Assembly (NCBI GenBank): GCA_964405295.1
Contig: CAYONI010000002.1
Coordinates: 1-59,132 of the forward strand
Length of the DNA: 59,132 nucleotides
Reading direction: 5' to 3'
Source: an uncultured Methanosarcinales archaeon
Lineage (GTDB): Archaea > Nanobdellota > Nanobdellia > Woesearchaeales > CAYZNE01
Shown here: positions 1 through 59,132 of the stretch, in pieces
Layout: the number at the start of each line of letters is the position of its first letter
How positions within the stretch are numbered: position 1 is the first letter of the stretch
Position numbers and translations under genes: made by a program
Notes under the pieces: model-generated
Database searches by the model: none
The model's input: only the letters and a program-made list of their open reading frames with translations
What the model was told of the DNA's origin: nothing

Positions 1-134
1 ATATAACAACAGAATCAAATGGAACAAAACAATTGATTACTGCTGCAGCAGAAGGTTCAATAGCTGCAACCACGGCATTTGAGAATAATAGGGAATGTAA
101 CAATAAAGATAAGAATGAAACTTGTATAGATTAG
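1..134 (+). CDS. trxB: Thioredoxin reductase-like FAD oxidoreductase, C-terminal fragment (5' truncated by the window)
   Basis: Frame from nt 3 reads ITTESNGTKQLITAAAEGSIAATTAF...CID*, matching the TrxB C-terminal motif QxxTAxxEGxxAA. Not in the ORF track. Confidence 0.75.
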   Translation, partial: ITTESNGTKQLITAAAEGSIAATTAFENNRECNNKDKNETCID

Positions 135-145
135 GAGGTATGAAA

Positions 146-1087
146 ATGGAAAAAATATTACTTACAGGAGCTTTTGGTCAAATTGGTACAGAACTGTTTC
201 CTAAATTACAAAAAAAATACGGAGAAGATAGTGTTATTGCTCTAGCTCATGAGCATGTTCCTGAAAACTTTTTAGGAATCACTGAAAAAGGTGATGTTAG
301 AAATAAAGAAGTTCTAAAAGAAATTATTATAAAACATAAAATTACCCAGATTTATCATTTAGCATCTTTACTTTCAGCTGTTGGAGAAACTAAACCTCAG
401 TTGGCATGGGCAGTAAACATGGATGGTCTGAAAAATGTTTTAGATTTGGCTCTTGAATTCAAGTTGAAAATATTTTGGCCAAGTTCGATTGCAGTTTTTG
501 GTCCAACCACTCCTCGTGAGAATACTCCCCAGGTTACTCCCTGTGAACCTACAACTATGTATGGTGTAACAAAAGTTGCAGGAGAACTTCTTTGTCAATA
601 TTATAATTTAAAGTATGGATTAGATGTTAGAAGTGTACGTTTTCCTGGCCTAATCAGTTTTAAAGCAGAACCTGGTGGAGGAACAACAGATTATGCAGTA
701 GCAATATTTTATGGTGCTTTAAATGATAAAAAGTATACTTGTTTTGTTAATGAAGAAACAGTTTTGCCCATGATGTATATGGATGATGCTATTAAATCAA
801 TAATAATGTTAATGGATGCTGATTCAGATAAAATAAAAATCAGAACAAGTTATAATCTTACTGCAATAAGTTTTTCAGCTAAAGAATTAGAACAAGAGAT
901 ACAGAAGGTAATTCCTGAGCTTAAAGTTGAATATCAACCTGATGCAAGACAAAAAATTGCTGATTCTTGGCCAAGGGTTATCGATGATTCAGAAGCTAGA
1001 AAAGATTGGGGATGGAAACATGATTTTGATATAACTAAAATGACTGAAGTTATGCTTGAAAACTTGAAGAAAAAGTTAAATAAATAA
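146..1087 (+). CDS. NAD-dependent epimerase/dehydratase (SDR), L-threonine 3-dehydrogenase-like
   Basis: GAFGQIG Rossmann motif, YGVTK catalytic motif, GGGTTDYAV and RQxIADSWP motifs of the SDR-type threonine dehydrogenases. SD GGAGGT at 134-139; start is 146 or 140. Confidence 0.85.
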   Translation: MEKILLTGAFGQIGTELFPKLQKKYGEDSVIALAHEHVPENFLGITEKGDVRNKEVLKEIIIKHKITQIYHLASLLSAVGETKPQLAWAVNMDGLKNVLDLALEFKLKIFWPSSIAVFGPTTPRENTPQVTPCEPTTMYGVTKVAGELLCQYYNLKYGLDVRSVRFPGLISFKAEPGGGTTDYAVAIFYGALNDKKYTCFVNEETVLPMMYMDDAIKSIIMLMDADSDKIKIRTSYNLTAISFSAKELEQEIQKVIPELKVEYQPDARQKIADSWPRVIDDSEARKDWGWKHDFDITKMTEVMLENLKKKLNK

Positions 1088-1126
1088 AAACAAAAACTAA
1101 TGTTTTTGGTCATTTACCAAGATAAA

Positions 1127-1180
1127 TAAAACAAAAAATAATAATCATTTTTTGATCATTTACTGGAGATGAATAAAATG
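1127..1180 (+). repeat. Copy 1 of a ~54-bp direct repeat (hairpin-GATCAT element plus RBS/start)
   Basis: TAAAACAAAAAATAATAATCATTTTTTGATCATTTACTGGAGATGAATAAAATG, near-identical to 2539-2592. Confidence 0.85.
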
Positions 1181-2143
1181 AAAATACAAGAACTTTTTGA
1201 ACAAAATATAATTTCATTAGCAAAACAACCAAAAAATAATGATTTTAATATTGAAGATTTAACTAAATATAATCTTTTACTTATTCCTATAGACCATGAT
1301 TATCCTGGTGGTTCTGCTGCAATGCATAATGCGGTTTTTGAAAAGTTTCTTCCTAGTTATAGAACTATATTTGTTGTTTCAGATCCAAGTAATGCTAAAC
1401 TAATTTTCGAAACATTTAGAAATGATCCTTCTTATGTTGGGGGAGGAGTAGGTTCTGGATTTAAAGACAAAGCAATCAAATATGTTGATGAACTTGACGA
1501 TTCTGCTAGAATAGTTGGGAGTATAAATGTTATAAAAAAAGTAGACAATAAGCTTGTTGGTTATAATACAGATGGTGTTGGGTTTCTTAAAGGTTTAATT
1601 ACTGAATATCCTAATGCTGTTAAAAATAAAAACATTGTTCTTCTTGGTGCAGGAGGAACAGCACTTGCTATTGCTTATGAATTAGCAAAATCAAAGCCAA
1701 AACAGATTACTATTCTTAATAGAACAGTAAGTAAGGCAGAATATATCTCAAAACTTATTAGTTCTTATGTAAACACTACATTTAGTGGTGAAGGGGATAT
1801 TGCAAAATATTTACAAAATGCAGACCTTGTAGTTAATACATCAAATAAAGGTGCAGGATCATTCAAAAAGTATAGTGCTTTTGGCCCAATAACAAATGAC
1901 TTTGAGGAAGATGAAAGAATTGCAAAGCAAAACCTTTCTAAGCTACCTAAAAAGGCTATTGTTGCGGATATTATTCTCGAAGGTTTTTCTAAAACATTAG
2001 AATTTGCACAACGAGCAGGTTATAGAATTCATAATGGTAAAAGTATGAATTTATATCAGGCAGTACCTGCACTTAAAATAATGGCTCCACTTAAGAATGT
2101 TGATGAGCAAACACTAGAAATTATCATGCGTGATGCTTTATGA
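1178..2143 (+). CDS. Shikimate dehydrogenase family protein (divergent AroE-like)
   Basis: AAMHN, GSINVI, GYNTDGVGF, GAGGTA, ILNRT and MNLYQA motifs. The canonical TxP(H/F)K motif reads GSGFK. Confidence 0.8.
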   Translation: MKIQELFEQNIISLAKQPKNNDFNIEDLTKYNLLLIPIDHDYPGGSAAMHNAVFEKFLPSYRTIFVVSDPSNAKLIFETFRNDPSYVGGGVGSGFKDKAIKYVDELDDSARIVGSINVIKKVDNKLVGYNTDGVGFLKGLITEYPNAVKNKNIVLLGAGGTALAIAYELAKSKPKQITILNRTVSKAEYISKLISSYVNTTFSGEGDIAKYLQNADLVVNTSNKGAGSFKKYSAFGPITNDFEEDERIAKQNLSKLPKKAIVADIILEGFSKTLEFAQRAGYRIHNGKSMNLYQAVPALKIMAPLKNVDEQTLEIIMRDAL

Positions 2144-2541
2144 TTAAACTTGAACTTTCAAGAAATGAAATGGCTTTTCGAAAAAGATATGAACAAACAG
2201 TGTTTGATGGAACTCTCACAACTGTTTTTCGACCAGGGAACCGTATGTTTCCTAATTGGAGGGGTTATAAAAAAGGAGAACAAATTACTGCTCGAATAAT
2301 AAAAAAAGTGGGTAATGATGCTAAACTTATCTCTCCTGTTTTTACCAAAAATAAAAAACAAGTTAAAATAAAAAATATTGAAGTAATAAATATGAATAAT
2401 TTGAACAAAAAAGATTTTATTTATAGTTGTCCTAATGTAAAAACAATTGATGATTTAAAAAAGCAGTTCGTTTGGGTTTATAATAAAAAACCAGAAGAAT
2501 ATAATAATATTGTTACTAAAATACAATTAGAATATGTTTAA
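2140..2541 (+). CDS. ASCH/PUA-like domain protein
   Basis: MAFRKRY...DGTLTTVFRPG...LKKQFVWVY...VTKIQLEY resembles the ASCH GxKTxTxR pattern. 4-nt overlap with the upstream gene. Confidence 0.6.
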   Translation: MIKLELSRNEMAFRKRYEQTVFDGTLTTVFRPGNRMFPNWRGYKKGEQITARIIKKVGNDAKLISPVFTKNKKQVKIKNIEVINMNNLNKKDFIYSCPNVKTIDDLKKQFVWVYNKKPEEYNNIVTKIQLEYV

Positions 2542-2592
2542 AACAAAAAATAAGAATCATTTTTTGATCATTTATCAGAGATAAATAAAATG
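2539..2592 (+). repeat. Copy 2 of the ~54-bp direct repeat
   Basis: TAAAACAAAAAATAAGAATCATTTTTTGATCATTTATCAGAGATAAATAAAATG. Confidence 0.85.
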
Positions 2593-2934
2593 GTAGAATA
2601 TATGTGCAAACAATTTGAGTTTAACTCACTGGTTAAGTGTAGTTTTTCTTTGTCAGATTCAGAACTAAAGATATTTTTAGAGCTAATGAAGTGTAATAAT
2701 CCTATCTGTGTTGTTGCATTATCAAAAAAGATTAAACGAGATAGAAGCACAATACAGAAAGTTATGAAAACACTTCTTGAAAAAGATTTGGTTGTTAAGA
2801 AAAAAATCAATCTTGAAGAGGGAGGGTACATATTTTATTATTCACCAAGATCTAAGGTTGAATTAAAGAAACAAATGCTAGATTCAATTGAAGTTTGGCA
2901 TTCTAATGTTAAGAAAGAAGTAATGAAGTGGTAA
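2590..2934 (+). CDS. Winged-helix transcriptional regulator (TrmB/COG3355-like)
   Basis: KCSFSLSDSELKIF...DRSTIQK...LLEKDLV...GGYIFYY, typical of this archaeal HTH family. Confidence 0.75.
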   Translation: MVEYMCKQFEFNSLVKCSFSLSDSELKIFLELMKCNNPICVVALSKKIKRDRSTIQKVMKTLLEKDLVVKKKINLEEGGYIFYYSPRSKVELKKQMLDSIEVWHSNVKKEVMKW

Positions 2935-2937
2935 CTT

Positions 2938-3399
2938 ATGAGAAAATTATTGCGTAAAAAAGAAATAAGAGAACTTAAGGGATTACTTAAAGAAGAAGTT
3001 CTAAAAAATGCTAAATTTGAACAGTTTAAAGATGATGATGGAGAATTTGTTTTTGCAGATGCGGTTCCTTTGTTGTTTAAGTATAACAATAAGTGGATTT
3101 TAACTTTACATTCTTTAATAAAAGAGTCTAATGAAATTCAATACAAAGAAGTTGTTGTTGATGCAGGTGCAATAAAGTTTGTTGCAAATGGTGCAGATAT
3201 AATGCGACCAGGAATAACCAAGATTGATAAAGAAATTTCTAAAGATGAAATCATAATTGTTAGAGAAGAAACCCACAATAAGCCTCTGGCTTTAGGTTTA
3301 GCAATTTTTAGTGGGCAGGATATGAATTCTGCAACTTCAGGAAAGGTTGTAAAGAGTATTCATTATATTGGAGATTCTATTTGGAATAAAAAGTTATAG
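2938..3399 (+). CDS. PUA-domain RNA-binding protein (MCT-1/Tma20-like, DUF1947)
   Basis: VVVDAGAIKFVANGADIMRPGI...GKVVKSIHYIGD. Confidence 0.85.
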   Translation: MRKLLRKKEIRELKGLLKEEVLKNAKFEQFKDDDGEFVFADAVPLLFKYNNKWILTLHSLIKESNEIQYKEVVVDAGAIKFVANGADIMRPGITKIDKEISKDEIIIVREETHNKPLALGLAIFSGQDMNSATSGKVVKSIHYIGDSIWNKKL

Positions 3400-3447
3400 A
3401 TCGCTATTCAATATATTTTTAAAGCAACTAGTTTTCTTTTTGTTAAA

Positions 3448-4608
3448 ATGATAATTCCAAACTATAAACAAAAAAATATTGTAAATCTTACGAGTTCTAT
3501 ACTCTCATCTTTAGGTGTAAAATCTCAGTACGCAAAGTTAAAAGGTCTAAGCTCTACTAATCTTGAAAAGAGAGAAAATATTGTTCTGATTGTACTTGAT
3601 GGATTAGGTTATGAATGGCTTGTTAATAGAGCACCAAATTCATTTATGGGCAAAAATTTGAAAGAAAAATTAGGTTCTGTATTCCCATCTACAACTGCAG
3701 CTGCAATCCCCATGTTTATGACTGGTTTCCCTGCACAACAGCATGCTCTAACTGGGTGGACTGTTTTTTTTAAAGAAATTGGTGCTATGGTTAATGTTTT
3801 ACCTTCAATGCCAACCATGGGCGGTAACACTTTTTCTGATTATGGAGCTCATCCTGATGAATTATATAATTTTACTTCCCTTTTTAAGAATATTAAAAGA
3901 GATTATTATGTTGTAACTAAAAAAGGTTTATTATCATCAGATTTTAATTCAAAGGTTACTTCGAAATCAAAGAATCTTGTTTATTCTGACGGGTCAGTAA
4001 ATCATCTTTTTAGAAAAATAAAAAAAGCAATAAAAACTAAAGGGAAAAAATATGTTTATGCTTATTGGCCTTTTTATGATATGCTATGTCATCATCATGG
4101 GCCAAAATCTAAAGAAGTAATGAAACACTTTATTGATTTTGATAGAAAGTTGATGAAATTTATTTCAACCATTGATTTGAATAACACAACTGTTTTATTA
4201 ACTGCAGATCATGGCTTTGTTCAAACTTCAAAGTCAAAAGAGATTTATGTTAAAGATCATCCCAAACTGAAAGAGTGTTTAACAATGCCTCTTTGTGGTG
4301 AAAACAGGGTTACATATGCTTATGTTAAACCTTCAAAAACGAAAGATTTTGAGAAGTATATGAAAACAAAGTTATCTTCTTATTGTAATATAATTAAGAG
4401 TGATCTTGCGATTAAAAAGAATTATTTTGGTTTGTTTAAGGCAAATCCCAAACTTAAAGACAGAATTGGTGATTATATAATTATTATGAAAGAGAATTAT
4501 GTTCTTAAAGATTATTTGATAAATAAAAAATCACCTGGTTTTGTTGGGCAGCATGCAGGTGTTTCGAAAGAAGAAATGTTTGTTCCGTTGGTTATTTTTG
4601 ATGAATAA
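3448..4608 (+). CDS. Alkaline phosphatase superfamily protein (nucleotide pyrophosphatase/phosphodiesterase type)
   Basis: LDGLG, SVFPSTT, YDMLCHHHGP, TADHG and GQHAG metal/active-site motifs. Confidence 0.85.
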   Translation: MIIPNYKQKNIVNLTSSILSSLGVKSQYAKLKGLSSTNLEKRENIVLIVLDGLGYEWLVNRAPNSFMGKNLKEKLGSVFPSTTAAAIPMFMTGFPAQQHALTGWTVFFKEIGAMVNVLPSMPTMGGNTFSDYGAHPDELYNFTSLFKNIKRDYYVVTKKGLLSSDFNSKVTSKSKNLVYSDGSVNHLFRKIKKAIKTKGKKYVYAYWPFYDMLCHHHGPKSKEVMKHFIDFDRKLMKFISTIDLNNTTVLLTADHGFVQTSKSKEIYVKDHPKLKECLTMPLCGENRVTYAYVKPSKTKDFEKYMKTKLSSYCNIIKSDLAIKKNYFGLFKANPKLKDRIGDYIIIMKENYVLKDYLINKKSPGFVGQHAGVSKEEMFVPLVIFDE

Positions 4609-4681
4609 TTTCCGTAATATTTCCGGATTTTTAAGTAGTATTTTATAAATAACCCTTACTTTCTTAATGTAAGGTGATTAA

Positions 4682-4846
4682 ATGGCAAACTACAGAGAAG
4701 TTAAATATTGCAGAAGATGCAAAAAGAGATATTTAGTGGATAAAGGTGAAGGAAAAAAAGTATTCTGTGAAGATTGTTATAAATTAGTTCTTAAAGAACG
4801 AGCTAAAGCTGCTAAAGAAGATGAAGAAAAAGATTCTAAAGAATAA
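4682..4846 (+). CDS. Small zinc-ribbon protein (CxxC-x15-CxxC), 54 aa
   Basis: MANYREVKYCRRCKKRYLVDKGEGKKVFCEDCYKL...; SD AGGTGA at 4672-4677 and TATA-like TTTATAAA near 4643. Not in the ORF track. Confidence 0.8.
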   Translation: MANYREVKYCRRCKKRYLVDKGEGKKVFCEDCYKLVLKERAKAAKEDEEKDSKE

Positions 4847-4881
4847 TTAAATTAATAAATTAACCACCTTTTTATTCTATT

Positions 4882-5495
4882 ATGCGTACAATATTCTTCC
4901 ATGGAGATAGAAACAAAAAACAAATTGCCATTACTTTTGACGATGGCCCTTCTAGTATAACTTTTAAAATTTTAAAAGTTCTAAAAAAAGAAAATATTCC
5001 TGCAACATTTTTTATTATGGGTAAAAAAGTTAACAATAATAAAAAAGTTCTAAAACAAATGATTAAACAAGGTTGTGAAATAGGAAATCATACTTATAAT
5101 CATACTGATTTAAATTTTAAGTCTTCTAAGGTTATAAGAACAGAACTATTAGATACTGATAGAAAGTTAGGGGATATTAATATTAAAACAAAAATAATGC
5201 GTTGTCCTCATTTTAGATTTGATTCGAAAGCAGTTTCTGTCATTAAAAAATTAAAAAAGATGATGATTTTTGTTGATATTGATAGTTTAGATTGGATAAA
5301 AATTTTACCCATGAAGTTTATAATTTTCTTCGTTTTAATAAGAGTAAGAAATGGTTCAATAATCGGCTTCCATGACTATCTTGAAGGAATTGGTGATAAC
5401 AAAAGAGTTGTTTCTATTGTTCGGGATGTAATTCGTAAATTAAAGAAAAGAGGTTACACAAATTGGTTACTGTTTCTGAGATGTTGGAGTTTTAA
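4882..5495 (+). CDS. Polysaccharide deacetylase (CE4/NodB family), frameshifted near the C-terminus
   Basis: TFDDGP, HTYNH, DSLDW and FHD motifs. The canonical end GY-KLVTVSEMLEF* is in another frame after an extra AC at about 5458-5459. Confidence 0.8.
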
Positions 5496-6051
5496 TATTA
5501 TTTTTAACAAGAGTGGCAACTTGATGGGGTATATATTCTTTTATATTATATTTTTCTAGAAATAATTCTACCTTTTTCATGTTGTTAGCTAGGTTATTGT
5601 TTTCATCTTTACAAACAACTTCTATTGTTAGTGGTATATTCTCAACATCTTCTATGTAAATAAATAGATCATTTTGTTTATATTCCAATCCTGTTCTTTC
5701 AAATGAAAATTGAATTTCTAAATTGCTTAAATGTTTTCTTGCTTCATCTAAAGAATTACATTCAATAAAGGGAGAACCTACTGGCATCCTAAATATTTGA
5801 AAAGCTTTCTTCCATGTTATATCTTTTTTAAAAAAAGGGTAGTATTTTCCAATTTTCATATTTGGCCAATTATTCTTTTGTATGTGCCTAACCCATTTTA
5901 GATTTTTATCTGTATTCTCTGGACTAAGAACATAATCTGTGAATGTTGATTCACCTAGAAATTCTGAATCTGCTTTTATATTAGCTATTAGGTTTTTATT
6001 CAAATAAGCTCTTTTGCACGCATATTTTTTTAGATCTGTCATATTAATCAT
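5467..6051 (-). CDS. CYTH (class IV adenylate cyclase/triphosphate tunnel)-like protein, divergent
   Basis: TDY...WVR...LEIQFSFERTGLEY...IYIEDVENIPLTIEV layout resembles CYTH; the N-terminal ExExK motif is absent. Confidence 0.45.
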   Translation of the reverse strand: MINMTDLKKYACKRAYLNKNLIANIKADSEFLGESTFTDYVLSPENTDKNLKWVRHIQKNNWPNMKIGKYYPFFKKDITWKKAFQIFRMPVGSPFIECNSLDEARKHLSNLEIQFSFERTGLEYKQNDLFIYIEDVENIPLTIEVVCKDENNNLANNMKKVELFLEKYNIKEYIPHQVATLVKNNIKTPTSQKQ

Positions 6052-6079
6052 TACTCTTTATTAATTTAAAAAATTAATC

Positions 6080-6496
6080 CTAAAATGCTATCTTTTTCTC
6101 TAATAATCTAAAGCATGTTCCTATTGCAATTGCAATAAAGAGTGATATAACTAACTTGTAAATAAAGAAAGTTACACCAAAATAATTTATTTCAAAGAAT
6201 ATTCTTCCAGGACCAATCAGTGTTTGTCCTGTAATGAATGCAGCGATTATACTTAGTGGTATACCCTTATCTTTTAGTGTCTTTAAAGTTGGTAAGAACC
6301 CTATTAAAGGGCCTGGTGTAGCAATTCCTATTGCAGAGGCTTTTATTATATTCTTTTCATTTTCTTTTAAAGATTTTTTTAGTTTATTCTCATGTAAATA
6401 TAATTTTATTATCTGTGAAACGATTATTGCGATAATGATCACTGGGAGAATTGTTATGAATTTAATGAAACTAGAAGATAATATTTCAACAATCAT
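6080..6496 (-). CDS. Small permease (ArsP/DUF318-like half-protein)
   Basis: Hydrophobic helices and a GIATPGP motif; overlaps its paralogous partner. Confidence 0.6.
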   Translation of the reverse strand: MIVEILSSSFIKFITILPVIIIAIIVSQIIKLYLHENKLKKSLKENEKNIIKASAIGIATPGPLIGFLPTLKTLKDKGIPLSIIAAFITGQTLIGPGRIFFEINYFGVTFFIYKLVISLFIAIAIGTCFRLLEKKIAF

Positions 6497-6906
6497 AATA
6501 ATACCTCTATCAAGATTCCTCCGGCAGTAACTAAAATTGCAGTAAGGATGGTTCTAACTGTGAAAAATTTCATACCAAAATATTTTATACTCATGTATTC
6601 TCTTGCAAAAGATTCTGTAATAACTTCTCCTGCAACTAATGCGAAGATAACTCCAAACCCTGCACCTTTTAATAATAAACTTGCCGCGATTGGATAAGTT
6701 GCATATCGCGGTATTGGTAAGATTATGCCTATAAGTGCAGCCAGCGGGATGGCCAGATAAATATTTTTGCCTATTAAGCTGGCAATAATACTATTTGGAA
6801 TGTAAATTTCTATTAGAACACCAATTATTATTGCAATAAAAAATAAAGGCAATATTGTTTTCATCTCTTTGAGAGAATTGATTAGTATTGTTTTTGTTTT
6901 GTTCAT
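6493..6906 (-). CDS. Small permease (ArsP/DUF318-like half-protein)
   Basis: LAALIGIILPIPRYATYPIAASLLLKGAG motif. Confidence 0.65.
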   Translation of the reverse strand: MNKTKTILINSLKEMKTILPLFFIAIIIGVLIEIYIPNSIIASLIGKNIYLAIPLAALIGIILPIPRYATYPIAASLLLKGAGFGVIFALVAGEVITESFAREYMSIKYFGMKFFTVRTILTAILVTAGGILIEVLL

Positions 6907-6922
6907 TTAATTTGCTCAAATA

Positions 6923-7381
6923 CTATTTCATTGTTGCAATTAAAGAATCTTTGTCTATAAAAAGATCAAGCGCATCAACTACTGATGGTACAATTATATC
7001 AGCAAATGGTATTACATCTATATGAATACCTTCTTTTTGTAAGGTTAAGATTGATATTTTTGCATGTTTGAATGTTTCTATATCTATTCTAGAATTACCA
7101 ATGCTTGCACAATGTTCTGGCTCAAGATTTAGAATTGCTTTTTCTTTTTCTTTTTGGTTTTTGCAGATCTTATACTCAATTCCAAGTTTTTTACATAGCT
7201 TGTCTGCATTTCCTCTCTGATTACCAGTTAATAAAATTATATTATAACCTATTTTTTCTAGTTTTTTGATTTTTTTTACTGCACCAGAAATAATTTTTCC
7301 TTTAACAGATAGTGTTCCATTAAGATCAAGAAGGATTGTTTTTATTTCTATTTTTTCTCTATTAGGTATGTCAAATATCAT
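6923..7381 (-). CDS. HAD-family hydrolase (soluble P-type ATPase-like, COG4087)
   Basis: LDLNGTL, LLTGN, SIGNSRID and QKEG motifs. Confidence 0.8.
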   Translation of the reverse strand: MIFDIPNREKIEIKTILLDLNGTLSVKGKIISGAVKKIKKLEKIGYNIILLTGNQRGNADKLCKKLGIEYKICKNQKEKEKAILNLEPEHCASIGNSRIDIETFKHAKISILTLQKEGIHIDVIPFADIIVPSVVDALDLFIDKDSLIATMK

Positions 7382-7421
7382 TATAAACCTCTTTTATTTA
7401 CTGCCTGTCACTGAAAGTCAT

Positions 7422-8504
7422 TTACTTTCCATAAACAATTTTTTTAGCTGTAGGCAGTGCTTTCTTAACTTTTGTTTGATGTTCTGTTAAGAATTTTCCT
7501 AACCATTTTTTGCAATTATTTTTGCATTCACCACAAAGAAGATTTCCTGATTTGCAATCTTTGTAAGTTTTATCCAGGAATTTATCGTCAGTATTGTGGA
7601 ATTTGAACATTTCGTAAACTTTACAAATATCAGGGTTAGCACCTTTTGCTCTTTGTTCTTCAAGAGTATCCCTCCCACCAGTAAAAGTTTTATTAATTTT
7701 TTTCTCCATTTCTTTTAATGAATCATTTAGAAAAACTGCAGTATTTGGCTCAGAAGTGCTCATTTTGTTACCTTCTTTTAATCCAGATTGGTGAATAAAG
7801 TAAAAGAATGAAGGAACTTCAATATTGTAATTGATTTTTTTGGATACGTCTCTAGTGATTCTTGCATGAGGGTCTTGATCTAAACCGATACCTGTGATTG
7901 TTGGAGCTTTCCCAAACATAAATGGGAGTTGGACATGCAGAATATCTGCAATTTGTAGCAGAACTGCAGACATTTTCCCTAGGTCTACATGACCATATAT
8001 TGCTTGAAACGTATTTTGTGTAATTTTTTTAGAAATCTCATAAGTTAGTTGATAATACTCTTTCTCTTTTTGAGATTGAACATAAATATCTTTTGGTTTT
8101 ACACCAAGAGCAATAAGGTCAGCCACATTTCTTACTGCAACTTCTTTGGCGACTTCAATGGTTGCAACTTTTGAATCAGGTCTACTAACATAGCCGTCAA
8201 TGTCACAAATACAAAATTTACTCTCTGCACCTAATCTTTTGAATAAGTTGAAAAAATCTACATCTACTTTGTGCCCAAAGTGTAAGTCTCCAGAACAAGC
8301 AATACCTGTTAGTTGTAGAAATTTCTTTTTGTTCTTTATTGCATTTGAAATTTTACTGAAATCTCTTTCTGCAATAATTATTTTTCTTTTGAAAAGATAG
8401 TTATCTGTTAGATTGTAATCTTTAAATTCATTTAGCCCGAATTCTTTGAATACGTGCTTATAATTGGTTATTTTATTGCTTCCCCATGCGTCTATTTTTG
8501 TCAT
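7422..8504 (-). CDS. trpS: Tryptophan--tRNA ligase (archaeal type)
   Basis: IDAWGS, LHFGH (HIGH), GLDQDPH, KMSTS (KMSKS), TGGRDTLEEQR and LCGECK. Confidence 0.95.
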   Translation of the reverse strand: MTKIDAWGSNKITNYKHVFKEFGLNEFKDYNLTDNYLFKRKIIIAERDFSKISNAIKNKKKFLQLTGIACSGDLHFGHKVDVDFFNLFKRLGAESKFCICDIDGYVSRPDSKVATIEVAKEVAVRNVADLIALGVKPKDIYVQSQKEKEYYQLTYEISKKITQNTFQAIYGHVDLGKMSAVLLQIADILHVQLPFMFGKAPTITGIGLDQDPHARITRDVSKKINYNIEVPSFFYFIHQSGLKEGNKMSTSEPNTAVFLNDSLKEMEKKINKTFTGGRDTLEEQRAKGANPDICKVYEMFKFHNTDDKFLDKTYKDCKSGNLLCGECKNNCKKWLGKFLTEHQTKVKKALPTAKKIVYGK

Positions 8505-8557
8505 GGCTTATATTAAGAGTGGCTTTTTATAAAATTTATTGTAAAATTATAGAAAAG

Positions 8558-10375
8558 TTACTTGAAAAGAAGCATAATTTTATTTATTGTTACTTTGCTT
8601 AGAATTTTGCTTTTATGAGTTTCTTTAGGTTCTTCAAAAACTTGTGTTTTAGAACAAGTATTTTTTAATTCTTCTTTGTCTTTAGCATAACCAATTATTT
8701 TGGTTTCAGTATTAAAATTTCCGCCATTATACTTTGCAATTGTTATTTTTATTTCAGAGTTTTCTCTTGTTGGTGCAGAGAATTGTTCGTCTGTATCAGG
8801 TGCAAAATTCTTCGCTATTCGCATATACAATCTTTTCCCCCAATCATAATCTATTTGAGATAGTTCATTTATTCCTGTTCCTGAAAAAACACTTTGTGTT
8901 AAGTTATTTTGTAAATTTGGTGTTGATATGGCTTGTATTAGCTTTTGGGTCATTATCGATTGCTCATTTGTTCCTAGGCTTACAGTTGCGCCCCAAATTC
9001 TATTTCCCCAGTATAAATATTCTATTGTGGATTCATTAGCTTCAAGACTCGCATTCCATAACACTAGGACATAACCCATTTGTCCATTAATTGCCAAGCA
9101 ATCTGTTTGATCATCTCGATATTCAAAATATCCATTAAATGGTTGATGATAATTATCTGTGAATTCTGCAACTTGACTAAGACTAAAGTTTATATTTGCT
9201 AGTTCATTGTTACCAACATTATAACCCTCAAACCCAGCTGTGCAAATACTGTAGGTCATTATATCCTCATTATATTCTGATTGTCTAACTGTGCCTGAAT
9301 TATCCCACCTAAATAATTGATGAAATAAGTCATTGTGTAATGTTGATTGATTATATATTTCTGGAATTAGTGTGAAGTTTAAGTTTTGATCTACATTAGG
9401 TGTTCTTACAAATCTTTCGCTGGTAATATAATTTTCTTTCTCTATAGAAAGTGAATCTCCATCACTGCCATATTCATAAAATCCCAAAAATGTTTGATAA
9501 TCGTCTATAAATAATAAATCGCTAAGTGAAGTATAACTATTTATTGTGCTATTATATATTGGTTCTCTTGTATAGTGATCTATAACGTGTCCGACAACTG
9601 CTTTGTGTGAAGGGATGTAATTAACAAAAAACACTTGTTCGTCATATTTTTGTCCAAGAGAAATGTTCGATTCAATTTGAATTTCATTGTTGATATGATA
9701 ATCTAAGTTTAACTCTGGAAGAAAGTTTACGGTTAGAATCCATGTTTCTTCATCAAAGTTAAAATAAGCGTCTATATCGCTAAATTCGTAATCAAAATTA
9801 AAATTTACGTTTTCTGGCTCACTGGTTACAATATAATCATTAAGGTTGTAAACAAATTGGTGATTATCTGCTTCATTAATAGTGTAATCAGGAATGTTAG
9901 ATATATTAAAATAATTAGTAACATTAAAATCAAAGTTCCAATCTTGATTTAGTCTGAATGTATAATTTGTATATGTTGATCCAAAGTTTATTGAGCTTCC
10001 TGTTGGTTCAATTTCAAAAAAGAAGTTTTTGTTTCTATAAAATGGATACCTTAAGTCACGGTCTTCTCTTGAGTCAATTTCAATTATTTTTGATTGCGTA
10101 AACGGACTTCCAGTCCCTCTTACTGCAGGTATTGTGTTATTATTCACCACATATGCCCTTGAATCAATAATAAAACTAATATTGCCATTTTCATTTGTTA
10201 ACCCTTCAAATTCATAGAATTCTAAAGGATCTGAATAAAGATATACGTTTGCGTTCTCAACTGAATTATTGAAGTAATCTTCAACGTGTATTGTGATATT
10301 ACGGTGTGGTCCTGCTTGAACTAGGCCACTTAGAATTATTAAGACTGTTAATAATATTAGCAGGTGTTTTCTCAT
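8558..10375 (-). CDS. Secreted beta-rich protein with prealbumin/carboxypeptidase-regulatory-like repeats and a possible degenerate zincin-like C-terminus
   Basis: Class I signal peptide (VQA|G); VENANV...TNENG and GHVIDHYTREPI motifs; MTQKLIQAI at a possible HExxH position. Confidence 0.55.
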   Translation of the reverse strand: MRKHLLILLTVLIILSGLVQAGPHRNITIHVEDYFNNSVENANVYLYSDPLEFYEFEGLTNENGNISFIIDSRAYVVNNNTIPAVRGTGSPFTQSKIIEIDSREDRDLRYPFYRNKNFFFEIEPTGSSINFGSTYTNYTFRLNQDWNFDFNVTNYFNISNIPDYTINEADNHQFVYNLNDYIVTSEPENVNFNFDYEFSDIDAYFNFDEETWILTVNFLPELNLDYHINNEIQIESNISLGQKYDEQVFFVNYIPSHKAVVGHVIDHYTREPIYNSTINSYTSLSDLLFIDDYQTFLGFYEYGSDGDSLSIEKENYITSERFVRTPNVDQNLNFTLIPEIYNQSTLHNDLFHQLFRWDNSGTVRQSEYNEDIMTYSICTAGFEGYNVGNNELANINFSLSQVAEFTDNYHQPFNGYFEYRDDQTDCLAINGQMGYVLVLWNASLEANESTIEYLYWGNRIWGATVSLGTNEQSIMTQKLIQAISTPNLQNNLTQSVFSGTGINELSQIDYDWGKRLYMRIAKNFAPDTDEQFSAPTRENSEIKITIAKYNGGNFNTETKIIGYAKDKEELKNTCSKTQVFEEPKETHKSKILSKVTINKIMLLFK

Positions 10376-10514
10376 ATTTTTAGATTTGATTTTTAGTTTA
10401 TAAATTTTTCTGTTTTTTAATCACTACACAGTGAACATTTTTAAATGAAACCAAAAGATTTATATATAATTCACTACTGAAAAAGGGTTACACTTAAAAT
10501 TAAGAGGTGATATT

Positions 10515-10694
10515 TTGACTAAAAAAAAAGAACAAAAATTATCAGCAGAAACAAATCCAAATGGTCTTGTTAAAATTATTGTTGAGCAAGTGTATTCAAC
10601 CATCAGTGCTGAAACTCAAGCAGAATATGATTCAATCATTGCTATGAGGGATCCTATTTTATATGCTGATAAAGAAGGTGATAATAATGAGTAA
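10515..10694 (+). CDS. Hypothetical protein, 59 aa
   Basis: TTG start after SD GAGGTGA (10504-10510); MTKKKEQKLSAETNPNG...EGDNNE*; overlaps the next start. Not in the ORF track. Confidence 0.6.
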   Translation: MTKKKEQKLSAETNPNGLVKIIVEQVYSTISAETQAEYDSIIAMRDPILYADKEGDNNE

Positions 10695-10986
10695 TTATGA
10701 AGACTATGAAGAAAATGTTTGGAGTGAAGATTATGAAGATAGTTATCATGAAGAAAATTATGAGCTAAATGAAGAACAACTCGAAAAATTAAAAGAACAA
10801 GAAGAGTATGCTAATCTTTCTGATGAAGAAATTTACGAAAAGCTTCTTAAAAAAGGGCAAGAAGAAGAATATGAATATGATGAAGTTGTTGGTGGAAGAG
10901 ATAAGAAAACTGTTCTTTCTGCACTTAACAAAAAACGATTGGGCCAATTTGAAATGGACGAATTGTTCAATAAATTAGGAGAGTAA
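10687..10986 (+). CDS. Highly acidic hypothetical protein
   Basis: SD AGGTGA at 10676-10681 before ATG 10687; rich in E/D/Y. Confidence 0.65.
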   Translation: MSNYEDYEENVWSEDYEDSYHEENYELNEEQLEKLKEQEEYANLSDEEIYEKLLKKGQEEEYEYDEVVGGRDKKTVLSALNKKRLGQFEMDELFNKLGE

Positions 10987-11109
10987 ATGAAGATTTCTGA
11001 TAAAAATGAAGCATTGAGTCTCATTTGTTCATGCAATTTAAATAATAATGCGGATTTTTTGGTGATTATTCAATAAGTTTAAATATTATTAATAAATAAA
11101 AAAAATAAA

Positions 11110-11454
11110 ATGGGAACATTCGAATATGAAGGGAAAAAAATAAATATTCCTAATAAATTATTGTATATTACACACATACCTATTAACGATGCTTCAGGTG
11201 AAAAATCAAAACTAGTTGGTGATTGGGTGTCTGATGATCAGCTTGAACATCTCATAACGCATTATGGTCTTTCAGGAATGGTTAATTTCTTAGAAAAAGA
11301 AATTAAGGTATATAAGGTGAGAGTAAGTAGTCCGGATAATTATAAGTATTGTGAAATCGAAGGTGAAAAGCATTCTGTCTCTTCAATTTCTGATGATATA
11401 AAAAACTCGATAACTGCCTTTGAAAGAATTAGGAATGATATTCTTAAAAACTAA
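11110..11454 (+). CDS. Hypothetical protein
   Basis: 114-aa ORF with no recognisable motif. Confidence 0.55.
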   Translation: MGTFEYEGKKINIPNKLLYITHIPINDASGEKSKLVGDWVSDDQLEHLITHYGLSGMVNFLEKEIKVYKVRVSSPDNYKYCEIEGEKHSVSSISDDIKNSITAFERIRNDILKN

Positions 11455-12758
11455 ATCTCTTTTTTCTGATGAATTGCATTAGGTGCAGCACCCCCGTGCC
11501 AAGTGAAACGAGGACGTATTCTCATTGGATACATTTTTTCATTAGTATCGTCAAAAATGATTGCAGCGCCCTTAACTCTGGGAAGATTATCAAGTTCTTC
11601 TGTTAAACCCTTTCTCATATAAGATTGCATAAGCATTCCAAGCGCATCTGTATCCATTTTTGCAGTTATTCTATGAGAAATAACAATATCTGATTGGGTC
11701 ATAACATCAGTGTGAATTTTTCCAGGCTGTTGTGTCGCTAATATTAAAGAAATACCTGGCTGTCTACCTTCCCTCATAACAGTTACAAGAGGATCTGTTG
11801 CAAGAGTTTTTCCTTTTACAGGAAGAAACTCGTGAGCTTCATCTATGACTAACCAAACTAGAGGAGTGTCTTTTTTCTCTTCGTCTTTAGAACCAAAAAA
11901 ATTCATTTGTCTATCAATTTCATTAAACTCTTCAGTTTTTCTTGCAGTCATTCTCTGAATAAATAATTTTTCTGCAACCAGTCCTATAACTAAGTTCTTA
12001 ATATTCCAAGAATTAGGAACAGTTGCATAACAAGAAACATCTAGAACAGTAATTTGCCCTGGTTTTACTAATTCTGATAACTTAGTTCCCTCTTCATTGA
12101 ATAAACCCCAAGGTTTTGTGTTCAAAAAAAGATTTTTTGCATTACCCTTTGTGATATCTGCGTAATCACTCTCTTTAATTTTTTTAACAATATCTTCCAT
12201 AGAATAATTATCAGTATCTTCTTTAAGATTATTAATAACATCACTTATTAGAACTCCAACATCACTTGTTTGTTTGACCCCTAAAGTCATACACCAGTTG
12301 TTTGCAGATAATTCAGATGGTTTAATTGAGAAAGGATAATCTGTCGGAATTCCTTGTTTTTTGAATTTATCATAGTGCCCTGTTGGAGTAAATATTTGAA
12401 CATCAAGAGGTTTTGGTTCAAGATTCCATTGTCTTAATAGTTCTGCATCCTCTTTATTCGGATACTTCATGGTCCAATAAATTCCCATTGTATCTAATAA
12501 TATTATAGAAAGATTTTGTTTTATTTCATGAGGAAGATCAGCCATTCCCTCTGCAATCACACCCATTGTGTAAGATTTTCCTCCGCCTCTTTTACCACAA
12601 ATAAAAACAACATGCGCTCCTGCAATATCCATAAAAATCTTATTAGAAAGAGTCTGATCTCTACCCATTTTAATATAGTGTTTGCCTATAAGAACTGTTC
12701 CTTTCTCACCAAACTTTTTTCTATCTCTTTCGTTACGCCCAACAATAATATTTTGCAT
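11451..12758 (-). CDS. HerA/FtsK/VirB4-superfamily P-loop ATPase (DUF87-like)
   Basis: Walker A GKRGGGKS, LDTMGIY, Walker B VIDEAH, arginine finger REGRQPG and ATQQP. Confidence 0.85.
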   Translation of the reverse strand: MQNIIVGRNERDRKKFGEKGTVLIGKHYIKMGRDQTLSNKIFMDIAGAHVVFICGKRGGGKSYTMGVIAEGMADLPHEIKQNLSIILLDTMGIYWTMKYPNKEDAELLRQWNLEPKPLDVQIFTPTGHYDKFKKQGIPTDYPFSIKPSELSANNWCMTLGVKQTSDVGVLISDVINNLKEDTDNYSMEDIVKKIKESDYADITKGNAKNLFLNTKPWGLFNEEGTKLSELVKPGQITVLDVSCYATVPNSWNIKNLVIGLVAEKLFIQRMTARKTEEFNEIDRQMNFFGSKDEEKKDTPLVWLVIDEAHEFLPVKGKTLATDPLVTVMREGRQPGISLILATQQPGKIHTDVMTQSDIVISHRITAKMDTDALGMLMQSYMRKGLTEELDNLPRVKGAAIIFDDTNEKMYPMRIRPRFTWHGGAAPNAIHQKKEI

Positions 12759-12852
12759 ATCTAGTTATAGAGATTAATTGTTTAAAAAACTTGTTGATTT
12801 TTAATATAATTAAACCTTAAGATTTAAATACTCTTGACCTTTTCTTATTAAT

Positions 12853-13194
12853 ATGAGTCCTTTAGAATTAATAGAAGAAATAAAAGAAAGTTATTATGAT
12901 TCTGTAAAGAAATATATTGCTGAAGGAGATATTGTAATGGCTGCTGGAGAGATGAACGTTTTTAATATGCAATATTTTCATTTGCATAAAAGCGAGCTAT
13001 CACCTTATACAAATGGTTTAACGCTTATTGCTGAAGGTGCAAAATTACAAGATGTTCTTTCACAGGAAGGTCAAACAAAAAATGGTTGTGCTAAGGCAGT
13101 AAAAACTTTTGAAATGTATTTAAATCAATTAGAGCTTGCAATGAAATCTAATAACAAACATAGTCATAGAAAGAAAAGAAGTAAATCTTTCTAA
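12853..13194 (+). CDS. Hypothetical protein
   Basis: 113-aa ORF preceded by TATA-like TTTAAATA. Confidence 0.55.
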   Translation: MSPLELIEEIKESYYDSVKKYIAEGDIVMAAGEMNVFNMQYFHLHKSELSPYTNGLTLIAEGAKLQDVLSQEGQTKNGCAKAVKTFEMYLNQLELAMKSNNKHSHRKKRSKSF

Positions 13195-13214
13195 ATTTAA
13201 TTATTTAAAGCTAA

Positions 13215-13973
13215 TTAATCTGCATAACCTAGAAAATCTATCCTGTTGGTAACATCCAGGTATTCTTTTGCAGAAACACTGTTTCTTGCATACGCATAAA
13301 TGCTTTTGCCTGAAAGTGGAGCTTCTTTTAATTTGCTGCAAACTCTGACTGGTTCTGTAAGGACTTCAGAATATTTTTTCTTTAGAAGTTTAAGTGAATC
13401 TTTACAAATTTTATTTCTTTTATCATACATTGTTGGAATAATTGCTGAAATTTTAAGATTATGTTCAAAATAGTTGTTAATACTAGCAACTGCCTTTTCC
13501 ATTTTCTCAAGTGCATCTAGTCCTAAAAAATCTGTTGAAACAGGAATTATTGCCTCATTTGCAAAAAGAAGTGCATTTTGGTTTAGAAGACCCAATGATG
13601 GTGGACAATCAAGAATAATATAATCGTAATCTGAATCTTTTAGTTCTTTTAATTTTCTTATTAGTGTAGTTTCTCTTGAATCATACCCTGTCATTATAAC
13701 TGCTGCTTTTTCAAGAGTTTCTTTGCTTGTAATTAGGTGAAGGTTTTCTGTTAATTCCATAATACAATCTTTGTATGTAATATCTTTATCTGTTAATAGA
13801 TTAAACATATCTCTTTCAGAATATTTATTAAAATACGTGCCAATATTACCCTGTGCATCAAGATCAATGATAAGAACTTTTTTGCCCATTGACGCTAAAC
13901 CTGCGCTAAGATTGACAGTGGTTGTTGTTTTGCCAACACCACCTTTTTGATTTATTACTGCGATTTTCCTCAT
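13215..13973 (-). CDS. parA: ParA/Soj family ATPase
   Basis: NQKGGVGKTTT, IDLDAQGN and LDCPPSLG motifs. Start placed at 13973 by SD AGGTGA (13981-13986 on the minus strand). Confidence 0.9.
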   Translation of the reverse strand: MRKIAVINQKGGVGKTTTTVNLSAGLASMGKKVLIIDLDAQGNIGTYFNKYSERDMFNLLTDKDITYKDCIMELTENLHLITSKETLEKAAVIMTGYDSRETTLIRKLKELKDSDYDYIILDCPPSLGLLNQNALLFANEAIIPVSTDFLGLDALEKMEKAVASINNYFEHNLKISAIIPTMYDKRNKICKDSLKLLKKKYSEVLTEPVRVCSKLKEAPLSGKSIYAYARNSVSAKEYLDVTNRIDFLGYAD

Positions 13974-14057
13974 TTCTGCATCACCTTCTGTTTGAGGTCT
14001 TTCTATGGGGTATTTAAACCTTTTGGAAATGATGTTGTTTTTGATTCTCAATAAATC

Positions 14058-14148
14058 TATCTTCAACCTTAAAGATTGAAGATAAAGCTTTATTGGATGA
14101 CATCCTTCTAATTGAATACCTCAACCTTAAGGTTGAGGAGGGTGTCAT
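14058..14148. promoter_or_regulatory. Palindrome cluster upstream of parA (candidate parS-like or operator sites)
   Basis: TATCTTCAA-N9-TTGAAGATA (14058-14084). Perfect 20-bp CCTCAACCTTAAGGTTGAGG (14119-14138) nested inside ATGACATCCT...AGGGTGTCAT (14097-14148). Confidence 0.6.
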
Positions 14149-14171
14149 ACAGATAGGTTTTTATATCTCAA

Positions 14172-14585
14172 ATGATTCTTCTCTTTATGGTGATTATAAC
14201 TCTTGGGAGAATAATAGATTTTACTAAGGCTTCTGCAAAAATTAAGAAAAATCAATCTATGGAAGAGACGCTCAAGGATTTGATGAATTTTTCTGATGAA
14301 AGACTGAGAAGAACAATTCTAAAGAATATTCCATCGATAATTCATGATTCTTTATGGTCTTATTGGAGAGATCCAGGTTATAGGGATGATGCTATTAATT
14401 TTGTAACTGAAAATGGTATGAATTCATTTCCTTTAAGAAACGTATATGAACATTTACAAAGTTTAACTCCTGATGCAAATGAACCTTATGGTGTGCACAT
14501 TAATTCTGTAAGACATCTTGCACATTTTATGATGGCTTATGTGGCTGAGAAAAAAAATCTTAGACTAGAGAAGATATATATTTAG
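14172..14585 (+). CDS. Hypothetical protein
   Basis: 137-aa ORF; start may be 14187; no motif recognised. Confidence 0.55.
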   Translation: MILLFMVIITLGRIIDFTKASAKIKKNQSMEETLKDLMNFSDERLRRTILKNIPSIIHDSLWSYWRDPGYRDDAINFVTENGMNSFPLRNVYEHLQSLTPDANEPYGVHINSVRHLAHFMMAYVAEKKNLRLEKIYI

Positions 14586-14857
14586 AGATTAAAGTCATCA
14601 ATGAATTCTAGAATTTGTTTGTATTTTTCAAGATATTTGAATCCCTGATCTGTAAGTGTGATGAATTTTTTACCTTTTTTGTCAGTAATTTCTTTAACAA
14701 AATTCTTTTCTTTTAATTCAGCAAAATAGTCACTGAAGCTTTGACTTGAAAGATTAGAAACTCTCAACAGAGGAGTAGGTTTAATAGAATTATGATTGTC
14801 TCTAATAATTCTTAATATATCATAAATTACTTCTAACCGATCTCTTTTTCTAGCCAT
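14582..14857 (-). CDS. Small winged-helix regulator (HTH_45/ArnR1-like, COG3432)
   Basis: RKRDRLEVIYDIL...KPTPLLRVSNLS...LTDQGFKYL. Confidence 0.8.
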   Translation of the reverse strand: MARKRDRLEVIYDILRIIRDNHNSIKPTPLLRVSNLSSQSFSDYFAELKEKNFVKEITDKKGKKFITLTDQGFKYLEKYKQILEFIDDFNL

Positions 14858-14864
14858 CTCAAAC

Positions 14865-15545
14865 TCACTTGGTAATCTTAATAATTTTGATAGTAATTAA
14901 TATTAATAATAAAATTGATATAAGATAAATTATCCATCCTATGATTGTGGATACTGTTACTAAAACAAAAAGCGCAATGCCATTGATTATCCATGATGCA
15001 AAGAATAGTATGTATACAATGTGAAATTGTGATGTAGATTTCTTTTTTTTCTTTGATTTGTTGTGTCCTTTAATTATCAGTATCATTGCACTTATGAAAA
15101 ATACAATTTGTGTTAATCCGAATAGTATGCTTCCTTCTCTTCCGAACATGAAACTTACAATTGCAATTGTTGCTGCAATTAAATGTAATCTTTTTGAAAT
15201 CTTGTTAGGATTTTTGAATTTCTTCCATATCATACTGTGAATAAGGTATAACAATGCCATTGAACCTGCATACATTATTAATAATTGGGGAAGACCATGC
15301 AGTCCTAAATTTCTAAATTCCAACCTTCCAAAAATCATTTTTTGTATGGAAACAATTGATCTTAACAAATAAGTTATTGCAAAAAATAAGAAGCTTAATC
15401 TAAAATATTTAATTCCTTTATATTGACTTAATTTGTGAACTTCTTTTGTTCTAAAATAGATAATTAAACAGGTTGCAATCATTATTATCGCATAACCTAT
15501 TTCAATCCACAATGTTGGTCTCATAAGTATTTCTGGTGGCGGCAT
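14865..15545 (-). CDS. Seven-TM membrane protein (putative sensor co-transcribed with the wHTH gene)
   Basis: About 7 hydrophobic segments; GIKYFRLSFLFF motif; 7 nt upstream of the wHTH gene. Confidence 0.6.
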   Translation of the reverse strand: MPPPEILMRPTLWIEIGYAIIMIATCLIIYFRTKEVHKLSQYKGIKYFRLSFLFFAITYLLRSIVSIQKMIFGRLEFRNLGLHGLPQLLIMYAGSMALLYLIHSMIWKKFKNPNKISKRLHLIAATIAIVSFMFGREGSILFGLTQIVFFISAMILIIKGHNKSKKKKKSTSQFHIVYILFFASWIINGIALFVLVTVSTIIGWIIYLISILLLILITIKIIKITK

Positions 15546-15602
15546 AGTATTATTTACCTCTAGGTTTTTTATTAAGTTAACCCTTTTCCTTATAAAAAGA
15601 AG

Positions 15603-15645
15603 GTGGACTTTAAGTGTACATTTTTTCTTCTTCTTGCTTATAAAG
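15603..15645 (+). promoter_or_regulatory. Operator + TATA box, copy 1
   Basis: GTGGACTTTAAGTGTACA; TTATAAA begins 35 nt after the motif start; near-identical to 16224-16266. Confidence 0.7.
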
Positions 15646-15689
15646 AAGTTATTCCTTTCTACTCTGTATTAAACATTTAAGGTGATAAA

Positions 15690-16199
15690 ATGAAAAATAA
15701 AGGAATAGCTGGAATGTTGGCCATATTTTTAATTGGACTAACATTGTTTATAGCACCTGTTTCTGCTTTTGCAGGAAGAGGTTTTGGTCAAAGCCAAGAA
15801 GTTCAAGATGCAACAGAATTAGACAATTTTGAAGTTTGGGTTGAAGCACATGAAACTATGCTAACAGAAGAAAGATTTAATGAAGCTGTTGAAAGACATC
15901 AAAATTGTGGGAAAGATCAAGAAGCAAGAGAATTAATGCGAGATGCAATTGAAAATAATGATTACTCTGCATGGAAAGAATCTACTGAATCATTGGATCA
16001 TTATCCTTTGGATGTGGAGACATTAACTGAAGAGGATTTTACAACTCTTGTTGAAATGCATAATGCAAGATTATCTGGCGATTTTGAGACTGCTGATGAA
16101 CTTGCTGATGATTTAGGATTTGAAAGACCTATGCAAAGATCAGGAGAAGGTAGAGGTTTTAGAGGTCAAGGTTCAGGAATGAGATCTGCTTTCAATTAA
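15690..16199 (+). CDS. Secreted helical protein with a Gly/Arg-rich tail
   Basis: Signal peptide (VSA|F), SD AGGTGA, AIENNDYSAWKE motif and a GRGFRGQG tail. Confidence 0.7.
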   Translation: MKNKGIAGMLAIFLIGLTLFIAPVSAFAGRGFGQSQEVQDATELDNFEVWVEAHETMLTEERFNEAVERHQNCGKDQEARELMRDAIENNDYSAWKESTESLDHYPLDVETLTEEDFTTLVEMHNARLSGDFETADELADDLGFERPMQRSGEGRGFRGQGSGMRSAFN

Positions 16200-16223
16200 T
16201 TTTTTTATTTTTTATTTCTAAAT

Positions 16224-16266
16224 GTGGACTTAAAGTGTACATTTTCTCTTCTTCCTGTTTATAAAG
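16224..16266 (+). promoter_or_regulatory. Operator + TATA box, copy 2
   Basis: GTGGACTTAAAGTGTACA with TTATAAA at the same 35-nt offset, about 30 nt before ATG 16289. Confidence 0.7.
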
Positions 16267-16288
16267 GAAATATCTTATTTTGATTACT

Positions 16289-17014
16289 ATGACAAAAGAA
16301 ATGCTTGTGGAATTAAAAAATGTACATAAAATTTATCAGATGGGTGAAGTTGAAGTCCCAGCATTGGCAGGTGTGTCTTTAAAGATAAATAAAGGTGATT
16401 TTATTGCAATTATTGGTGCTTCTGGTTCAGGTAAGAGTACCATGATGAATCTTGTTGGTTGTTTAGATACTCCTACAAAGGGAACTATAACTTTAAAATC
16501 AAAAGACATTGCAACCTTATCTGAATCTGATCTTGCAGTATTAAGAGGTAAAACAATAGGGTTTATTTTTCAACAATATAATCTTATTCCTAATCTTTCT
16601 GCTTTTAGTAATGTAATTCTTCCCCTAGAATTACAAGAAGTTAATCAAACCCTTGCAGAAGAAAAAACATCCAAGGTGCTGGCACTTGTTGATCTAGCCG
16701 ATAAGTCAAAGCATCTACCATCTCAATTATCTGGGGGTCAGCAGCAGAGGGTTTCCATCGCCAGATGTTTAGTTACTGATCCCGAGATAATTTTGGCTGA
16801 TGAGCCAACTGGTGCTCTTGATTCTAAAACAGGTAAAGAATTATTGGAATTGTTAACTAAACTTTGGAAAAAAGAAGGTAAAACAATTATTATGGTAACA
16901 CATGACTTAAATTTAGCCAAATATGCACAGACAATTGTTGAGTTGAAAGATGGTAAGGTTATTCGTTATGAAGAAAATAAATCATTCAATAAAATTAAAC
17001 TTATTGATGACTAA
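16289..17014 (+). CDS. ABC transporter ATP-binding protein (LolD/MacB type)
   Basis: GASGSGKST, LSGGQQQRV, ILADEPTGALD and VTHD motifs. Confidence 0.95.
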   Translation: MTKEMLVELKNVHKIYQMGEVEVPALAGVSLKINKGDFIAIIGASGSGKSTMMNLVGCLDTPTKGTITLKSKDIATLSESDLAVLRGKTIGFIFQQYNLIPNLSAFSNVILPLELQEVNQTLAEEKTSKVLALVDLADKSKHLPSQLSGGQQQRVSIARCLVTDPEIILADEPTGALDSKTGKELLELLTKLWKKEGKTIIMVTHDLNLAKYAQTIVELKDGKVIRYEENKSFNKIKLIDD

Positions 17015-17051
17015 AACTACAATGAAAAAAATAAGTTACGAGGATAATAAA

Positions 17052-18314
17052 ATGAAAAAATATAATTTATTAATATTAAGTTTAATGATTTTTTTAGTTA
17101 GTATTAATGGTGTGTTTGCAGGTTCACAGACAGGAGTTGCTTTGGTTAGTCAAAGTCCGGATCCTGCAGTTGCAGGGGATTTAGTCGAATTGAGAATTAG
17201 TGTTTCTAATCGGGATGCAAGTTTTTCTGATAATTTGTTTATTGAATTAGGTTTAGCTTATCCTTTTAATTCAGTATTTGGTGAAGAATATATTGAAGAA
17301 ATTGGTGTATTGACTGGGTATCAATCAGGTGATGAATCAACAATCGTAAAATATCGTGTAAAGGTAGATAACGATGTTGTTTCAGGTACTTATCCTTTGA
17401 TTGTTAAGGCTTATAGTGATTCAGAAGAATATATTATTAATAAGGAAATTTATGTTGATATTGAGAGTAAGGATAGTGCTGAAATAATTTATATTAACAC
17501 TGTTGAACTTGAACCTGGTAATACTACTCCTGTTGAATTTACTATTTATAATGTTGGTTCAAGCGTTTTAAGAGATTTAACTTTTTCTTGGGAAAATGAA
17601 GACGAAGCTATTTTACCTGTTGGTTCAGGTAATAGTAGATATATAAAATATTTAGGGGTTGGAGAATCTTATAAGCTTGTTTATAATGTTATTGCAGATT
17701 CAGAAGCAGATCCTGGATTATATAAACTTGATTTGTCTTTGTCTTATGATGATCCTTTAACAAATGAATTAAAAATAATTTCAACTAATGCAGGTATGTA
17801 TATTGGTGGAGGAACAAATTTTGAAGTAGCATTTTCCGAGGTTGAGGGAACTGAGTATTCTTTTACTGTTGCAAATATTGGAACTAATAATGCAAATTCT
17901 GTGTCTGTTGTTGTTCCTGAACAAAATGGTTGGTCTTTCGTTGGATCAAATACAGAATTAGTTGGTAATCTTAACAAAGGAGACTATACTATTGCAAGCT
18001 TTGATTTGCAAAAATTTAGTTCAGATAATGAAATTATTATTGATGTGGTTTATACTGATACTAAAGGGATAAGAAAATCTATTGAAAAATCAATCAGTCT
18101 TGGTTCGATTGAGACAACTATAAATAATACTAATAGGTATATTAATCAAGCTCCTAATGGTCAATCAAAGAATGGAATGAGGGAAATGTCTGGAGGATTA
18201 GGGACAATAATGATCACAATGAAATGGGTTGGTATAGGTATAATAGTTTTAATTGCTGGAATTGTAGGTTTTAAGATTTACAAGAAAAAGAAAAAAAACA
18301 ATAAGAAAAAATAA
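17052..18314 (+). CDS. COG1361 S-layer-domain membrane-anchored protein
   Basis: Signal peptide, QSPDPAVAGD and Ig-like repeats, C-terminal TM helix with a Lys-rich tail; typical position in a MacB-type operon. Confidence 0.8.
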   Translation: MKKYNLLILSLMIFLVSINGVFAGSQTGVALVSQSPDPAVAGDLVELRISVSNRDASFSDNLFIELGLAYPFNSVFGEEYIEEIGVLTGYQSGDESTIVKYRVKVDNDVVSGTYPLIVKAYSDSEEYIINKEIYVDIESKDSAEIIYINTVELEPGNTTPVEFTIYNVGSSVLRDLTFSWENEDEAILPVGSGNSRYIKYLGVGESYKLVYNVIADSEADPGLYKLDLSLSYDDPLTNELKIISTNAGMYIGGGTNFEVAFSEVEGTEYSFTVANIGTNNANSVSVVVPEQNGWSFVGSNTELVGNLNKGDYTIASFDLQKFSSDNEIIIDVVYTDTKGIRKSIEKSISLGSIETTINNTNRYINQAPNGQSKNGMREMSGGLGTIMITMKWVGIGIIVLIAGIVGFKIYKKKKKNNKKK

Positions 18315-18345
18315 TAATAACCTTCTTATTTTATTAAATTAAAAA

Positions 18346-19551
18346 ATGAAACCACACAAATCATTCAGACACGCCTTGAATATGGTTATTCATAGCAAGC
18401 TTAGAAGTTGGTTAACCATAATTGGTATTGTTATAGGTGTTGCATCTGTTATTGCAATCATTGCCATAGGTGATGGCATGGAAGCAGAGATGAATAATCA
18501 AATGGGTGATTTGGGTGTTGATTTGGTTACTGTAACTCCAGGTGCATCTAGAGCAGGAAAATTTGGTCCTGGTGGAGGGGAAGATAGTGGAGGAACTGCT
18601 TCAAGTGATATTTTAGATAAAAAAGATCTTCAAATAATTAAAGGTTTTAGTGAAGTAGGATATGTTGACACTAGAATTTCTGGAAGCGTTGACGCTTATT
18701 ATCTTGGTGAAGAAGGTAGTTTATCTTTAACTGGTGTTGACCAAAAAGTTTGGAAAGATATTAACACAGACGAGCTTGATTCGGGCAGACTTCTTGATTC
18801 TGCTGATTCAAATGTTATAGTTATAGGATATAAATTAGCCAATGAATATTTTGATGATAAGATTGGAATTAATAAAATTATTTATATTGAAGGAACTGCA
18901 TTCAGAGTTGTAGGAATTTTAGAAGATGGAACAGGGAATAGTATTTATATACCTATAAATTCTGCATATAATGTTCTTGAAGATTCTGTTAAAGGTGAAT
19001 ATGATTCAATAGTTATAAAAATTAAATCTGATGTTGACCCAGATGTTTTTGTTGAAGAGCTTGAAGAAAAACTCATGATTTCAAGACATGTTAATAAAGA
19101 TGATAAAGATTTTACTGTTTCTTCCAATGCTCAAATGGCTGAGATGAGAACTGAAATGATGGGAACAGTCACAACTTTTCTTACTGCTATTGCAGCAATT
19201 TCTTTAATTGTTGGTTCAGTAGGTGTTGCAAATACAATGTTTACTTCTGTGCTTGAAAAAACAAAACAAATAGGAATAATGAAGGCTATTGGTGCTAAAA
19301 ATTCAGATATTATGAGCATCTTTCTTTTTAATGCTGCAATTATTGGTGTTATCGGTGGAATTTCAGGTTTGATAGTTGGAGTCCTAGTATCTAAATTAGC
19401 AGGTCTTGCATTAAGTATTGATGCAGTTATAAGTTTCGGAACCATTGCTCTTGCAATTGGAGTTTCTATATTTGTTGGTTTGCTTGCAGGTGCTATACCT
19501 GCTTATCAGGCTTCACAATTAAGTCCTGTAGAAGCTTTGCGAAGTGAGTAA
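18346..19551 (+). CDS. ABC transporter permease (MacB/FtsX family)
   Basis: KLRSWLTIIGIVIG, EKTKQIGIMKAIGA and PAYQASQLSPVEALR. Confidence 0.95.
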   Translation: MKPHKSFRHALNMVIHSKLRSWLTIIGIVIGVASVIAIIAIGDGMEAEMNNQMGDLGVDLVTVTPGASRAGKFGPGGGEDSGGTASSDILDKKDLQIIKGFSEVGYVDTRISGSVDAYYLGEEGSLSLTGVDQKVWKDINTDELDSGRLLDSADSNVIVIGYKLANEYFDDKIGINKIIYIEGTAFRVVGILEDGTGNSIYIPINSAYNVLEDSVKGEYDSIVIKIKSDVDPDVFVEELEEKLMISRHVNKDDKDFTVSSNAQMAEMRTEMMGTVTTFLTAIAAISLIVGSVGVANTMFTSVLEKTKQIGIMKAIGAKNSDIMSIFLFNAAIIGVIGGISGLIVGVLVSKLAGLALSIDAVISFGTIALAIGVSIFVGLLAGAIPAYQASQLSPVEALRSE

Positions 19552-19631
19552 TTAGTGAATTTCAAAATTTTTTAATTTTTGTTACACTTAGAAGCGAATA
19601 ATTTTTATATACTTATTTTCTAGTTATTTCT

Positions 19632-20132
19632 ATGGGCATAATAACTCTAATAACTTTATTTGCAACTATGATCTTACAAGTTGTGATTCCACCAATACCT
19701 GCAGAGCTAATAGTTATTGCATCTGGAAAATTAAACGGGATTCTGTTGACAACTCTTTTTGCAGGAGCAGGGTTGTTTGTTGGGAGTATTTTTGTATATT
19801 ATATTGGTTTTTACATTCACAATCGTTTTGACAAGTTTTTCAAGAAGAAAAAAGTAAAAAAGATTATAGATAATCTAAGAAAGCAAGAGACTTTACTTTT
19901 AATTATTAGAGTTCTTCCATACAATCCTTCAGATATAATATCTTATGTTTCAGGAATAATTAAAGTTAATAAAAAGAAGTTTTTGGTAATAACATTTTTC
20001 ACTGCATTCATTAGAACGTTTCTTCTGGCAGTAATGGGTGCTTTTATCACGAATATAAAGACTACATTGATAGTTGTTAGTTTATTGATAATATGTGCAA
20101 TAGTTGCATATGCAATTGCCTATAAAAAATGA
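19632..20132 (+). CDS. TVP38/DedA (VTT-domain) membrane protein
   Basis: PPIPAEL...IRVLPYNPSDIISYVSG. Confidence 0.85.
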   Translation: MGIITLITLFATMILQVVIPPIPAELIVIASGKLNGILLTTLFAGAGLFVGSIFVYYIGFYIHNRFDKFFKKKKVKKIIDNLRKQETLLLIIRVLPYNPSDIISYVSGIIKVNKKKFLVITFFTAFIRTFLLAVMGAFITNIKTTLIVVSLLIICAIVAYAIAYKK

Positions 20133-20593
20133 TGCGAAAAACTCATTTGTTATTTACTATATTGGTTTATTTATTGTTAATTAGGTTTAATGTGATTAAT
20201 TTTTCTATTTTGGGGTTTGTTGTTATTTTAGCTGCAACACTGATTCCTGATATTGACGCTGAAACATCTAAACTTGGAAGGAAAATAAAACCGATTTCAC
20301 AATCATTCAGACACAGAGGATTTTTTCATTCGATACTGTTTGGAGTTCTTATGACAGGGATATTTTATTATGCAAATAGCGGTTTGTATTTAGAATTTTT
20401 AATAGGTTATTTTTCTCATTTGTTGTTAGATTTGCTTAATTATAAGACTGTGCAGTTATTCTGGCCCTTCAGAACAAAGACAAAGGGATTTATTAAAACA
20501 AATGGTTTTGTTGAGAAGCTTTTGATGTTTATATTTTTGGTTGTGGATGTAGGTCTGGTATTGTTGATTTTACTATATTCCCTATTAACTTGA
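20129..20593 (+). CDS. Membrane-bound metal-dependent hydrolase (YdjM-like)
   Basis: KTH, LIPDID, HRGFFHS and SHLLLD motifs. Confidence 0.85.
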   Translation: MMRKTHLLFTILVYLLLIRFNVINFSILGFVVILAATLIPDIDAETSKLGRKIKPISQSFRHRGFFHSILFGVLMTGIFYYANSGLYLEFLIGYFSHLLLDLLNYKTVQLFWPFRTKTKGFIKTNGFVEKLLMFIFLVVDVGLVLLILLYSLLT

Positions 20594-20714
20594 AATAGTT
20601 GTTGTAGCTTTTTTGCAAAATTCTTAGGTTTTCTGAAAGCGTAGTGTCATTGAGTAGAGAAAAAGGGTACATTAAGGATGAAGTTCTTAAATTGATAATT
20701 ATTGGTCAAAAGTT

Positions 20715-21107
20715 TTATTCTTCAAGAATTTTTTCTGCTCCTGAATAAATCTCTTCAACATTAAGAATTACTCCTGATTTAGGAGAATTCATATCTGGTC
20801 TTTCTGTTTTAACCCATTCAACTATATCTTCATAAATCTTATCATTTTTATGAATCTCAATAGTTCCTTTTATTTGATATGCTTTTCTATTTTCTTCATC
20901 TAATACAACAAAAGACATTCTGGGATTTTCAGTTATATTTTTTTCTGTTTTAAAAAATTTATTATTTGCTATTATTATTTGTTTATTATTATACACTTTA
21001 AGAAATGTTAAATATATTATGTTAGGAATACCTTTTTTTGTTGATGTTGATAAAATGTGTAATTTTTGATTATTAATAACATTCTGAATATATTTTGGAA
21101 TTTTCAT
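20715..21107 (-). CDS. Pyridoxamine 5'-phosphate oxidase family (FMN-binding split barrel)
   Basis: STSTKKGIPN...KTEKNITENP...AYQIKG...VEEIYSG. Confidence 0.85.
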   Translation of the reverse strand: MKIPKYIQNVINNQKLHILSTSTKKGIPNIIYLTFLKVYNNKQIIIANNKFFKTEKNITENPRMSFVVLDEENRKAYQIKGTIEIHKNDKIYEDIVEWVKTERPDMNSPKSGVILNVEEIYSGAEKILEE

Positions 21108-21276
21108 AATAAGATAATAAATTTTTATAAGTATATAAAACTTTTGTCTTTTTTAATTATTAAAACTCTGATTTCATTTAACTTATACTAAATCTACTTC
21201 TAAAGTCTCTATTTATAAACAACACTGGACAATTTGATAAAAACTATATAAATAAAAGAGCTTTACTATCTATTGT

Positions 21277-21356
21277 TAGCTTCGAAGTGAAGTTAAACTC
21301 CGCTGAATCGAAAGGTTTAGTTGAAACAAGATGCGAAAGCAAGGAGGAATTAAAAA
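21277..21356 (+). promoter_or_regulatory. Structured 5' leader with GNRA hairpins and a sequestered SD
   Basis: TATA at 21245-21252. Hairpins AGCTTC/GAAGTT, CTGAATC-GAAA-GGTTTAG and TGC-GAAA-GCA; CTCC (21298-21301) can pair with GGAG (21343-21346). Confidence 0.5.
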
Positions 21357-21674
21357 ATGCAAGAAGTAATAGGTCCGAAAGGAGCACACGCACCAAGCGT
21401 GGATGATGTAATGGGTCAAAAACACCCAGAAAAAAAGTTTAAGGCAGGAGCAATAACTGCAACTGTTTGGAAAAATAAAGGAACTAGTTCTACTGGTGAG
21501 CCAACCGATTATTTTACAGTTTCTTTTGAAAGAACTTACAAAGATAAAACAACTGGCGAATGGAGAAAAACAAATAGCCTTAGGCAGATGGATCTTCCAA
21601 GAGCAGTTCTCGTGTTAAGTAAAGCATATGAGTTCTTAACTCTTAAAGAAGATGATCACGAAGGATTATTTTAA
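21357..21674 (+). CDS. Small putative ssDNA-binding protein (PC4/Whirly-like beta-beta-beta-alpha)
   Basis: PEKKFKAGAITATVWKN...YFTVSFERTYKD...GEWRKTNSL...DLPRAVLVLSKAYE; aromatic/basic strands followed by a helix; adjacent to radA. Confidence 0.55.
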   Translation: MQEVIGPKGAHAPSVDDVMGQKHPEKKFKAGAITATVWKNKGTSSTGEPTDYFTVSFERTYKDKTTGEWRKTNSLRQMDLPRAVLVLSKAYEFLTLKEDDHEGLF

Positions 21675-21815
21675 TCTGAAAGGTTTGTTTTATTTTAAGT
21701 AAATAAATTTTTTATTTTTATTCCGGTTTTCCCGGTGCCAATAATCTTTGATTGTTGAGTATTCAAATTAGTGTTAACTATATCAAAATATAAAAATAAT
21801 GAGGTACAAAATAAA

Positions 21816-22757
21816 ATGACAGAAGCAAAATCAATGCAAGTGCAAGACCTTCCAGGTGTGGGTGCTGCAACAGCAGAAAAACTTTCTATGGGTGGATTCG
21901 ACACTCTAATGGCAATAGCTGTTGCAACTCCAGGAGAATTGGTGAGTGCAACAGGAGTAACAGAAACCACTGCACGAAAGATGATTCAGGGTGCAAGATC
22001 TAATATGGATATGGGATTTAAATCTGGTACAGAAATTTTAGAACGAAGAGAACAAATTTTTAGAATTAAATCAGGTTCAACAAATGTGGATACACTTCTT
22101 GGTGGGGGATTTGAAAGTGGTTGTATAACTGAGTGTTTTGGACAATATGGTTCAAGTAAAACTCAAATAGCACATGTGCTTGCAATCAATGTTATTTTAC
22201 AATACCCTGAAGCAATTGTTGTTTTTATTGATACAGAAAATACTTTTAGACCTGAAAGAATAATTCAGATGGCTAAGGGTGCAGATCTTGATCCAGAGAT
22301 GGTTCTTTCACAAATAAGAGTTGCAAGAGCATTTAATTCTGATCACCAAATGTTGTTAGCAGAAAAAGTTGAAGAATTAATTAATGATGATGAAAATGTT
22401 AAATTAGTTATTGTTGATTCCCTAACTGCACATTTTAGAGCAGAATTTGTTGGAAGAGGAACGCTTGCAACTAGACAACAGAAACTTAACAAGCACATGC
22501 ATGTTCTTGCAAAAGTTGCATCTGTTCACAATATTTGTGTATATGTTACTAATCAAGTTATGTCTAAGCCAGATCAGTTCTTTGGTGATCCAACAGAAGC
22601 AATTGGTGGACACATTGTTGCACATAACTCTACATTTAGACTTTATCTTAGAAAAGGAAAGCAAGGAAGCCGAGTTGCAAAGCTTGTTGATTCTCCAAAC
22701 TTACCTGATGGTGAAGCAGCATATAAGGTAACACAAGAAGGTTTGATAGATGTATGA
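21816..22757 (+). CDS. radA: DNA repair and recombination protein RadA
   Basis: HhH DLPGVG, Walker A GQYGSSKT, IDTENTFRPER, VIVDS, RQQKLNKH and DSPNLP. Confidence 0.97.
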   Translation: MTEAKSMQVQDLPGVGAATAEKLSMGGFDTLMAIAVATPGELVSATGVTETTARKMIQGARSNMDMGFKSGTEILERREQIFRIKSGSTNVDTLLGGGFESGCITECFGQYGSSKTQIAHVLAINVILQYPEAIVVFIDTENTFRPERIIQMAKGADLDPEMVLSQIRVARAFNSDHQMLLAEKVEELINDDENVKLVIVDSLTAHFRAEFVGRGTLATRQQKLNKHMHVLAKVASVHNICVYVTNQVMSKPDQFFGDPTEAIGGHIVAHNSTFRLYLRKGKQGSRVAKLVDSPNLPDGEAAYKVTQEGLIDV

Positions 22758-22809
22758 TTAATTTAGTAATTATATTTAAATAAAAGTTTTTTCTTTTTTT
22801 ATTATTTTT

Positions 22810-25800
22810 CTAATTTGGCCAATAAATACAGGCACCATTTTGCCATCTGCAACTTAAGCCGCATGCATCTCCTTTATTTTCACATGTCCCATAACCAACG
22901 CCTAATAAATCGTTGCAGTTAGAAGGGCAGTCTGTGCATTCAGAACTAGTGTGGTAACAGCGAAAGTTTAGTCCACATTCAGTATATGCATGATCGCATT
23001 CTTCTTCATAATAATTATATATTTGATTATTACATTCTGTTGGGCAGTCCCTACATATTCCTGCATCTTCGTTATAAAAACAATCTAGTGGAGTCCAGTG
23101 TATATTTTGTTCATATTTGCATAAAGTTGGATTATTATTATACATTCCATTTTCACAACTAAGTGGCACATCATAACAATAATCTTCATCCCAAGAGCAA
23201 ACAAAATTTTCACTAATTCTATAATCGCAAGTAGTTTCAAGTCCACATATTGCTTCAGGTAATGTTCCTTCAAGATGATTTAGGTAATTATAAGTTTCAC
23301 AAGATTCTTCTAAATCACAATCAAAGATTCTACAATGATTCTCTTGATCATTCCAATAACAAACACCTGCTGTGTCAATATTAGTAACATCAATAGGTTT
23401 GTTTGTAAAATCGCAAGGATCTTCTAAACAGATTTCGTGTGCAGTGTATCCTTGATAGACAAAAGTATAATCATTACAGGAGTATATATTATCACAATTT
23501 AGGTCACTTAAATCGGTTGCCATCATGGCCACACAACTATTACCATCCCAATAACATTCTTCTGTATCATCATATCTTGCGAAATTACAAGTATCACTTT
23601 CACACCAGTTTTGATTTGCTCCATATGCTAGGCATCCATCTGGATTACTACAATCTACTCCCTGTAAGGGTGATTGAATTACGCATTCTGTTTCTGACCA
23701 ATAGCAATCTCCAAAATTACAATAATCTGGAGTTGTTGGTGCAGGTATTGGATCTTGTGGAGGATCACACATTGCACTAACATTTGCGACTCTGCTTAGT
23801 ATTAATTGATTATAGTCAAAACAACTTGTTTGTTCATTGCATTCAAATTCTTTACAATGATTTTCATCTTCATCCCAATAGCAAGGATTTAATCCTGAGT
23901 TTTCAAGCCAAATACTACAAAGATCTGTAAGACATAATTCTTCTGCTGAAAAAATATTATTAGTAGTTTGATATTCAAATGTGTAATCTGTACATAAGTT
24001 TACTTCTTCACAATTTAGATTTTCTAAATCTGTAGTAAGCATTGAATCGCATTGATTGTCGTCTTCATTCCAATAGCAGAATTCTGTATTATCATATCTT
24101 GCGAAGTTACAAGTGTCTTCTAGGCACCAGTTTTGATTTGATCCATATGCTAAACAACCATCAGAATCACTACAATAAACACCTTGCATATTTGATTCTG
24201 CCACACACTCTGTTTCTGACCAATAGCAATTCTCCTCAAAACCACAGAAATCATCTGTTTGGGGTATTGGATTCATTTCAGGATCACACATTGCACTTGC
24301 GTTTACAACTCCACTCATAGTTAATAAACTGTAATCAAAACAAGATGTTCTTCCTTCGCAGTTAAATGGTTGACAAACATTAGTTTGATAATCCCAATAA
24401 CAAAAGTCATCTATTTCTTGATCTGAAAACCACATGTTACAAGGATCTGCTAAACAAACTTGTGCCGCAGTTACATCTTCAAAACTAGAAGTATAACTTC
24501 CACAAGAACTTATTGTTGAACAATTCATATATATTTCTAAATAATTATGTAATGATTCAGGATGAAGACAACAGTAATCATTTGAAGAACCTTCACAAAA
24601 GTTTTGATCTGAGGAAACATAATCATCTGAATCCATAAAAGAAAGGAAATTTTCATCGCACATACAACTCATTCCTCGTCTAAAACCTGAGTTTGCTTGT
24701 TTACAAAAATCAATATCTTCATTCCAATCCATGTTACAAAATATACATTTGTTTCTAGTATAGAAATGATCAAACTCAAGAGAACAAACCATATTGTTTG
24801 AAAGAATCTGGCCATTGTATTGACAATTCTCCATATCTCCAATTGTTAATTCGTGTGAACTTGATTTGATTGGTGTTTCTGATGTTTCAGTTTCATATGC
24901 TGCAACCTGTAGTTCATAAATCTGACCAACCTCTGTTTCATTAAATAAGTAATTAAGAACATTTGAAGGATTGCTGCAAAGGTTTCTGTCAGTTGTAAAT
25001 AATAATTCTGAACCTTGCCCACCATTATATTGTTTTAACATTCTGAATGAGCAGTAAGCATTTGAATTACTGTAGAATGGTTTAAACTTGTAATCTGTTA
25101 AAGGTGTTAGGGTTGCTTTCTTATTTTCACCAAGTTTTTTATATTCAGAGTAGCTTCCTTCATCACCATAAATATGGCTTTTAGATGAATAATAAATTCC
25201 AATTCCTCTTTCACCTTGATCACAGCATAATCCGAAGTCACAGGCTTCAATTATATATTTATTTGGTGGCATAAAATATCTATCATCTAAACTACATCCA
25301 CAAGTATAATCAACACCTATTCCATTACACAGTTCAGGTAATTCCCCAGGATTCTTTGCACAATAAGAACATCTTGTTATGCATTGTTTCTCTGCGTCAC
25401 AGACCATTGTATGATCATTGCTGCAATAACTTCCTTCGTTTAATCCTTCACAAGATTTGCTTGTAGCAAAGGATAATGGATCATATTCTTGTGTTCTTAT
25501 AATATCAAACTCTTTTGTTATGCTTTGAAAATAATTAAATTCTATTTTTAGATTTAGTGGTGCAATAAAGTTTGTTGCACTTCCAAAATGAGAATCAACA
25601 GTGCATCTTGTTTCTCCTTCATCGTCAATAAGTTTTATTATTTCAGGATTACAAGTCAGGTTTAAATTTGAAACGATTCCTGAAATTTTAACTTTATTTA
25701 GATTATTTGTATCTAAAATTAGATTTCCACATAGTTTGTCTTCTTCTTCATCATAAAGGGGAATTCCTTTACCATAATTCTTAATTTCGATTATAAATTT

Positions 25801-26418
25801 TGGTTTTATATTACCTGTTGTTGAAGTCATTACTGGAGTAATTTTTGTAACAGCTATTGGGGATCCTTGACCTCCACTAAGAGTTAATTCTTCTGATCTA
25901 CAAATTGCAGGTCTTCTATCTTGTTCATAAGGGTCAACATCAATACATATATTCTCGCTAAAAGTTGTTTCATAAGGATAACACAAGTTAAATTGTAATT
26001 CTGTTTCAGGTTTTTGTATTGCACCTGGAAGTAATTGCATTGAGAATTCTGGAAGATCAAAAATTATGAATTCCCCATTGGGGAACATAGTTGATTTTCC
26101 TTCAAGTGTAAAAGTTTTATTTCCTTGCCATTGATCTTGATTATATTGCATATAGAATTCGTCTGTAGTTATTGATGCAACCGCAGGATTACTTTGATTA
26201 ATAGTGTAAGTGCCTTCATTAACTATAATAATTCTTGTACTAAAGGTTGAGTTTTCATATAAGTTATCTGGAATAGATTTACTAAAAGTTGTTTCAAGTG
26301 ATTTATACCCTTTGTACACAGTTCTCTTGGAATAACTTTGATTTGTGCAAGAGGATAATAAAAATATTGCTATTAAAATTAATGCCGCTATTTTTATATA
26401 ATTTGATTTTGATATCAT
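22810..26418 (-). CDS. Large Cys-rich surface lipoprotein with tandem internal repeats
   Basis: Lipobox LLSS|C; N-terminal beta domain (CYPYET...CID...GQGSPIAV); C-terminal half built of repeated Cys/CYW modules. Confidence 0.75.
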   Translation of the reverse strand: MISKSNYIKIAALILIAIFLLSSCTNQSYSKRTVYKGYKSLETTFSKSIPDNLYENSTFSTRIIIVNEGTYTINQSNPAVASITTDEFYMQYNQDQWQGNKTFTLEGKSTMFPNGEFIIFDLPEFSMQLLPGAIQKPETELQFNLCYPYETTFSENICIDVDPYEQDRRPAICRSEELTLSGGQGSPIAVTKITPVMTSTTGNIKPKFIIEIKNYGKGIPLYDEEEDKLCGNLILDTNNLNKVKISGIVSNLNLTCNPEIIKLIDDEGETRCTVDSHFGSATNFIAPLNLKIEFNYFQSITKEFDIIRTQEYDPLSFATSKSCEGLNEGSYCSNDHTMVCDAEKQCITRCSYCAKNPGELPELCNGIGVDYTCGCSLDDRYFMPPNKYIIEACDFGLCCDQGERGIGIYYSSKSHIYGDEGSYSEYKKLGENKKATLTPLTDYKFKPFYSNSNAYCSFRMLKQYNGGQGSELLFTTDRNLCSNPSNVLNYLFNETEVGQIYELQVAAYETETSETPIKSSSHELTIGDMENCQYNGQILSNNMVCSLEFDHFYTRNKCIFCNMDWNEDIDFCKQANSGFRRGMSCMCDENFLSFMDSDDYVSSDQNFCEGSSNDYCCLHPESLHNYLEIYMNCSTISSCGSYTSSFEDVTAAQVCLADPCNMWFSDQEIDDFCYWDYQTNVCQPFNCEGRTSCFDYSLLTMSGVVNASAMCDPEMNPIPQTDDFCGFEENCYWSETECVAESNMQGVYCSDSDGCLAYGSNQNWCLEDTCNFARYDNTEFCYWNEDDNQCDSMLTTDLENLNCEEVNLCTDYTFEYQTTNNIFSAEELCLTDLCSIWLENSGLNPCYWDEDENHCKEFECNEQTSCFDYNQLILSRVANVSAMCDPPQDPIPAPTTPDYCNFGDCYWSETECVIQSPLQGVDCSNPDGCLAYGANQNWCESDTCNFARYDDTEECYWDGNSCVAMMATDLSDLNCDNIYSCNDYTFVYQGYTAHEICLEDPCDFTNKPIDVTNIDTAGVCYWNDQENHCRIFDCDLEESCETYNYLNHLEGTLPEAICGLETTCDYRISENFVCSWDEDYCYDVPLSCENGMYNNNPTLCKYEQNIHWTPLDCFYNEDAGICRDCPTECNNQIYNYYEEECDHAYTECGLNFRCYHTSSECTDCPSNCNDLLGVGYGTCENKGDACGLSCRWQNGACIYWPN
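23290..24530 (-). repeat. Intragenic tandem duplication (about 2.5 units, period about 520 nt)
   Basis: CATATCTTGCGAA at 24093 and 23571 (offset 522 nt); CYWSETECV...GCLAYG.NQNWC..DTCNFARYD occurs twice. Confidence 0.85.
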
Positions 26419-26423
26419 TCTAA

Positions 26424-27935
26424 TTAAATTCTAGGTTCAATAACTCTTACAAGTTCTTTACCTGATTCACTTTTATAAGTGTATACTGTACTAACAACAA
26501 TTGTTTTTTCTAATTTTTGATTTAATTGTTTTTCTTGTTGATACATTTCTTTGTCAATATTCATAGAACAGGTGAAACTTTCAAGAGCTCCAGGTATTTT
26601 TTCAGGATTAGTAAAAATATAATAATGGAAATAATCGCTTTGCTGATCACTATCTGGAGGTGTATCACTTTCTTGAGGATTATAGTTTGCAGGAGTGCAA
26701 TCTGTTAGGTTAATCATTTTAGGCATTTGAACAACTATTCTCTCAACGGAACTTATTTCTCCTTTTCTCCAATATCTATTAAGATAGATTCCGAATTTTG
26801 GTAAAGCATTATTGCCTTCTAAATCAACAATTATTGGTTGATTTGCAGCAATCATCATTACTTGAACTGGGCCATCAGTAAAAACAGGAGTATAATCTTT
26901 TTCAATGTCTAAATCTTTATTAATATCTCTGTCATCACGTATAAAATCTAATACTAACTCTTTATTAACAAAAGTGTATTCAAGATATGCCCAAGTTTCA
27001 AATTTAAAATTGCTTTCAAAATAAGCATTATATCTTCCTGCGGTCATTGCAGGAAGTTGACAGTCTAAAATTCTGCTATCTTGTCCAAGAACAAAGAATT
27101 CTGATTCTGTTTGAATACCTTGAACTTTAACATCAGAGTTAGTTGTGCTTTCTATAAAACAATTTGTTTTAATCTCGATTTGATCAAAAATCGTATTCAC
27201 TTCCATAACCCCGATCATTTCAAATGGTTCACCTGCGATAACTGTACTAATCATTAATCTTAAATCTGTAATAAATACTCCTAATCTGGTTTCGCTATTT
27301 TTATCAATTTTTGATTTGGCATCTTCTGGGTTAAACCTTGCGTTAAGAGTTTGATTGATATATCGTTGAGTGCTACTTGCTTGTTCTTTTAGCATGTCTC
27401 CGAATTCTTTTAATGCATCTCCGGGTGTAACTGCAATACTTGTGCCAACAGCTATCCCTTCTGCACCTCTAAACATTGCAGGACCAATATAAATTAATGC
27501 AATTACGACTAAGATAATAAACCAAATAACTCTTATGGTTGCAATACTCTTAAAGTCAGGTGGATTAATAAATAAGAAATAAAGAAGCCAAGGAGCACAC
27601 ATTATTCCACCTATAAAGAATATTAATCCTGATAATGGCCCAAGAGAACCAACTACATATTCTAAAAGTAGATAAGGTATTGCTATTTGTAGTATGGATA
27701 ATAAGATTGCGATTCCTGCTTGTCTTAAACTGGTTTTTAGTGTTCTTGTCTCAGTTCCTGCAAGTTCTATAATAAAGTAAACTGCACATAATAGAAAATA
27801 CATTAAAAAAATAAAACCCAGATTGGCCGCATTATTTCTTTCAAAATGAAAAACAAAGTAATCTACTAAGAAAACAATTATTGCTGCGAGGAAACTTATC
27901 CAATTATACTTATTTCTTCTAGCTTCCATCACCAT
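26424..27935 (-). CDS. Multi-TM membrane protein with a large extracellular beta domain
   Basis: About 5 N-terminal TM helices followed by a soluble domain (FETWAYL, TDGPV); co-transcribed with the neighbouring surface proteins. Confidence 0.7.
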   Translation of the reverse strand: MVMEARRNKYNWISFLAAIIVFLVDYFVFHFERNNAANLGFIFLMYFLLCAVYFIIELAGTETRTLKTSLRQAGIAILLSILQIAIPYLLLEYVVGSLGPLSGLIFFIGGIMCAPWLLYFLFINPPDFKSIATIRVIWFIILVVIALIYIGPAMFRGAEGIAVGTSIAVTPGDALKEFGDMLKEQASSTQRYINQTLNARFNPEDAKSKIDKNSETRLGVFITDLRLMISTVIAGEPFEMIGVMEVNTIFDQIEIKTNCFIESTTNSDVKVQGIQTESEFFVLGQDSRILDCQLPAMTAGRYNAYFESNFKFETWAYLEYTFVNKELVLDFIRDDRDINKDLDIEKDYTPVFTDGPVQVMMIAANQPIIVDLEGNNALPKFGIYLNRYWRKGEISSVERIVVQMPKMINLTDCTPANYNPQESDTPPDSDQQSDYFHYYIFTNPEKIPGALESFTCSMNIDKEMYQQEKQLNQKLEKTIVVSTVYTYKSESGKELVRVIEPRI

Positions 27936-27976
27936 CTTAAATTCTCACCACTATTATACAAAGATTAAACTAATAA

Positions 27977-29611
27977 TTATTCATTTTCAGCAAGTTCAAC
28001 TCGAAGCTCAGTTATTGAAATATCTGCTGTATCTGGAACTAATTCAACAGAGTTAGATCCAGGGAAAACATACGTATCAATATTGAATTCATATAATGAA
28101 TCTCTAGTTGAAACATGTTTTCTATATCCGTTAATCCAAACTGTTAATTCTTTATAGTCATTATTATTAAATCTCAGTCTTACATCAACATTATATTTTC
28201 CTTGTAATTCTGCTTCACCAAAATAATCGTTTCCAGTGTCTTCATCATATTCACATATTTCGTCTTTAACCATGCTTTCTAATTGGATAGAATTATATAA
28301 TTCATAGTTGCCTTCACAAGTTTTTCCACTATTACAGTTCCAGCCTGTATCATCAACAATATCCTCTGTTTTAATAAGTATACTTCTATCATCTTCATCA
28401 CAGAAATATTTAAATTCGTCATCATCAAGTTCTTCACATAAAGCGTTTCTTACAGTGCTATCTGTTTTAGGATTATAATATCTTCTGAAGTTTCCATTAC
28501 AATCTTCGTCATTATCACAGTCTATTTCTGTATCAATACTTTCTCCTTCATGTTCAAGATAAATGCTCGCTTCATCAATTCCACAAAAATATTTGTAGTC
28601 TGCTTCGTCATTGTCTTCTTCTTCTTCATAGAAGTATTTATCTTCAAGATCAAAATAATAAACAGGGAATATTTGGTCTTTTAACTTGGTCTTCACTCTT
28701 GGCTGATCAATTAGGTACGTTCCTTTATCTGTTTTAAATCCTAATGTATTTTTTCCTGAGCTTATATCAAAAGTGTCTAGAATAACATAGTTTTGAACAC
28801 CACAATCAGGAACTGCAGAGTAAATTTTTCTGTTATTAAGATAAACATTTAATTTTCCTACGTCATTTATTGTACAATCAGGTATAAAAAAGAATGTTGC
28901 TTGATCTATATTTACATATTCAACATCTGTAATTGCAAAATCTATGCTTGCAGAGTCTTTAGAAATATCTTCTATCTCACCGAGAATATTAACATCTACA
29001 AGTTGATATTCGTTAATTCTCCAAAATGCCCAAGTTGGTCTATAAAGATAGAATAATAGAGTATTATCTTCTTTTAGAGCTGAACTTGGAAGTTCAATTG
29101 CTGGAGGACTAGTATATTTCATTTCTCCTGCAAATATTTCTTGCCCATTAAGATAGAGCATAAGCACTCCTGAAGCCGTTTCAACATTAAAGCTAAGTTT
29201 TAAGTTGTTAGAATGATCTGGATCTATTTCAAATTCTATAGTTGGGAATTTTTTTGTGAAAATAGAATTTCTGATATATAATGAATTTTTGTTACTAATC
29301 ACTTCTGCATTTATCTGTGTGCTAACTGTAACTGCAGACATTTCGTGGTTTTTTTCTGAAAATGGCATTTTCACGAGTCTACCAATATTTTCTTTTATCA
29401 ACGTTTCAGTTTCAAATGTTGAACTTCCTGTTAACGTTCCTCCGTTGTCATCATCTATATCATCTCCATCAAGTAATCTTTGTCTTTCAACAGGTGGAAC
29501 AGATAGCAAATAGAAAATTATTATTGCTGCAATTATAACCAACATTACAGCTGAACTTCCTGCAGCTGGTTCGTCTCCTTTTTTAGATTTTGAAATAATT
29601 TTTGAACGCAT
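27977..29611 (-). CDS. Class III (pilin-like) signal peptide protein with beta-sandwich repeats and a duplicated Cys module
   Basis: SKSKKG|DEPAAGSSAVMLVIIAAIIIFYLL; repeated LNG..I / N.L.F strands. Confidence 0.7.
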   Translation of the reverse strand: MRSKIISKSKKGDEPAAGSSAVMLVIIAAIIIFYLLSVPPVERQRLLDGDDIDDDNGGTLTGSSTFETETLIKENIGRLVKMPFSEKNHEMSAVTVSTQINAEVISNKNSLYIRNSIFTKKFPTIEFEIDPDHSNNLKLSFNVETASGVLMLYLNGQEIFAGEMKYTSPPAIELPSSALKEDNTLLFYLYRPTWAFWRINEYQLVDVNILGEIEDISKDSASIDFAITDVEYVNIDQATFFFIPDCTINDVGKLNVYLNNRKIYSAVPDCGVQNYVILDTFDISSGKNTLGFKTDKGTYLIDQPRVKTKLKDQIFPVYYFDLEDKYFYEEEEDNDEADYKYFCGIDEASIYLEHEGESIDTEIDCDNDEDCNGNFRRYYNPKTDSTVRNALCEELDDDEFKYFCDEDDRSILIKTEDIVDDTGWNCNSGKTCEGNYELYNSIQLESMVKDEICEYDEDTGNDYFGEAELQGKYNVDVRLRFNNNDYKELTVWINGYRKHVSTRDSLYEFNIDTYVFPGSNSVELVPDTADISITELRVELAENE

Positions 29612-29717
29612 ATTAGCACCTCAACATATTAAAATAGTATATTACTAAGTATATTGATTGATTTTTGGTTTGAATCTTTTTAAATATTCCTGTTTTTATA
29701 GAGAATTTCTTTATAAA

Positions 29718-30140
29718 TTAACATATTTGTTTGAAATATGTGTCAGCTTGACTTAGATAGTCTAAAAGTATATCAGGGAATAGAACTGATTTCATAATTT
29801 TAACTTCTTCTGAAGTTACCCAAGTAAAATTTGAATGTTCTTTAGAAAGCATAACCTTATTAGATGTTGTTTTAATAAGAAAAACATGACATTTGCTTTC
29901 AAAATTTTCTTTTTTCATGTTTAATAGAGGTAATTCTTTAATAATTTGGCAATCTAATCCTGTTTCTTCTTTAATTTCTCTTAATATTGCTTGTTCTGGT
30001 GTTTCGTTTTCTTCTATCTTACCACCAGGAACTTCCCACTTACCTTTATTGTTATCACTAATGTCATCTTTGATTTTCTCTAGAAGTAAATATTTATTAT
30101 TAAATTCTATAATTGCTTTAGTAATATATAATCTTATCAT
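29718..30140 (-). CDS. NUDIX hydrolase (MutT-like)
   Basis: PGGKIEENETPEQAILREIKEETGL NUDIX box. Confidence 0.92.
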   Translation of the reverse strand: MIRLYITKAIIEFNNKYLLLEKIKDDISDNNKGKWEVPGGKIEENETPEQAILREIKEETGLDCQIIKELPLLNMKKENFESKCHVFLIKTTSNKVMLSKEHSNFTWVTSEEVKIMKSVLFPDILLDYLSQADTYFKQIC

Positions 30141-31096
30141 TTAACTCTAACTTTTTTTTCATCAAGCTTTGCTAAGTGTGTAAGTGTCTTCCCAAGCAAA
30201 CCTTCTTTTGCGCCAAATTTCTGAATTGTGTGTTCAGCATTAATCATGCCCATTTTCATAGAGAAATCAATTGTGTGCTTCTTTATTATTCCTAAAATAA
30301 ATCCTGATGCAAAGGCATCGCCTGCGCCTGTTGATTCTTTAACTTCAATATTATTTGCTTTTAAGAAATAGGTTTTACCATCATGGTAGGAATAAGCACC
30401 TTTTTTACCTGCGGTGATTACGACAATACCATCAAAAACTATTTTTTTCTTTAATAATCTAAGATTTTCAAGAATATTTGCGTTATTTGTTAGTAATTCT
30501 GCTTCTTCATTGTTTAATATTAAGCAGTAAGTGTTTTTTAGTATTGGTCTAAGGTATGTTAAACCTTTTTTAGTCATGTATGAACTTGGATTAAAGCAAA
30601 TTTTTGCTTTTTTCTCTGCAATCTCTTTTGCGATACCAAACATTTTTTCTGTTACACTTGCAATGTAAAACCATTTGGCTTTTAACCTTTTGATTTGTTT
30701 TTTATCAATGGGAATTTTGTCGTTGCAGCCTTTATACACGAGTGCAGTTCTATCATTGTTAGCATCAAGAATTACTGAATAACCAGTTTTCCCATGAATC
30801 TTTCCTAAAAACTTTATTTTATGCTGTTTTAATTCTTTTAGGATCAATTCTCCGTTATGATCTTCGCCAATATTACCTAGGAACGCAGTTCTCAAGCTAC
30901 TTTTTGCAAAAGTTACTGCGGTATTTGTTCCGCCACCACCTGTATGGTGATTTAATTCTTGAATTAATATTTTACTTCCTAATGGAAAAGAAATATATTC
31001 TTGTTGATCTTTTTTTGTTCGAACTTTTAATGTTTTGACATCTGTATTAACAAAAACATCCATTGTTGAAGAGCCTATTGTTATTATATCAAACAT
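30137..31096 (-). CDS. PfkB-family carbohydrate kinase
   Basis: GGGGTNTA, NNEEA and STGAGDAFASG. Confidence 0.92.
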   Translation of the reverse strand: MFDIITIGSSTMDVFVNTDVKTLKVRTKKDQQEYISFPLGSKILIQELNHHTGGGGTNTAVTFAKSSLRTAFLGNIGEDHNGELILKELKQHKIKFLGKIHGKTGYSVILDANNDRTALVYKGCNDKIPIDKKQIKRLKAKWFYIASVTEKMFGIAKEIAEKKAKICFNPSSYMTKKGLTYLRPILKNTYCLILNNEEAELLTNNANILENLRLLKKKIVFDGIVVITAGKKGAYSYHDGKTYFLKANNIEVKESTGAGDAFASGFILGIIKKHTIDFSMKMGMINAEHTIQKFGAKEGLLGKTLTHLAKLDEKKVRVK

Positions 31097-31494
31097 TTTA
31101 TTAAATCCTCAAATAATAATCCTTTTATCTTTGCATCTTTTAAATTTATTGCAAAATTCTTACCTGTTTCATTTAAATCATGAATAGGAAAAAAATACCA
31201 AGGTTCTTTATCAAACTTAACTGCAACCCAAGGTTCAGAACCAAACTTATCACAAAAGTATTGTAGTTCTATAATTTCTTTTTGTGCAAAATATTTTGTG
31301 GTGCTGCTAGCAGTAAACTTTGCTTCAATCGCAATTTTTTTATTTGCATTACCAACAAGGATGTCAGGACAAGGATATTGTGTAGAACCAGAACCTGCAG
31401 CTCTCATTGCAGCCCAACCTGCTTGCCAGAACATGTTGATTAATTCTCTTTCTGCTTTGCTGCCCTTAGCTTTATTCTGTCGCATACTTGCCAT
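31084..31494 (-). CDS. hjc: Holliday junction resolvase Hjc
   Basis: KGSKAEREL, RAAGSG, PDIL and IEAK. Confidence 0.93.
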   Translation of the reverse strand: MASMRQNKAKGSKAERELINMFWQAGWAAMRAAGSGSTQYPCPDILVGNANKKIAIEAKFTASSTTKYFAQKEIIELQYFCDKFGSEPWVAVKFDKEPWYFFPIHDLNETGKNFAINLKDAKIKGLLFEDLIKCLI

Positions 31495-31579
31495 GTTACT
31501 TATTTAATATTAAGAATTAATAAAGTTTGTTAAAAAAATAAGAAAAAAGAAAAATAACTTTTTTGGTCATCTAGCAAAG

Positions 31580-33391
31580 CTAGATATATCCGCCCTTCTG
31601 GATCTCCCAAAGTTTCTTATATATCCCTTTCTTAAGTTTAATAAGGTCATTATGTGTTCCCATTTGGGTTATTTTTCCTTTCTCAATAACTACGATTATA
31701 TCTGCAGTCATGATTGTTGAAAGTCTATGGGCTATTATAATACTTGTTCTATCTTTCATCAACTTTTCAAGATCTTTTTGAATTTCGTGTTCTGTTTCAG
31801 AATCCAAAGACGATGTTGCTTCATCTAGCACAAGGATTTTCTTATCTGCAAGAATCGCTCTCGCTATCGAAACTCTTTGTTTTTCTCCACCTGAAAGCTT
31901 AACTCCCCTTTCACCAACAACAGTATTTTCTTTTCGCGGAAACAAATTTATTATTTTGTCAAGTTGTGCAAACTTAATAGCTTCCAGAACTTGTTTTCTT
32001 GTTGCGGTAGGATTTGAAAATTGAATATTGTTGTAAATAGTATCATCAAATAAAACACATTCTTGTGGTACAATACTTAATTCAGATCTCAGAGATTCTT
32101 GTTTGAAGTTTGTAATATTTTTCCCATCAATCAGAATTTCTCCTGTTTGTAAATCATACAGTCTGTAAAGTAGTTTAACTATTGTAGATTTTCCTGAACC
32201 TGAACTTCCAACTAATGCAATCTTTTTATTCTTTGGAATCTTTAAACTAAAATTTCTCAAAATCTTTCTTGTGTCGTATTGGAAAGTAATATTCTTGAAT
32301 TCTATTGAAGGATTTTTTATTACTAACTTTTTTGCATTAGGCAAATCCTTAATTTCATTCTCTATCTTTGCATATTGAAATAGGGATTGAAAATCTGCCA
32401 TTGACCTGTAATAATTTCTTATTCCATGAACAAAACTATATAGTGGATACATCAGGTTACCATAAATGGTGTATATGAAAACTAAACTTCCAATTGTCAT
32501 CCCTCCATCTAGGAATTTCATTAGTGGAAAATAAAGTAATAGTAATAATGCAAATTCAGTAATTATGCCTTGTCCTGCATCAAGCCATCTAAAATAGTTC
32601 CATTGTTTCATCATATACTTTTTTGAGTTCTCAGCAAGTTTTGCATATCGTGCCTTTATGTTGCTCTCTTTTCCAAAGTGTTTGATTGAATCAATGTTGG
32701 TATAGACATCACTAACGTTTGCTTTTTCAAAGTCTTCAACTTCGTTTAGTTTAATACGAGACCACTGTTGATAATTGTTTATGTAGTATCCGTATGCAAT
32801 AAAAATTACAACTGCAACTAACACAACTGTTGCAGATAGCAAATCAAAATATAATAATGTTCCTGTTGCAAGCACAACCTGTATTAACAATGGTGCAAAA
32901 CTGAAAACAATAACATCAGTCATTCTTTCCATGGAACCACCACCTCTAATTAATCTAGAGATTAATGACCCTGTTTTATGAGTTGTGTGAAAATTATGAG
33001 ACAAATGAACTATGTGATTGAAAAATTTCTTTTTCAAATCAAGTATTAATTTACCGTCTAACAGGTTAATAAAATGAATAAATAGCCATCTGATTACTGC
33101 TTTCAATAATAACAATACTATGAATGCTATTGCTAGGAATATTAATGTGTTCATAAAATCTGCTCTAAGAAGTGTCCCAAATGCAAATTCTGTTCCACCA
33201 TCAATAAAAAGTTTAAAGATATATTTGTCAACTACTTTGAAACTTTCTTTTAGAAACACTAAAAATAATAGCGCTATAAATATCCAAATGTGTTCCTTTA
33301 GCATATTCCAGTAAAAATTAAGATTATACTTAAAGTCAATTTTCTTTTTGTAATCTTTCCTATTCTCTTTCTGGTTTTTTTTAGTTGACAT
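31580..33391 (-). CDS. ABC exporter (fused TMD-NBD, ATM1/MsbA-like)
   Basis: TM domain plus GSSGSGKST, LSGGEKQR, LDEATSSLD and AHRLST. Confidence 0.93.
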   Translation of the reverse strand: MSTKKNQKENRKDYKKKIDFKYNLNFYWNMLKEHIWIFIALLFLVFLKESFKVVDKYIFKLFIDGGTEFAFGTLLRADFMNTLIFLAIAFIVLLLLKAVIRWLFIHFINLLDGKLILDLKKKFFNHIVHLSHNFHTTHKTGSLISRLIRGGGSMERMTDVIVFSFAPLLIQVVLATGTLLYFDLLSATVVLVAVVIFIAYGYYINNYQQWSRIKLNEVEDFEKANVSDVYTNIDSIKHFGKESNIKARYAKLAENSKKYMMKQWNYFRWLDAGQGIITEFALLLLLYFPLMKFLDGGMTIGSLVFIYTIYGNLMYPLYSFVHGIRNYYRSMADFQSLFQYAKIENEIKDLPNAKKLVIKNPSIEFKNITFQYDTRKILRNFSLKIPKNKKIALVGSSGSGKSTIVKLLYRLYDLQTGEILIDGKNITNFKQESLRSELSIVPQECVLFDDTIYNNIQFSNPTATRKQVLEAIKFAQLDKIINLFPRKENTVVGERGVKLSGGEKQRVSIARAILADKKILVLDEATSSLDSETEHEIQKDLEKLMKDRTSIIIAHRLSTIMTADIIVVIEKGKITQMGTHNDLIKLKKGIYKKLWEIQKGGYI

Positions 33392-33455
33392 TTTAATATA
33401 CTACCCTCTATCTGCCAAAATGTTCTATGAGAATCCTCGTCTATTTTTAAATTTT

Positions 33456-33493
33456 ATTGCAATTTAAGACTATTTCTGCAATTAAATTGCAAT
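33456..33493. promoter_or_regulatory. Perfect 12-bp inverted repeat upstream of the ABC exporter promoter
   Basis: ATTGCAATTTAA-N14-TTAAATTGCAAT, next to minus-strand TATA-like TTTAAAAA (33444-33451). Confidence 0.5.
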
Positions 33494-33765
33494 GACCAAA
33501 AAATTCATTTTTTTTATGGTTATTAGAATTTGAGGTTATTTGAAACTATTTTTCGAGAAAAAGATTGTTTTCTTAGAAATAAGATAAATCGTCAATGTAG
33601 AAATCACTAAATTTAGAAAGCTCATGATCTGTGTCAAGAGACTCCATTATTAGCTTTTCTTTGTCAAAATATTTTTGTTCTATCTTTAATACCTCAATAG
33701 ATTAATATATATGTTGTAGGCAATAATGTCTTTTTAAATCTTATGAATTAGAAGATTTCCTGTTT

Positions 33766-34671
33766 TTAAAGCTTTAATTTCATAAAATCTTTTGCAGCTT
33801 CAACATTTTTGAAAACGTCTTTTGCATCTACAACAAGTTCTTTTACATTCTTATATCTTTGAGAGAAATGAGTTAGAATAAGTTTTTTTACTTTAGCTTT
33901 CTCTGCAATTTTTGCAGCATCGCGTGCAGTCATGTGTTTATATTGGGTTGCTAACTCCTGTAAATCATTTGCATAAACCGCCTCACTAATTAATAGGTCT
34001 GCATTCTTTGCAAGGTCAATTGCTTCTGTGCAGAAAACTGTATCAAGAATAAAGGTTATTTTCTTACCTTTTTCTGTGTAACTAATATGTTCTGGTTTTA
34101 TTTCTTTACCGTTAACTTTAACAATTTTGTTTTGTTGAATTTTTTGTAACCACTTGCCTTCTTTTAGTTTTAGTGACTTAACTTTTTTCATATCAATTTT
34201 TATTTTATCTTTAATTATGAAATTGTATCCTATACAAGGAACAGAGTGTTTTAAAGTATTACACTCAATTTTGTAATCATCATTTTCATAAACCGTTTCA
34301 ACTTTTTTTGGATTTAATTCATGAACTTTTATTCCAATTCTCAAATCATGAATGCAGGTTTTTAATAAATGATTCATTCTTTCCTTACTTTCTTTTGGAC
34401 CAAAAATTTCTAGAGTAAAATCTTTTTCAAGTGTACCCATTGTTTGTATTAAACCTATTAAACCTGAAACATGATCCCCATGCCAATGGCTAATTAAAAC
34501 TTTCTGAACTTTAAGCCTGTTTATTCCAGCTATGTTCATCTGTCTTTGGGTCCCCTCACCGCAATCAACAAGGATTCCTTCTCCTTTATGTTCGATGTGG
34601 ATACTTTGCACATTCCTTTGCTTCGTAGGTACCATTGATCCAGTTCCTAGGAAAGTTAAATTTATCACCAT
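33766..34671 (-). CDS. rnz: Ribonuclease Z
   Basis: FLGTG, DCGEGTQRQ, SHWHGDH, HMTA and THFSQRY. Confidence 0.95.
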   Translation of the reverse strand: MVINLTFLGTGSMVPTKQRNVQSIHIEHKGEGILVDCGEGTQRQMNIAGINRLKVQKVLISHWHGDHVSGLIGLIQTMGTLEKDFTLEIFGPKESKERMNHLLKTCIHDLRIGIKVHELNPKKVETVYENDDYKIECNTLKHSVPCIGYNFIIKDKIKIDMKKVKSLKLKEGKWLQKIQQNKIVKVNGKEIKPEHISYTEKGKKITFILDTVFCTEAIDLAKNADLLISEAVYANDLQELATQYKHMTARDAAKIAEKAKVKKLILTHFSQRYKNVKELVVDAKDVFKNVEAAKDFMKLKL

Positions 34672-34723
34672 TATTCTAGAAGAAAACAACTAAATTTATA
34701 AATATTTTTCATTTCTTACGTTT

Positions 34724-35413
34724 ATGCCAAAAATAAAGGAAAAAAAGACTGTAAAGAAGAAAGTTGCTAAAAAGGCTACAACTAAGAAAAAAACTAAAAT
34801 AGTAGCACAAGAAGGTGTAGCTATTAACGTTACTCTAGAGGAATCTATGCATCCTGGTGTTATACTTGAAGACGTAAAATCAAAAAAAGAAGTTTTAGAT
34901 GCTCTTTTTGCAGGTGAAAGAATTTTGGTAGAAAAAAGTGATTCTGCAAATGATTTATATAACCAAAGTAGATTTGGTATTTGGTTAGAAGATGGGAAAC
35001 TTCAATTATCTTTATTAGAAGCAATGTTCCTTTTTGAACGTGGTAGAATCAAAATCCTTGATGGAAGAAAAAAAGAAATTCCTCTTGAAAACTTCTTAAA
35101 AAAAGCTAAAAAGTTAGAACCAACTTTTTGGATAAGATACATTGTCTTCAAAGATATGAGAAACAGGGGTTATATTGTTAAAACTGCACTCAAATTTGGT
35201 GCTGACTTCAGAGTTTATGATAGAGGTGTAAAACCAGGAGATGATCATGCTCGATGGGTTGTGTATCCTGCACACGAAGGCTCAACTCTTACTTGGTACG
35301 AATTTGCAGCAAAAAATAGGGTTGCACACTCAACTAAAAAAAGACTCTTGATGGGAGTAGTTGATGATGAGAATGATGTAACTTACTACGAAATTCGTTG
35401 GATGCGACCATAA
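34724..35413 (+). CDS. endA: tRNA splicing endonuclease (catalytic subunit) with a Lys-rich N-terminal extension
   Basis: LSLLEA, RGYIVKTALKFGADFRVY, DHA and RVAHSTKK (Y/H/K triad). Confidence 0.93.
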   Translation: MPKIKEKKTVKKKVAKKATTKKKTKIVAQEGVAINVTLEESMHPGVILEDVKSKKEVLDALFAGERILVEKSDSANDLYNQSRFGIWLEDGKLQLSLLEAMFLFERGRIKILDGRKKEIPLENFLKKAKKLEPTFWIRYIVFKDMRNRGYIVKTALKFGADFRVYDRGVKPGDDHARWVVYPAHEGSTLTWYEFAAKNRVAHSTKKRLLMGVVDDENDVTYYEIRWMRP

Positions 35414-35441
35414 TTTTTTAAATCCTAGTTATATTCTATAT

Positions 35442-35523
35442 ATTGCGCTGTGACTTAGTGAACACCAGATGATTCCTCGTAAAACCAGGAAGATGATTAT
35501 AAAGAGTAACTGAGGAGCGCAAT
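35442..35523 (+). ncRNA. Candidate box C/D-like guide sRNA
   Basis: 8-bp terminal stem ATTGCGCT/AGCGCAAT; layout C-like GTGACTT, 12-nt guide, D' ATGA, hairpin, C' ATGATTA, 10-nt guide, D CTGA. Confidence 0.55.
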
Positions 35524-35605
35524 TTTTCTAATATTAACATTTCCCACACTCACTACGTAACATTTTTATATTTCTAAGGTAATAAACACTATAAGGGTGT
35601 TAAAC

Positions 35606-36175
35606 ATGGCTTTAACTGAAGATGATAAAAAACTCCTGCTTCATTTGGCAAGAGATGCGATGAACGCAGAACTTGATAGAAATGAGATTAATGATGAATT
35701 AATTAATGGAGTAAAAAAGTTTAATCTTAAGAAAGGAGTATTTGTAACTCTTACAAAGAACAATAGTTTAAGAGGGTGTATTGGTCAAATAATTCCTATT
35801 TTGCCAACATGGCAAGCAATAATTGAAGCAGCAAAGAGCGCAGCTTTTCATGATCCAAGATTTCCCCCTTTAGATCGTTCTGAACTTCCTTTTGTTAAAA
35901 TTGAAATTTCTATGTTATCTACTTTAGAAAAATTAGAAGTTAATAAACCAGAAGAATATCTTGACAAAATAGAAATAGGAAGACATGGTTTATTCTTAGA
36001 GTCTGCTTCAGGAAATGCAGGTTTACTTCTTCCTCAAGTTTTTACTGAGCATAAAGTAGATTCTTTACACGCTCTGCAAATGACTTGTCAAAAAGCAGGT
36101 TTGCCTGTTAATGCTTGGAAAAATCCTGATGTAATTTTTAGAACATTTGAAGCTGAAATTTTTCGTGAGAATTAG
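35606..36175 (+). CDS. amrA: AmmeMemoRadiSam system protein A (AMMECR1 family)
   Basis: GVFVTL, LRGCIG, DPRFPP, LLLPQV and CQKAG. Confidence 0.92.
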   Translation: MALTEDDKKLLLHLARDAMNAELDRNEINDELINGVKKFNLKKGVFVTLTKNNSLRGCIGQIIPILPTWQAIIEAAKSAAFHDPRFPPLDRSELPFVKIEISMLSTLEKLEVNKPEEYLDKIEIGRHGLFLESASGNAGLLLPQVFTEHKVDSLHALQMTCQKAGLPVNAWKNPDVIFRTFEAEIFREN

Positions 36176-36229
36176 ATTAACAAAACCTTTTTATATCATA
36201 ATTCTAAATATTAATATAAAGAGGTAAAT

Positions 36230-37465
36230 ATGGATTTAGTTACACAAATAATTATACTGGCTATTTTAGTATTTTTATCTGCAATTTTTTCTGGAACAGA
36301 AACAGCATTAATTTCTACTAATTTAGCAAAAGTTAAAGCATTGCTTAAACAAAAGAAGAAAGGTTCAAAAGCACTCTATAGATTAAAACAAAATCCGCAG
36401 AAATTAATAGTTACAATACTTATTTGTAATAATCTTGCTAATATTGGTGCAGCATCTTTTGCGGCTATTATTTTTACAGGGTTATTTGGTTCATCAGGTG
36501 TTGGTATTGCAACAGGAGTTATGACTTTTCTAATACTTGTTTTTGGCGAGATAACACCTAAGAGTATTGCTATTCATAATTCAGAAAAGGTTTCTTTGGG
36601 TGTTGCAAGGCCTTTGGAAATATTATCTTTTGTTTTGGCGCCACTAGTTTGGTTTTTTTGGATAATATCTAAATTTATTACTAATCTTTTTGGTGTTAAA
36701 AAAACTGATTCCCTTTCATCAGAAGAATTAAGAACAATAGTTTCCATGGGGAGGCAACAGGGGGTTCTAAAAAAAGAAGCTGCAGAAATGATGCATAAAG
36801 TTTTAACATTTAAGTTAACAAAAGTTACAGAGATTATGACTTCTCAGATTCGAATGGAAGTAATTGACGGAGATAAAAAGTTAAAAGACGTACTTACTTT
36901 TGTAACAAAGTCTCCTTATTCTAAATTTCCTGTTTATTTACATGATAAAGAAAATATTATTGGTGTATTAAGTGTTGATGATCTTTTAATTTATGTTAAG
37001 AATAAAAAGTTAAACACAAAAACGAGAACACTTGCAAAAAAAATAATGTTTATTCCTGAAACAAAACCTATTGACGAACTTTTAAGTGAATTTGAAGGTA
37101 TATCCATTCCCATGGCTGTCGTGGTCAATGAATATTCAAAAGTAGAAGGGATTGTTACATTAGAAGATGTTCTTGAAGAGATTGTCGGAGATATTTTTGA
37201 CAAGTCTAAAAGACATTCTGTTTTCATAAAAAAAGTTAAAAAAGATTTGGTTAGAGTTGATGCAAAAATAACTGTAGAAGAAATAAACAAGCTATTGCAT
37301 TTGGGTTTGCATGAAGGTCATTTTAGCACTTTAGCAGGATTTATAGAGAATCACTTTAAAAGAATTCCAAGGAAAGGAGAAATAGTTAGACTAAAAAAGG
37401 TTTCTATAGTAATAGATAGGGCAACAAAAAAAGGAATTCAAAGAGTTATGATAAAAAGACATTAG
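36230..37465 (+). CDS. CNNM/hemolysin-family protein (DUF21-CBS-CorC)
   Basis: FSGTETAL, FGEITPKS, a CBS pair, TLEDVLEEIVG and a CorC/HlyC C-terminus. Confidence 0.92.
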   Translation: MDLVTQIIILAILVFLSAIFSGTETALISTNLAKVKALLKQKKKGSKALYRLKQNPQKLIVTILICNNLANIGAASFAAIIFTGLFGSSGVGIATGVMTFLILVFGEITPKSIAIHNSEKVSLGVARPLEILSFVLAPLVWFFWIISKFITNLFGVKKTDSLSSEELRTIVSMGRQQGVLKKEAAEMMHKVLTFKLTKVTEIMTSQIRMEVIDGDKKLKDVLTFVTKSPYSKFPVYLHDKENIIGVLSVDDLLIYVKNKKLNTKTRTLAKKIMFIPETKPIDELLSEFEGISIPMAVVVNEYSKVEGIVTLEDVLEEIVGDIFDKSKRHSVFIKKVKKDLVRVDAKITVEEINKLLHLGLHEGHFSTLAGFIENHFKRIPRKGEIVRLKKVSIVIDRATKKGIQRVMIKRH

Positions 37466-37473
37466 AGAAGGTT

Positions 37474-37542
37474 AAATAATCCGCTGTTAAGTGAATTTTA
37501 CAAATGTAAGTGCGGTAAAAACGCTTAATAGAGAGGTTATTT
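37474..37542 (+). other. Long interrupted hairpin between convergent genes
   Basis: Stems AAATAATC/GGTTATTT, CTGTTAAGTG/CGCTTAATAG and TTTTAC/GTAAAA, with three G-U pairs. Confidence 0.5.
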
Positions 37543-37645
37543 GGTCTTATCTTCCGGAGAACGCTTGAAAAATATTGTTTGATAATAGAACGGGGTTTTA
37601 TTAGCACACAAAAAGTTTTACTTTTTTAGTGTTTCAAAGTTGTCG

Positions 37646-38704
37646 TTAACTTGTCCAGGGACCTAACTCTTTTTTTAATGTTCCAATAATTGAATCATCA
37701 CTAGGGTTTCTTCTGTATCTCAATGCAAGATAATAACTTGCTAAATCTCCAATAAGAATTGCAGTATAGAATTTGGTGAAATCATTACTACCTTTAATAT
37801 CTAGTTCAGTAACTTCACAAGCTTTGCTAATAAGCTTTTTAGTTATTTCTATTCTCTTTAGCATTCTTCGTGGTTCTTTATCAGTTTTTAGAATGATGAC
37901 GTGATACTCGCTCATGTCTTCCATGTATTGGCATAACTCATTATGACATATTTCTGGAAAGTAATGCAGGTGTGCAGGCACTTTGCTGTTCTCATTAAAT
38001 TGAGTTTTCCATCTGTATGCGACACCCTTAAGATTTTTAGTTGAGTAAATTATTATTTTCTTTTTGTAGAGTTTTTTTGCCAATTCAATTCCCAGGCTTT
38101 CAAAATTCTTTTGCCCCAGAACTTTAATAAGAGAATTAATAAGTTGTGAATGGTCCTCGATAAATTTAAGTTTCTCAAGAACTCTTATTGTTGTAAAGTA
38201 AAGATAAGGAAGTGCCTGCCTTGGGTGAATTTTCCCAGGAATCTTAACTAACGGAACTCGATAGTTACTTGCGATCTCTGCAAGTTTTGCACCAGAAGTA
38301 ATAGCCATAACCCGAAGTTTTCTTCTTTGGGCATCTTTAAACATGCTAAGTGTTTCTTCTGTATTGCCAGAATAACTAACACAAATAACTAATGCGTTCT
38401 TGGAAATTAATCTAGGTAAATTGTAATCATTACCAATAATAATTCTTAGATTTGGATTTACTAATTCAAAATAATTTTTTATTACAATGCCTGCAATAAC
38501 TGAACCTCCCATTCCTGCAATAACGATTTCATCTATTGGTTCAGAGAAATTTGGGAATGCGATAGGTATTAATTCAGGAATTTTATATGCTTCTTGTATT
38601 TTATTAGTAATTTGTTTATAGAACTGTCTTACATCTTCTTTGTCATAAGGATAAAAATCATCAGGAAACTCTTCTTCTATTTGATCTTTTGTTTTGTCAG
38701 TCAT
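37646..38704 (-). CDS. Bifunctional phosphoglucose/phosphomannose isomerase
   Basis: GMGGS, SYSGNTEET, RWKTQFNENSK and PEICHNE. Confidence 0.92.
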   Translation of the reverse strand: MTDKTKDQIEEEFPDDFYPYDKEDVRQFYKQITNKIQEAYKIPELIPIAFPNFSEPIDEIVIAGMGGSVIAGIVIKNYFELVNPNLRIIIGNDYNLPRLISKNALVICVSYSGNTEETLSMFKDAQRRKLRVMAITSGAKLAEIASNYRVPLVKIPGKIHPRQALPYLYFTTIRVLEKLKFIEDHSQLINSLIKVLGQKNFESLGIELAKKLYKKKIIIYSTKNLKGVAYRWKTQFNENSKVPAHLHYFPEICHNELCQYMEDMSEYHVIILKTDKEPRRMLKRIEITKKLISKACEVTELDIKGSNDFTKFYTAILIGDLASYYLALRYRRNPSDDSIIGTLKKELGPWTS

Positions 38705-38800
38705 TTTAACACTTTTTAAACCCTTTATCTAGATACACAATAGCTATTTATATAGTTTGCTACTAATTAACTTTAAAAAGAAGCTAACAATACACTTATT

Positions 38801-40081
38801 ATGGTTAAAAAAATAAAAGTTTACGTAAAGACATATGGTTGCACCCTGAATCAATCAGATTCAGAAAGAATTAAAGGAGTTTTGAACACAGATAAAAACA
38901 TAGAAGTTGTAGAGTCATTAGATCAGTGTGATATTGAAATAATAAACAGTTGCACAGTGAAAAATACTGCAGAAGAAAAACTTTACAGAGAAATAAGAAA
39001 TGCAGAATCAAAAGGAAAGAAAGTTGTGGTTGCAGGTTGTGTTCCTCAAGCAGAAAAATCTTTGATAGGAAATAAATTAAGTAAATATTCCATAATTGGA
39101 CCTAATAATATAACAGATGTAACCAAAATTATTAAGAGAAAAGGAATTTTTCTACAAGATAAACACCCTATTAAAAAAATAAATCTTAAAACATTACCAA
39201 ACAATAAATTTGTTGCAATCATTCCAATAAGTGAAGGTTGTATTGGTTTATGTTCCTATTGTAAAACAAAGCAGGCCCGAGGAGAACTGAGCTCTTATGC
39301 AGAAAAAGATATTCTTGCTGTAGCTAAAAATGCAGTTAAAAGTGGTGTAAAAGAATTGTGGTTAACCGCACAAGATACATCTTGTTATGGTGTCGATATT
39401 AAAACTAATTTGGCTAAATTAGTAAAAAAAATAATTAAAATTAAAGGCGATTTTAAAATCAGAGTTGGAATGGGAAATCCAAACTCTTTTTTGAAGATTA
39501 TTGACGATTATTTGCCTTTATTTGAAAACAAAAAGTTATACAAATTCTTTCATGTGCCTGTTCAATCAGGATCAGATAAAGTTCTAAAAGATATGAATAG
39601 GTTTTATTCTATTAAGGATTTTAAAAAATTAATAACACTTATTAGAAAGAAAGTCAAAAACGCATTTATTGCAACAGATATAATTGTTGGATATCCTATT
39701 GAAGATGAAAAAGATTTTCAAAAGTCATTGAGTTTAATCAAGTGGTTGAAACCAGACATGCTAAACATTTCCAGAATGTGGTTACGACAAGGAACTCCTG
39801 CTCAAATTAAGCATAAGCAATTACCAACAAAACTTGTTAAAGAAAGATCTCAAAAAATGACAAAGTTATTTCATAAAATTTTAGATAAAAATAATACTAA
39901 ATGGAAAAACTGGCAAGGAAAAGTTATTATTACAGAGAAAGGTAAAAATAATTCTTGGATTGGTAAAAACGAATTTTACAAACAAGTTGTAATTAAATCA
40001 GATAAGCTCAAGCTTGGGGATGTAGTTGAATGTAGAGCTGTTTCTTTAGGTAGATTTGATATAGTTGCAGAATTAAATTAA
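38801..40081 (+). CDS. mtaB: tRNA t6A methylthiotransferase (MiaB-like radical SAM, archaeal/eukaryal e-MtaB type)
   Basis: TYGCTLN, NSCTVK, AGCVPQ, CIGLCSYC, PVQSGS and a TRAM-like C-terminus. Confidence 0.88.
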   Translation: MVKKIKVYVKTYGCTLNQSDSERIKGVLNTDKNIEVVESLDQCDIEIINSCTVKNTAEEKLYREIRNAESKGKKVVVAGCVPQAEKSLIGNKLSKYSIIGPNNITDVTKIIKRKGIFLQDKHPIKKINLKTLPNNKFVAIIPISEGCIGLCSYCKTKQARGELSSYAEKDILAVAKNAVKSGVKELWLTAQDTSCYGVDIKTNLAKLVKKIIKIKGDFKIRVGMGNPNSFLKIIDDYLPLFENKKLYKFFHVPVQSGSDKVLKDMNRFYSIKDFKKLITLIRKKVKNAFIATDIIVGYPIEDEKDFQKSLSLIKWLKPDMLNISRMWLRQGTPAQIKHKQLPTKLVKERSQKMTKLFHKILDKNNTKWKNWQGKVIITEKGKNNSWIGKNEFYKQVVIKSDKLKLGDVVECRAVSLGRFDIVAELN

Positions 40082-40476
40082 TTCTTTTTTTCTTCCTTTT
40101 TTCTAAACTTGTCGAAAGTTTCCATTAGATCAATAACATACTTTCCTTCTTCAAGTTTGTAAATTAATGGATGGTCTTTTTTGAAAAGATTGATGAGGTC
40201 AAGTTCATACTTGCCTGGTTTAAGAATGTTAATTGATTCAATATCAAGAACAATAGGTATTTCTTTGTCTATATCAGAACCCATTATGTCATAGATATCG
40301 CTTTCTATTTGTTCTTTTTCTCTAGAAGTAAGTTCTTCAACAACTTTTCTTTTTTTCTCAAGAGCCTCTTTCTTGATATAGAAAAACATTTTTCCGCCAC
40401 ACTCAGTGCAACCTTTTAGAATAACTTTTGTTCCGTCATCGTACACTTTTCCGCATTTAACACATTGGTGTGGCAT
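40078..40476 (-). CDS. oapC: Zn-ribbon protein (DUF2072, OapC)
   Basis: MPHQCVKCG...KGCTECGGKMF...ESINILKPGKYELDL. Confidence 0.88.
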   Translation of the reverse strand: MPHQCVKCGKVYDDGTKVILKGCTECGGKMFFYIKKEALEKKRKVVEELTSREKEQIESDIYDIMGSDIDKEIPIVLDIESINILKPGKYELDLINLFKKDHPLIYKLEEGKYVIDLMETFDKFRKKEEKKN

Positions 40477-40485
40477 TTTAGATAA

Positions 40486-40860
40486 TTATTTACGTCTTAT
40501 TTTTTTCTTTGCACCCATAGCAAAAAGTTGTATTTTCCCTGGATCTTGTTTTATCTCTTTAATTATTGTTGCAGGACCAATTATTGTAAATCCACTCTCT
40601 TCTCTGAACAAAATTTTCATTAGTCCTTTTTTGAATTTATTAACTTTTTTTGGTGTGATTGTTCCTATCTCAATTCCCTTGAATTTTTTATCAATAGATT
40701 CCATTGTTCTTCGGATAAGTTCTGCTTCTTCTTTGCTTTTGAGACGGCCTTCAAGAAGAACAATATTCTCATTTTTTACAATTCTTAAAAGTTTTTTAAC
40801 TCTCTGTTCAGAACTCAGTGGGTGTATTTCACTATGTGGTATAAACTGTAATGTTAACAT
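40486..40860 (-). CDS. oapB: DUF2073 family protein (OapB)
   Basis: IVLLEGRL...EEAELI..TM...FKGIEI...GFTIIGPA. Confidence 0.88.
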   Translation of the reverse strand: MLTLQFIPHSEIHPLSSEQRVKKLLRIVKNENIVLLEGRLKSKEEAELIRRTMESIDKKFKGIEIGTITPKKVNKFKKGLMKILFREESGFTIIGPATIIKEIKQDPGKIQLFAMGAKKKIRRK

Positions 40861-40874
40861 TTTTTCTCACTTCT

Positions 40875-41504
40875 CTATACTAATTTGAAAATTGCATCAT
40901 ATAATTCATCAATGTGTTTACCATATTTTGCACTGATTCCAAGCACTTCATATTGAGGAAATGCTGATTGTAATTTCTTCATTTTTGATTTCTTAAGATC
41001 TGTCTTATTGCCAACAACTAGAACAGGGATTTTTCTTGCCTGTAAGTTCCCAATGATAGTTATATTAACTTGGCTATATGGATCTATTGTGCTATCAAGA
41101 ACTACAATAACTGCATCCATTTCATCAAGCCATTTAATTGCATCAATAACTCCTTTAGTTGCTTCTTTAGCTCTCTCTTTAGCTTTCTTTTCCTTCAGAC
41201 CAGTTTTCAGAAATTCTTCGTAATCAATTTTAGTAGCAATACCTGGAGTATCAACAAGGTTGAATTTTAACTCTCTACCAGCTTTGTTCTTAATAACTAC
41301 TTCTTCTTTAACTTGAATTTCTCTTGTCTCGTGAGCCATGCTAGAAACACTGCCCATTTCTTCACCAAGCCAATCTTTACAGATTCTATTAGCTAAAGTT
41401 GTTTTTCCACCATTTGGAGGCCCGTAAAGACCTAATTTTATTTTTTTCTTTTTCTTGAATAAGCCTCTTATAAGCCTTTTAAAAAAGAATTTCAATCCTG
41501 CCAT
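40875..41504 (-). CDS. oapA: Era-like GTP-binding protein (OapA)
   Basis: GPPNGGKTT, HETR, DTPG, EATKGV and NKTD; gene order with DUF2073 and DUF2072. Confidence 0.9.
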   Translation of the reverse strand: MAGLKFFFKRLIRGLFKKKKKIKLGLYGPPNGGKTTLANRICKDWLGEEMGSVSSMAHETREIQVKEEVVIKNKAGRELKFNLVDTPGIATKIDYEEFLKTGLKEKKAKERAKEATKGVIDAIKWLDEMDAVIVVLDSTIDPYSQVNITIIGNLQARKIPVLVVGNKTDLKKSKMKKLQSAFPQYEVLGISAKYGKHIDELYDAIFKLV

Positions 41505-41652
41505 TTATTTCACTCTCATATTATTCTAATTATATGTCTAAACACTCATCCCCTTTGTATATGATATCAGTAATGTGGACTTTTATATACTTTTCTATTT
41601 ATTTTAAGCTGATTTTGAACTAATTTATATTATTGTATATGTTTAGCTTAAA

Positions 41653-41685
41653 ATGACCAAAAATTAATTTTAATAATTTTCGCAT
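41653..41685 (-). repeat. Hairpin-GGTCAT dispersed element
   Basis: Minus strand ATGCGAAAATTATTAAAATTAATTTTTGGTCAT; related copies at 1091-1113, 31543-31570, 33492-33522 and 53074-53098. Confidence 0.6.
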
Positions 41686-41688
41686 TCA

Positions 41689-42267
41689 TTATGCTGCAAG
41701 CATCAAAGGCAGAGAATACAGCATTAAAGCTATGATTCCTGCAATTATGTAGATGGTTTTGTTCCATGCCCAAACTTTCTGGCCATCAAATCTAGGTAGA
41801 GGCAGCATATTGAACACTGCAAGAACTGCATTTATGAAATAGATGTACTGAAATATCACAAAGCTAGAAACAAAGGTTAGGCTAAAAAAGATTATTGCAA
41901 CTATTATATTAGAGAAAGGACCGGCAAAAGCTATCATCCCATTTTTCTTGGGATCAATTCTGTTTTGACTTAGTATGTGAACTGCTCCGGGTGCAGCAAT
42001 TATAAAGCCAAAAAAGCTCAAAATAATTGTCATCCATAGCATTCCTTTGTTTGCTCTGAATTCTGCTATGTATTTGAATTTTTGTGCAACAAATTTATGA
42101 CTTACTTCATGGATTACAAAGCTAAGAGTCATTACTACAAACATAAGTGGTAGTATGGCCAGGATGTTAATGTTAAATCCTGCAAATAATATTGTGAATG
42201 CAATGCTCAACATTATATCTGCGTACAATAATTCTTTTAGTTCTATTCTCGAAAATTTTAGTTTCAT
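41689..42267 (-). CDS. Site-2 protease (peptidase M50)
   Basis: HEVSH, AAPGAV, AGPFSN and FNMLPLPRFDG. Confidence 0.92.
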   Translation of the reverse strand: MKLKFSRIELKELLYADIMLSIAFTILFAGFNINILAILPLMFVVMTLSFVIHEVSHKFVAQKFKYIAEFRANKGMLWMTIILSFFGFIIAAPGAVHILSQNRIDPKKNGMIAFAGPFSNIIVAIIFFSLTFVSSFVIFQYIYFINAVLAVFNMLPLPRFDGQKVWAWNKTIYIIAGIIALMLYSLPLMLAA

Positions 42268-42347
42268 TTTGTTAGCTCACCTTAGGGCAGTAAAAGTAGT
42301 AAACCTTTGAATAAACTTTATAAAAACCATTCCTTAATTTAAATGTT

Positions 42348-42479
42348 ATGGTTAAGTTCAATAAAAGGGCTGAAGGATCAGAAGCAATTATGGGTTATAA
42401 TGTTAAGTATATTCTGATTTTTTTAACATTTTTAATTTTATCTTATTTAATAGCTAAAGCAATTGGGATTATAGGTTAA
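42348..42479 (+). CDS. Micro class III-signal (pilin-like) peptide, 43 aa
   Basis: MVKFNKRA|EGSEAIMGYNVKYILIFLTFLILSYLIAKAIGIIG*; TATA-like TTTATAAA about 30 nt upstream; stop abuts the next ATG. Not in the ORF track. Confidence 0.7.
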   Translation: MVKFNKRAEGSEAIMGYNVKYILIFLTFLILSYLIAKAIGIIG

Positions 42480-43415
42480 ATGAAATTTAAAAACGCGATG
42501 GTAAAAAGGGAGTTGGTTGGTTGGATAATTTTTCTTGCTATTTTCATTTCAATAATTTTTGTTGTCACGATAATGGTAGAAAAGCAGAAAGCTGCAGCAG
42601 GAAATCTTGCTTGTCAAACACAAATGGCTGTTGCTGCAAAAGGAAATCCAATAGGTTTCAGTGCATGCCATTCCTATAGAATAGAATTTGATAAAGATGC
42701 TGCAATAAAATATGACATGTATCAGGATGATGCAGAGGTTTACAAGTATAAGTATTCTGATGTTCTAAATAAATTAAAAGTAAGAAGTCCTGAGCTAGAT
42801 GATTTAAAGATAAGTAAAAACGAAATAATTCCTGAAGAAATAATTTATTATATTCTTGCAGAAGAAATGAAGCTATGTGATTTAACTTATAATATTGGAA
42901 GTTTTAAGACAGGAACTTATTTTTATAATTATTCTTTTGACCCAAAACTCAATGTGTGTCAAGAGTGTGCAATTTTTTTATTTAAAGAAGATTTTTTTCC
43001 AAAAACACAAAATTTTGCAAGCTTTCAAAGAATTAGCGGATTTTTTCAAGATATCAGAGTTGATAAAGAAGTAAATATTAGTTACAGGGATTTTTTCAAC
43101 AATAAATATGATGATGACTCTTTCTTGTCAGGTGTTGCGGCCATAGAAACAAACAAGGTTTACAAAATCATTTATCAATTTCGTCCTGATTTCTCTAAGA
43201 TTGAAGGACTTGGCCTTCCATCGGGAATAACTGGTAATTTTGCATTTATTCCAGTGAATGATTTATGGGAAGCTTCTAAAAATGCAATTGATAAGCTTAA
43301 GCGAAATTATACTATTCATTTAGAATCAAGTAGTTTACAATTAATAGATTCTGAGAACAGTATTAATAATTGTGATCTTAATTTGCTTTTATTGCCAAAT
43401 GCAATTTTAATTTAA
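42480..43415 (+). CDS. Class III-signal (pilin-like) protein
   Basis: MKFKNA|MVKRELVGWIIFLAIFISIIFVV; paired Cys residues; AEEMKLC and CQEC. Confidence 0.7.
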   Translation: MKFKNAMVKRELVGWIIFLAIFISIIFVVTIMVEKQKAAAGNLACQTQMAVAAKGNPIGFSACHSYRIEFDKDAAIKYDMYQDDAEVYKYKYSDVLNKLKVRSPELDDLKISKNEIIPEEIIYYILAEEMKLCDLTYNIGSFKTGTYFYNYSFDPKLNVCQECAIFLFKEDFFPKTQNFASFQRISGFFQDIRVDKEVNISYRDFFNNKYDDDSFLSGVAAIETNKVYKIIYQFRPDFSKIEGLGLPSGITGNFAFIPVNDLWEASKNAIDKLKRNYTIHLESSSLQLIDSENSINNCDLNLLLLPNAILI

Positions 43416-43416
43416 A

Positions 43417-44445
43417 ATGAAAAAGACAAAAAAATTAATAAGGAATAAATCTGCACAATCATTAAAACTTGTTGTTCAATCAGTTATTCTTGTTGCTATC
43501 CTGGCTTCTTTAATATTTATCTTTAATCAATTAAGAGTTAAATCACAAACTGCTGTAGAAACGACAGAGTGTATTGCCTCAATTGAAGCACATGCTTCTT
43601 TTGTTGAAGCACAACTTGTTAAAACTGAAGTTATAGATGCTTCTACAGCCGGTATTGGGTCACTTTTTATAGATTCAACTGCAGATCCACCACCAATAAA
43701 GTGTGATACTAAGTTTATTAAGTCGAAATCAAAAACCAAAGAAAAAATGGAAGATGAAATAATATCTAGTGTTGTAAAAAATTGGTTTTTGTTTAAAGAG
43801 GGTAAAAAGGCATTTTATCCAGGCTTAGAAAAAAAGAATTTTTGTTTTGTTGCAGATGTAATAGAATTTAAAGAAATTCCTGAAATGGAATTGTATAGTG
43901 CAAGTATGAGGTTGCCTATGAACCAAATGTTAAAAACATATTCTGATTCTGAAACTGTTCTTGAGTATTTTGATGAATCTTGGAAAAACGATGATAGTAT
44001 ATTTGAAAGAAATTTTGGTTCTACATATAAAAGCTTTTTAGCATATTACCAAATTTATTATCCTGGAAAACTTTCCAGAGAAGAATTAGATGATAACGCA
44101 AAGATTAGTATTCTTCAAACTTATTTTCAGGATCATTCTTGGTTTAAAAAAGCTAATTTAGATCAATATGTTGGAACTTCACAAACGTCTCAAATGTTTG
44201 TTTTTAAAATTTTTCAATCTTTCCTTAATAATTTAGATGTTTCTTCTTTCAAAGCTCCTCCTGCAAACAATGTTCCTTACGCAGTAATATTTTTCCAAAC
44301 TCATGATTATCCTTCAAATCTTGCAACTATTGTTGGTGATGAATTTTATCCTTTTATATTCTCTGCAATCATGGTAATTCCTTACACAGAAGATGCAATG
44401 AGTCAAATTCAGTGCGATTATATGCCTGTTGAGTTTCAGAATTAG
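43417..44445 (+). CDS. Class III-signal (pilin-like) protein, probable paralog of 42480-43415
   Basis: RNKSA|QSLKLVVQSVILVAILASLIFIF; similar C-x2-S/Q...C-x-T/S...C layout. Confidence 0.72.
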   Translation: MKKTKKLIRNKSAQSLKLVVQSVILVAILASLIFIFNQLRVKSQTAVETTECIASIEAHASFVEAQLVKTEVIDASTAGIGSLFIDSTADPPPIKCDTKFIKSKSKTKEKMEDEIISSVVKNWFLFKEGKKAFYPGLEKKNFCFVADVIEFKEIPEMELYSASMRLPMNQMLKTYSDSETVLEYFDESWKNDDSIFERNFGSTYKSFLAYYQIYYPGKLSREELDDNAKISILQTYFQDHSWFKKANLDQYVGTSQTSQMFVFKIFQSFLNNLDVSSFKAPPANNVPYAVIFFQTHDYPSNLATIVGDEFYPFIFSAIMVIPYTEDAMSQIQCDYMPVEFQN

Positions 44446-44481
44446 AAATTTTTATAAGTAATAAAGTATAAGGTTGTTATT

Positions 44482-44622
44482 ATGTCAAAATTAAGATTTT
44501 CAAAAAAAGCCCAAGGCACTCTTGTATCTCAAGTTCCTGATTGGGTAATGATGGTTGCATTTTTGTTATTAGCAATCTTTATTGTTATTGTAATACAGCG
44601 TTTAATGGTTGCTTCAGTTTAG
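44482..44622 (+). CDS. Micro class III-signal (pilin-like) peptide, 46 aa
   Basis: MSKLRFSKKA|QGTLVSQVPDWVMMVAFLLLAIFIVIVIQRLMVASV*; TATA-like TTTATAA upstream. Not in the ORF track. Confidence 0.75.
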   Translation: MSKLRFSKKAQGTLVSQVPDWVMMVAFLLLAIFIVIVIQRLMVASV

Positions 44623-44636
44623 GTATTAGGTATAAG

Positions 44637-45488
44637 ATGAATAAGTTTACTATTTATAAAAATAACAAGAAAGCGTCTGAAGTAAATTTTTTAGCTATAG
44701 GAATATTGTTAGTTATAGGATTATTTGTTGGTTTTGCTGTTTATAATTATAGTAAGGACACTATTAGTTCTATCTTGTCAAGTATAAGTTTAGAGTTTAA
44801 ATCCTATTTTCCAGACAAATATGAATATACTCCTGACCAGTATGTTGATGAACATATTAAAGGTAATATTTATTCATACATTTATATTAATGGGAATGCA
44901 GATAGAAAAGTTACCACTGTTACAGATTTTAATGTAGGCTTAGGAACTACTTTTGCAGGATTTAAGGATGTTGTTTCTAGTGGTTGCAATCCTGGATCAG
45001 AATTTCCCGGTTCGCTAAGTAGAAGCGGATGCCATATTTTAATTGCAGAAGATGATTCTTGGCTTGGTGGAGGAGGAGATGATTGTGCAGCAAGTCTTTA
45101 TCGGCCTGATGTTAATGGGTTGATTTTTTATAATAAACCCCCTGTGGTTTCTGAAGATAAAAAACAATCAAAAGAAAAATTAAAAAAAAGTTGTCTTTCT
45201 GGTTATGGTTGTCAAAATGATGCCTTAAATTTACTTTACCATTTTTATGCTCAGGAAGATGAAGGTATTTTAACTAATGATTATTTTGATAAATCTCTTA
45301 TTTGTGGTTCACCAAGATTAGGAGTTTATATGTGGTTTAAGTGTGATTCTAGTTTCTCAAGTAAAGCTCCCGATAATAAAATTGAAATTTATGGAGAAAA
45401 AGATAAGCTTCAATACCAATGTCTGTGTGCTTCTAATGGAGATTTTTGTGCTTGGAGTCTCTTTGAAGAAGAAGCTAGTTCAACTTAA
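44637..45488 (+). CDS. Class III-signal (pilin-like) Cys-rich protein
   Basis: Start moved to ATG 44637: MNKFTIYKNNKKA|SEVNFLAIGILLVIGLFVGFAVY. Confidence 0.75.
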   Translation: MNKFTIYKNNKKASEVNFLAIGILLVIGLFVGFAVYNYSKDTISSILSSISLEFKSYFPDKYEYTPDQYVDEHIKGNIYSYIYINGNADRKVTTVTDFNVGLGTTFAGFKDVVSSGCNPGSEFPGSLSRSGCHILIAEDDSWLGGGGDDCAASLYRPDVNGLIFYNKPPVVSEDKKQSKEKLKKSCLSGYGCQNDALNLLYHFYAQEDEGILTNDYFDKSLICGSPRLGVYMWFKCDSSFSSKAPDNKIEIYGEKDKLQYQCLCASNGDFCAWSLFEEEASST

Positions 45489-45592
45489 ACAGCAATAATG
45501 TTCTCCTAAATAGCTTTGAAGAATACAATACATTTATATATAATAAATATAGAAATTTATATATTATCATTTTTAATTAATTCGAGGTGTAT

Positions 45593-45859
45593 ATGATGAA
45601 TAACGTAAAAGCGCAAGGTCTAAGTATGAGTACAATTATTATTGCAGCAATTTCCTTGTTAGTATTAGTTCTTCTTGCAACATTTTTACTTAAAGGAAGT
45701 GGGCAGTTTAGTGAAGGAACTGAGTGTGAAGCAATAGCTGAAGGTGCAGTTTGTGATACTAGTTGCTCAGAATTATCTGACTATGATGGTATAACTTATA
45801 TTGACAGGGGACAAACTACTTGCCCAGACGATTATACTTGTTGTGTTCCAGTAAATTAA
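45593..45859 (+). CDS. Small pilin-like protein with a six-Cys head (candidate major pilin)
   Basis: VKA|QGLSMSTIIIAAISLLVLVLL; own TATA-like element and SD GAGGTG; C-x8-C-x3-C-x18-C-x5-CC. Confidence 0.8.
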   Translation: MMNNVKAQGLSMSTIIIAAISLLVLVLLATFLLKGSGQFSEGTECEAIAEGAVCDTSCSELSDYDGITYIDRGQTTCPDDYTCCVPVN

Positions 45860-45884
45860 GTTTATATTTTTCGAGGTGTATAAC

Positions 45885-46145
45885 ATGGGAAATTGGAATA
45901 AAAAAGCTGTAAGTCTAACTTTTAACACAGTTATAATTGCAGTATTATCGATAATTGTTTTAGTGGTATTACTATATTTTTTGTTGAATTCTTCACAAGG
46001 TGCAAATGATGGAACTGCTTGCCCATTAAAAGGAGGAATTTGTTTAGATGAGTGTAGTGGAATATATGCAGATGATTCAATAGCTTATGAAGATGATTTA
46101 TGTCAAAATGATAAATATTGTTGTTTGCCAGGTTCAGGTGAGTAA
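45885..46145 (+). CDS. Small pilin-like protein with a six-Cys head
   Basis: NKKA|VSLTFNTVIIAVLSIIVLVVLL; SD GAGGTG; C-x6-C-x3-C-x15-C-x5-CC. Confidence 0.8.
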   Translation: MGNWNKKAVSLTFNTVIIAVLSIIVLVVLLYFLLNSSQGANDGTACPLKGGICLDECSGIYADDSIAYEDDLCQNDKYCCLPGSGE

Positions 46146-46148
46146 TTA

Positions 46149-47963
46149 ATGAGATCGAGAAGTATGATTCTAAAGTCTAATAAAAAAGCAGTGTCTGCTC
46201 TTATTTGGGGGGTGGTTATTGGTGCTATTATTACGATTTTTATGGTGTTTTTTGCTGGTAGTTTGTATAAAAAAATTTTTTCTGGAACAGAAACAATTAC
46301 CGATTGTAAGACTCAACAAGGCACTTGTTATTCTACTTGTGATGGAGATCATGCATATCAAGTCTTTGGTGCAACAGGTTGTAAAAAAGATGAGGTTTGT
46401 TGCAGAGGGAAAATGCTATCTGATGCAGTAGGAGATGATCCTAATGTAAGTAATCCTAATAATGCTTGTTCAGATTATGATATTTGTTATGTTTCAACTC
46501 ATCCGGATGATAGTTGGAAAGTTGCAAAGAATTGGTATAATGGTGATCAAGAAAGAAATTGTTATTATCTAGTTCCTCAATATAATAAAGTGGAACCTAA
46601 ACCTGCGATTAATGGTCAGGTTTTATCTAAAGGTTATGAAAATGTAAATTTTACTGCTTCTGCAACTGCAAAATGCTGCTTGATTCAGATTGGTGGAATA
46701 AATAAATACTATGCCAATAATTATTTTGGTTATGCTTATTTTAATGGCGATGATAAAGTGACTTCAGGATATATTCCTTATAATGAAACAACAGGAACTT
46801 GCACTGCAACAATAAATTTTAATTTTGCAGAAGATCCTCCTAATCCTAAAGTTTTTAATCAAGAGGTTTGGAAAGAGTCTTTTGACGATAGAACTTTCTG
46901 TGCTCAAGAAGATGCTTTTGGCATGGCTAAAAAAGCAATGTTTAAAGTTGACTTTGTTTACTGGAATAAACCTTGTAAACCAGAACCAGGTTTCTTAGAT
47001 TCAAGTGCAAATAGTGTTGCAACGCTGTTTGATGTTGCTAAGTTTGCTCATGATAAATATGGTTATAATGATGATCCAACAGGTTCTGGCAATGAACCTG
47101 GAAATGAAAACTATTTTGTTTATTTAAGAAATTCTGTGAAACCACGTCTTGGAGGGGTGGGAGACCCGGTTTGCACTACATTTTGTGAAAAAGTTACTAG
47201 AGGTTCTGACACTCCTTCAGGTGAAGGTGACTCTTGTGAGTTTGTTAGTTTTATAGAAGTAGATGCGGGAGAAGATTGTCCTGCAAGTAAGTTCGAGCAG
47301 GTTAGTAAAACTGATGACTTATTCTATAAACAATTTTATGATGACCAGATTTTTGTTGAAGGTGGAGATGTAAAAGATTATTTTGTTGTGGATCCAAGTA
47401 AAAAGATTTGTTTAATTGGTGCTTCTGGTCCTGAATTCTTTCCAAATGATTTTGCTCCAGGTGTATGCCAAGGTATATACTATCTAAATCCTAATAAAGA
47501 CACTCCAACTGAACCCTGTGAATTAGATAAGTGTTCTTCAGTTAAATCTCAAGAATATTGTAATAACATACAAAGAAATTTAGATGACTATACTTATCAA
47601 TTAGATTTCAGACTTTATCCTGATGAATATTGTGATGATTTAAAATGTTTTTATGGAACAGATGGATTGTTTACTTTTAATAAATGTAGAAGTTGTGGTG
47701 TAATATCCTCTTGTTCAGGTTATAGTAAAGAAGACGCTTGTGCAATTAATCCTTGTAAATTAGGTATTTCTCCTTCCTTGACAGGTGGATGTTTTTGGAG
47801 CACTAAAGGGATCGACAAATGTAAACAGTGCCCTGGGAGCTGTGAAATGCTACTTAATGATGATTGTATGTCTGGTGAAGATTGTAATTTACATTGTGCA
47901 ATAAGTTCAGATACTGGAACTTGTGTTACAGATACTTCGTTCCAAGAGAATACTCTTGTTTAA
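46149..47963 (+). CDS. Large class III-signal Cys-rich protein (adhesin-like)
   Basis: NKKA|VSALIWGVVIGAIITIFMVFF; six-Cys head followed by a Cys-rich C-terminus. Confidence 0.75.
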   Translation: MRSRSMILKSNKKAVSALIWGVVIGAIITIFMVFFAGSLYKKIFSGTETITDCKTQQGTCYSTCDGDHAYQVFGATGCKKDEVCCRGKMLSDAVGDDPNVSNPNNACSDYDICYVSTHPDDSWKVAKNWYNGDQERNCYYLVPQYNKVEPKPAINGQVLSKGYENVNFTASATAKCCLIQIGGINKYYANNYFGYAYFNGDDKVTSGYIPYNETTGTCTATINFNFAEDPPNPKVFNQEVWKESFDDRTFCAQEDAFGMAKKAMFKVDFVYWNKPCKPEPGFLDSSANSVATLFDVAKFAHDKYGYNDDPTGSGNEPGNENYFVYLRNSVKPRLGGVGDPVCTTFCEKVTRGSDTPSGEGDSCEFVSFIEVDAGEDCPASKFEQVSKTDDLFYKQFYDDQIFVEGGDVKDYFVVDPSKKICLIGASGPEFFPNDFAPGVCQGIYYLNPNKDTPTEPCELDKCSSVKSQEYCNNIQRNLDDYTYQLDFRLYPDEYCDDLKCFYGTDGLFTFNKCRSCGVISSCSGYSKEDACAINPCKLGISPSLTGGCFWSTKGIDKCKQCPGSCEMLLNDDCMSGEDCNLHCAISSDTGTCVTDTSFQENTLV

Positions 47964-47978
47964 TAGATTTAGAATAAA

Positions 47979-48302
47979 ATGAAAATGGACAAAAAAGCAT
48001 TTGATGTTGTAATTTCAAAATATCTCATAATTTTTGTAACAATTATTATTATAATTGCTATTGCTATTCCTTTATATAGTGTTAATAAAGATGCTCTTTC
48101 CTTAGGGGTCTCTGTGTTTGATGCTAATGTAAACTGTGGAGAAGTTCTTGCAGGTTTATATGAAACAAAGTGTTTTTCTAGTGAACACCTTGTTAATTGT
48201 TATCAGATAGGATGGCTATCTCATATGGAAACAGGAAAAGCAAAAGGGTGTTTTGATGACGAAATGTGTTGTAAAAGAGAATTGCCGAATAATATTAATT
48301 AA
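47979..48302 (+). CDS. Small pilin-like protein with a six-Cys head
   Basis: DKKA|FDVVISKYLIIFVTIIIIIAIA; ...GCFDDEMCC. Confidence 0.75.
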   Translation: MKMDKKAFDVVISKYLIIFVTIIIIIAIAIPLYSVNKDALSLGVSVFDANVNCGEVLAGLYETKCFSSEHLVNCYQIGWLSHMETGKAKGCFDDEMCCKRELPNNIN

Positions 48303-48307
48303 TTAAA

Positions 48308-49033
48308 ATGTTAAGATTAGAATATAATAAAAAAGCTCAAACGCAATCGTTTATTATGATATTAGCTATTATAATTCTTATTGGAGTTGCTTCGATAACA
48401 ATTCTCTCCTCCTTGGATAAAGTAAAAGAGGGTGCAAAATCCACTTGGGATGATTTTAATGATTGTTATAAAATTCCTAATGGCTTTTGTATAAGTCCTA
48501 ATGATTATTGTAGGGATTATGATAGTTCTATAGATTCTTTAGGAATATCTTGTAAAGAAGATGATAATCCTGGAAAGACTGCAGATATGAAATGCTGTAC
48601 TGCAATAGATCCGAAGAAAAAAATTACTCTTGAACTTTATAATGGAGATAAATATATTGATAGGCTTGCAGGAAGAGCACAAGATTATATTTCAACAGGA
48701 GGGTTAGATAAAGTTAAGATTACTAGTATAGACGTTAATTATCCTGAATATCTTTATTCAAAAAAAATTAATAATAAGACAACTATGTTTAAGCTTGAAT
48801 TAGTTCCTCTTAAGACAACAACTAAGTGCTATTCTGGAACCGAACCACTTCTTGTTAATTGTAAGTATCATGATGGTGGAGATTTCTCATTTCCCTCATG
48901 TGGCGGTCCTGGAACAAGTGAGTTTAATCTTGATATTGGTGATTGCCGGTTTAAGCTAACTGTTTATAATGAGAAAGGCGAAGATGTTGTCGAAATCTTT
49001 ACTAAAGAATTTGACTTTCCTGTAAAAATATAA
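48308..49033 (+). CDS. Class III-signal protein with a six-Cys head and a C-terminal beta domain
   Basis: NKKA|QTQSFIMILAIIILIG; DCYKIPNGFC...YC...SC...KCC. Confidence 0.75.
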   Translation: MLRLEYNKKAQTQSFIMILAIIILIGVASITILSSLDKVKEGAKSTWDDFNDCYKIPNGFCISPNDYCRDYDSSIDSLGISCKEDDNPGKTADMKCCTAIDPKKKITLELYNGDKYIDRLAGRAQDYISTGGLDKVKITSIDVNYPEYLYSKKINNKTTMFKLELVPLKTTTKCYSGTEPLLVNCKYHDGGDFSFPSCGGPGTSEFNLDIGDCRFKLTVYNEKGEDVVEIFTKEFDFPVKI

Positions 49034-49102
49034 GGCCTACCTTGCTTTTTTTATAACAATCTTTTTAAACAATACTTCTTAAATTTATATTGAGGTTAGA
49101 GG

Positions 49103-50806
49103 ATGGTTCTTAGAGCTAAAAAAGCACAAACTGACAGTATGAAGAAGGCCCTTTTAGAACTTCTTGTATTTTCAATTTTTTTGGTAGTATTTATATCTAT
49201 TCTGTCTTCCTTATGGAATAATTTGAAAGGAACATCACTTGAAGAACAAGCAGGAATGCAGTTTAATGTATTTATTTCTAATCTTAAATCAATGTCTTAT
49301 ACTCAGTCAGAATATAGTTTATCTTATTCTCAATTGTTAGTCCCTGCAGGTTATTATCTTGTTGCATTTCCTGCTGCTGCACAAAACGTGAGATATCATT
49401 ATGTTAATGATAATGGCCAGGTTACAGATAAGATTAAAGAGATATTTAGGCCAAAAGATTGCAATAAAGAGTCTGAACAATCATGTCTTTGTTTATATAA
49501 TAAGCAACCTGGAAATGTAGAGGGTGATGCAAATAAGAATATAGTTGTGTGTAAACAGATACCTGTTAAAAAGTTTGTTGCGAATCACATAAATGAAGAA
49601 GAGTTAATGCTCCCAGGTAGTTCAAAGAATTTTTCTTTTACTGAAAATGACTATTCAGTTTTTTTAGGTGAAAGTTTTCCAAAATCTAAATTTAGTTCAG
49701 ATATAAGAGGGTTTATTGAAGGAAATGATACATATGCTATTGGTGAAAGAACTCAGAATTTAGGGTTTTATGATTCTTCCATTGGTGATGTTCCATTGCA
49801 TGATCTTGTTATAAAAATAAAACAATCGGTTCCAATCCCCTTTTATGTTGAATTGTTAAAGGTTGGTGATGATTCTTCAATGGTAGTTTTTCCTTATTCT
49901 TATGCTTTATTTAATAGAAAATATTTTTTGATGAATTACGATGGCCAAGAATCATGTAATAATAAGAATATTCATACAGTTTTTGATGTTCCTGGAGAAC
50001 CAGGAAATTTTTCTTATTGTGAGCAAACAGCTTCAGGTCTTGTAGAATCTGAAGATAGAATAGGTTTTTGTCCGCGTGGAACTATCCCTGAAATTTGTGC
50101 TTGTGGTGGAGGAACAACCTCTTTTTTTTCAAGAGCGGGAAATAATGTTATTTTCCCAAGAGCAATAAGTTATGGTAATTGCGCTAAATTTACTGATGTG
50201 GAGTTTACAACTCTTGTGAATTTCCCACCAGAGTATTGTAACGAGATACCTGACGCAGCTTTAACATTTTGCCTAATATATGAAGATAAGTATGCATGCG
50301 CATCTGATGTTTGTGATACAGGAAATTTATGTTCTTGGGTTAGTTCACCCGGTTCAGGATCTTGTGTTTCTACTTGTAATCAAATAACTTCTTGTTCTGA
50401 TTATGATTTAACTTCTTGTGTTGATGACACTTGTGGCATTAGTGAGCTGGGATGTGTTTTAGGAATTAATAATGATCAAGAAGAATGTATGGACTTATGT
50501 AATAGTATAACTTCTTGTTCTGATTATGAAGGAAGATTTGAGTGCGGAGATGATTTATGTGAAATCTATCCTGCAGGAACAAGCACAGTCAATAAGTGTG
50601 AATATAATGAAGTAAATGCTCAATGTTCTACCATCATAATAGATGTGTGTAATAGTGTGGTAGAATGTTCTAATTATATAACCAAAGCAGAGTGTGAAGC
50701 TGATGCTTGTAATTTGTATTCAGGAATATATGAGAGTTGTGTCTATGATGATAATACTGATTTGTGTTCTGTAGTTGCAACTTATGAAAATTTAATTACA
50801 TCTTAG
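49103..50806 (+). CDS. Large class III-signal protein with C-terminal Cys repeats
   Basis: AKKA|QTDSMKKALLELLVFSIFLVVF; about four CNxIxxCxxY...CxxDxC repeats. Confidence 0.75.
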   Translation: MVLRAKKAQTDSMKKALLELLVFSIFLVVFISILSSLWNNLKGTSLEEQAGMQFNVFISNLKSMSYTQSEYSLSYSQLLVPAGYYLVAFPAAAQNVRYHYVNDNGQVTDKIKEIFRPKDCNKESEQSCLCLYNKQPGNVEGDANKNIVVCKQIPVKKFVANHINEEELMLPGSSKNFSFTENDYSVFLGESFPKSKFSSDIRGFIEGNDTYAIGERTQNLGFYDSSIGDVPLHDLVIKIKQSVPIPFYVELLKVGDDSSMVVFPYSYALFNRKYFLMNYDGQESCNNKNIHTVFDVPGEPGNFSYCEQTASGLVESEDRIGFCPRGTIPEICACGGGTTSFFSRAGNNVIFPRAISYGNCAKFTDVEFTTLVNFPPEYCNEIPDAALTFCLIYEDKYACASDVCDTGNLCSWVSSPGSGSCVSTCNQITSCSDYDLTSCVDDTCGISELGCVLGINNDQEECMDLCNSITSCSDYEGRFECGDDLCEIYPAGTSTVNKCEYNEVNAQCSTIIIDVCNSVVECSNYITKAECEADACNLYSGIYESCVYDDNTDLCSVVATYENLITS

Positions 50807-50814
50807 TTATTAAA

Positions 50815-51843
50815 ATGAAAAAAAGAATTTTTGGAAATAAAAAGGGTAGTGAATCTTTTATGATGTCAATGTTATATGACATGTTCTTTTCTATAATTAT
50901 TCTCTTAACTTTATTAGCTTTTGTTAATTCTGTTAATTCAGGAACTTATTATTGGAGGCAATACTATGTTGAAGACATTAGTTTGACTCTGTCTTTGATT
51001 GAAGGTGTTCCTGAAGACTTAAGTATAAATTATGTTGTAACTCATAGTAAGGCTTTGTCAAGTGGACAAACAGGGTTGTTTGTTGATATAACACCTGGTT
51101 ATGTTGCTATTTTTTCAAGAAATGAGTCTGAATATAAGAATATTAAACCCTTTCTGACAAAATTAACTTCTAATTTAGTAATGTTTTCTCCATTGGAGGC
51201 TATTTCCATTTTTAAATCAGGCGATCAAATTAGTTTTTCATCAGATTCGGTTCTTAGATGTAGAACTTTATCAAGAGATAAAACTGAATTTGTTTTAACA
51301 AAGATATATCTTCCAGAAGATGACTTTCTTCCTATAAAAATACAAAATGTTGTTAAAGAAACAGAAAATCAGATTGTAGCAGAATATTCTTCTGAGATTG
51401 GAAGTTATAGTATATTATTATCTGAATTATTTTCCAAGAATATTGGGGATCCTATTGTTAAAGACGACAATGATCTGGCTATTATTGTAATCTTTAAAGA
51501 TGCAGATAAAAATGCAATTTCCATAAAACATTCTACAACTGGAAATTCTGAATTAGCAAATAACATCGCGTGCAACCTGTTTTCTCAATTAGATTTTATG
51601 TATTCTGAACTTGAACAGTATGTTGAGCAAGATGTTAATCTTTTTATTAGGCCTGCATCCAGTGATGAGGTGGCCGATTATTCCCAGGAAAATAATGCGG
51701 TTATTTTAATTGAGTTTCAATCTCCAAATATAGAAGAATTTTATATTAGTAATAGAATTTTTGCAAAAGTAATTGTTGATAATATTAAAAAGTCAACAAG
51801 TGAAATAGAACAAGAAAAGCTTACAGAATTATTAACTGTTTAA
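50815..51843 (+). CDS. Class III-signal protein with a degenerate Amidase_3-like C-terminal domain
   Basis: NKKG|SESFMMSMLYDMFFSIIILL; DLAIIVIF...NSELANNIACNL...AVILIEF...IFAKVIVDNI. Confidence 0.6.
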   Translation: MKKRIFGNKKGSESFMMSMLYDMFFSIIILLTLLAFVNSVNSGTYYWRQYYVEDISLTLSLIEGVPEDLSINYVVTHSKALSSGQTGLFVDITPGYVAIFSRNESEYKNIKPFLTKLTSNLVMFSPLEAISIFKSGDQISFSSDSVLRCRTLSRDKTEFVLTKIYLPEDDFLPIKIQNVVKETENQIVAEYSSEIGSYSILLSELFSKNIGDPIVKDDNDLAIIVIFKDADKNAISIKHSTTGNSELANNIACNLFSQLDFMYSELEQYVEQDVNLFIRPASSDEVADYSQENNAVILIEFQSPNIEEFYISNRIFAKVIVDNIKKSTSEIEQEKLTELLTV

Positions 51844-51844
51844 T

Positions 51845-52408
51845 ATGAGAAAAGTTATCCGGAATCGTGGGAATGGGAAAAAAGCATCAACTATAAGTTA
51901 TATGGCCATGTTTCTTTACAGAATTATTTTTGTTGCTGCATCAATTTATTTATTTGTTCTTTTTGCAAATATGTTACTCTCTCCATTTCCAGATATCTAT
52001 GAAGCTCGTGCAGAATTGTTAATGGGCAGAGTTCTTTATTCCGAAGCGATACACTATACTGATGATTCAATAGGACGAGTTTATAATAATATTATTGATT
52101 TAGATAAATTAAATTCTTTTAATACCACAACAAAGCTTGAGCGTTATTTTAGAAATGAGCTGTATCATCCTTCTAGGACAAATTTACTTGTTTTTAATAT
52201 TACTGCCACCTATTGGAATGGGACAAATTTTGAAAGAAGTAGTTTTGTTTCTAACACAACACAGTATAAATTATTAAATCCCAAGGCTAGGTTTGAAGGC
52301 AAGGGTGCGGTTACAGGACTTCATAGAGTTTTTGACTCAAGTTGTATGATTAATTCAACAATTATTCCCTGTAATGTAGATTTGAAAGTTTTAATTCCTA
52401 ATTCATAA
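51845..52408 (+). CDS. Class III-signal (pilin-like) protein
   Basis: GKKA|STISYMAMFLYRIIFVAASIYLFVLFA. Confidence 0.72.
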   Translation: MRKVIRNRGNGKKASTISYMAMFLYRIIFVAASIYLFVLFANMLLSPFPDIYEARAELLMGRVLYSEAIHYTDDSIGRVYNNIIDLDKLNSFNTTTKLERYFRNELYHPSRTNLLVFNITATYWNGTNFERSSFVSNTTQYKLLNPKARFEGKGAVTGLHRVFDSSCMINSTIIPCNVDLKVLIPNS

Positions 52409-52409
52409 A

Positions 52410-53054
52410 ATGACTAAAAAGATATTTAGAAAAAATAGAAAAGGTTTAGCCTTCTTTGTTCTATTAGATTTATGGTCTATAATTGCAGTGGTAGGATTTC
52501 TTATTTTGCTATTAATATATATTAATTTTACAGAAAAAGTTCAAGAAAAAAGAATTGCAGATAAGATTGTTGGATCAAATTTTCCACATTATATTATCTC
52601 TTCATTTGAAAGTGAAGTTGTTGATTTTAAAGGGTGTGCTGGAATACCTGAAAATATAACCCGGACAGAATTTTTAGTTTGGCTAGATTATAATAAAGAA
52701 TTTATGTCTGATAAAGAACTTGAGAATTGTGTTAATCCATTTAGGCATAGCTTGTTAAAATTTACTGAACCACAAGTTAAAGAGAATTTTGGTGCAGCCT
52801 TAACGCATTTTGCATTTACTGTGCAAGGTGAAAGAATTGTTGAGAGTTCAACTCTTAATATGTTTATAGAATCCAAACTTGCTTATGAAATTCCTGCTAA
52901 AAATGAGAATATTCAGGTTAGTTTTGGTTTTACTGCGGAATCTTTAACAGATGTTATACAAGATAAAATAGAAGAATCTTTATCAGGAGTTGCCAAGTTT
53001 GTTGGTGGTAAGATAACAGAGTTTGCAATTAATATTATTAAGGATAGTATATAA
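52410..53054 (+). CDS. Class III-signal (pilin-like) protein
   Basis: NRKG|LAFFVLLDLWSIIAVVGFLILLL. Confidence 0.72.
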   Translation: MTKKIFRKNRKGLAFFVLLDLWSIIAVVGFLILLLIYINFTEKVQEKRIADKIVGSNFPHYIISSFESEVVDFKGCAGIPENITRTEFLVWLDYNKEFMSDKELENCVNPFRHSLLKFTEPQVKENFGAALTHFAFTVQGERIVESSTLNMFIESKLAYEIPAKNENIQVSFGFTAESLTDVIQDKIEESLSGVAKFVGGKITEFAINIIKDSI

Positions 53055-53073
53055 AATGATTTTAAAGAATAAA

Positions 53074-53098
53074 CACAAAAATCAAGATTTTTGGTCAT
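53074..53098 (+). repeat. Hairpin-GGTCAT dispersed element
   Basis: CACAAAAATC-AA-GATTTTTG-GTCAT. Confidence 0.65.
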
Positions 53099-53131
53099 TT
53101 TGTTTTAGTTTTATAGTTGTAGGATATTAAG

Positions 53132-54406
53132 ATGTTAAAAATAAAACAAAATAAAAAAGGGAAAGTACTCATGGTTTCTATAGCTTTGTCGCTTATAGGA
53201 TTATTGATTTATTTACTTATTGCAACTAGCAATTTAGATGGTCCCACTATTGAAAATTTTGGCCAAATACAAAAACAAACAATTAGAGCATTAAATCAAA
53301 AAGATACTTTATTACTCTATGTTGATACTGCTACAGAACTTGCAAAAAGGGATGTTTCTCAAAAAATTTTAGCAGACAATGCAGGTTTCTATAAAGAAAT
53401 AGATTCATCTGATCCTAATAGTGATGTAACTGGTTGTGGATCTCACGTCTACAATTTGCTTTCAACTACAACTGGTAAATCTTGTGTTAGTGATTATGAT
53501 TATGGTAAAGAATATTTGTTTTCATTCAAAGATGAATTAGGAAAATATATTTCTAGAGAAGAAAATTTGAAAGGAGTTGAGTTTAATCATTTTGATATAG
53601 ATAATGGAAGTATTATTCCAAAAAATCTTGAACAAGTTTATCTTCTTATAACAAACAAAGATTTTGATTTTGATTTTTTACCTGAAGGGGGAATAATTAA
53701 TCTTGCCATTAAATCTAAGTATGGTGATGATGTTGCAAAAAAGATTTTAAATATTGATCTTTCTAAAGATCCTTTTAAGAGCATGGTACCAGGTGATTGT
53801 TCTTTGCATGTTAATTGGTTAATTAAAACTGCATATCAGGATGAAGATAATTTCAGAGGTATTGATTGTTTCCCAAATCACGCATGGGGAATTGCAGCGT
53901 GTTATCTTAGTAAATCACAAAGAACTCCTGAGATCTCAAGAGTTGTTTATTCAGGACCAGGATTATCTTTTGATGAATTATTCTTAGAAGATAAACTGCT
54001 TAAAGAAGGAGATATTTTATTTACATCATCAAAAACAACTTGGTGTAAATGGACAGGATATAATGAATATAGTAATGATAATATGTGTGGATATGCTAAA
54101 GGAACACTGGATCCTGATCGTTATTTAAGAACTGATGGAGAAATAGGGTTTTGTGTTGAAGATACTATTGAACTATCAGACAATCCTCTTTATTGTGATT
54201 TTAGTGAGTTTGGAATTGAATCTGAAAATTTTCCAATAATTACGCACATATTTATTTATCTTGGACTTGATAGAACAGGAAAACATGTAATTGGGAATTT
54301 GTATGGTGCACATGCAAATGATAAAGATTTAGAAATATTTTTAGGTACATATGGTAAAAGTGATGGTGTTAGGATGATTGTTAGACCAGACTACCCAAAA
54401 ATTTAA
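53132..54406 (+). CDS. Class III-signal protein with a C-terminal NlpC/P60 (papain-like) peptidase-like domain
   Basis: NKKG|KVLMVSIALSLIGLLIYLL; GDCSLHV...NHAW...LKEGDILF...THIFIYLG. Confidence 0.65.
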   Translation: MLKIKQNKKGKVLMVSIALSLIGLLIYLLIATSNLDGPTIENFGQIQKQTIRALNQKDTLLLYVDTATELAKRDVSQKILADNAGFYKEIDSSDPNSDVTGCGSHVYNLLSTTTGKSCVSDYDYGKEYLFSFKDELGKYISREENLKGVEFNHFDIDNGSIIPKNLEQVYLLITNKDFDFDFLPEGGIINLAIKSKYGDDVAKKILNIDLSKDPFKSMVPGDCSLHVNWLIKTAYQDEDNFRGIDCFPNHAWGIAACYLSKSQRTPEISRVVYSGPGLSFDELFLEDKLLKEGDILFTSSKTTWCKWTGYNEYSNDNMCGYAKGTLDPDRYLRTDGEIGFCVEDTIELSDNPLYCDFSEFGIESENFPIITHIFIYLGLDRTGKHVIGNLYGAHANDKDLEIFLGTYGKSDGVRMIVRPDYPKI

Positions 54407-54410
54407 TAAA

Positions 54411-55904
54411 ATGGTAAATAAAAGTATTAATAAGAAACTGAGTTTGTTTTTAGTAATTTTGTTTTTGTTGATATTTCTTGCAAATTTTGTTCTTGCAGGA
54501 GAACAGGCAAAATTAAACCGGTTTAAAGATTCTGAAACAAAGTTAATTTTAACAAATGTGAATAGATACAATCTTATAATAGAAAGATATGCAGATGAGT
54601 TTGGTGTTCCTAAAACTCTTTTGCAAGCTTTAATTGGTGTTGGTAAAACTGCAGGAATTTTGGATCCCTATGATGTTTATAGTGCAGGGGGGGCTATTGG
54701 TTTAATGAATTTAGTACCTTTTTATTCTGATGGAACAAATATTCATTATTTTGATTGTTTAGAATCTGGTTGTATGAATGATGAAGTTGAATATCTTGAT
54801 AGAGAACATCTTACTGAGAATCGAAAAAAAGTAAAATATGAATACACAAATCCTCATAATTCTATTTGTTGTGCAACGTATATTTTAGAAAAGAAATCTC
54901 ATACATCTATAATTTACCCTGGTGAGGAAAGTAAGTGTAAAGATTCAAGAACCCAGGTAACTTATGATGGTTGGGAAGCTGCAGTTAGAAAATTCAATCC
55001 GTTTTTCTGCGGTGATGATAATGATATTTATTTTGTAGAAAGAGTTATGCAGTTAAATTCTTCTTTTACAAAGTTTACTAAGGGTAATATAATTAATTAT
55101 GGTTTGCTAAAATTTGTTCCTTCATTTAAGATTAAAGCTCCAAGGTTTCCAAAAATTTATGAAAATTTAAGTGATATAATTTCAAATTTACAAGAAACAG
55201 AATCTGAAGCAGGTGTTAGCCTTAAGCTGACAAATATTGGTTCTAAATATAATGTTACTTTTAGAAAATTTTGTGAAGAACCAGAAGTAAATATTTTTAA
55301 TTCTATTTATGATAATTTTGTTAATGCTGTTGAGTTTGATTATCCTGAATGTAAGTATCTTGTTGCAGATAAGATTCCTTTTTCAGGCCACATGGAAATG
55401 CAAACTTTATTATTTGTGCATGATAGTACTGCTAATAAACTTAGTATAAAGAATAATCTTTCTTTAGATTTATTTAGAAATTATGAATTAACTGTTCCTG
55501 AAAACTTTTTCTTAGGATTTGATAATTTAACAATTGTTCAAGTTAAGCCTTCTTATTCAATGGAATACCAAATTAATAATTTTAATCGTCCTGATTCATC
55601 ACCTTTAATTGGGATAGAAAACATATTTTTTGTTAATGATTATGCCTCAGATGTTTCTGAGCTAGTGTTTTATAAAAATGTTAGTAATGTTGGAGTTTAT
55701 TATAATACATTTGGTCAGGAAATTAATTTAACTATTAGTCCACTACTTGATTGTGATAGTTCATTAGATAATTATAGATTGAAATATTTTACTTGTCTTG
55801 ATACAGGTGAAAGAGAAGAAGTTTACGACTGGGTGTCTGGTAAATGGGAAGAGTCAGCCGAAACGATTAAAATAAAGCTTGCATTTGCTCTTAAAAGAAA
55901 ATAA
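54411..55904 (+). CDS. Secreted protein with an SLT lytic-transglycosylase-like domain (catalytic Glu missing)
   Basis: Signal peptide (VLA|G); YNLIIERYADEFGVPKTLLQALI, SAGGAIGLMNL, NPHNSICCATYIL, WEAAVRKFN and YFVERVM. Confidence 0.65.
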   Translation: MVNKSINKKLSLFLVILFLLIFLANFVLAGEQAKLNRFKDSETKLILTNVNRYNLIIERYADEFGVPKTLLQALIGVGKTAGILDPYDVYSAGGAIGLMNLVPFYSDGTNIHYFDCLESGCMNDEVEYLDREHLTENRKKVKYEYTNPHNSICCATYILEKKSHTSIIYPGEESKCKDSRTQVTYDGWEAAVRKFNPFFCGDDNDIYFVERVMQLNSSFTKFTKGNIINYGLLKFVPSFKIKAPRFPKIYENLSDIISNLQETESEAGVSLKLTNIGSKYNVTFRKFCEEPEVNIFNSIYDNFVNAVEFDYPECKYLVADKIPFSGHMEMQTLLFVHDSTANKLSIKNNLSLDLFRNYELTVPENFFLGFDNLTIVQVKPSYSMEYQINNFNRPDSSPLIGIENIFFVNDYASDVSELVFYKNVSNVGVYYNTFGQEINLTISPLLDCDSSLDNYRLKYFTCLDTGEREEVYDWVSGKWEESAETIKIKLAFALKRK

Positions 55905-56108
55905 TTTTATTTACTATAGTTTCAATTTGACTGGAAGCTTTGAGAAAATATATATTACTATTCGACTTTCCTATAATATGGCCTCCTCTGCAACTTAAAG
56001 GATGTGATACTCAACTAAAAAGGAGGTCGTCCAAAAAAGGTTAAACTTACAATATTAAGGTTGTAGTATTAGCTTTTTTGAGAATAATAATTATAAAAGG
56101 TGATATTC

Positions 56109-58208
56109 ATGAAAAATATACATACAATTTTAGGACTTATAATAATTGCAATGTTAGTAGTTGCAGGATGTGGAACAAGCAATGTTCCACCAATAGTTAG
56201 AACTAATACTTATGATTCAGATGAGCTCATGAAATTTTCTTCTGTTCAAGAAATAAAAGATTTCTTATTTGAAAATACTATGCAACAGAGTCAAAGTTAT
56301 TCTGGTAGTTTTAGAAGTGGTGGAGATATAGATATGGCTATGCCTATGATGGCCATGGCAGAATCTTCATCAGGTAAATCTGTTGGTGTAAATTCTAACT
56401 CTGGTGCTAGTGATTATTCTGAAACTAATATCCAGGTTGAAGGTGTTGATGAACCAGACTTTGTTAAAAATGATAATAAATATATCTACATTATTCAAGG
56501 TGAAACCTTATATATTGTAAATGCATATCCTGGAGAGAATGCAGAGATAGTTTCTGAAATTAGTTTTGAAGGAAATCCTTGTAACCTTTTTGTTAATGAT
56601 AATAAAGTTATTGTTTTTTCAAATGCTTATGAAAGAAAGTCTTATATTGCTGAATTTGATTATATGCCTAGAGAAAGAGGGATTTCTGTTTCTCATGCTT
56701 ATGTTTATGATGTTTCAGATAAGTCTGATCCAGAATTAGTTAATGATTTTAGTATTGAAGGTAACTATTATGATGCAAGAATGATTGGTGATTATGTTTA
56801 TTTTATATCTCAACAAAATATTTATTATGATCCTGTATTTTTTGATACCCCCATTCTTATGGATGGCGCGTCTGTTAAAATTAAGCCAGAGGTATACTAT
56901 TTTCCTAATCCTGAAACAAACTATAATTTTAATACTATAACCTCTTTTAATATTGATGATGATTCTGATGTTAATTCAAAAACTTTTATGATGGGTTATT
57001 CAAATACTCTTTATGTTTCTGAGGATAACATATATATTGCATATAGAAAAAATATTCCTTGGAGATATTATGCTGAAGATTCAGAATATTCTTTTTATAA
57101 TATTGTTTTACCTTTGTTGTCGTTAGATATTAAAATTGAAATTAATTCGATAAAGAATGATAACTCTTTTCCTGATAATATTAAGTGGTCTAAAATATCT
57201 TTAGTTCTTGAAGAAATGTATAATGAATTGAGCGAAAATGACAAGAATGATTTGGTTGAGGAGATTCAAGAAGAATTAGAAGTTTATCGTATAAAACAAG
57301 AGATTGAAAGAAGTAAAACAATAATTCATAGGATTTCTATTGACAAAGGGGATATAGATTATGGTGCAAGAGGAGAAGTCTCAGGAAGTCTTCTTAATCA
57401 ATTTTCTTTAGATGAGTATAAAAATAACTTAAGGGTTGCTACAACAACAAGTATTTGGGTTGGGGAAAGGCAGGTGTACAATAATGTCTTTGTTCTTAAT
57501 AAAGACATGAAGGTTGTTGGGGATATTGAAGATATTGCTCCTGGTGAACGTATTTATTCAAGCAGGTTTATTGGTGATAGACTTTATATGGTAACTTTCA
57601 AAAATATTGATCCATTGTTTGTAATTGATTTAAGTGTTCCAACAAATCCTAGTATATTGGGTGAACTAAAAATTCCTGGTTATTCAACTTATCTTCATCC
57701 ATATGATGAAAATCATATAATTGGTGTCGGAGTAAATACTGAGAATAATCAATGGGGAGGAGTTTCTACTTCGGGATTGAAGATTGCAATGTTTGATGTT
57801 TCAGATGTTGAAAATCCTAAAGAAATCGATAAGTATGATATTGGTGAAGCAGGTACATATTCTACTGCATTATATGAGCACAAAGCATTTCTTTTTGATA
57901 AAGAAAAAAATCTCTTAGTACTTCCGGTTAGAGAAGTAACTGGCAGGTTTAAAGACCCGGTTTATAATTATTATCGTAATTCAGTTTGGAACGGAGTTTA
58001 TGTTTTTGATGTTGATGAATTTGGATTCAAGTTAAAAGGAAAAGTTGAACATCAAGACGATTCTGATAATTCTTGGTACAGAAATTATGGTAACCAGGTG
58101 CTTAGAAGTATTTTTATGGATGACACCTTATACACCATCTCATCAAATCTAATTAAGATAAGCTCTCTTGTTGATTTATCAGAGTTAAATAATGTTTTGT
58201 TGGATTAA
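56109..58208 (+). CDS. Secreted beta-propeller domain lipoprotein (COG4880, Beta_propel)
   Basis: Lipobox VVAG|C; DYSETNIQVEGVDEPDFVK, LLNQFSLDEY, GERIYSSRF and GELKIPGYSTYLHP. Confidence 0.9.
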   Translation: MKNIHTILGLIIIAMLVVAGCGTSNVPPIVRTNTYDSDELMKFSSVQEIKDFLFENTMQQSQSYSGSFRSGGDIDMAMPMMAMAESSSGKSVGVNSNSGASDYSETNIQVEGVDEPDFVKNDNKYIYIIQGETLYIVNAYPGENAEIVSEISFEGNPCNLFVNDNKVIVFSNAYERKSYIAEFDYMPRERGISVSHAYVYDVSDKSDPELVNDFSIEGNYYDARMIGDYVYFISQQNIYYDPVFFDTPILMDGASVKIKPEVYYFPNPETNYNFNTITSFNIDDDSDVNSKTFMMGYSNTLYVSEDNIYIAYRKNIPWRYYAEDSEYSFYNIVLPLLSLDIKIEINSIKNDNSFPDNIKWSKISLVLEEMYNELSENDKNDLVEEIQEELEVYRIKQEIERSKTIIHRISIDKGDIDYGARGEVSGSLLNQFSLDEYKNNLRVATTTSIWVGERQVYNNVFVLNKDMKVVGDIEDIAPGERIYSSRFIGDRLYMVTFKNIDPLFVIDLSVPTNPSILGELKIPGYSTYLHPYDENHIIGVGVNTENNQWGGVSTSGLKIAMFDVSDVENPKEIDKYDIGEAGTYSTALYEHKAFLFDKEKNLLVLPVREVTGRFKDPVYNYYRNSVWNGVYVFDVDEFGFKLKGKVEHQDDSDNSWYRNYGNQVLRSIFMDDTLYTISSNLIKISSLVDLSELNNVLLD

Positions 58209-58281
58209 TTTTTTATTTTCCACCACTCAGCAATAGAAAACCATAGCAAAGTTTAAATAGTAGTTCCTCTAAACTATTTAG

Positions 58282-58887
58282 ATGATAGAGACTAAATTTA
58301 ATGCGCAGGTACTAGCTTATTTAACTTTACAGATTGTTTTTGTTCTTATTTTGTGTTTACTTTCTAAAGATTTAGTTATAACAAGTTCAATTATCATGTT
58401 GTTATTAGGAATAACAGTTCTTATGCACTCAAATAAATTAATTTCTAATAGTAATTGGACAACATATAATATTTATAATTTTATAATTATTATTATAACA
58501 ATATTTTTTGTTCCTGCATATGCAGTGTTTAGAAGCCAAGCGGTTCTCTTGGTTGGTATTGCAATTATAATTGCAAATCTTGTTGCAATTTTGCTAACAA
58601 TAAATCTTTCAACGCCTATTGAAGCCTTAAAGGCAAAATCAAAAGAAATTAAGGCTTCAACTATTAAGAGATATAATCCAGTTAAGAATTCTAAGAAGAT
58701 TAAATCTTCTGACTTAAAGATTGTTGCTATTAAAGGTGGTAGTAAATTTCACTCTCTTGATTGTAAAATGGTGGAAAATAAGTCAAAAAAACGTTTAAAA
58801 TTCTATTATTCTGCTCATGATGCTCAAAAAGATGGTTTAAAGCCCTGTAAGCTGTGTAAAGCAGTAAGTTATTTGCATCAATTCTAA
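58282..58887 (+). CDS. Four-TM membrane protein with a C-terminal Ada-like Zn-binding domain
   Basis: SKFHSLDC...AQKDGLKPCKLC. Confidence 0.75.
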   Translation: MIETKFNAQVLAYLTLQIVFVLILCLLSKDLVITSSIIMLLLGITVLMHSNKLISNSNWTTYNIYNFIIIIITIFFVPAYAVFRSQAVLLVGIAIIIANLVAILLTINLSTPIEALKAKSKEIKASTIKRYNPVKNSKKIKSSDLKIVAIKGGSKFHSLDCKMVENKSKKRLKFYYSAHDAQKDGLKPCKLCKAVSYLHQF

Positions 58888-58958
58888 TTTTTATTTTCTA
58901 TACTACTAGCTAATGGCTATAAATGTTTAAATAGTTTCAAGTATATCTTAGTAATTAT

Positions 58959-59111
58959 ATGGCAGTTTTAAACAAAATAAGGAATATTGATTTTGAAATT
59001 TTTTTTACTGATATTAAGGATTATTTTTCAAATCTTAGTCAATATGCTTTGTATTCATGGATTGCTATTGGTTTAGGTGTGATATTGATAATTATATCAT
59101 TTGTAGTTTAA
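58959..59111 (+). CDS. Small single-TM protein, 50 aa
   Basis: MAVLNKIRNIDFEIFFTDIKDYFSNLSQYALYSWIAIGLGVILIIISFVV*; TATA-like TTTAAATA upstream. Not in the ORF track. Confidence 0.65.
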   Translation: MAVLNKIRNIDFEIFFTDIKDYFSNLSQYALYSWIAIGLGVILIIISFVV

Positions 59112-59132
59112 TTATGTTTATAGGGGGTTAAT

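Follow-up and report, generated by a model that had tools for sequence, protein, structure and literature searches.

In the Sulfolobales bindosome, sugar-binding proteins with class III signals go together with BasABC, and the assembly genes can sit elsewhere. Archaeal class III signals can be found, as in this Sulfolobus system, on proteins not known to form fibres, which counts against a fibre at the locus described here. This locus likewise has class III signals on proteins bearing a functional domain, but its cargo consists of murein-active folds, whereas that of the bindosome serves solute binding. In Gram-positive conjugation, enzymes of the PrgK, CwlT, and TraG types combine M23, SLT, and CHAP domains behind an N-terminal membrane helix and open the producer's own wall for the type IV secretion channel. 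Large proteins from relatives of the present archaeon also line up M23 with SLT, or SLT with NlpC/P60, behind one N-terminal helix; here, however, the producer lacks murein and no VirB4/VirD4-type context is seen in the array.

PilB and PilC from Streptococcus sanguinis are modular type IV pilins with a vWA and a lectin module, respectively; the PilB module has been placed at the pilus tip by modelling, and one of many modular architectures includes a peptidase (PMC8179133). p53132 (proteins are named after the start of their gene) and its relatives similarly graft a bulky functional module behind a small class III pilin module. In contrast to these bacterial pilins, the carrier is of archaeal type without a Pfam pilin match, the grafted parts are murein hydrolase domains that replace one another between genomes, the organism has no murein, and up to 15-20 distinct pilin-like genes are present per array.

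Woldo and Danwoldo from Halogranum salarium are secreted archaeal peptidoglycan hydrolases that kill bacteria, and the M23, amidase, and similar domains encoded by archaea without murein, most prominently Nanoarchaeota, have been read as anti-bacterial weapons (Strock et al., 2025; PMC12352652). Their survey was limited to proteins with a known wall-binding domain and took only Sec and Tat signals into account; the terms "pili," "pilin," "type IV," and "class III" are absent from its main text. The shared trait is the presence of wall hydrolase-type domains in an archaeon without murein, but here a prepilin-like module within a conserved pilin operon is the carrier, and the chromosomal locus is not patchy but widely conserved. 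Large lytic murein transglycosylases in Woesearchaeota have led to the hypothesis of a "vampiristic" predation (Vigneron et al., 2022; PMC9723730, with reference to the AR20 genome from Castelle et al., 2015). Both cases concern GH23/SLT proteins from small DPANN genomes that are taken to indicate bacterial-wall attack, and the large module-bearing SLT proteins of the relatives (up to 1855 aa) are probably those transglycosylase genes. That account, in whose text "pili," "pilin," and "type IV" do not occur, describes neither the pilin-like N-terminus nor the operon context nor the exchange of hydrolase types. Literature searches returned no description of this pilin-like/wall-hydrolase system.

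Layout and conservation of the pilin-like array

The window, i.e., the whole stretch of 59,132 nucleotides analysed, comes from an archaeon that appears to be of the small-genome, DPANN type. From 42348 to 54406 (+) it harbors a same-strand run of 15 ORFs with a basic leader ending in Gly or Ala followed by a hydrophobic helix. The features are as follows (leaders read by eye; a slash marks the predicted cleavage site).

42316..42325, +: TATA-like box CTTTATAAAA, some 23-32 nt before the first ATG, found by eye
42348..42479, +: 43-aa micro pilin-like protein, leader KRA and one hydrophobic helix, nothing more
42480..43415, +: 311-aa protein with a signal anchor, leader K-N-A, outside strict class III
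43417..44445, +: 342-aa pilin-like protein, leader K-S-A, ortholog in G139
44482..44622, +: 46-aa micro pilin-like protein, KKA/QG and helix, 49-aa counterpart in G139
44637..45488, +: 283-aa pilin-like protein, KKA/SE, G139 ortholog 63% identical
45593..45859, +: 88-aa mini-pilin whose head is a 6-Cys knot, leader VKA, ~80-aa orthologs in G175 and G080
45885..46145, +: 86-aa paralog of the p45593 mini-pilin, KKA/VS
46149..47963, +: 604-aa protein, mini-pilin-type leader (KKA) and 6-Cys head, then a long Cys-rich extension
47979..48302, +: 107-aa paralog with Cys-knot head, leader KKA
48308..49033, +: 241-aa paralog with Cys-knot head and C-terminal domain, leader KKA
49103..50806, +: 567-aa pilin-like protein, Cys-rich repeats at the C terminus, leader KKA, first gene of a six-gene core kept in G006
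50815..51843, +: 342-aa pilin-like carrier, KKG/SE, domain of Amidase_3 fold spanning residues ~160-331
51845..52408, +: 187-aa conserved pilin-like protein, KKA/ST
52410..53054, +: 214-aa conserved pilin-like protein, RKG/LA
53132..54406, +: 424-aa modular pilin-like protein, leader KKG, class-III module at residues 1-~175 and NlpC/P60-like fold at 217-421
54411..55904, +: 497-aa Sec-type secreted protein, SLT-like domain at residues ~45-230, C-terminal half without assignment

All 15 pilin-like ORFs claimed in the preliminary description are present at its starts and on the + strand, each with a hydrophobic stretch behind the leader. By eye, 13 of them fit the strict [KR][GA] rule, and the remaining two fit only the looser K-x-A given there. 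The many short junctions also noted there are evident from the coordinates, 10 of 15 measuring 0-16 nt and the others 25, 36, 69, 77, and 104 nt, and within the array the opposite strand has no ORF of more than 76 aa. Since a stringent class III motif script applied genome-wide to ORFs of at least 40 aa (n = 4883) flags just 71 of them, 11 being array members, a run of 15 is far beyond chance. The TATA-like box is a possible operon promoter, although such a box is weak evidence in a genome of 30% GC. The longest gap (104 nt) lies upstream of 45593, which is also preceded by a TATA-like stretch rich in AT and by the ribosome site GAGGTG; p45593 is a candidate major subunit.

The window proteins themselves have no match in Pfam (E<=1), in NCBIfam (E<=0.01), or, p51845 included, in a PDB sequence search, and in the Atlas the 46149 and 49103 products match solely "hypothetical" archaeal clusters (score 0.77 and scores <0.9, respectively). 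Among the relatives, G139 has the full cluster and G006 the six-gene core; in G175, G080, G128, and G098 collinear arrays of 10-20 pilin-like genes are closed by a protein with the p53132-type module and contain matches to p45593/45885, p50815, p51845, p52410, and p53132 in the same order. The synteny is order-wide. The 42480 product is 60% identical to its G139 ortholog; the position of the 42348 ORF is occupied in G139, G175, and G080 by ORFs of 41-51 aa; the p45593 orthologs in G175 and G080 are found at E 1e-9 to 1e-12; the 43417 product weakly matches a 302-aa array member of G080 (E 1.7e-4); and p51845 has orthologs in all six relatives.

We infer that the array products form a fibre. 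It can alternatively be hypothesized that the class-III-type N-termini only anchor proteins or organise a bindosome-like surface layer, serving as an ecto-enzyme station where bacterial wall debris or neighbouring cells are bound and degraded and their amino sugars and peptides scavenged. Charged residues between cleavage site and helix in several leaders (49103, 42480) count in this direction and against a filament, as do the number and size of the subunits (604 aa here, 1855 aa in relatives), awkward in a helical fibre; a polysaccharide deacetylase, also encoded in the window, would suit scavenging. However, Gly/Ala at -1 is kept across families, the ~80-aa mini-pilins and the 41-51-aa helix-only proteins are conserved in arrays without any obvious use except as filament subunits, and the genes keep a fixed order, like those of minor-pilin sets. 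Such a fibre-free station is considered rather unlikely, though it deserves serious weight.

Wall-type domains and their carriers

In structure searches with the p50815 model, Amidase_3 amidases fill all of the first 14 VIA rows (Z 9.9-11.7; rmsd near 3 Å over 130-145 aligned residues), led by AmiB-EnvC (8c0j), LytH-ActH (7tj4), and CwlD-GerS (7rag), with which p50815 shares the alpha/beta fold over ~140 residues; the best Foldseek match is AmiP (E 1.2e-3), and one of 23 orthologs matches Pfam Amidase_3 (E 7e-13). Unlike Amidase_3 enzymes, p50815 and 22 of 23 family members lack both zinc histidines, the Glu of the LIEF motif being retained in p50815. Relatives encode an M23/LytM domain three genes downstream of the p50815 homolog, which recalls amidase-LytM pairs; given the missing histidines, roles may be reversed or purely structural. 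The family is present in 82 of 401 genomes of the order, with a nearly invariant Gly at -1 among the 23 orthologs, which come from many families. The zinc-less domain is probably a binder of the junction between glycan and peptide.

The first ~170 residues of p53132 constitute a conserved pilin-like module that is new here (invariant residues G44, Q47, G85, C102, and C118). It is found in 253 of 401 sampled genomes of the class, mostly once per genome, and matches 1679 representative clusters, starting at or before residue 22 in all 150 listed. In 38 of 52 scanned relatives the module is directly followed by M23, SLT, Amidase_2, NlpC/P60, VanY, YkuD, or 3D domains, and hydrolase domains stand behind it in 38 of 75 representatives, a sample overlapping the 52; M15 D-Ala-D-Ala peptidases are also swapped onto the carrier. 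In p53132 itself, the NlpC/P60-like region exhibits C223 (GDCS), H372, and N389, the latter two invariant and the former present in six of seven sequences; in the model, helix 223-234 begins at C223, strand 372-379 begins at H372, and N389 follows strand 385-388. By title, NlpC/P60/CHAP-type wall hydrolases make up 30 of the 46 VIA rows with Z>=5, although the model is of low confidence (pLDDT 44.5) and the best Z, 7.8, is within the range VIA calls common. Foldseek with this model returns nothing at E<=0.001, and in hhalign A1 aligns to NlpC/P60 domains from the relatives with a probability of only 10.7%, which counts against the favoured explanation. The predicted cysteine peptidase would probably cut stem peptides.

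The secreted p54411 has an n-region, an h-region, and a VLA/GEQ site without an anchor (by eye). Pfam SLT is matched by four of seven orthologs (best E 1.3e-9), and the family profile meets the lytic transglycosylase MltC at E 0.018; over residues 47-440 the profile aligns directly behind the module in L084 (E 1e-21). The catalytic Glu column holds Lys in p54411 and Glu in only three of seven family sequences, so that this SLT-fold domain probably binds glycan. The Sec-secreted protein and the NlpC/P60, Amidase_3, and SLT folds proposed in the preliminary description are thus all supported. Since key catalytic residues are lost, the p50815 and p54411 domains are more likely to bind than to cut; only the NlpC/P60-like one looks competent, and likely at most one of the three is an enzyme in this genome. 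That two of the three resemble binders also favors a fibre-free surface station.

Bacterial T2SS pseudopili comprise one major and four minor pseudopilins. A short pseudopilus of this kind might act as a piston that drives p54411 and similar secreted hydrolases across the archaeal S-layer, the pilin-like proteins themselves staying off the target. The Sec-type signal of p54411 and its lack of an anchor would fit, with precedents in the T2SS composition and in Omnitrophota, where giant wall-degrading proteins adjoin T2SS/T4P-like loci with small class III genes (bioRxiv 10.1101/2023.11.21.568195). The 38 of 52 relatives with hydrolase domains fused to the pilin-like module, however, make carrier and cargo one protein, and a secretin-like or outer component is neither expected nor seen. 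We regard such a piston as improbable.

Assembly genes, murein genes, and the presumed bacterial target

Profile searches detected one Peptidase_A24, three T2SSE above cut-off, and four T2SSF matches in the genome, on contigs C11, C4, and C6, and none on contig C2, which contains the window. This agrees with the earlier statements that ATPase, TadC, and prepilin peptidase genes are lacking in the window and that assembly would occur in trans. No ATPase or platform gene was found in or beside the array, here or in any of the five other genomes checked, which again speaks for anchoring without a fibre. Mur_ligase_M, PBP transpeptidase, and FtsW/RodA have no match in this genome (96.8% complete), in line with the earlier statement that non-methanogenic archaea do not make peptidoglycan.

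Wall-cutting folds in a pilin-like operon of an archaeon without murein suggest a surface apparatus aimed at bacteria. In the explanation we favor, which with all its parts is considered slightly more probable than not, the locus represents a single operon for a type-IV-filament-like surface system that would fasten onto the wall of a bacterial partner or prey and open it locally. The N-terminal helix would insert the prepilin-like products into the membrane, the single A24 prepilin peptidase would trim the leaders after the conserved Gly/Ala, and an ATPase and platform encoded elsewhere would assemble the products. Bulk subunits would likely be the two ~87-aa Cys-knot mini-pilins (45593, 45885), and the conserved last block (49103, 50815, 51845, 52410, 53132) would form a minor-pilin-type complex presenting cell-wall modules, namely the zinc-less Amidase_3 fold, the NlpC/P60-like peptidase, and, via the co-transcribed p54411, the SLT fold. 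Of the fibre or surface complex binding or opening a bacterial wall, as originally proposed, the three folds and the missing murein genes uphold the outline, while two domains without catalytic residues speak against opening by all three.

Bacterial murein is the presumed target because the archaeon has no genes for murein or pseudomurein. Woesearchaeota have been proposed as partners of methanogens, and the public record of a same-genus relative is labelled Methanosarcinales; both would fit wall-type domains acting on the archaeon's own envelope or on the pseudomurein of a methanogen host. Against this stand the lack of any Mur-ligase, PBP, or SEDS match at the above completeness and the swapped domains, including VanY, M15, YkuD L,D-transpeptidases, M23, and Amidase_2, whose substrates have D-amino acids and MurNAc, both absent from pseudomurein; such a target is very improbable. 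Also in favor of the preferred explanation, two canonical SLT ORFs elsewhere in the genome have the E-S motif intact, one of them with a LysM-like tail (by eye).

The N-terminal carrier module of p53132

The main new result is the carrier module of p53132 (proteins are named here by the window position at which their ORF starts), a conserved class III pilin-like N-terminus of residues 1 to ~175 in the last of 15 pilin-like proteins. When p53132 alone was searched against 201 genomes of the order, matches were found in 17, two of them full-length and from the same genus, and fourteen confined to residues ~1–140 within ORFs of 206–1551 aa. Fifteen aligned N-termini share, behind the leader and helix, the invariant residues G44, Q47 and G85 and the Cys pair C102/C118. 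In a sample of 401 high-quality genomes drawn from the phylum, a profile of the module matches 253 at E ≤ 1e-5, mostly once per genome; 201 of these belong to the same order (own genome included) and 52 to other orders of the same class, and five are flagged as unpublished (G206, G210, G592, G501 and G112). Among 1.84 billion, it retrieves 1679 representative clusters, 1002 of them at E ≤ 1e-10. The match begins at most 22 residues from the N-terminus in 150 of 150 cases among the matches listed, and [KR][GA] can be found within the first 35 residues in 107 of 147 module representatives.

Murein-active Pfam domains are present on 38 of the 52 module-bearing ORFs cut from genomes (10/12, 24/30 and 4/10), and in a sample of representatives overlapping these 52, on 38 of 75, that is 38 of the 56 with at least 300 aa. 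The domains found on the carrier are Peptidase_M23, SLT, Amidase_2, NlpC/P60, VanY, YkuD and 3D, with GDSL also in several. In most of the 38 carriers, the domain starts at ~175–300, directly behind the module; exceptions are the relatives' sequences L098 and L108, in which the sole murein-active domain (VanY) lies far downstream. None of five short module forms from other orders carries any Pfam domain. GDSL/SGNH acylhydrolase domains share giant proteins with murein hydrolase domains in L032, L106 and L110, and we presume that they could be O-acetyl-peptidoglycan esterases.

The p53132 family resembles PilB-type modular pilins in that a small pilin module (1 to ~175) has a functional module grafted behind it; modular pilins are known from bacteria (PMC8179133). 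Archaeal peptidoglycan hydrolases are also known, prominently in Nanoarchaeota, from a survey that took in Sec and Tat signals only and in which neither pili nor class III signals are named (PMC12352652). For Woesearchaeota, large lytic transglycosylases and a reading as predators have been published, likewise without pili (PMC9723730). Within the literature covered, which takes in few subscription journals, no description of a pilin-hydrolase link in archaea was found, nor any publication joining archaeal murein hydrolases, Woesearchaeota transglycosylases and modular pilins for archaea.

Wall-hydrolase-like folds in the terminal proteins

The array is followed by p54411, a 16th protein with a Sec-type signal by eye, in agreement with the preliminary description, which had proposed NlpC/P60, SLT and Amidase_3 folds in this operon and named p53132, p54411 and p50815 for structure searches. 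At full length these three families are narrow, with 5, 6 and 3 close homologs, respectively, in a 5.8-billion sequence set. Pfam (E ≤ 1) and NCBIfam (E ≤ 0.01) gave no relevant match for the 16 cluster proteins, phmmer against PDB sequences gave none at E ≤ 10 for each of these three, and PDB profile searches with alignments A1 (the seven-row p53132 family), A5 and A6 gave no meaningful one. Since Pfam, NCBIfam and PDB sequences thus yielded no match for the window proteins, relatives and structure models were used.

Regarding p53132, structure comparison points tentatively to an NlpC/P60-like fold, and sequence profiles give no match. The model built from A1 is poor, with a pLDDT of 44.5 overall and 55–76 in the core (223–300 and 370–420). 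Compared with 48,161 chains by VIA, a structure comparison giving Z, this poor model has 46 rows at Z ≥ 5, of which 30 are wall hydrolases by title (NlpC/P60, CHAP or related wall endopeptidases, autolysins, endolysins and type VI amidase effectors); the highest-scoring row is NlpC1 from T. vaginalis (6bim_A; Z 7.8, rmsd 3.3 Å, 113 residues). Foldseek returned nothing at E ≤ 0.001, and its weaker list holds several NlpC/P60 entries. In the model, a helix opens with C223 (of GDCS) and a strand with H372, and the next strand is followed by N389; these are the secondary-structure positions expected for the catalytic Cys-His-polar residues. H372 and N389 are invariant in the seven family members; C223 is kept in six and is Ser in the same-genus genome G006. 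An alternative catalytic motif, DCFP (C245), was dropped because C245 is unconserved while C223 is conserved. On the profile side, none of the seven members matches Pfam at E ≤ 1, the PDB profile search gave no match, and comparing A1 by hhalign with NlpC/P60 domains from three relatives gave a probability of 10.7%, with the DCS and GDILF motifs in register. Taken together, the C-terminal domain of p53132 is probably NlpC/P60-like.

The Amidase_3 fold of p50815 is borne out. Searching 401 genomes of the order with a profile of five close sequences gave relatives in 82, including three flagged as unpublished (G374, G303 and G112). The AlphaFold model from the 23-row family alignment A4 has a pLDDT of 69.3, and Amidase_3 amidases, AmiB, LytH, PlyPSA, AmiC, CD27L, CwlV and CwlD among them, fill its 14 best VIA rows (Z 9.9–11.7, rmsd ~3 Å over 130–145 residues, model residues 160–331); the next fold group stands at Z ~7. 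The best Foldseek match is AmiP (E 1.2e-3). Pfam Amidase_3 (PF01520) has no match at E ≤ 1 in p50815 itself and matches one of the 23 orthologs, L077 (E 7.2e-13). L077 is also the one sequence of A4 with GHGG and the second His of the His-Glu-His zinc ligands of the Amidase_3 family. At the zinc-His columns p50815 reads YLPEDDFL and IIVIFK, the sole ligand kept being the Glu of its LIEF motif.

For p54411, the Pfam SLT match lies in orthologs and not in the window protein itself: four of seven orthologs match PF01464 (best E 1.3e-9), which has no match at E ≤ 1 in the window protein. The profile from the six homologs and the G006 ortholog matches the lytic transglycosylase MltC (9vi7) at E 0.018 and EmtA at E > 2. 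In the column of the catalytic Glu (E-S/T motif), which aligns with the ES of MltC, three of the seven sequences have Glu and one has Phe; the window protein has Lys, as do the two sequences nearest to it. Of the three wall domains in the window, two, the Amidase_3 fold and the SLT-like domain, appear to have become pseudo-enzymes. Elsewhere in the genome, there are two canonical SLT ORFs with an intact E-S motif, one on contig C82 and one at C4:39326-40369; the latter shows, by eye, a membrane helix and, at its C-terminus, a LysM-like repeat. Pfam M23 or NlpC/P60 matches were found nowhere in the genome.

A related-locus search with alignment A2 recovered two same-genus loci only. Residues 47–440 of the p54411 profile align with the segment that directly follows the module in L084 (E 1e-21), and the profile also aligns to four other module proteins. 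This suggests that the terminal protein, a single one in most relatives, is split in this genus into two: one with the module and an NlpC/P60-like domain, and one that is SLT-like and secreted by Sec.

Layout, conservation and proposed assembly of the pilin-like array

The 15 pilin-like ORFs lie on the + strand and start at 42348, 42480, 43417, 44482, 44637, 45593, 45885, 46149, 47979, 48308, 49103, 50815, 51845, 52410 and 53132, as first described. The leader ends in the strict [KR][GA] in 13 of them, eleven of which have KK[AG]; in 42480 (K-N-A) and 43417 (K-S-A), only a looser K-x-A can be found. A stringent script, which required the leader motif and a hydrophobic, uncharged stretch of 18 residues, flagged 11 of the 15, and 71 of the 4883 ORFs of at least 40 aa genome-wide. 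Among 23 p50815 orthologs, the −1 Gly is nearly invariant. The short junctions reported earlier were recovered, ten of 15 array gene junctions measuring 0–16 nt, and the opposite strand has no ORF longer than 76 aa inside the array. A TATA-like CTTTATAAAA lies ~25 nt upstream of the first ATG. The largest gap (104 nt) stands 5' of the 88-aa gene 45593, which also has a GAGGTG ribosome site and is preceded by a stretch rich in AT.

None of the 16 cluster proteins matches curated pilin or class III models (Pfam PF04021 and relatives) at E ≤ 1, a result with a weak control, since canonical-looking candidates mostly do not match either: among six elsewhere in the genome, one matched at E 9e-5 (22.7 bits, under the 23.7 cut-off) and one at E 0.06. 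In the Protein Atlas, p49103 and p46149 fall near 'hypothetical' archaeal clusters only (scores 0.77–0.87), the nearest, all below 0.9, being labelled Nanobdellota, Woesearchaeota or Aenigmatarchaeota. A six-Cys knot with leader and helix is common to 45593, 45885, 46149, 47979, 48308 and pairs of ~80 aa in G175 and G080, genomes from other families; the two ~87-aa Cys-knot proteins (45593 and 45885) are candidate bulk subunits. Micro-ORFs of 41–51 aa (42348–42479 and 44482–44622) comprise nothing but one helix behind a class-III-like leader, and such ORFs are kept at equivalent array positions in different families (G139, G175 and G080).

The preliminary description had called for a synteny comparison, and relatives do share the locus. 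The entire cluster stands between the same flanking genes in G139, of the same genus, where tblastn finds 14 of the 16 proteins at 39–85% identity, the flanks at 83% and 94%, and the two micro-ORFs are recognised there by their position. In G006, only the last six genes (25–42% identity) occur, directly after an unrelated 541-aa gene. Collinear arrays of 10–20 same-strand pilin-like genes, with a module-bearing hydrolase last, can be found in G175, G080, G128 and G098 from other families, and p45593/p45885, p50815, p51845, p52410 and p53132 map onto them in the same order by phmmer. A mobile element or virus was rejected as the source of the locus, since the housekeeping flanks are syntenic in G139 and genomes across the class carry about one copy of the module each. 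The immediate surroundings are:

40078–41504, − strand: OapC, OapB and a small GTPase (origin-associated by Pfam), directly upstream of the array; a replication origin may lie near the OapC/OapB genes
41689–42267: M50 peptidase gene adjoining this group
56100–58208, + strand: 702-aa protein after the array with Pfam Beta_propel (E 5e-161) and a lipobox-like VVAGC; as it is kept in G139 and not at that place in G006, it is probably outside the core

The genome (1.27 Mb in 98 contigs, 96.8% complete, ~30% G+C), of which the window is contig C2 (1–59132), carries archaeal genes in the window, namely RadA, Hjc, tRNA-intron endonuclease, TrmB and OapA/B/C. We infer the DPANN label from, among other things, the small genome, the 0.6–2.7 Mb of sampled genomes of the order and the nearest Atlas labels. 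The genome has no Mur_ligase_M, PBP transpeptidase or FtsW/RodA match in searches whose positive controls were found in 10–12 of 14 reference genomes; remodelling of the cell's own wall was rejected on this ground.

Assembly from genes outside the window, as had been supposed, is compatible with the gene content: one Peptidase_A24 (C6:26493-27719), three T2SSE matches above the cut-off (one on contig C11, two on C4) and four T2SSF matches (C11 and C4) are encoded, so that peptidase, ATPase and platform are all present and none adjoins the array. A T2SSE gene beside the array is absent here and in all five other genomes checked. C4:57161-61725 encodes a 767-aa T2SSE-like ATPase, which is a candidate for the array's motor, and after it a polytopic membrane protein of 644 aa. 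The same match occurs in six of six genomes checked, in ORFs of 661–772 aa (open-frame lengths), and within G098 it is the strongest T2SSE match (E 8e-16).

Readings of the locus and other genes of the window

The reading towards which we lean is a type-IV-filament-like apparatus whose conserved terminal block would present murein-binding and murein-cutting modules to bacterial walls. The main rival assigns the same proteins to a membrane-anchored, non-polymerised surface complex, which we regard as unlikely; the two differ in leader cleavage, polymerisation and location. Broader and still doubtful is the extension of the filament-like apparatus to the whole class, in which a filament and a tip complex with lineage-specific murein cutters (M23, SLT, amidase, NlpC/P60, VanY, YkuD) and degenerate binders would drill bacterial sacculi. 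If true, drilling through the sacculus would serve attachment, feeding or exchange of material, DPANN archaea would engage in systematic cross-domain episymbiosis with, or predation on, bacteria, and swaps of enzyme type would track the host's wall chemotype. To our knowledge, hosts and contact machinery are known for a minority of DPANN archaea, and these hosts are archaea.

The locus is a concrete, conserved and testable gene set linking these archaea with bacterial cell walls, through a carrier in 253 of 401 sampled genomes, interchangeable murein-active domains and a fixed pilin-like operon. The literature idea that some Woesearchaeota have a big lytic transglycosylase would thereby become a defined apparatus, whose parts can be expressed, imaged and localised and whose enzyme type is usable as a marker for bacterial partners. 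What the window itself adds is the apparent split of the terminal protein in this genus and the putative pseudo-enzyme state of two of its three wall domains.

Further features of the window are:

22810–29611, − strand: three consecutive ORFs of 544, 503 and 1202 aa without Pfam or NCBIfam match, possibly a second surface-protein operon; in the first (27977–29611), a class-III-like SKKG leader at the start precedes a hydrophobic helix
11451–14066, − strand: HerA/DUF87-type ATPase with a Zot-like region (435 aa) adjoining a MinD/ParA-type ATPase (283 aa)
6080–6906, − strand: adjacent ORFs of 137–138 aa corresponding to the two halves of the ArsP_1 model (13–135 and 162–293), a split or two-piece permease
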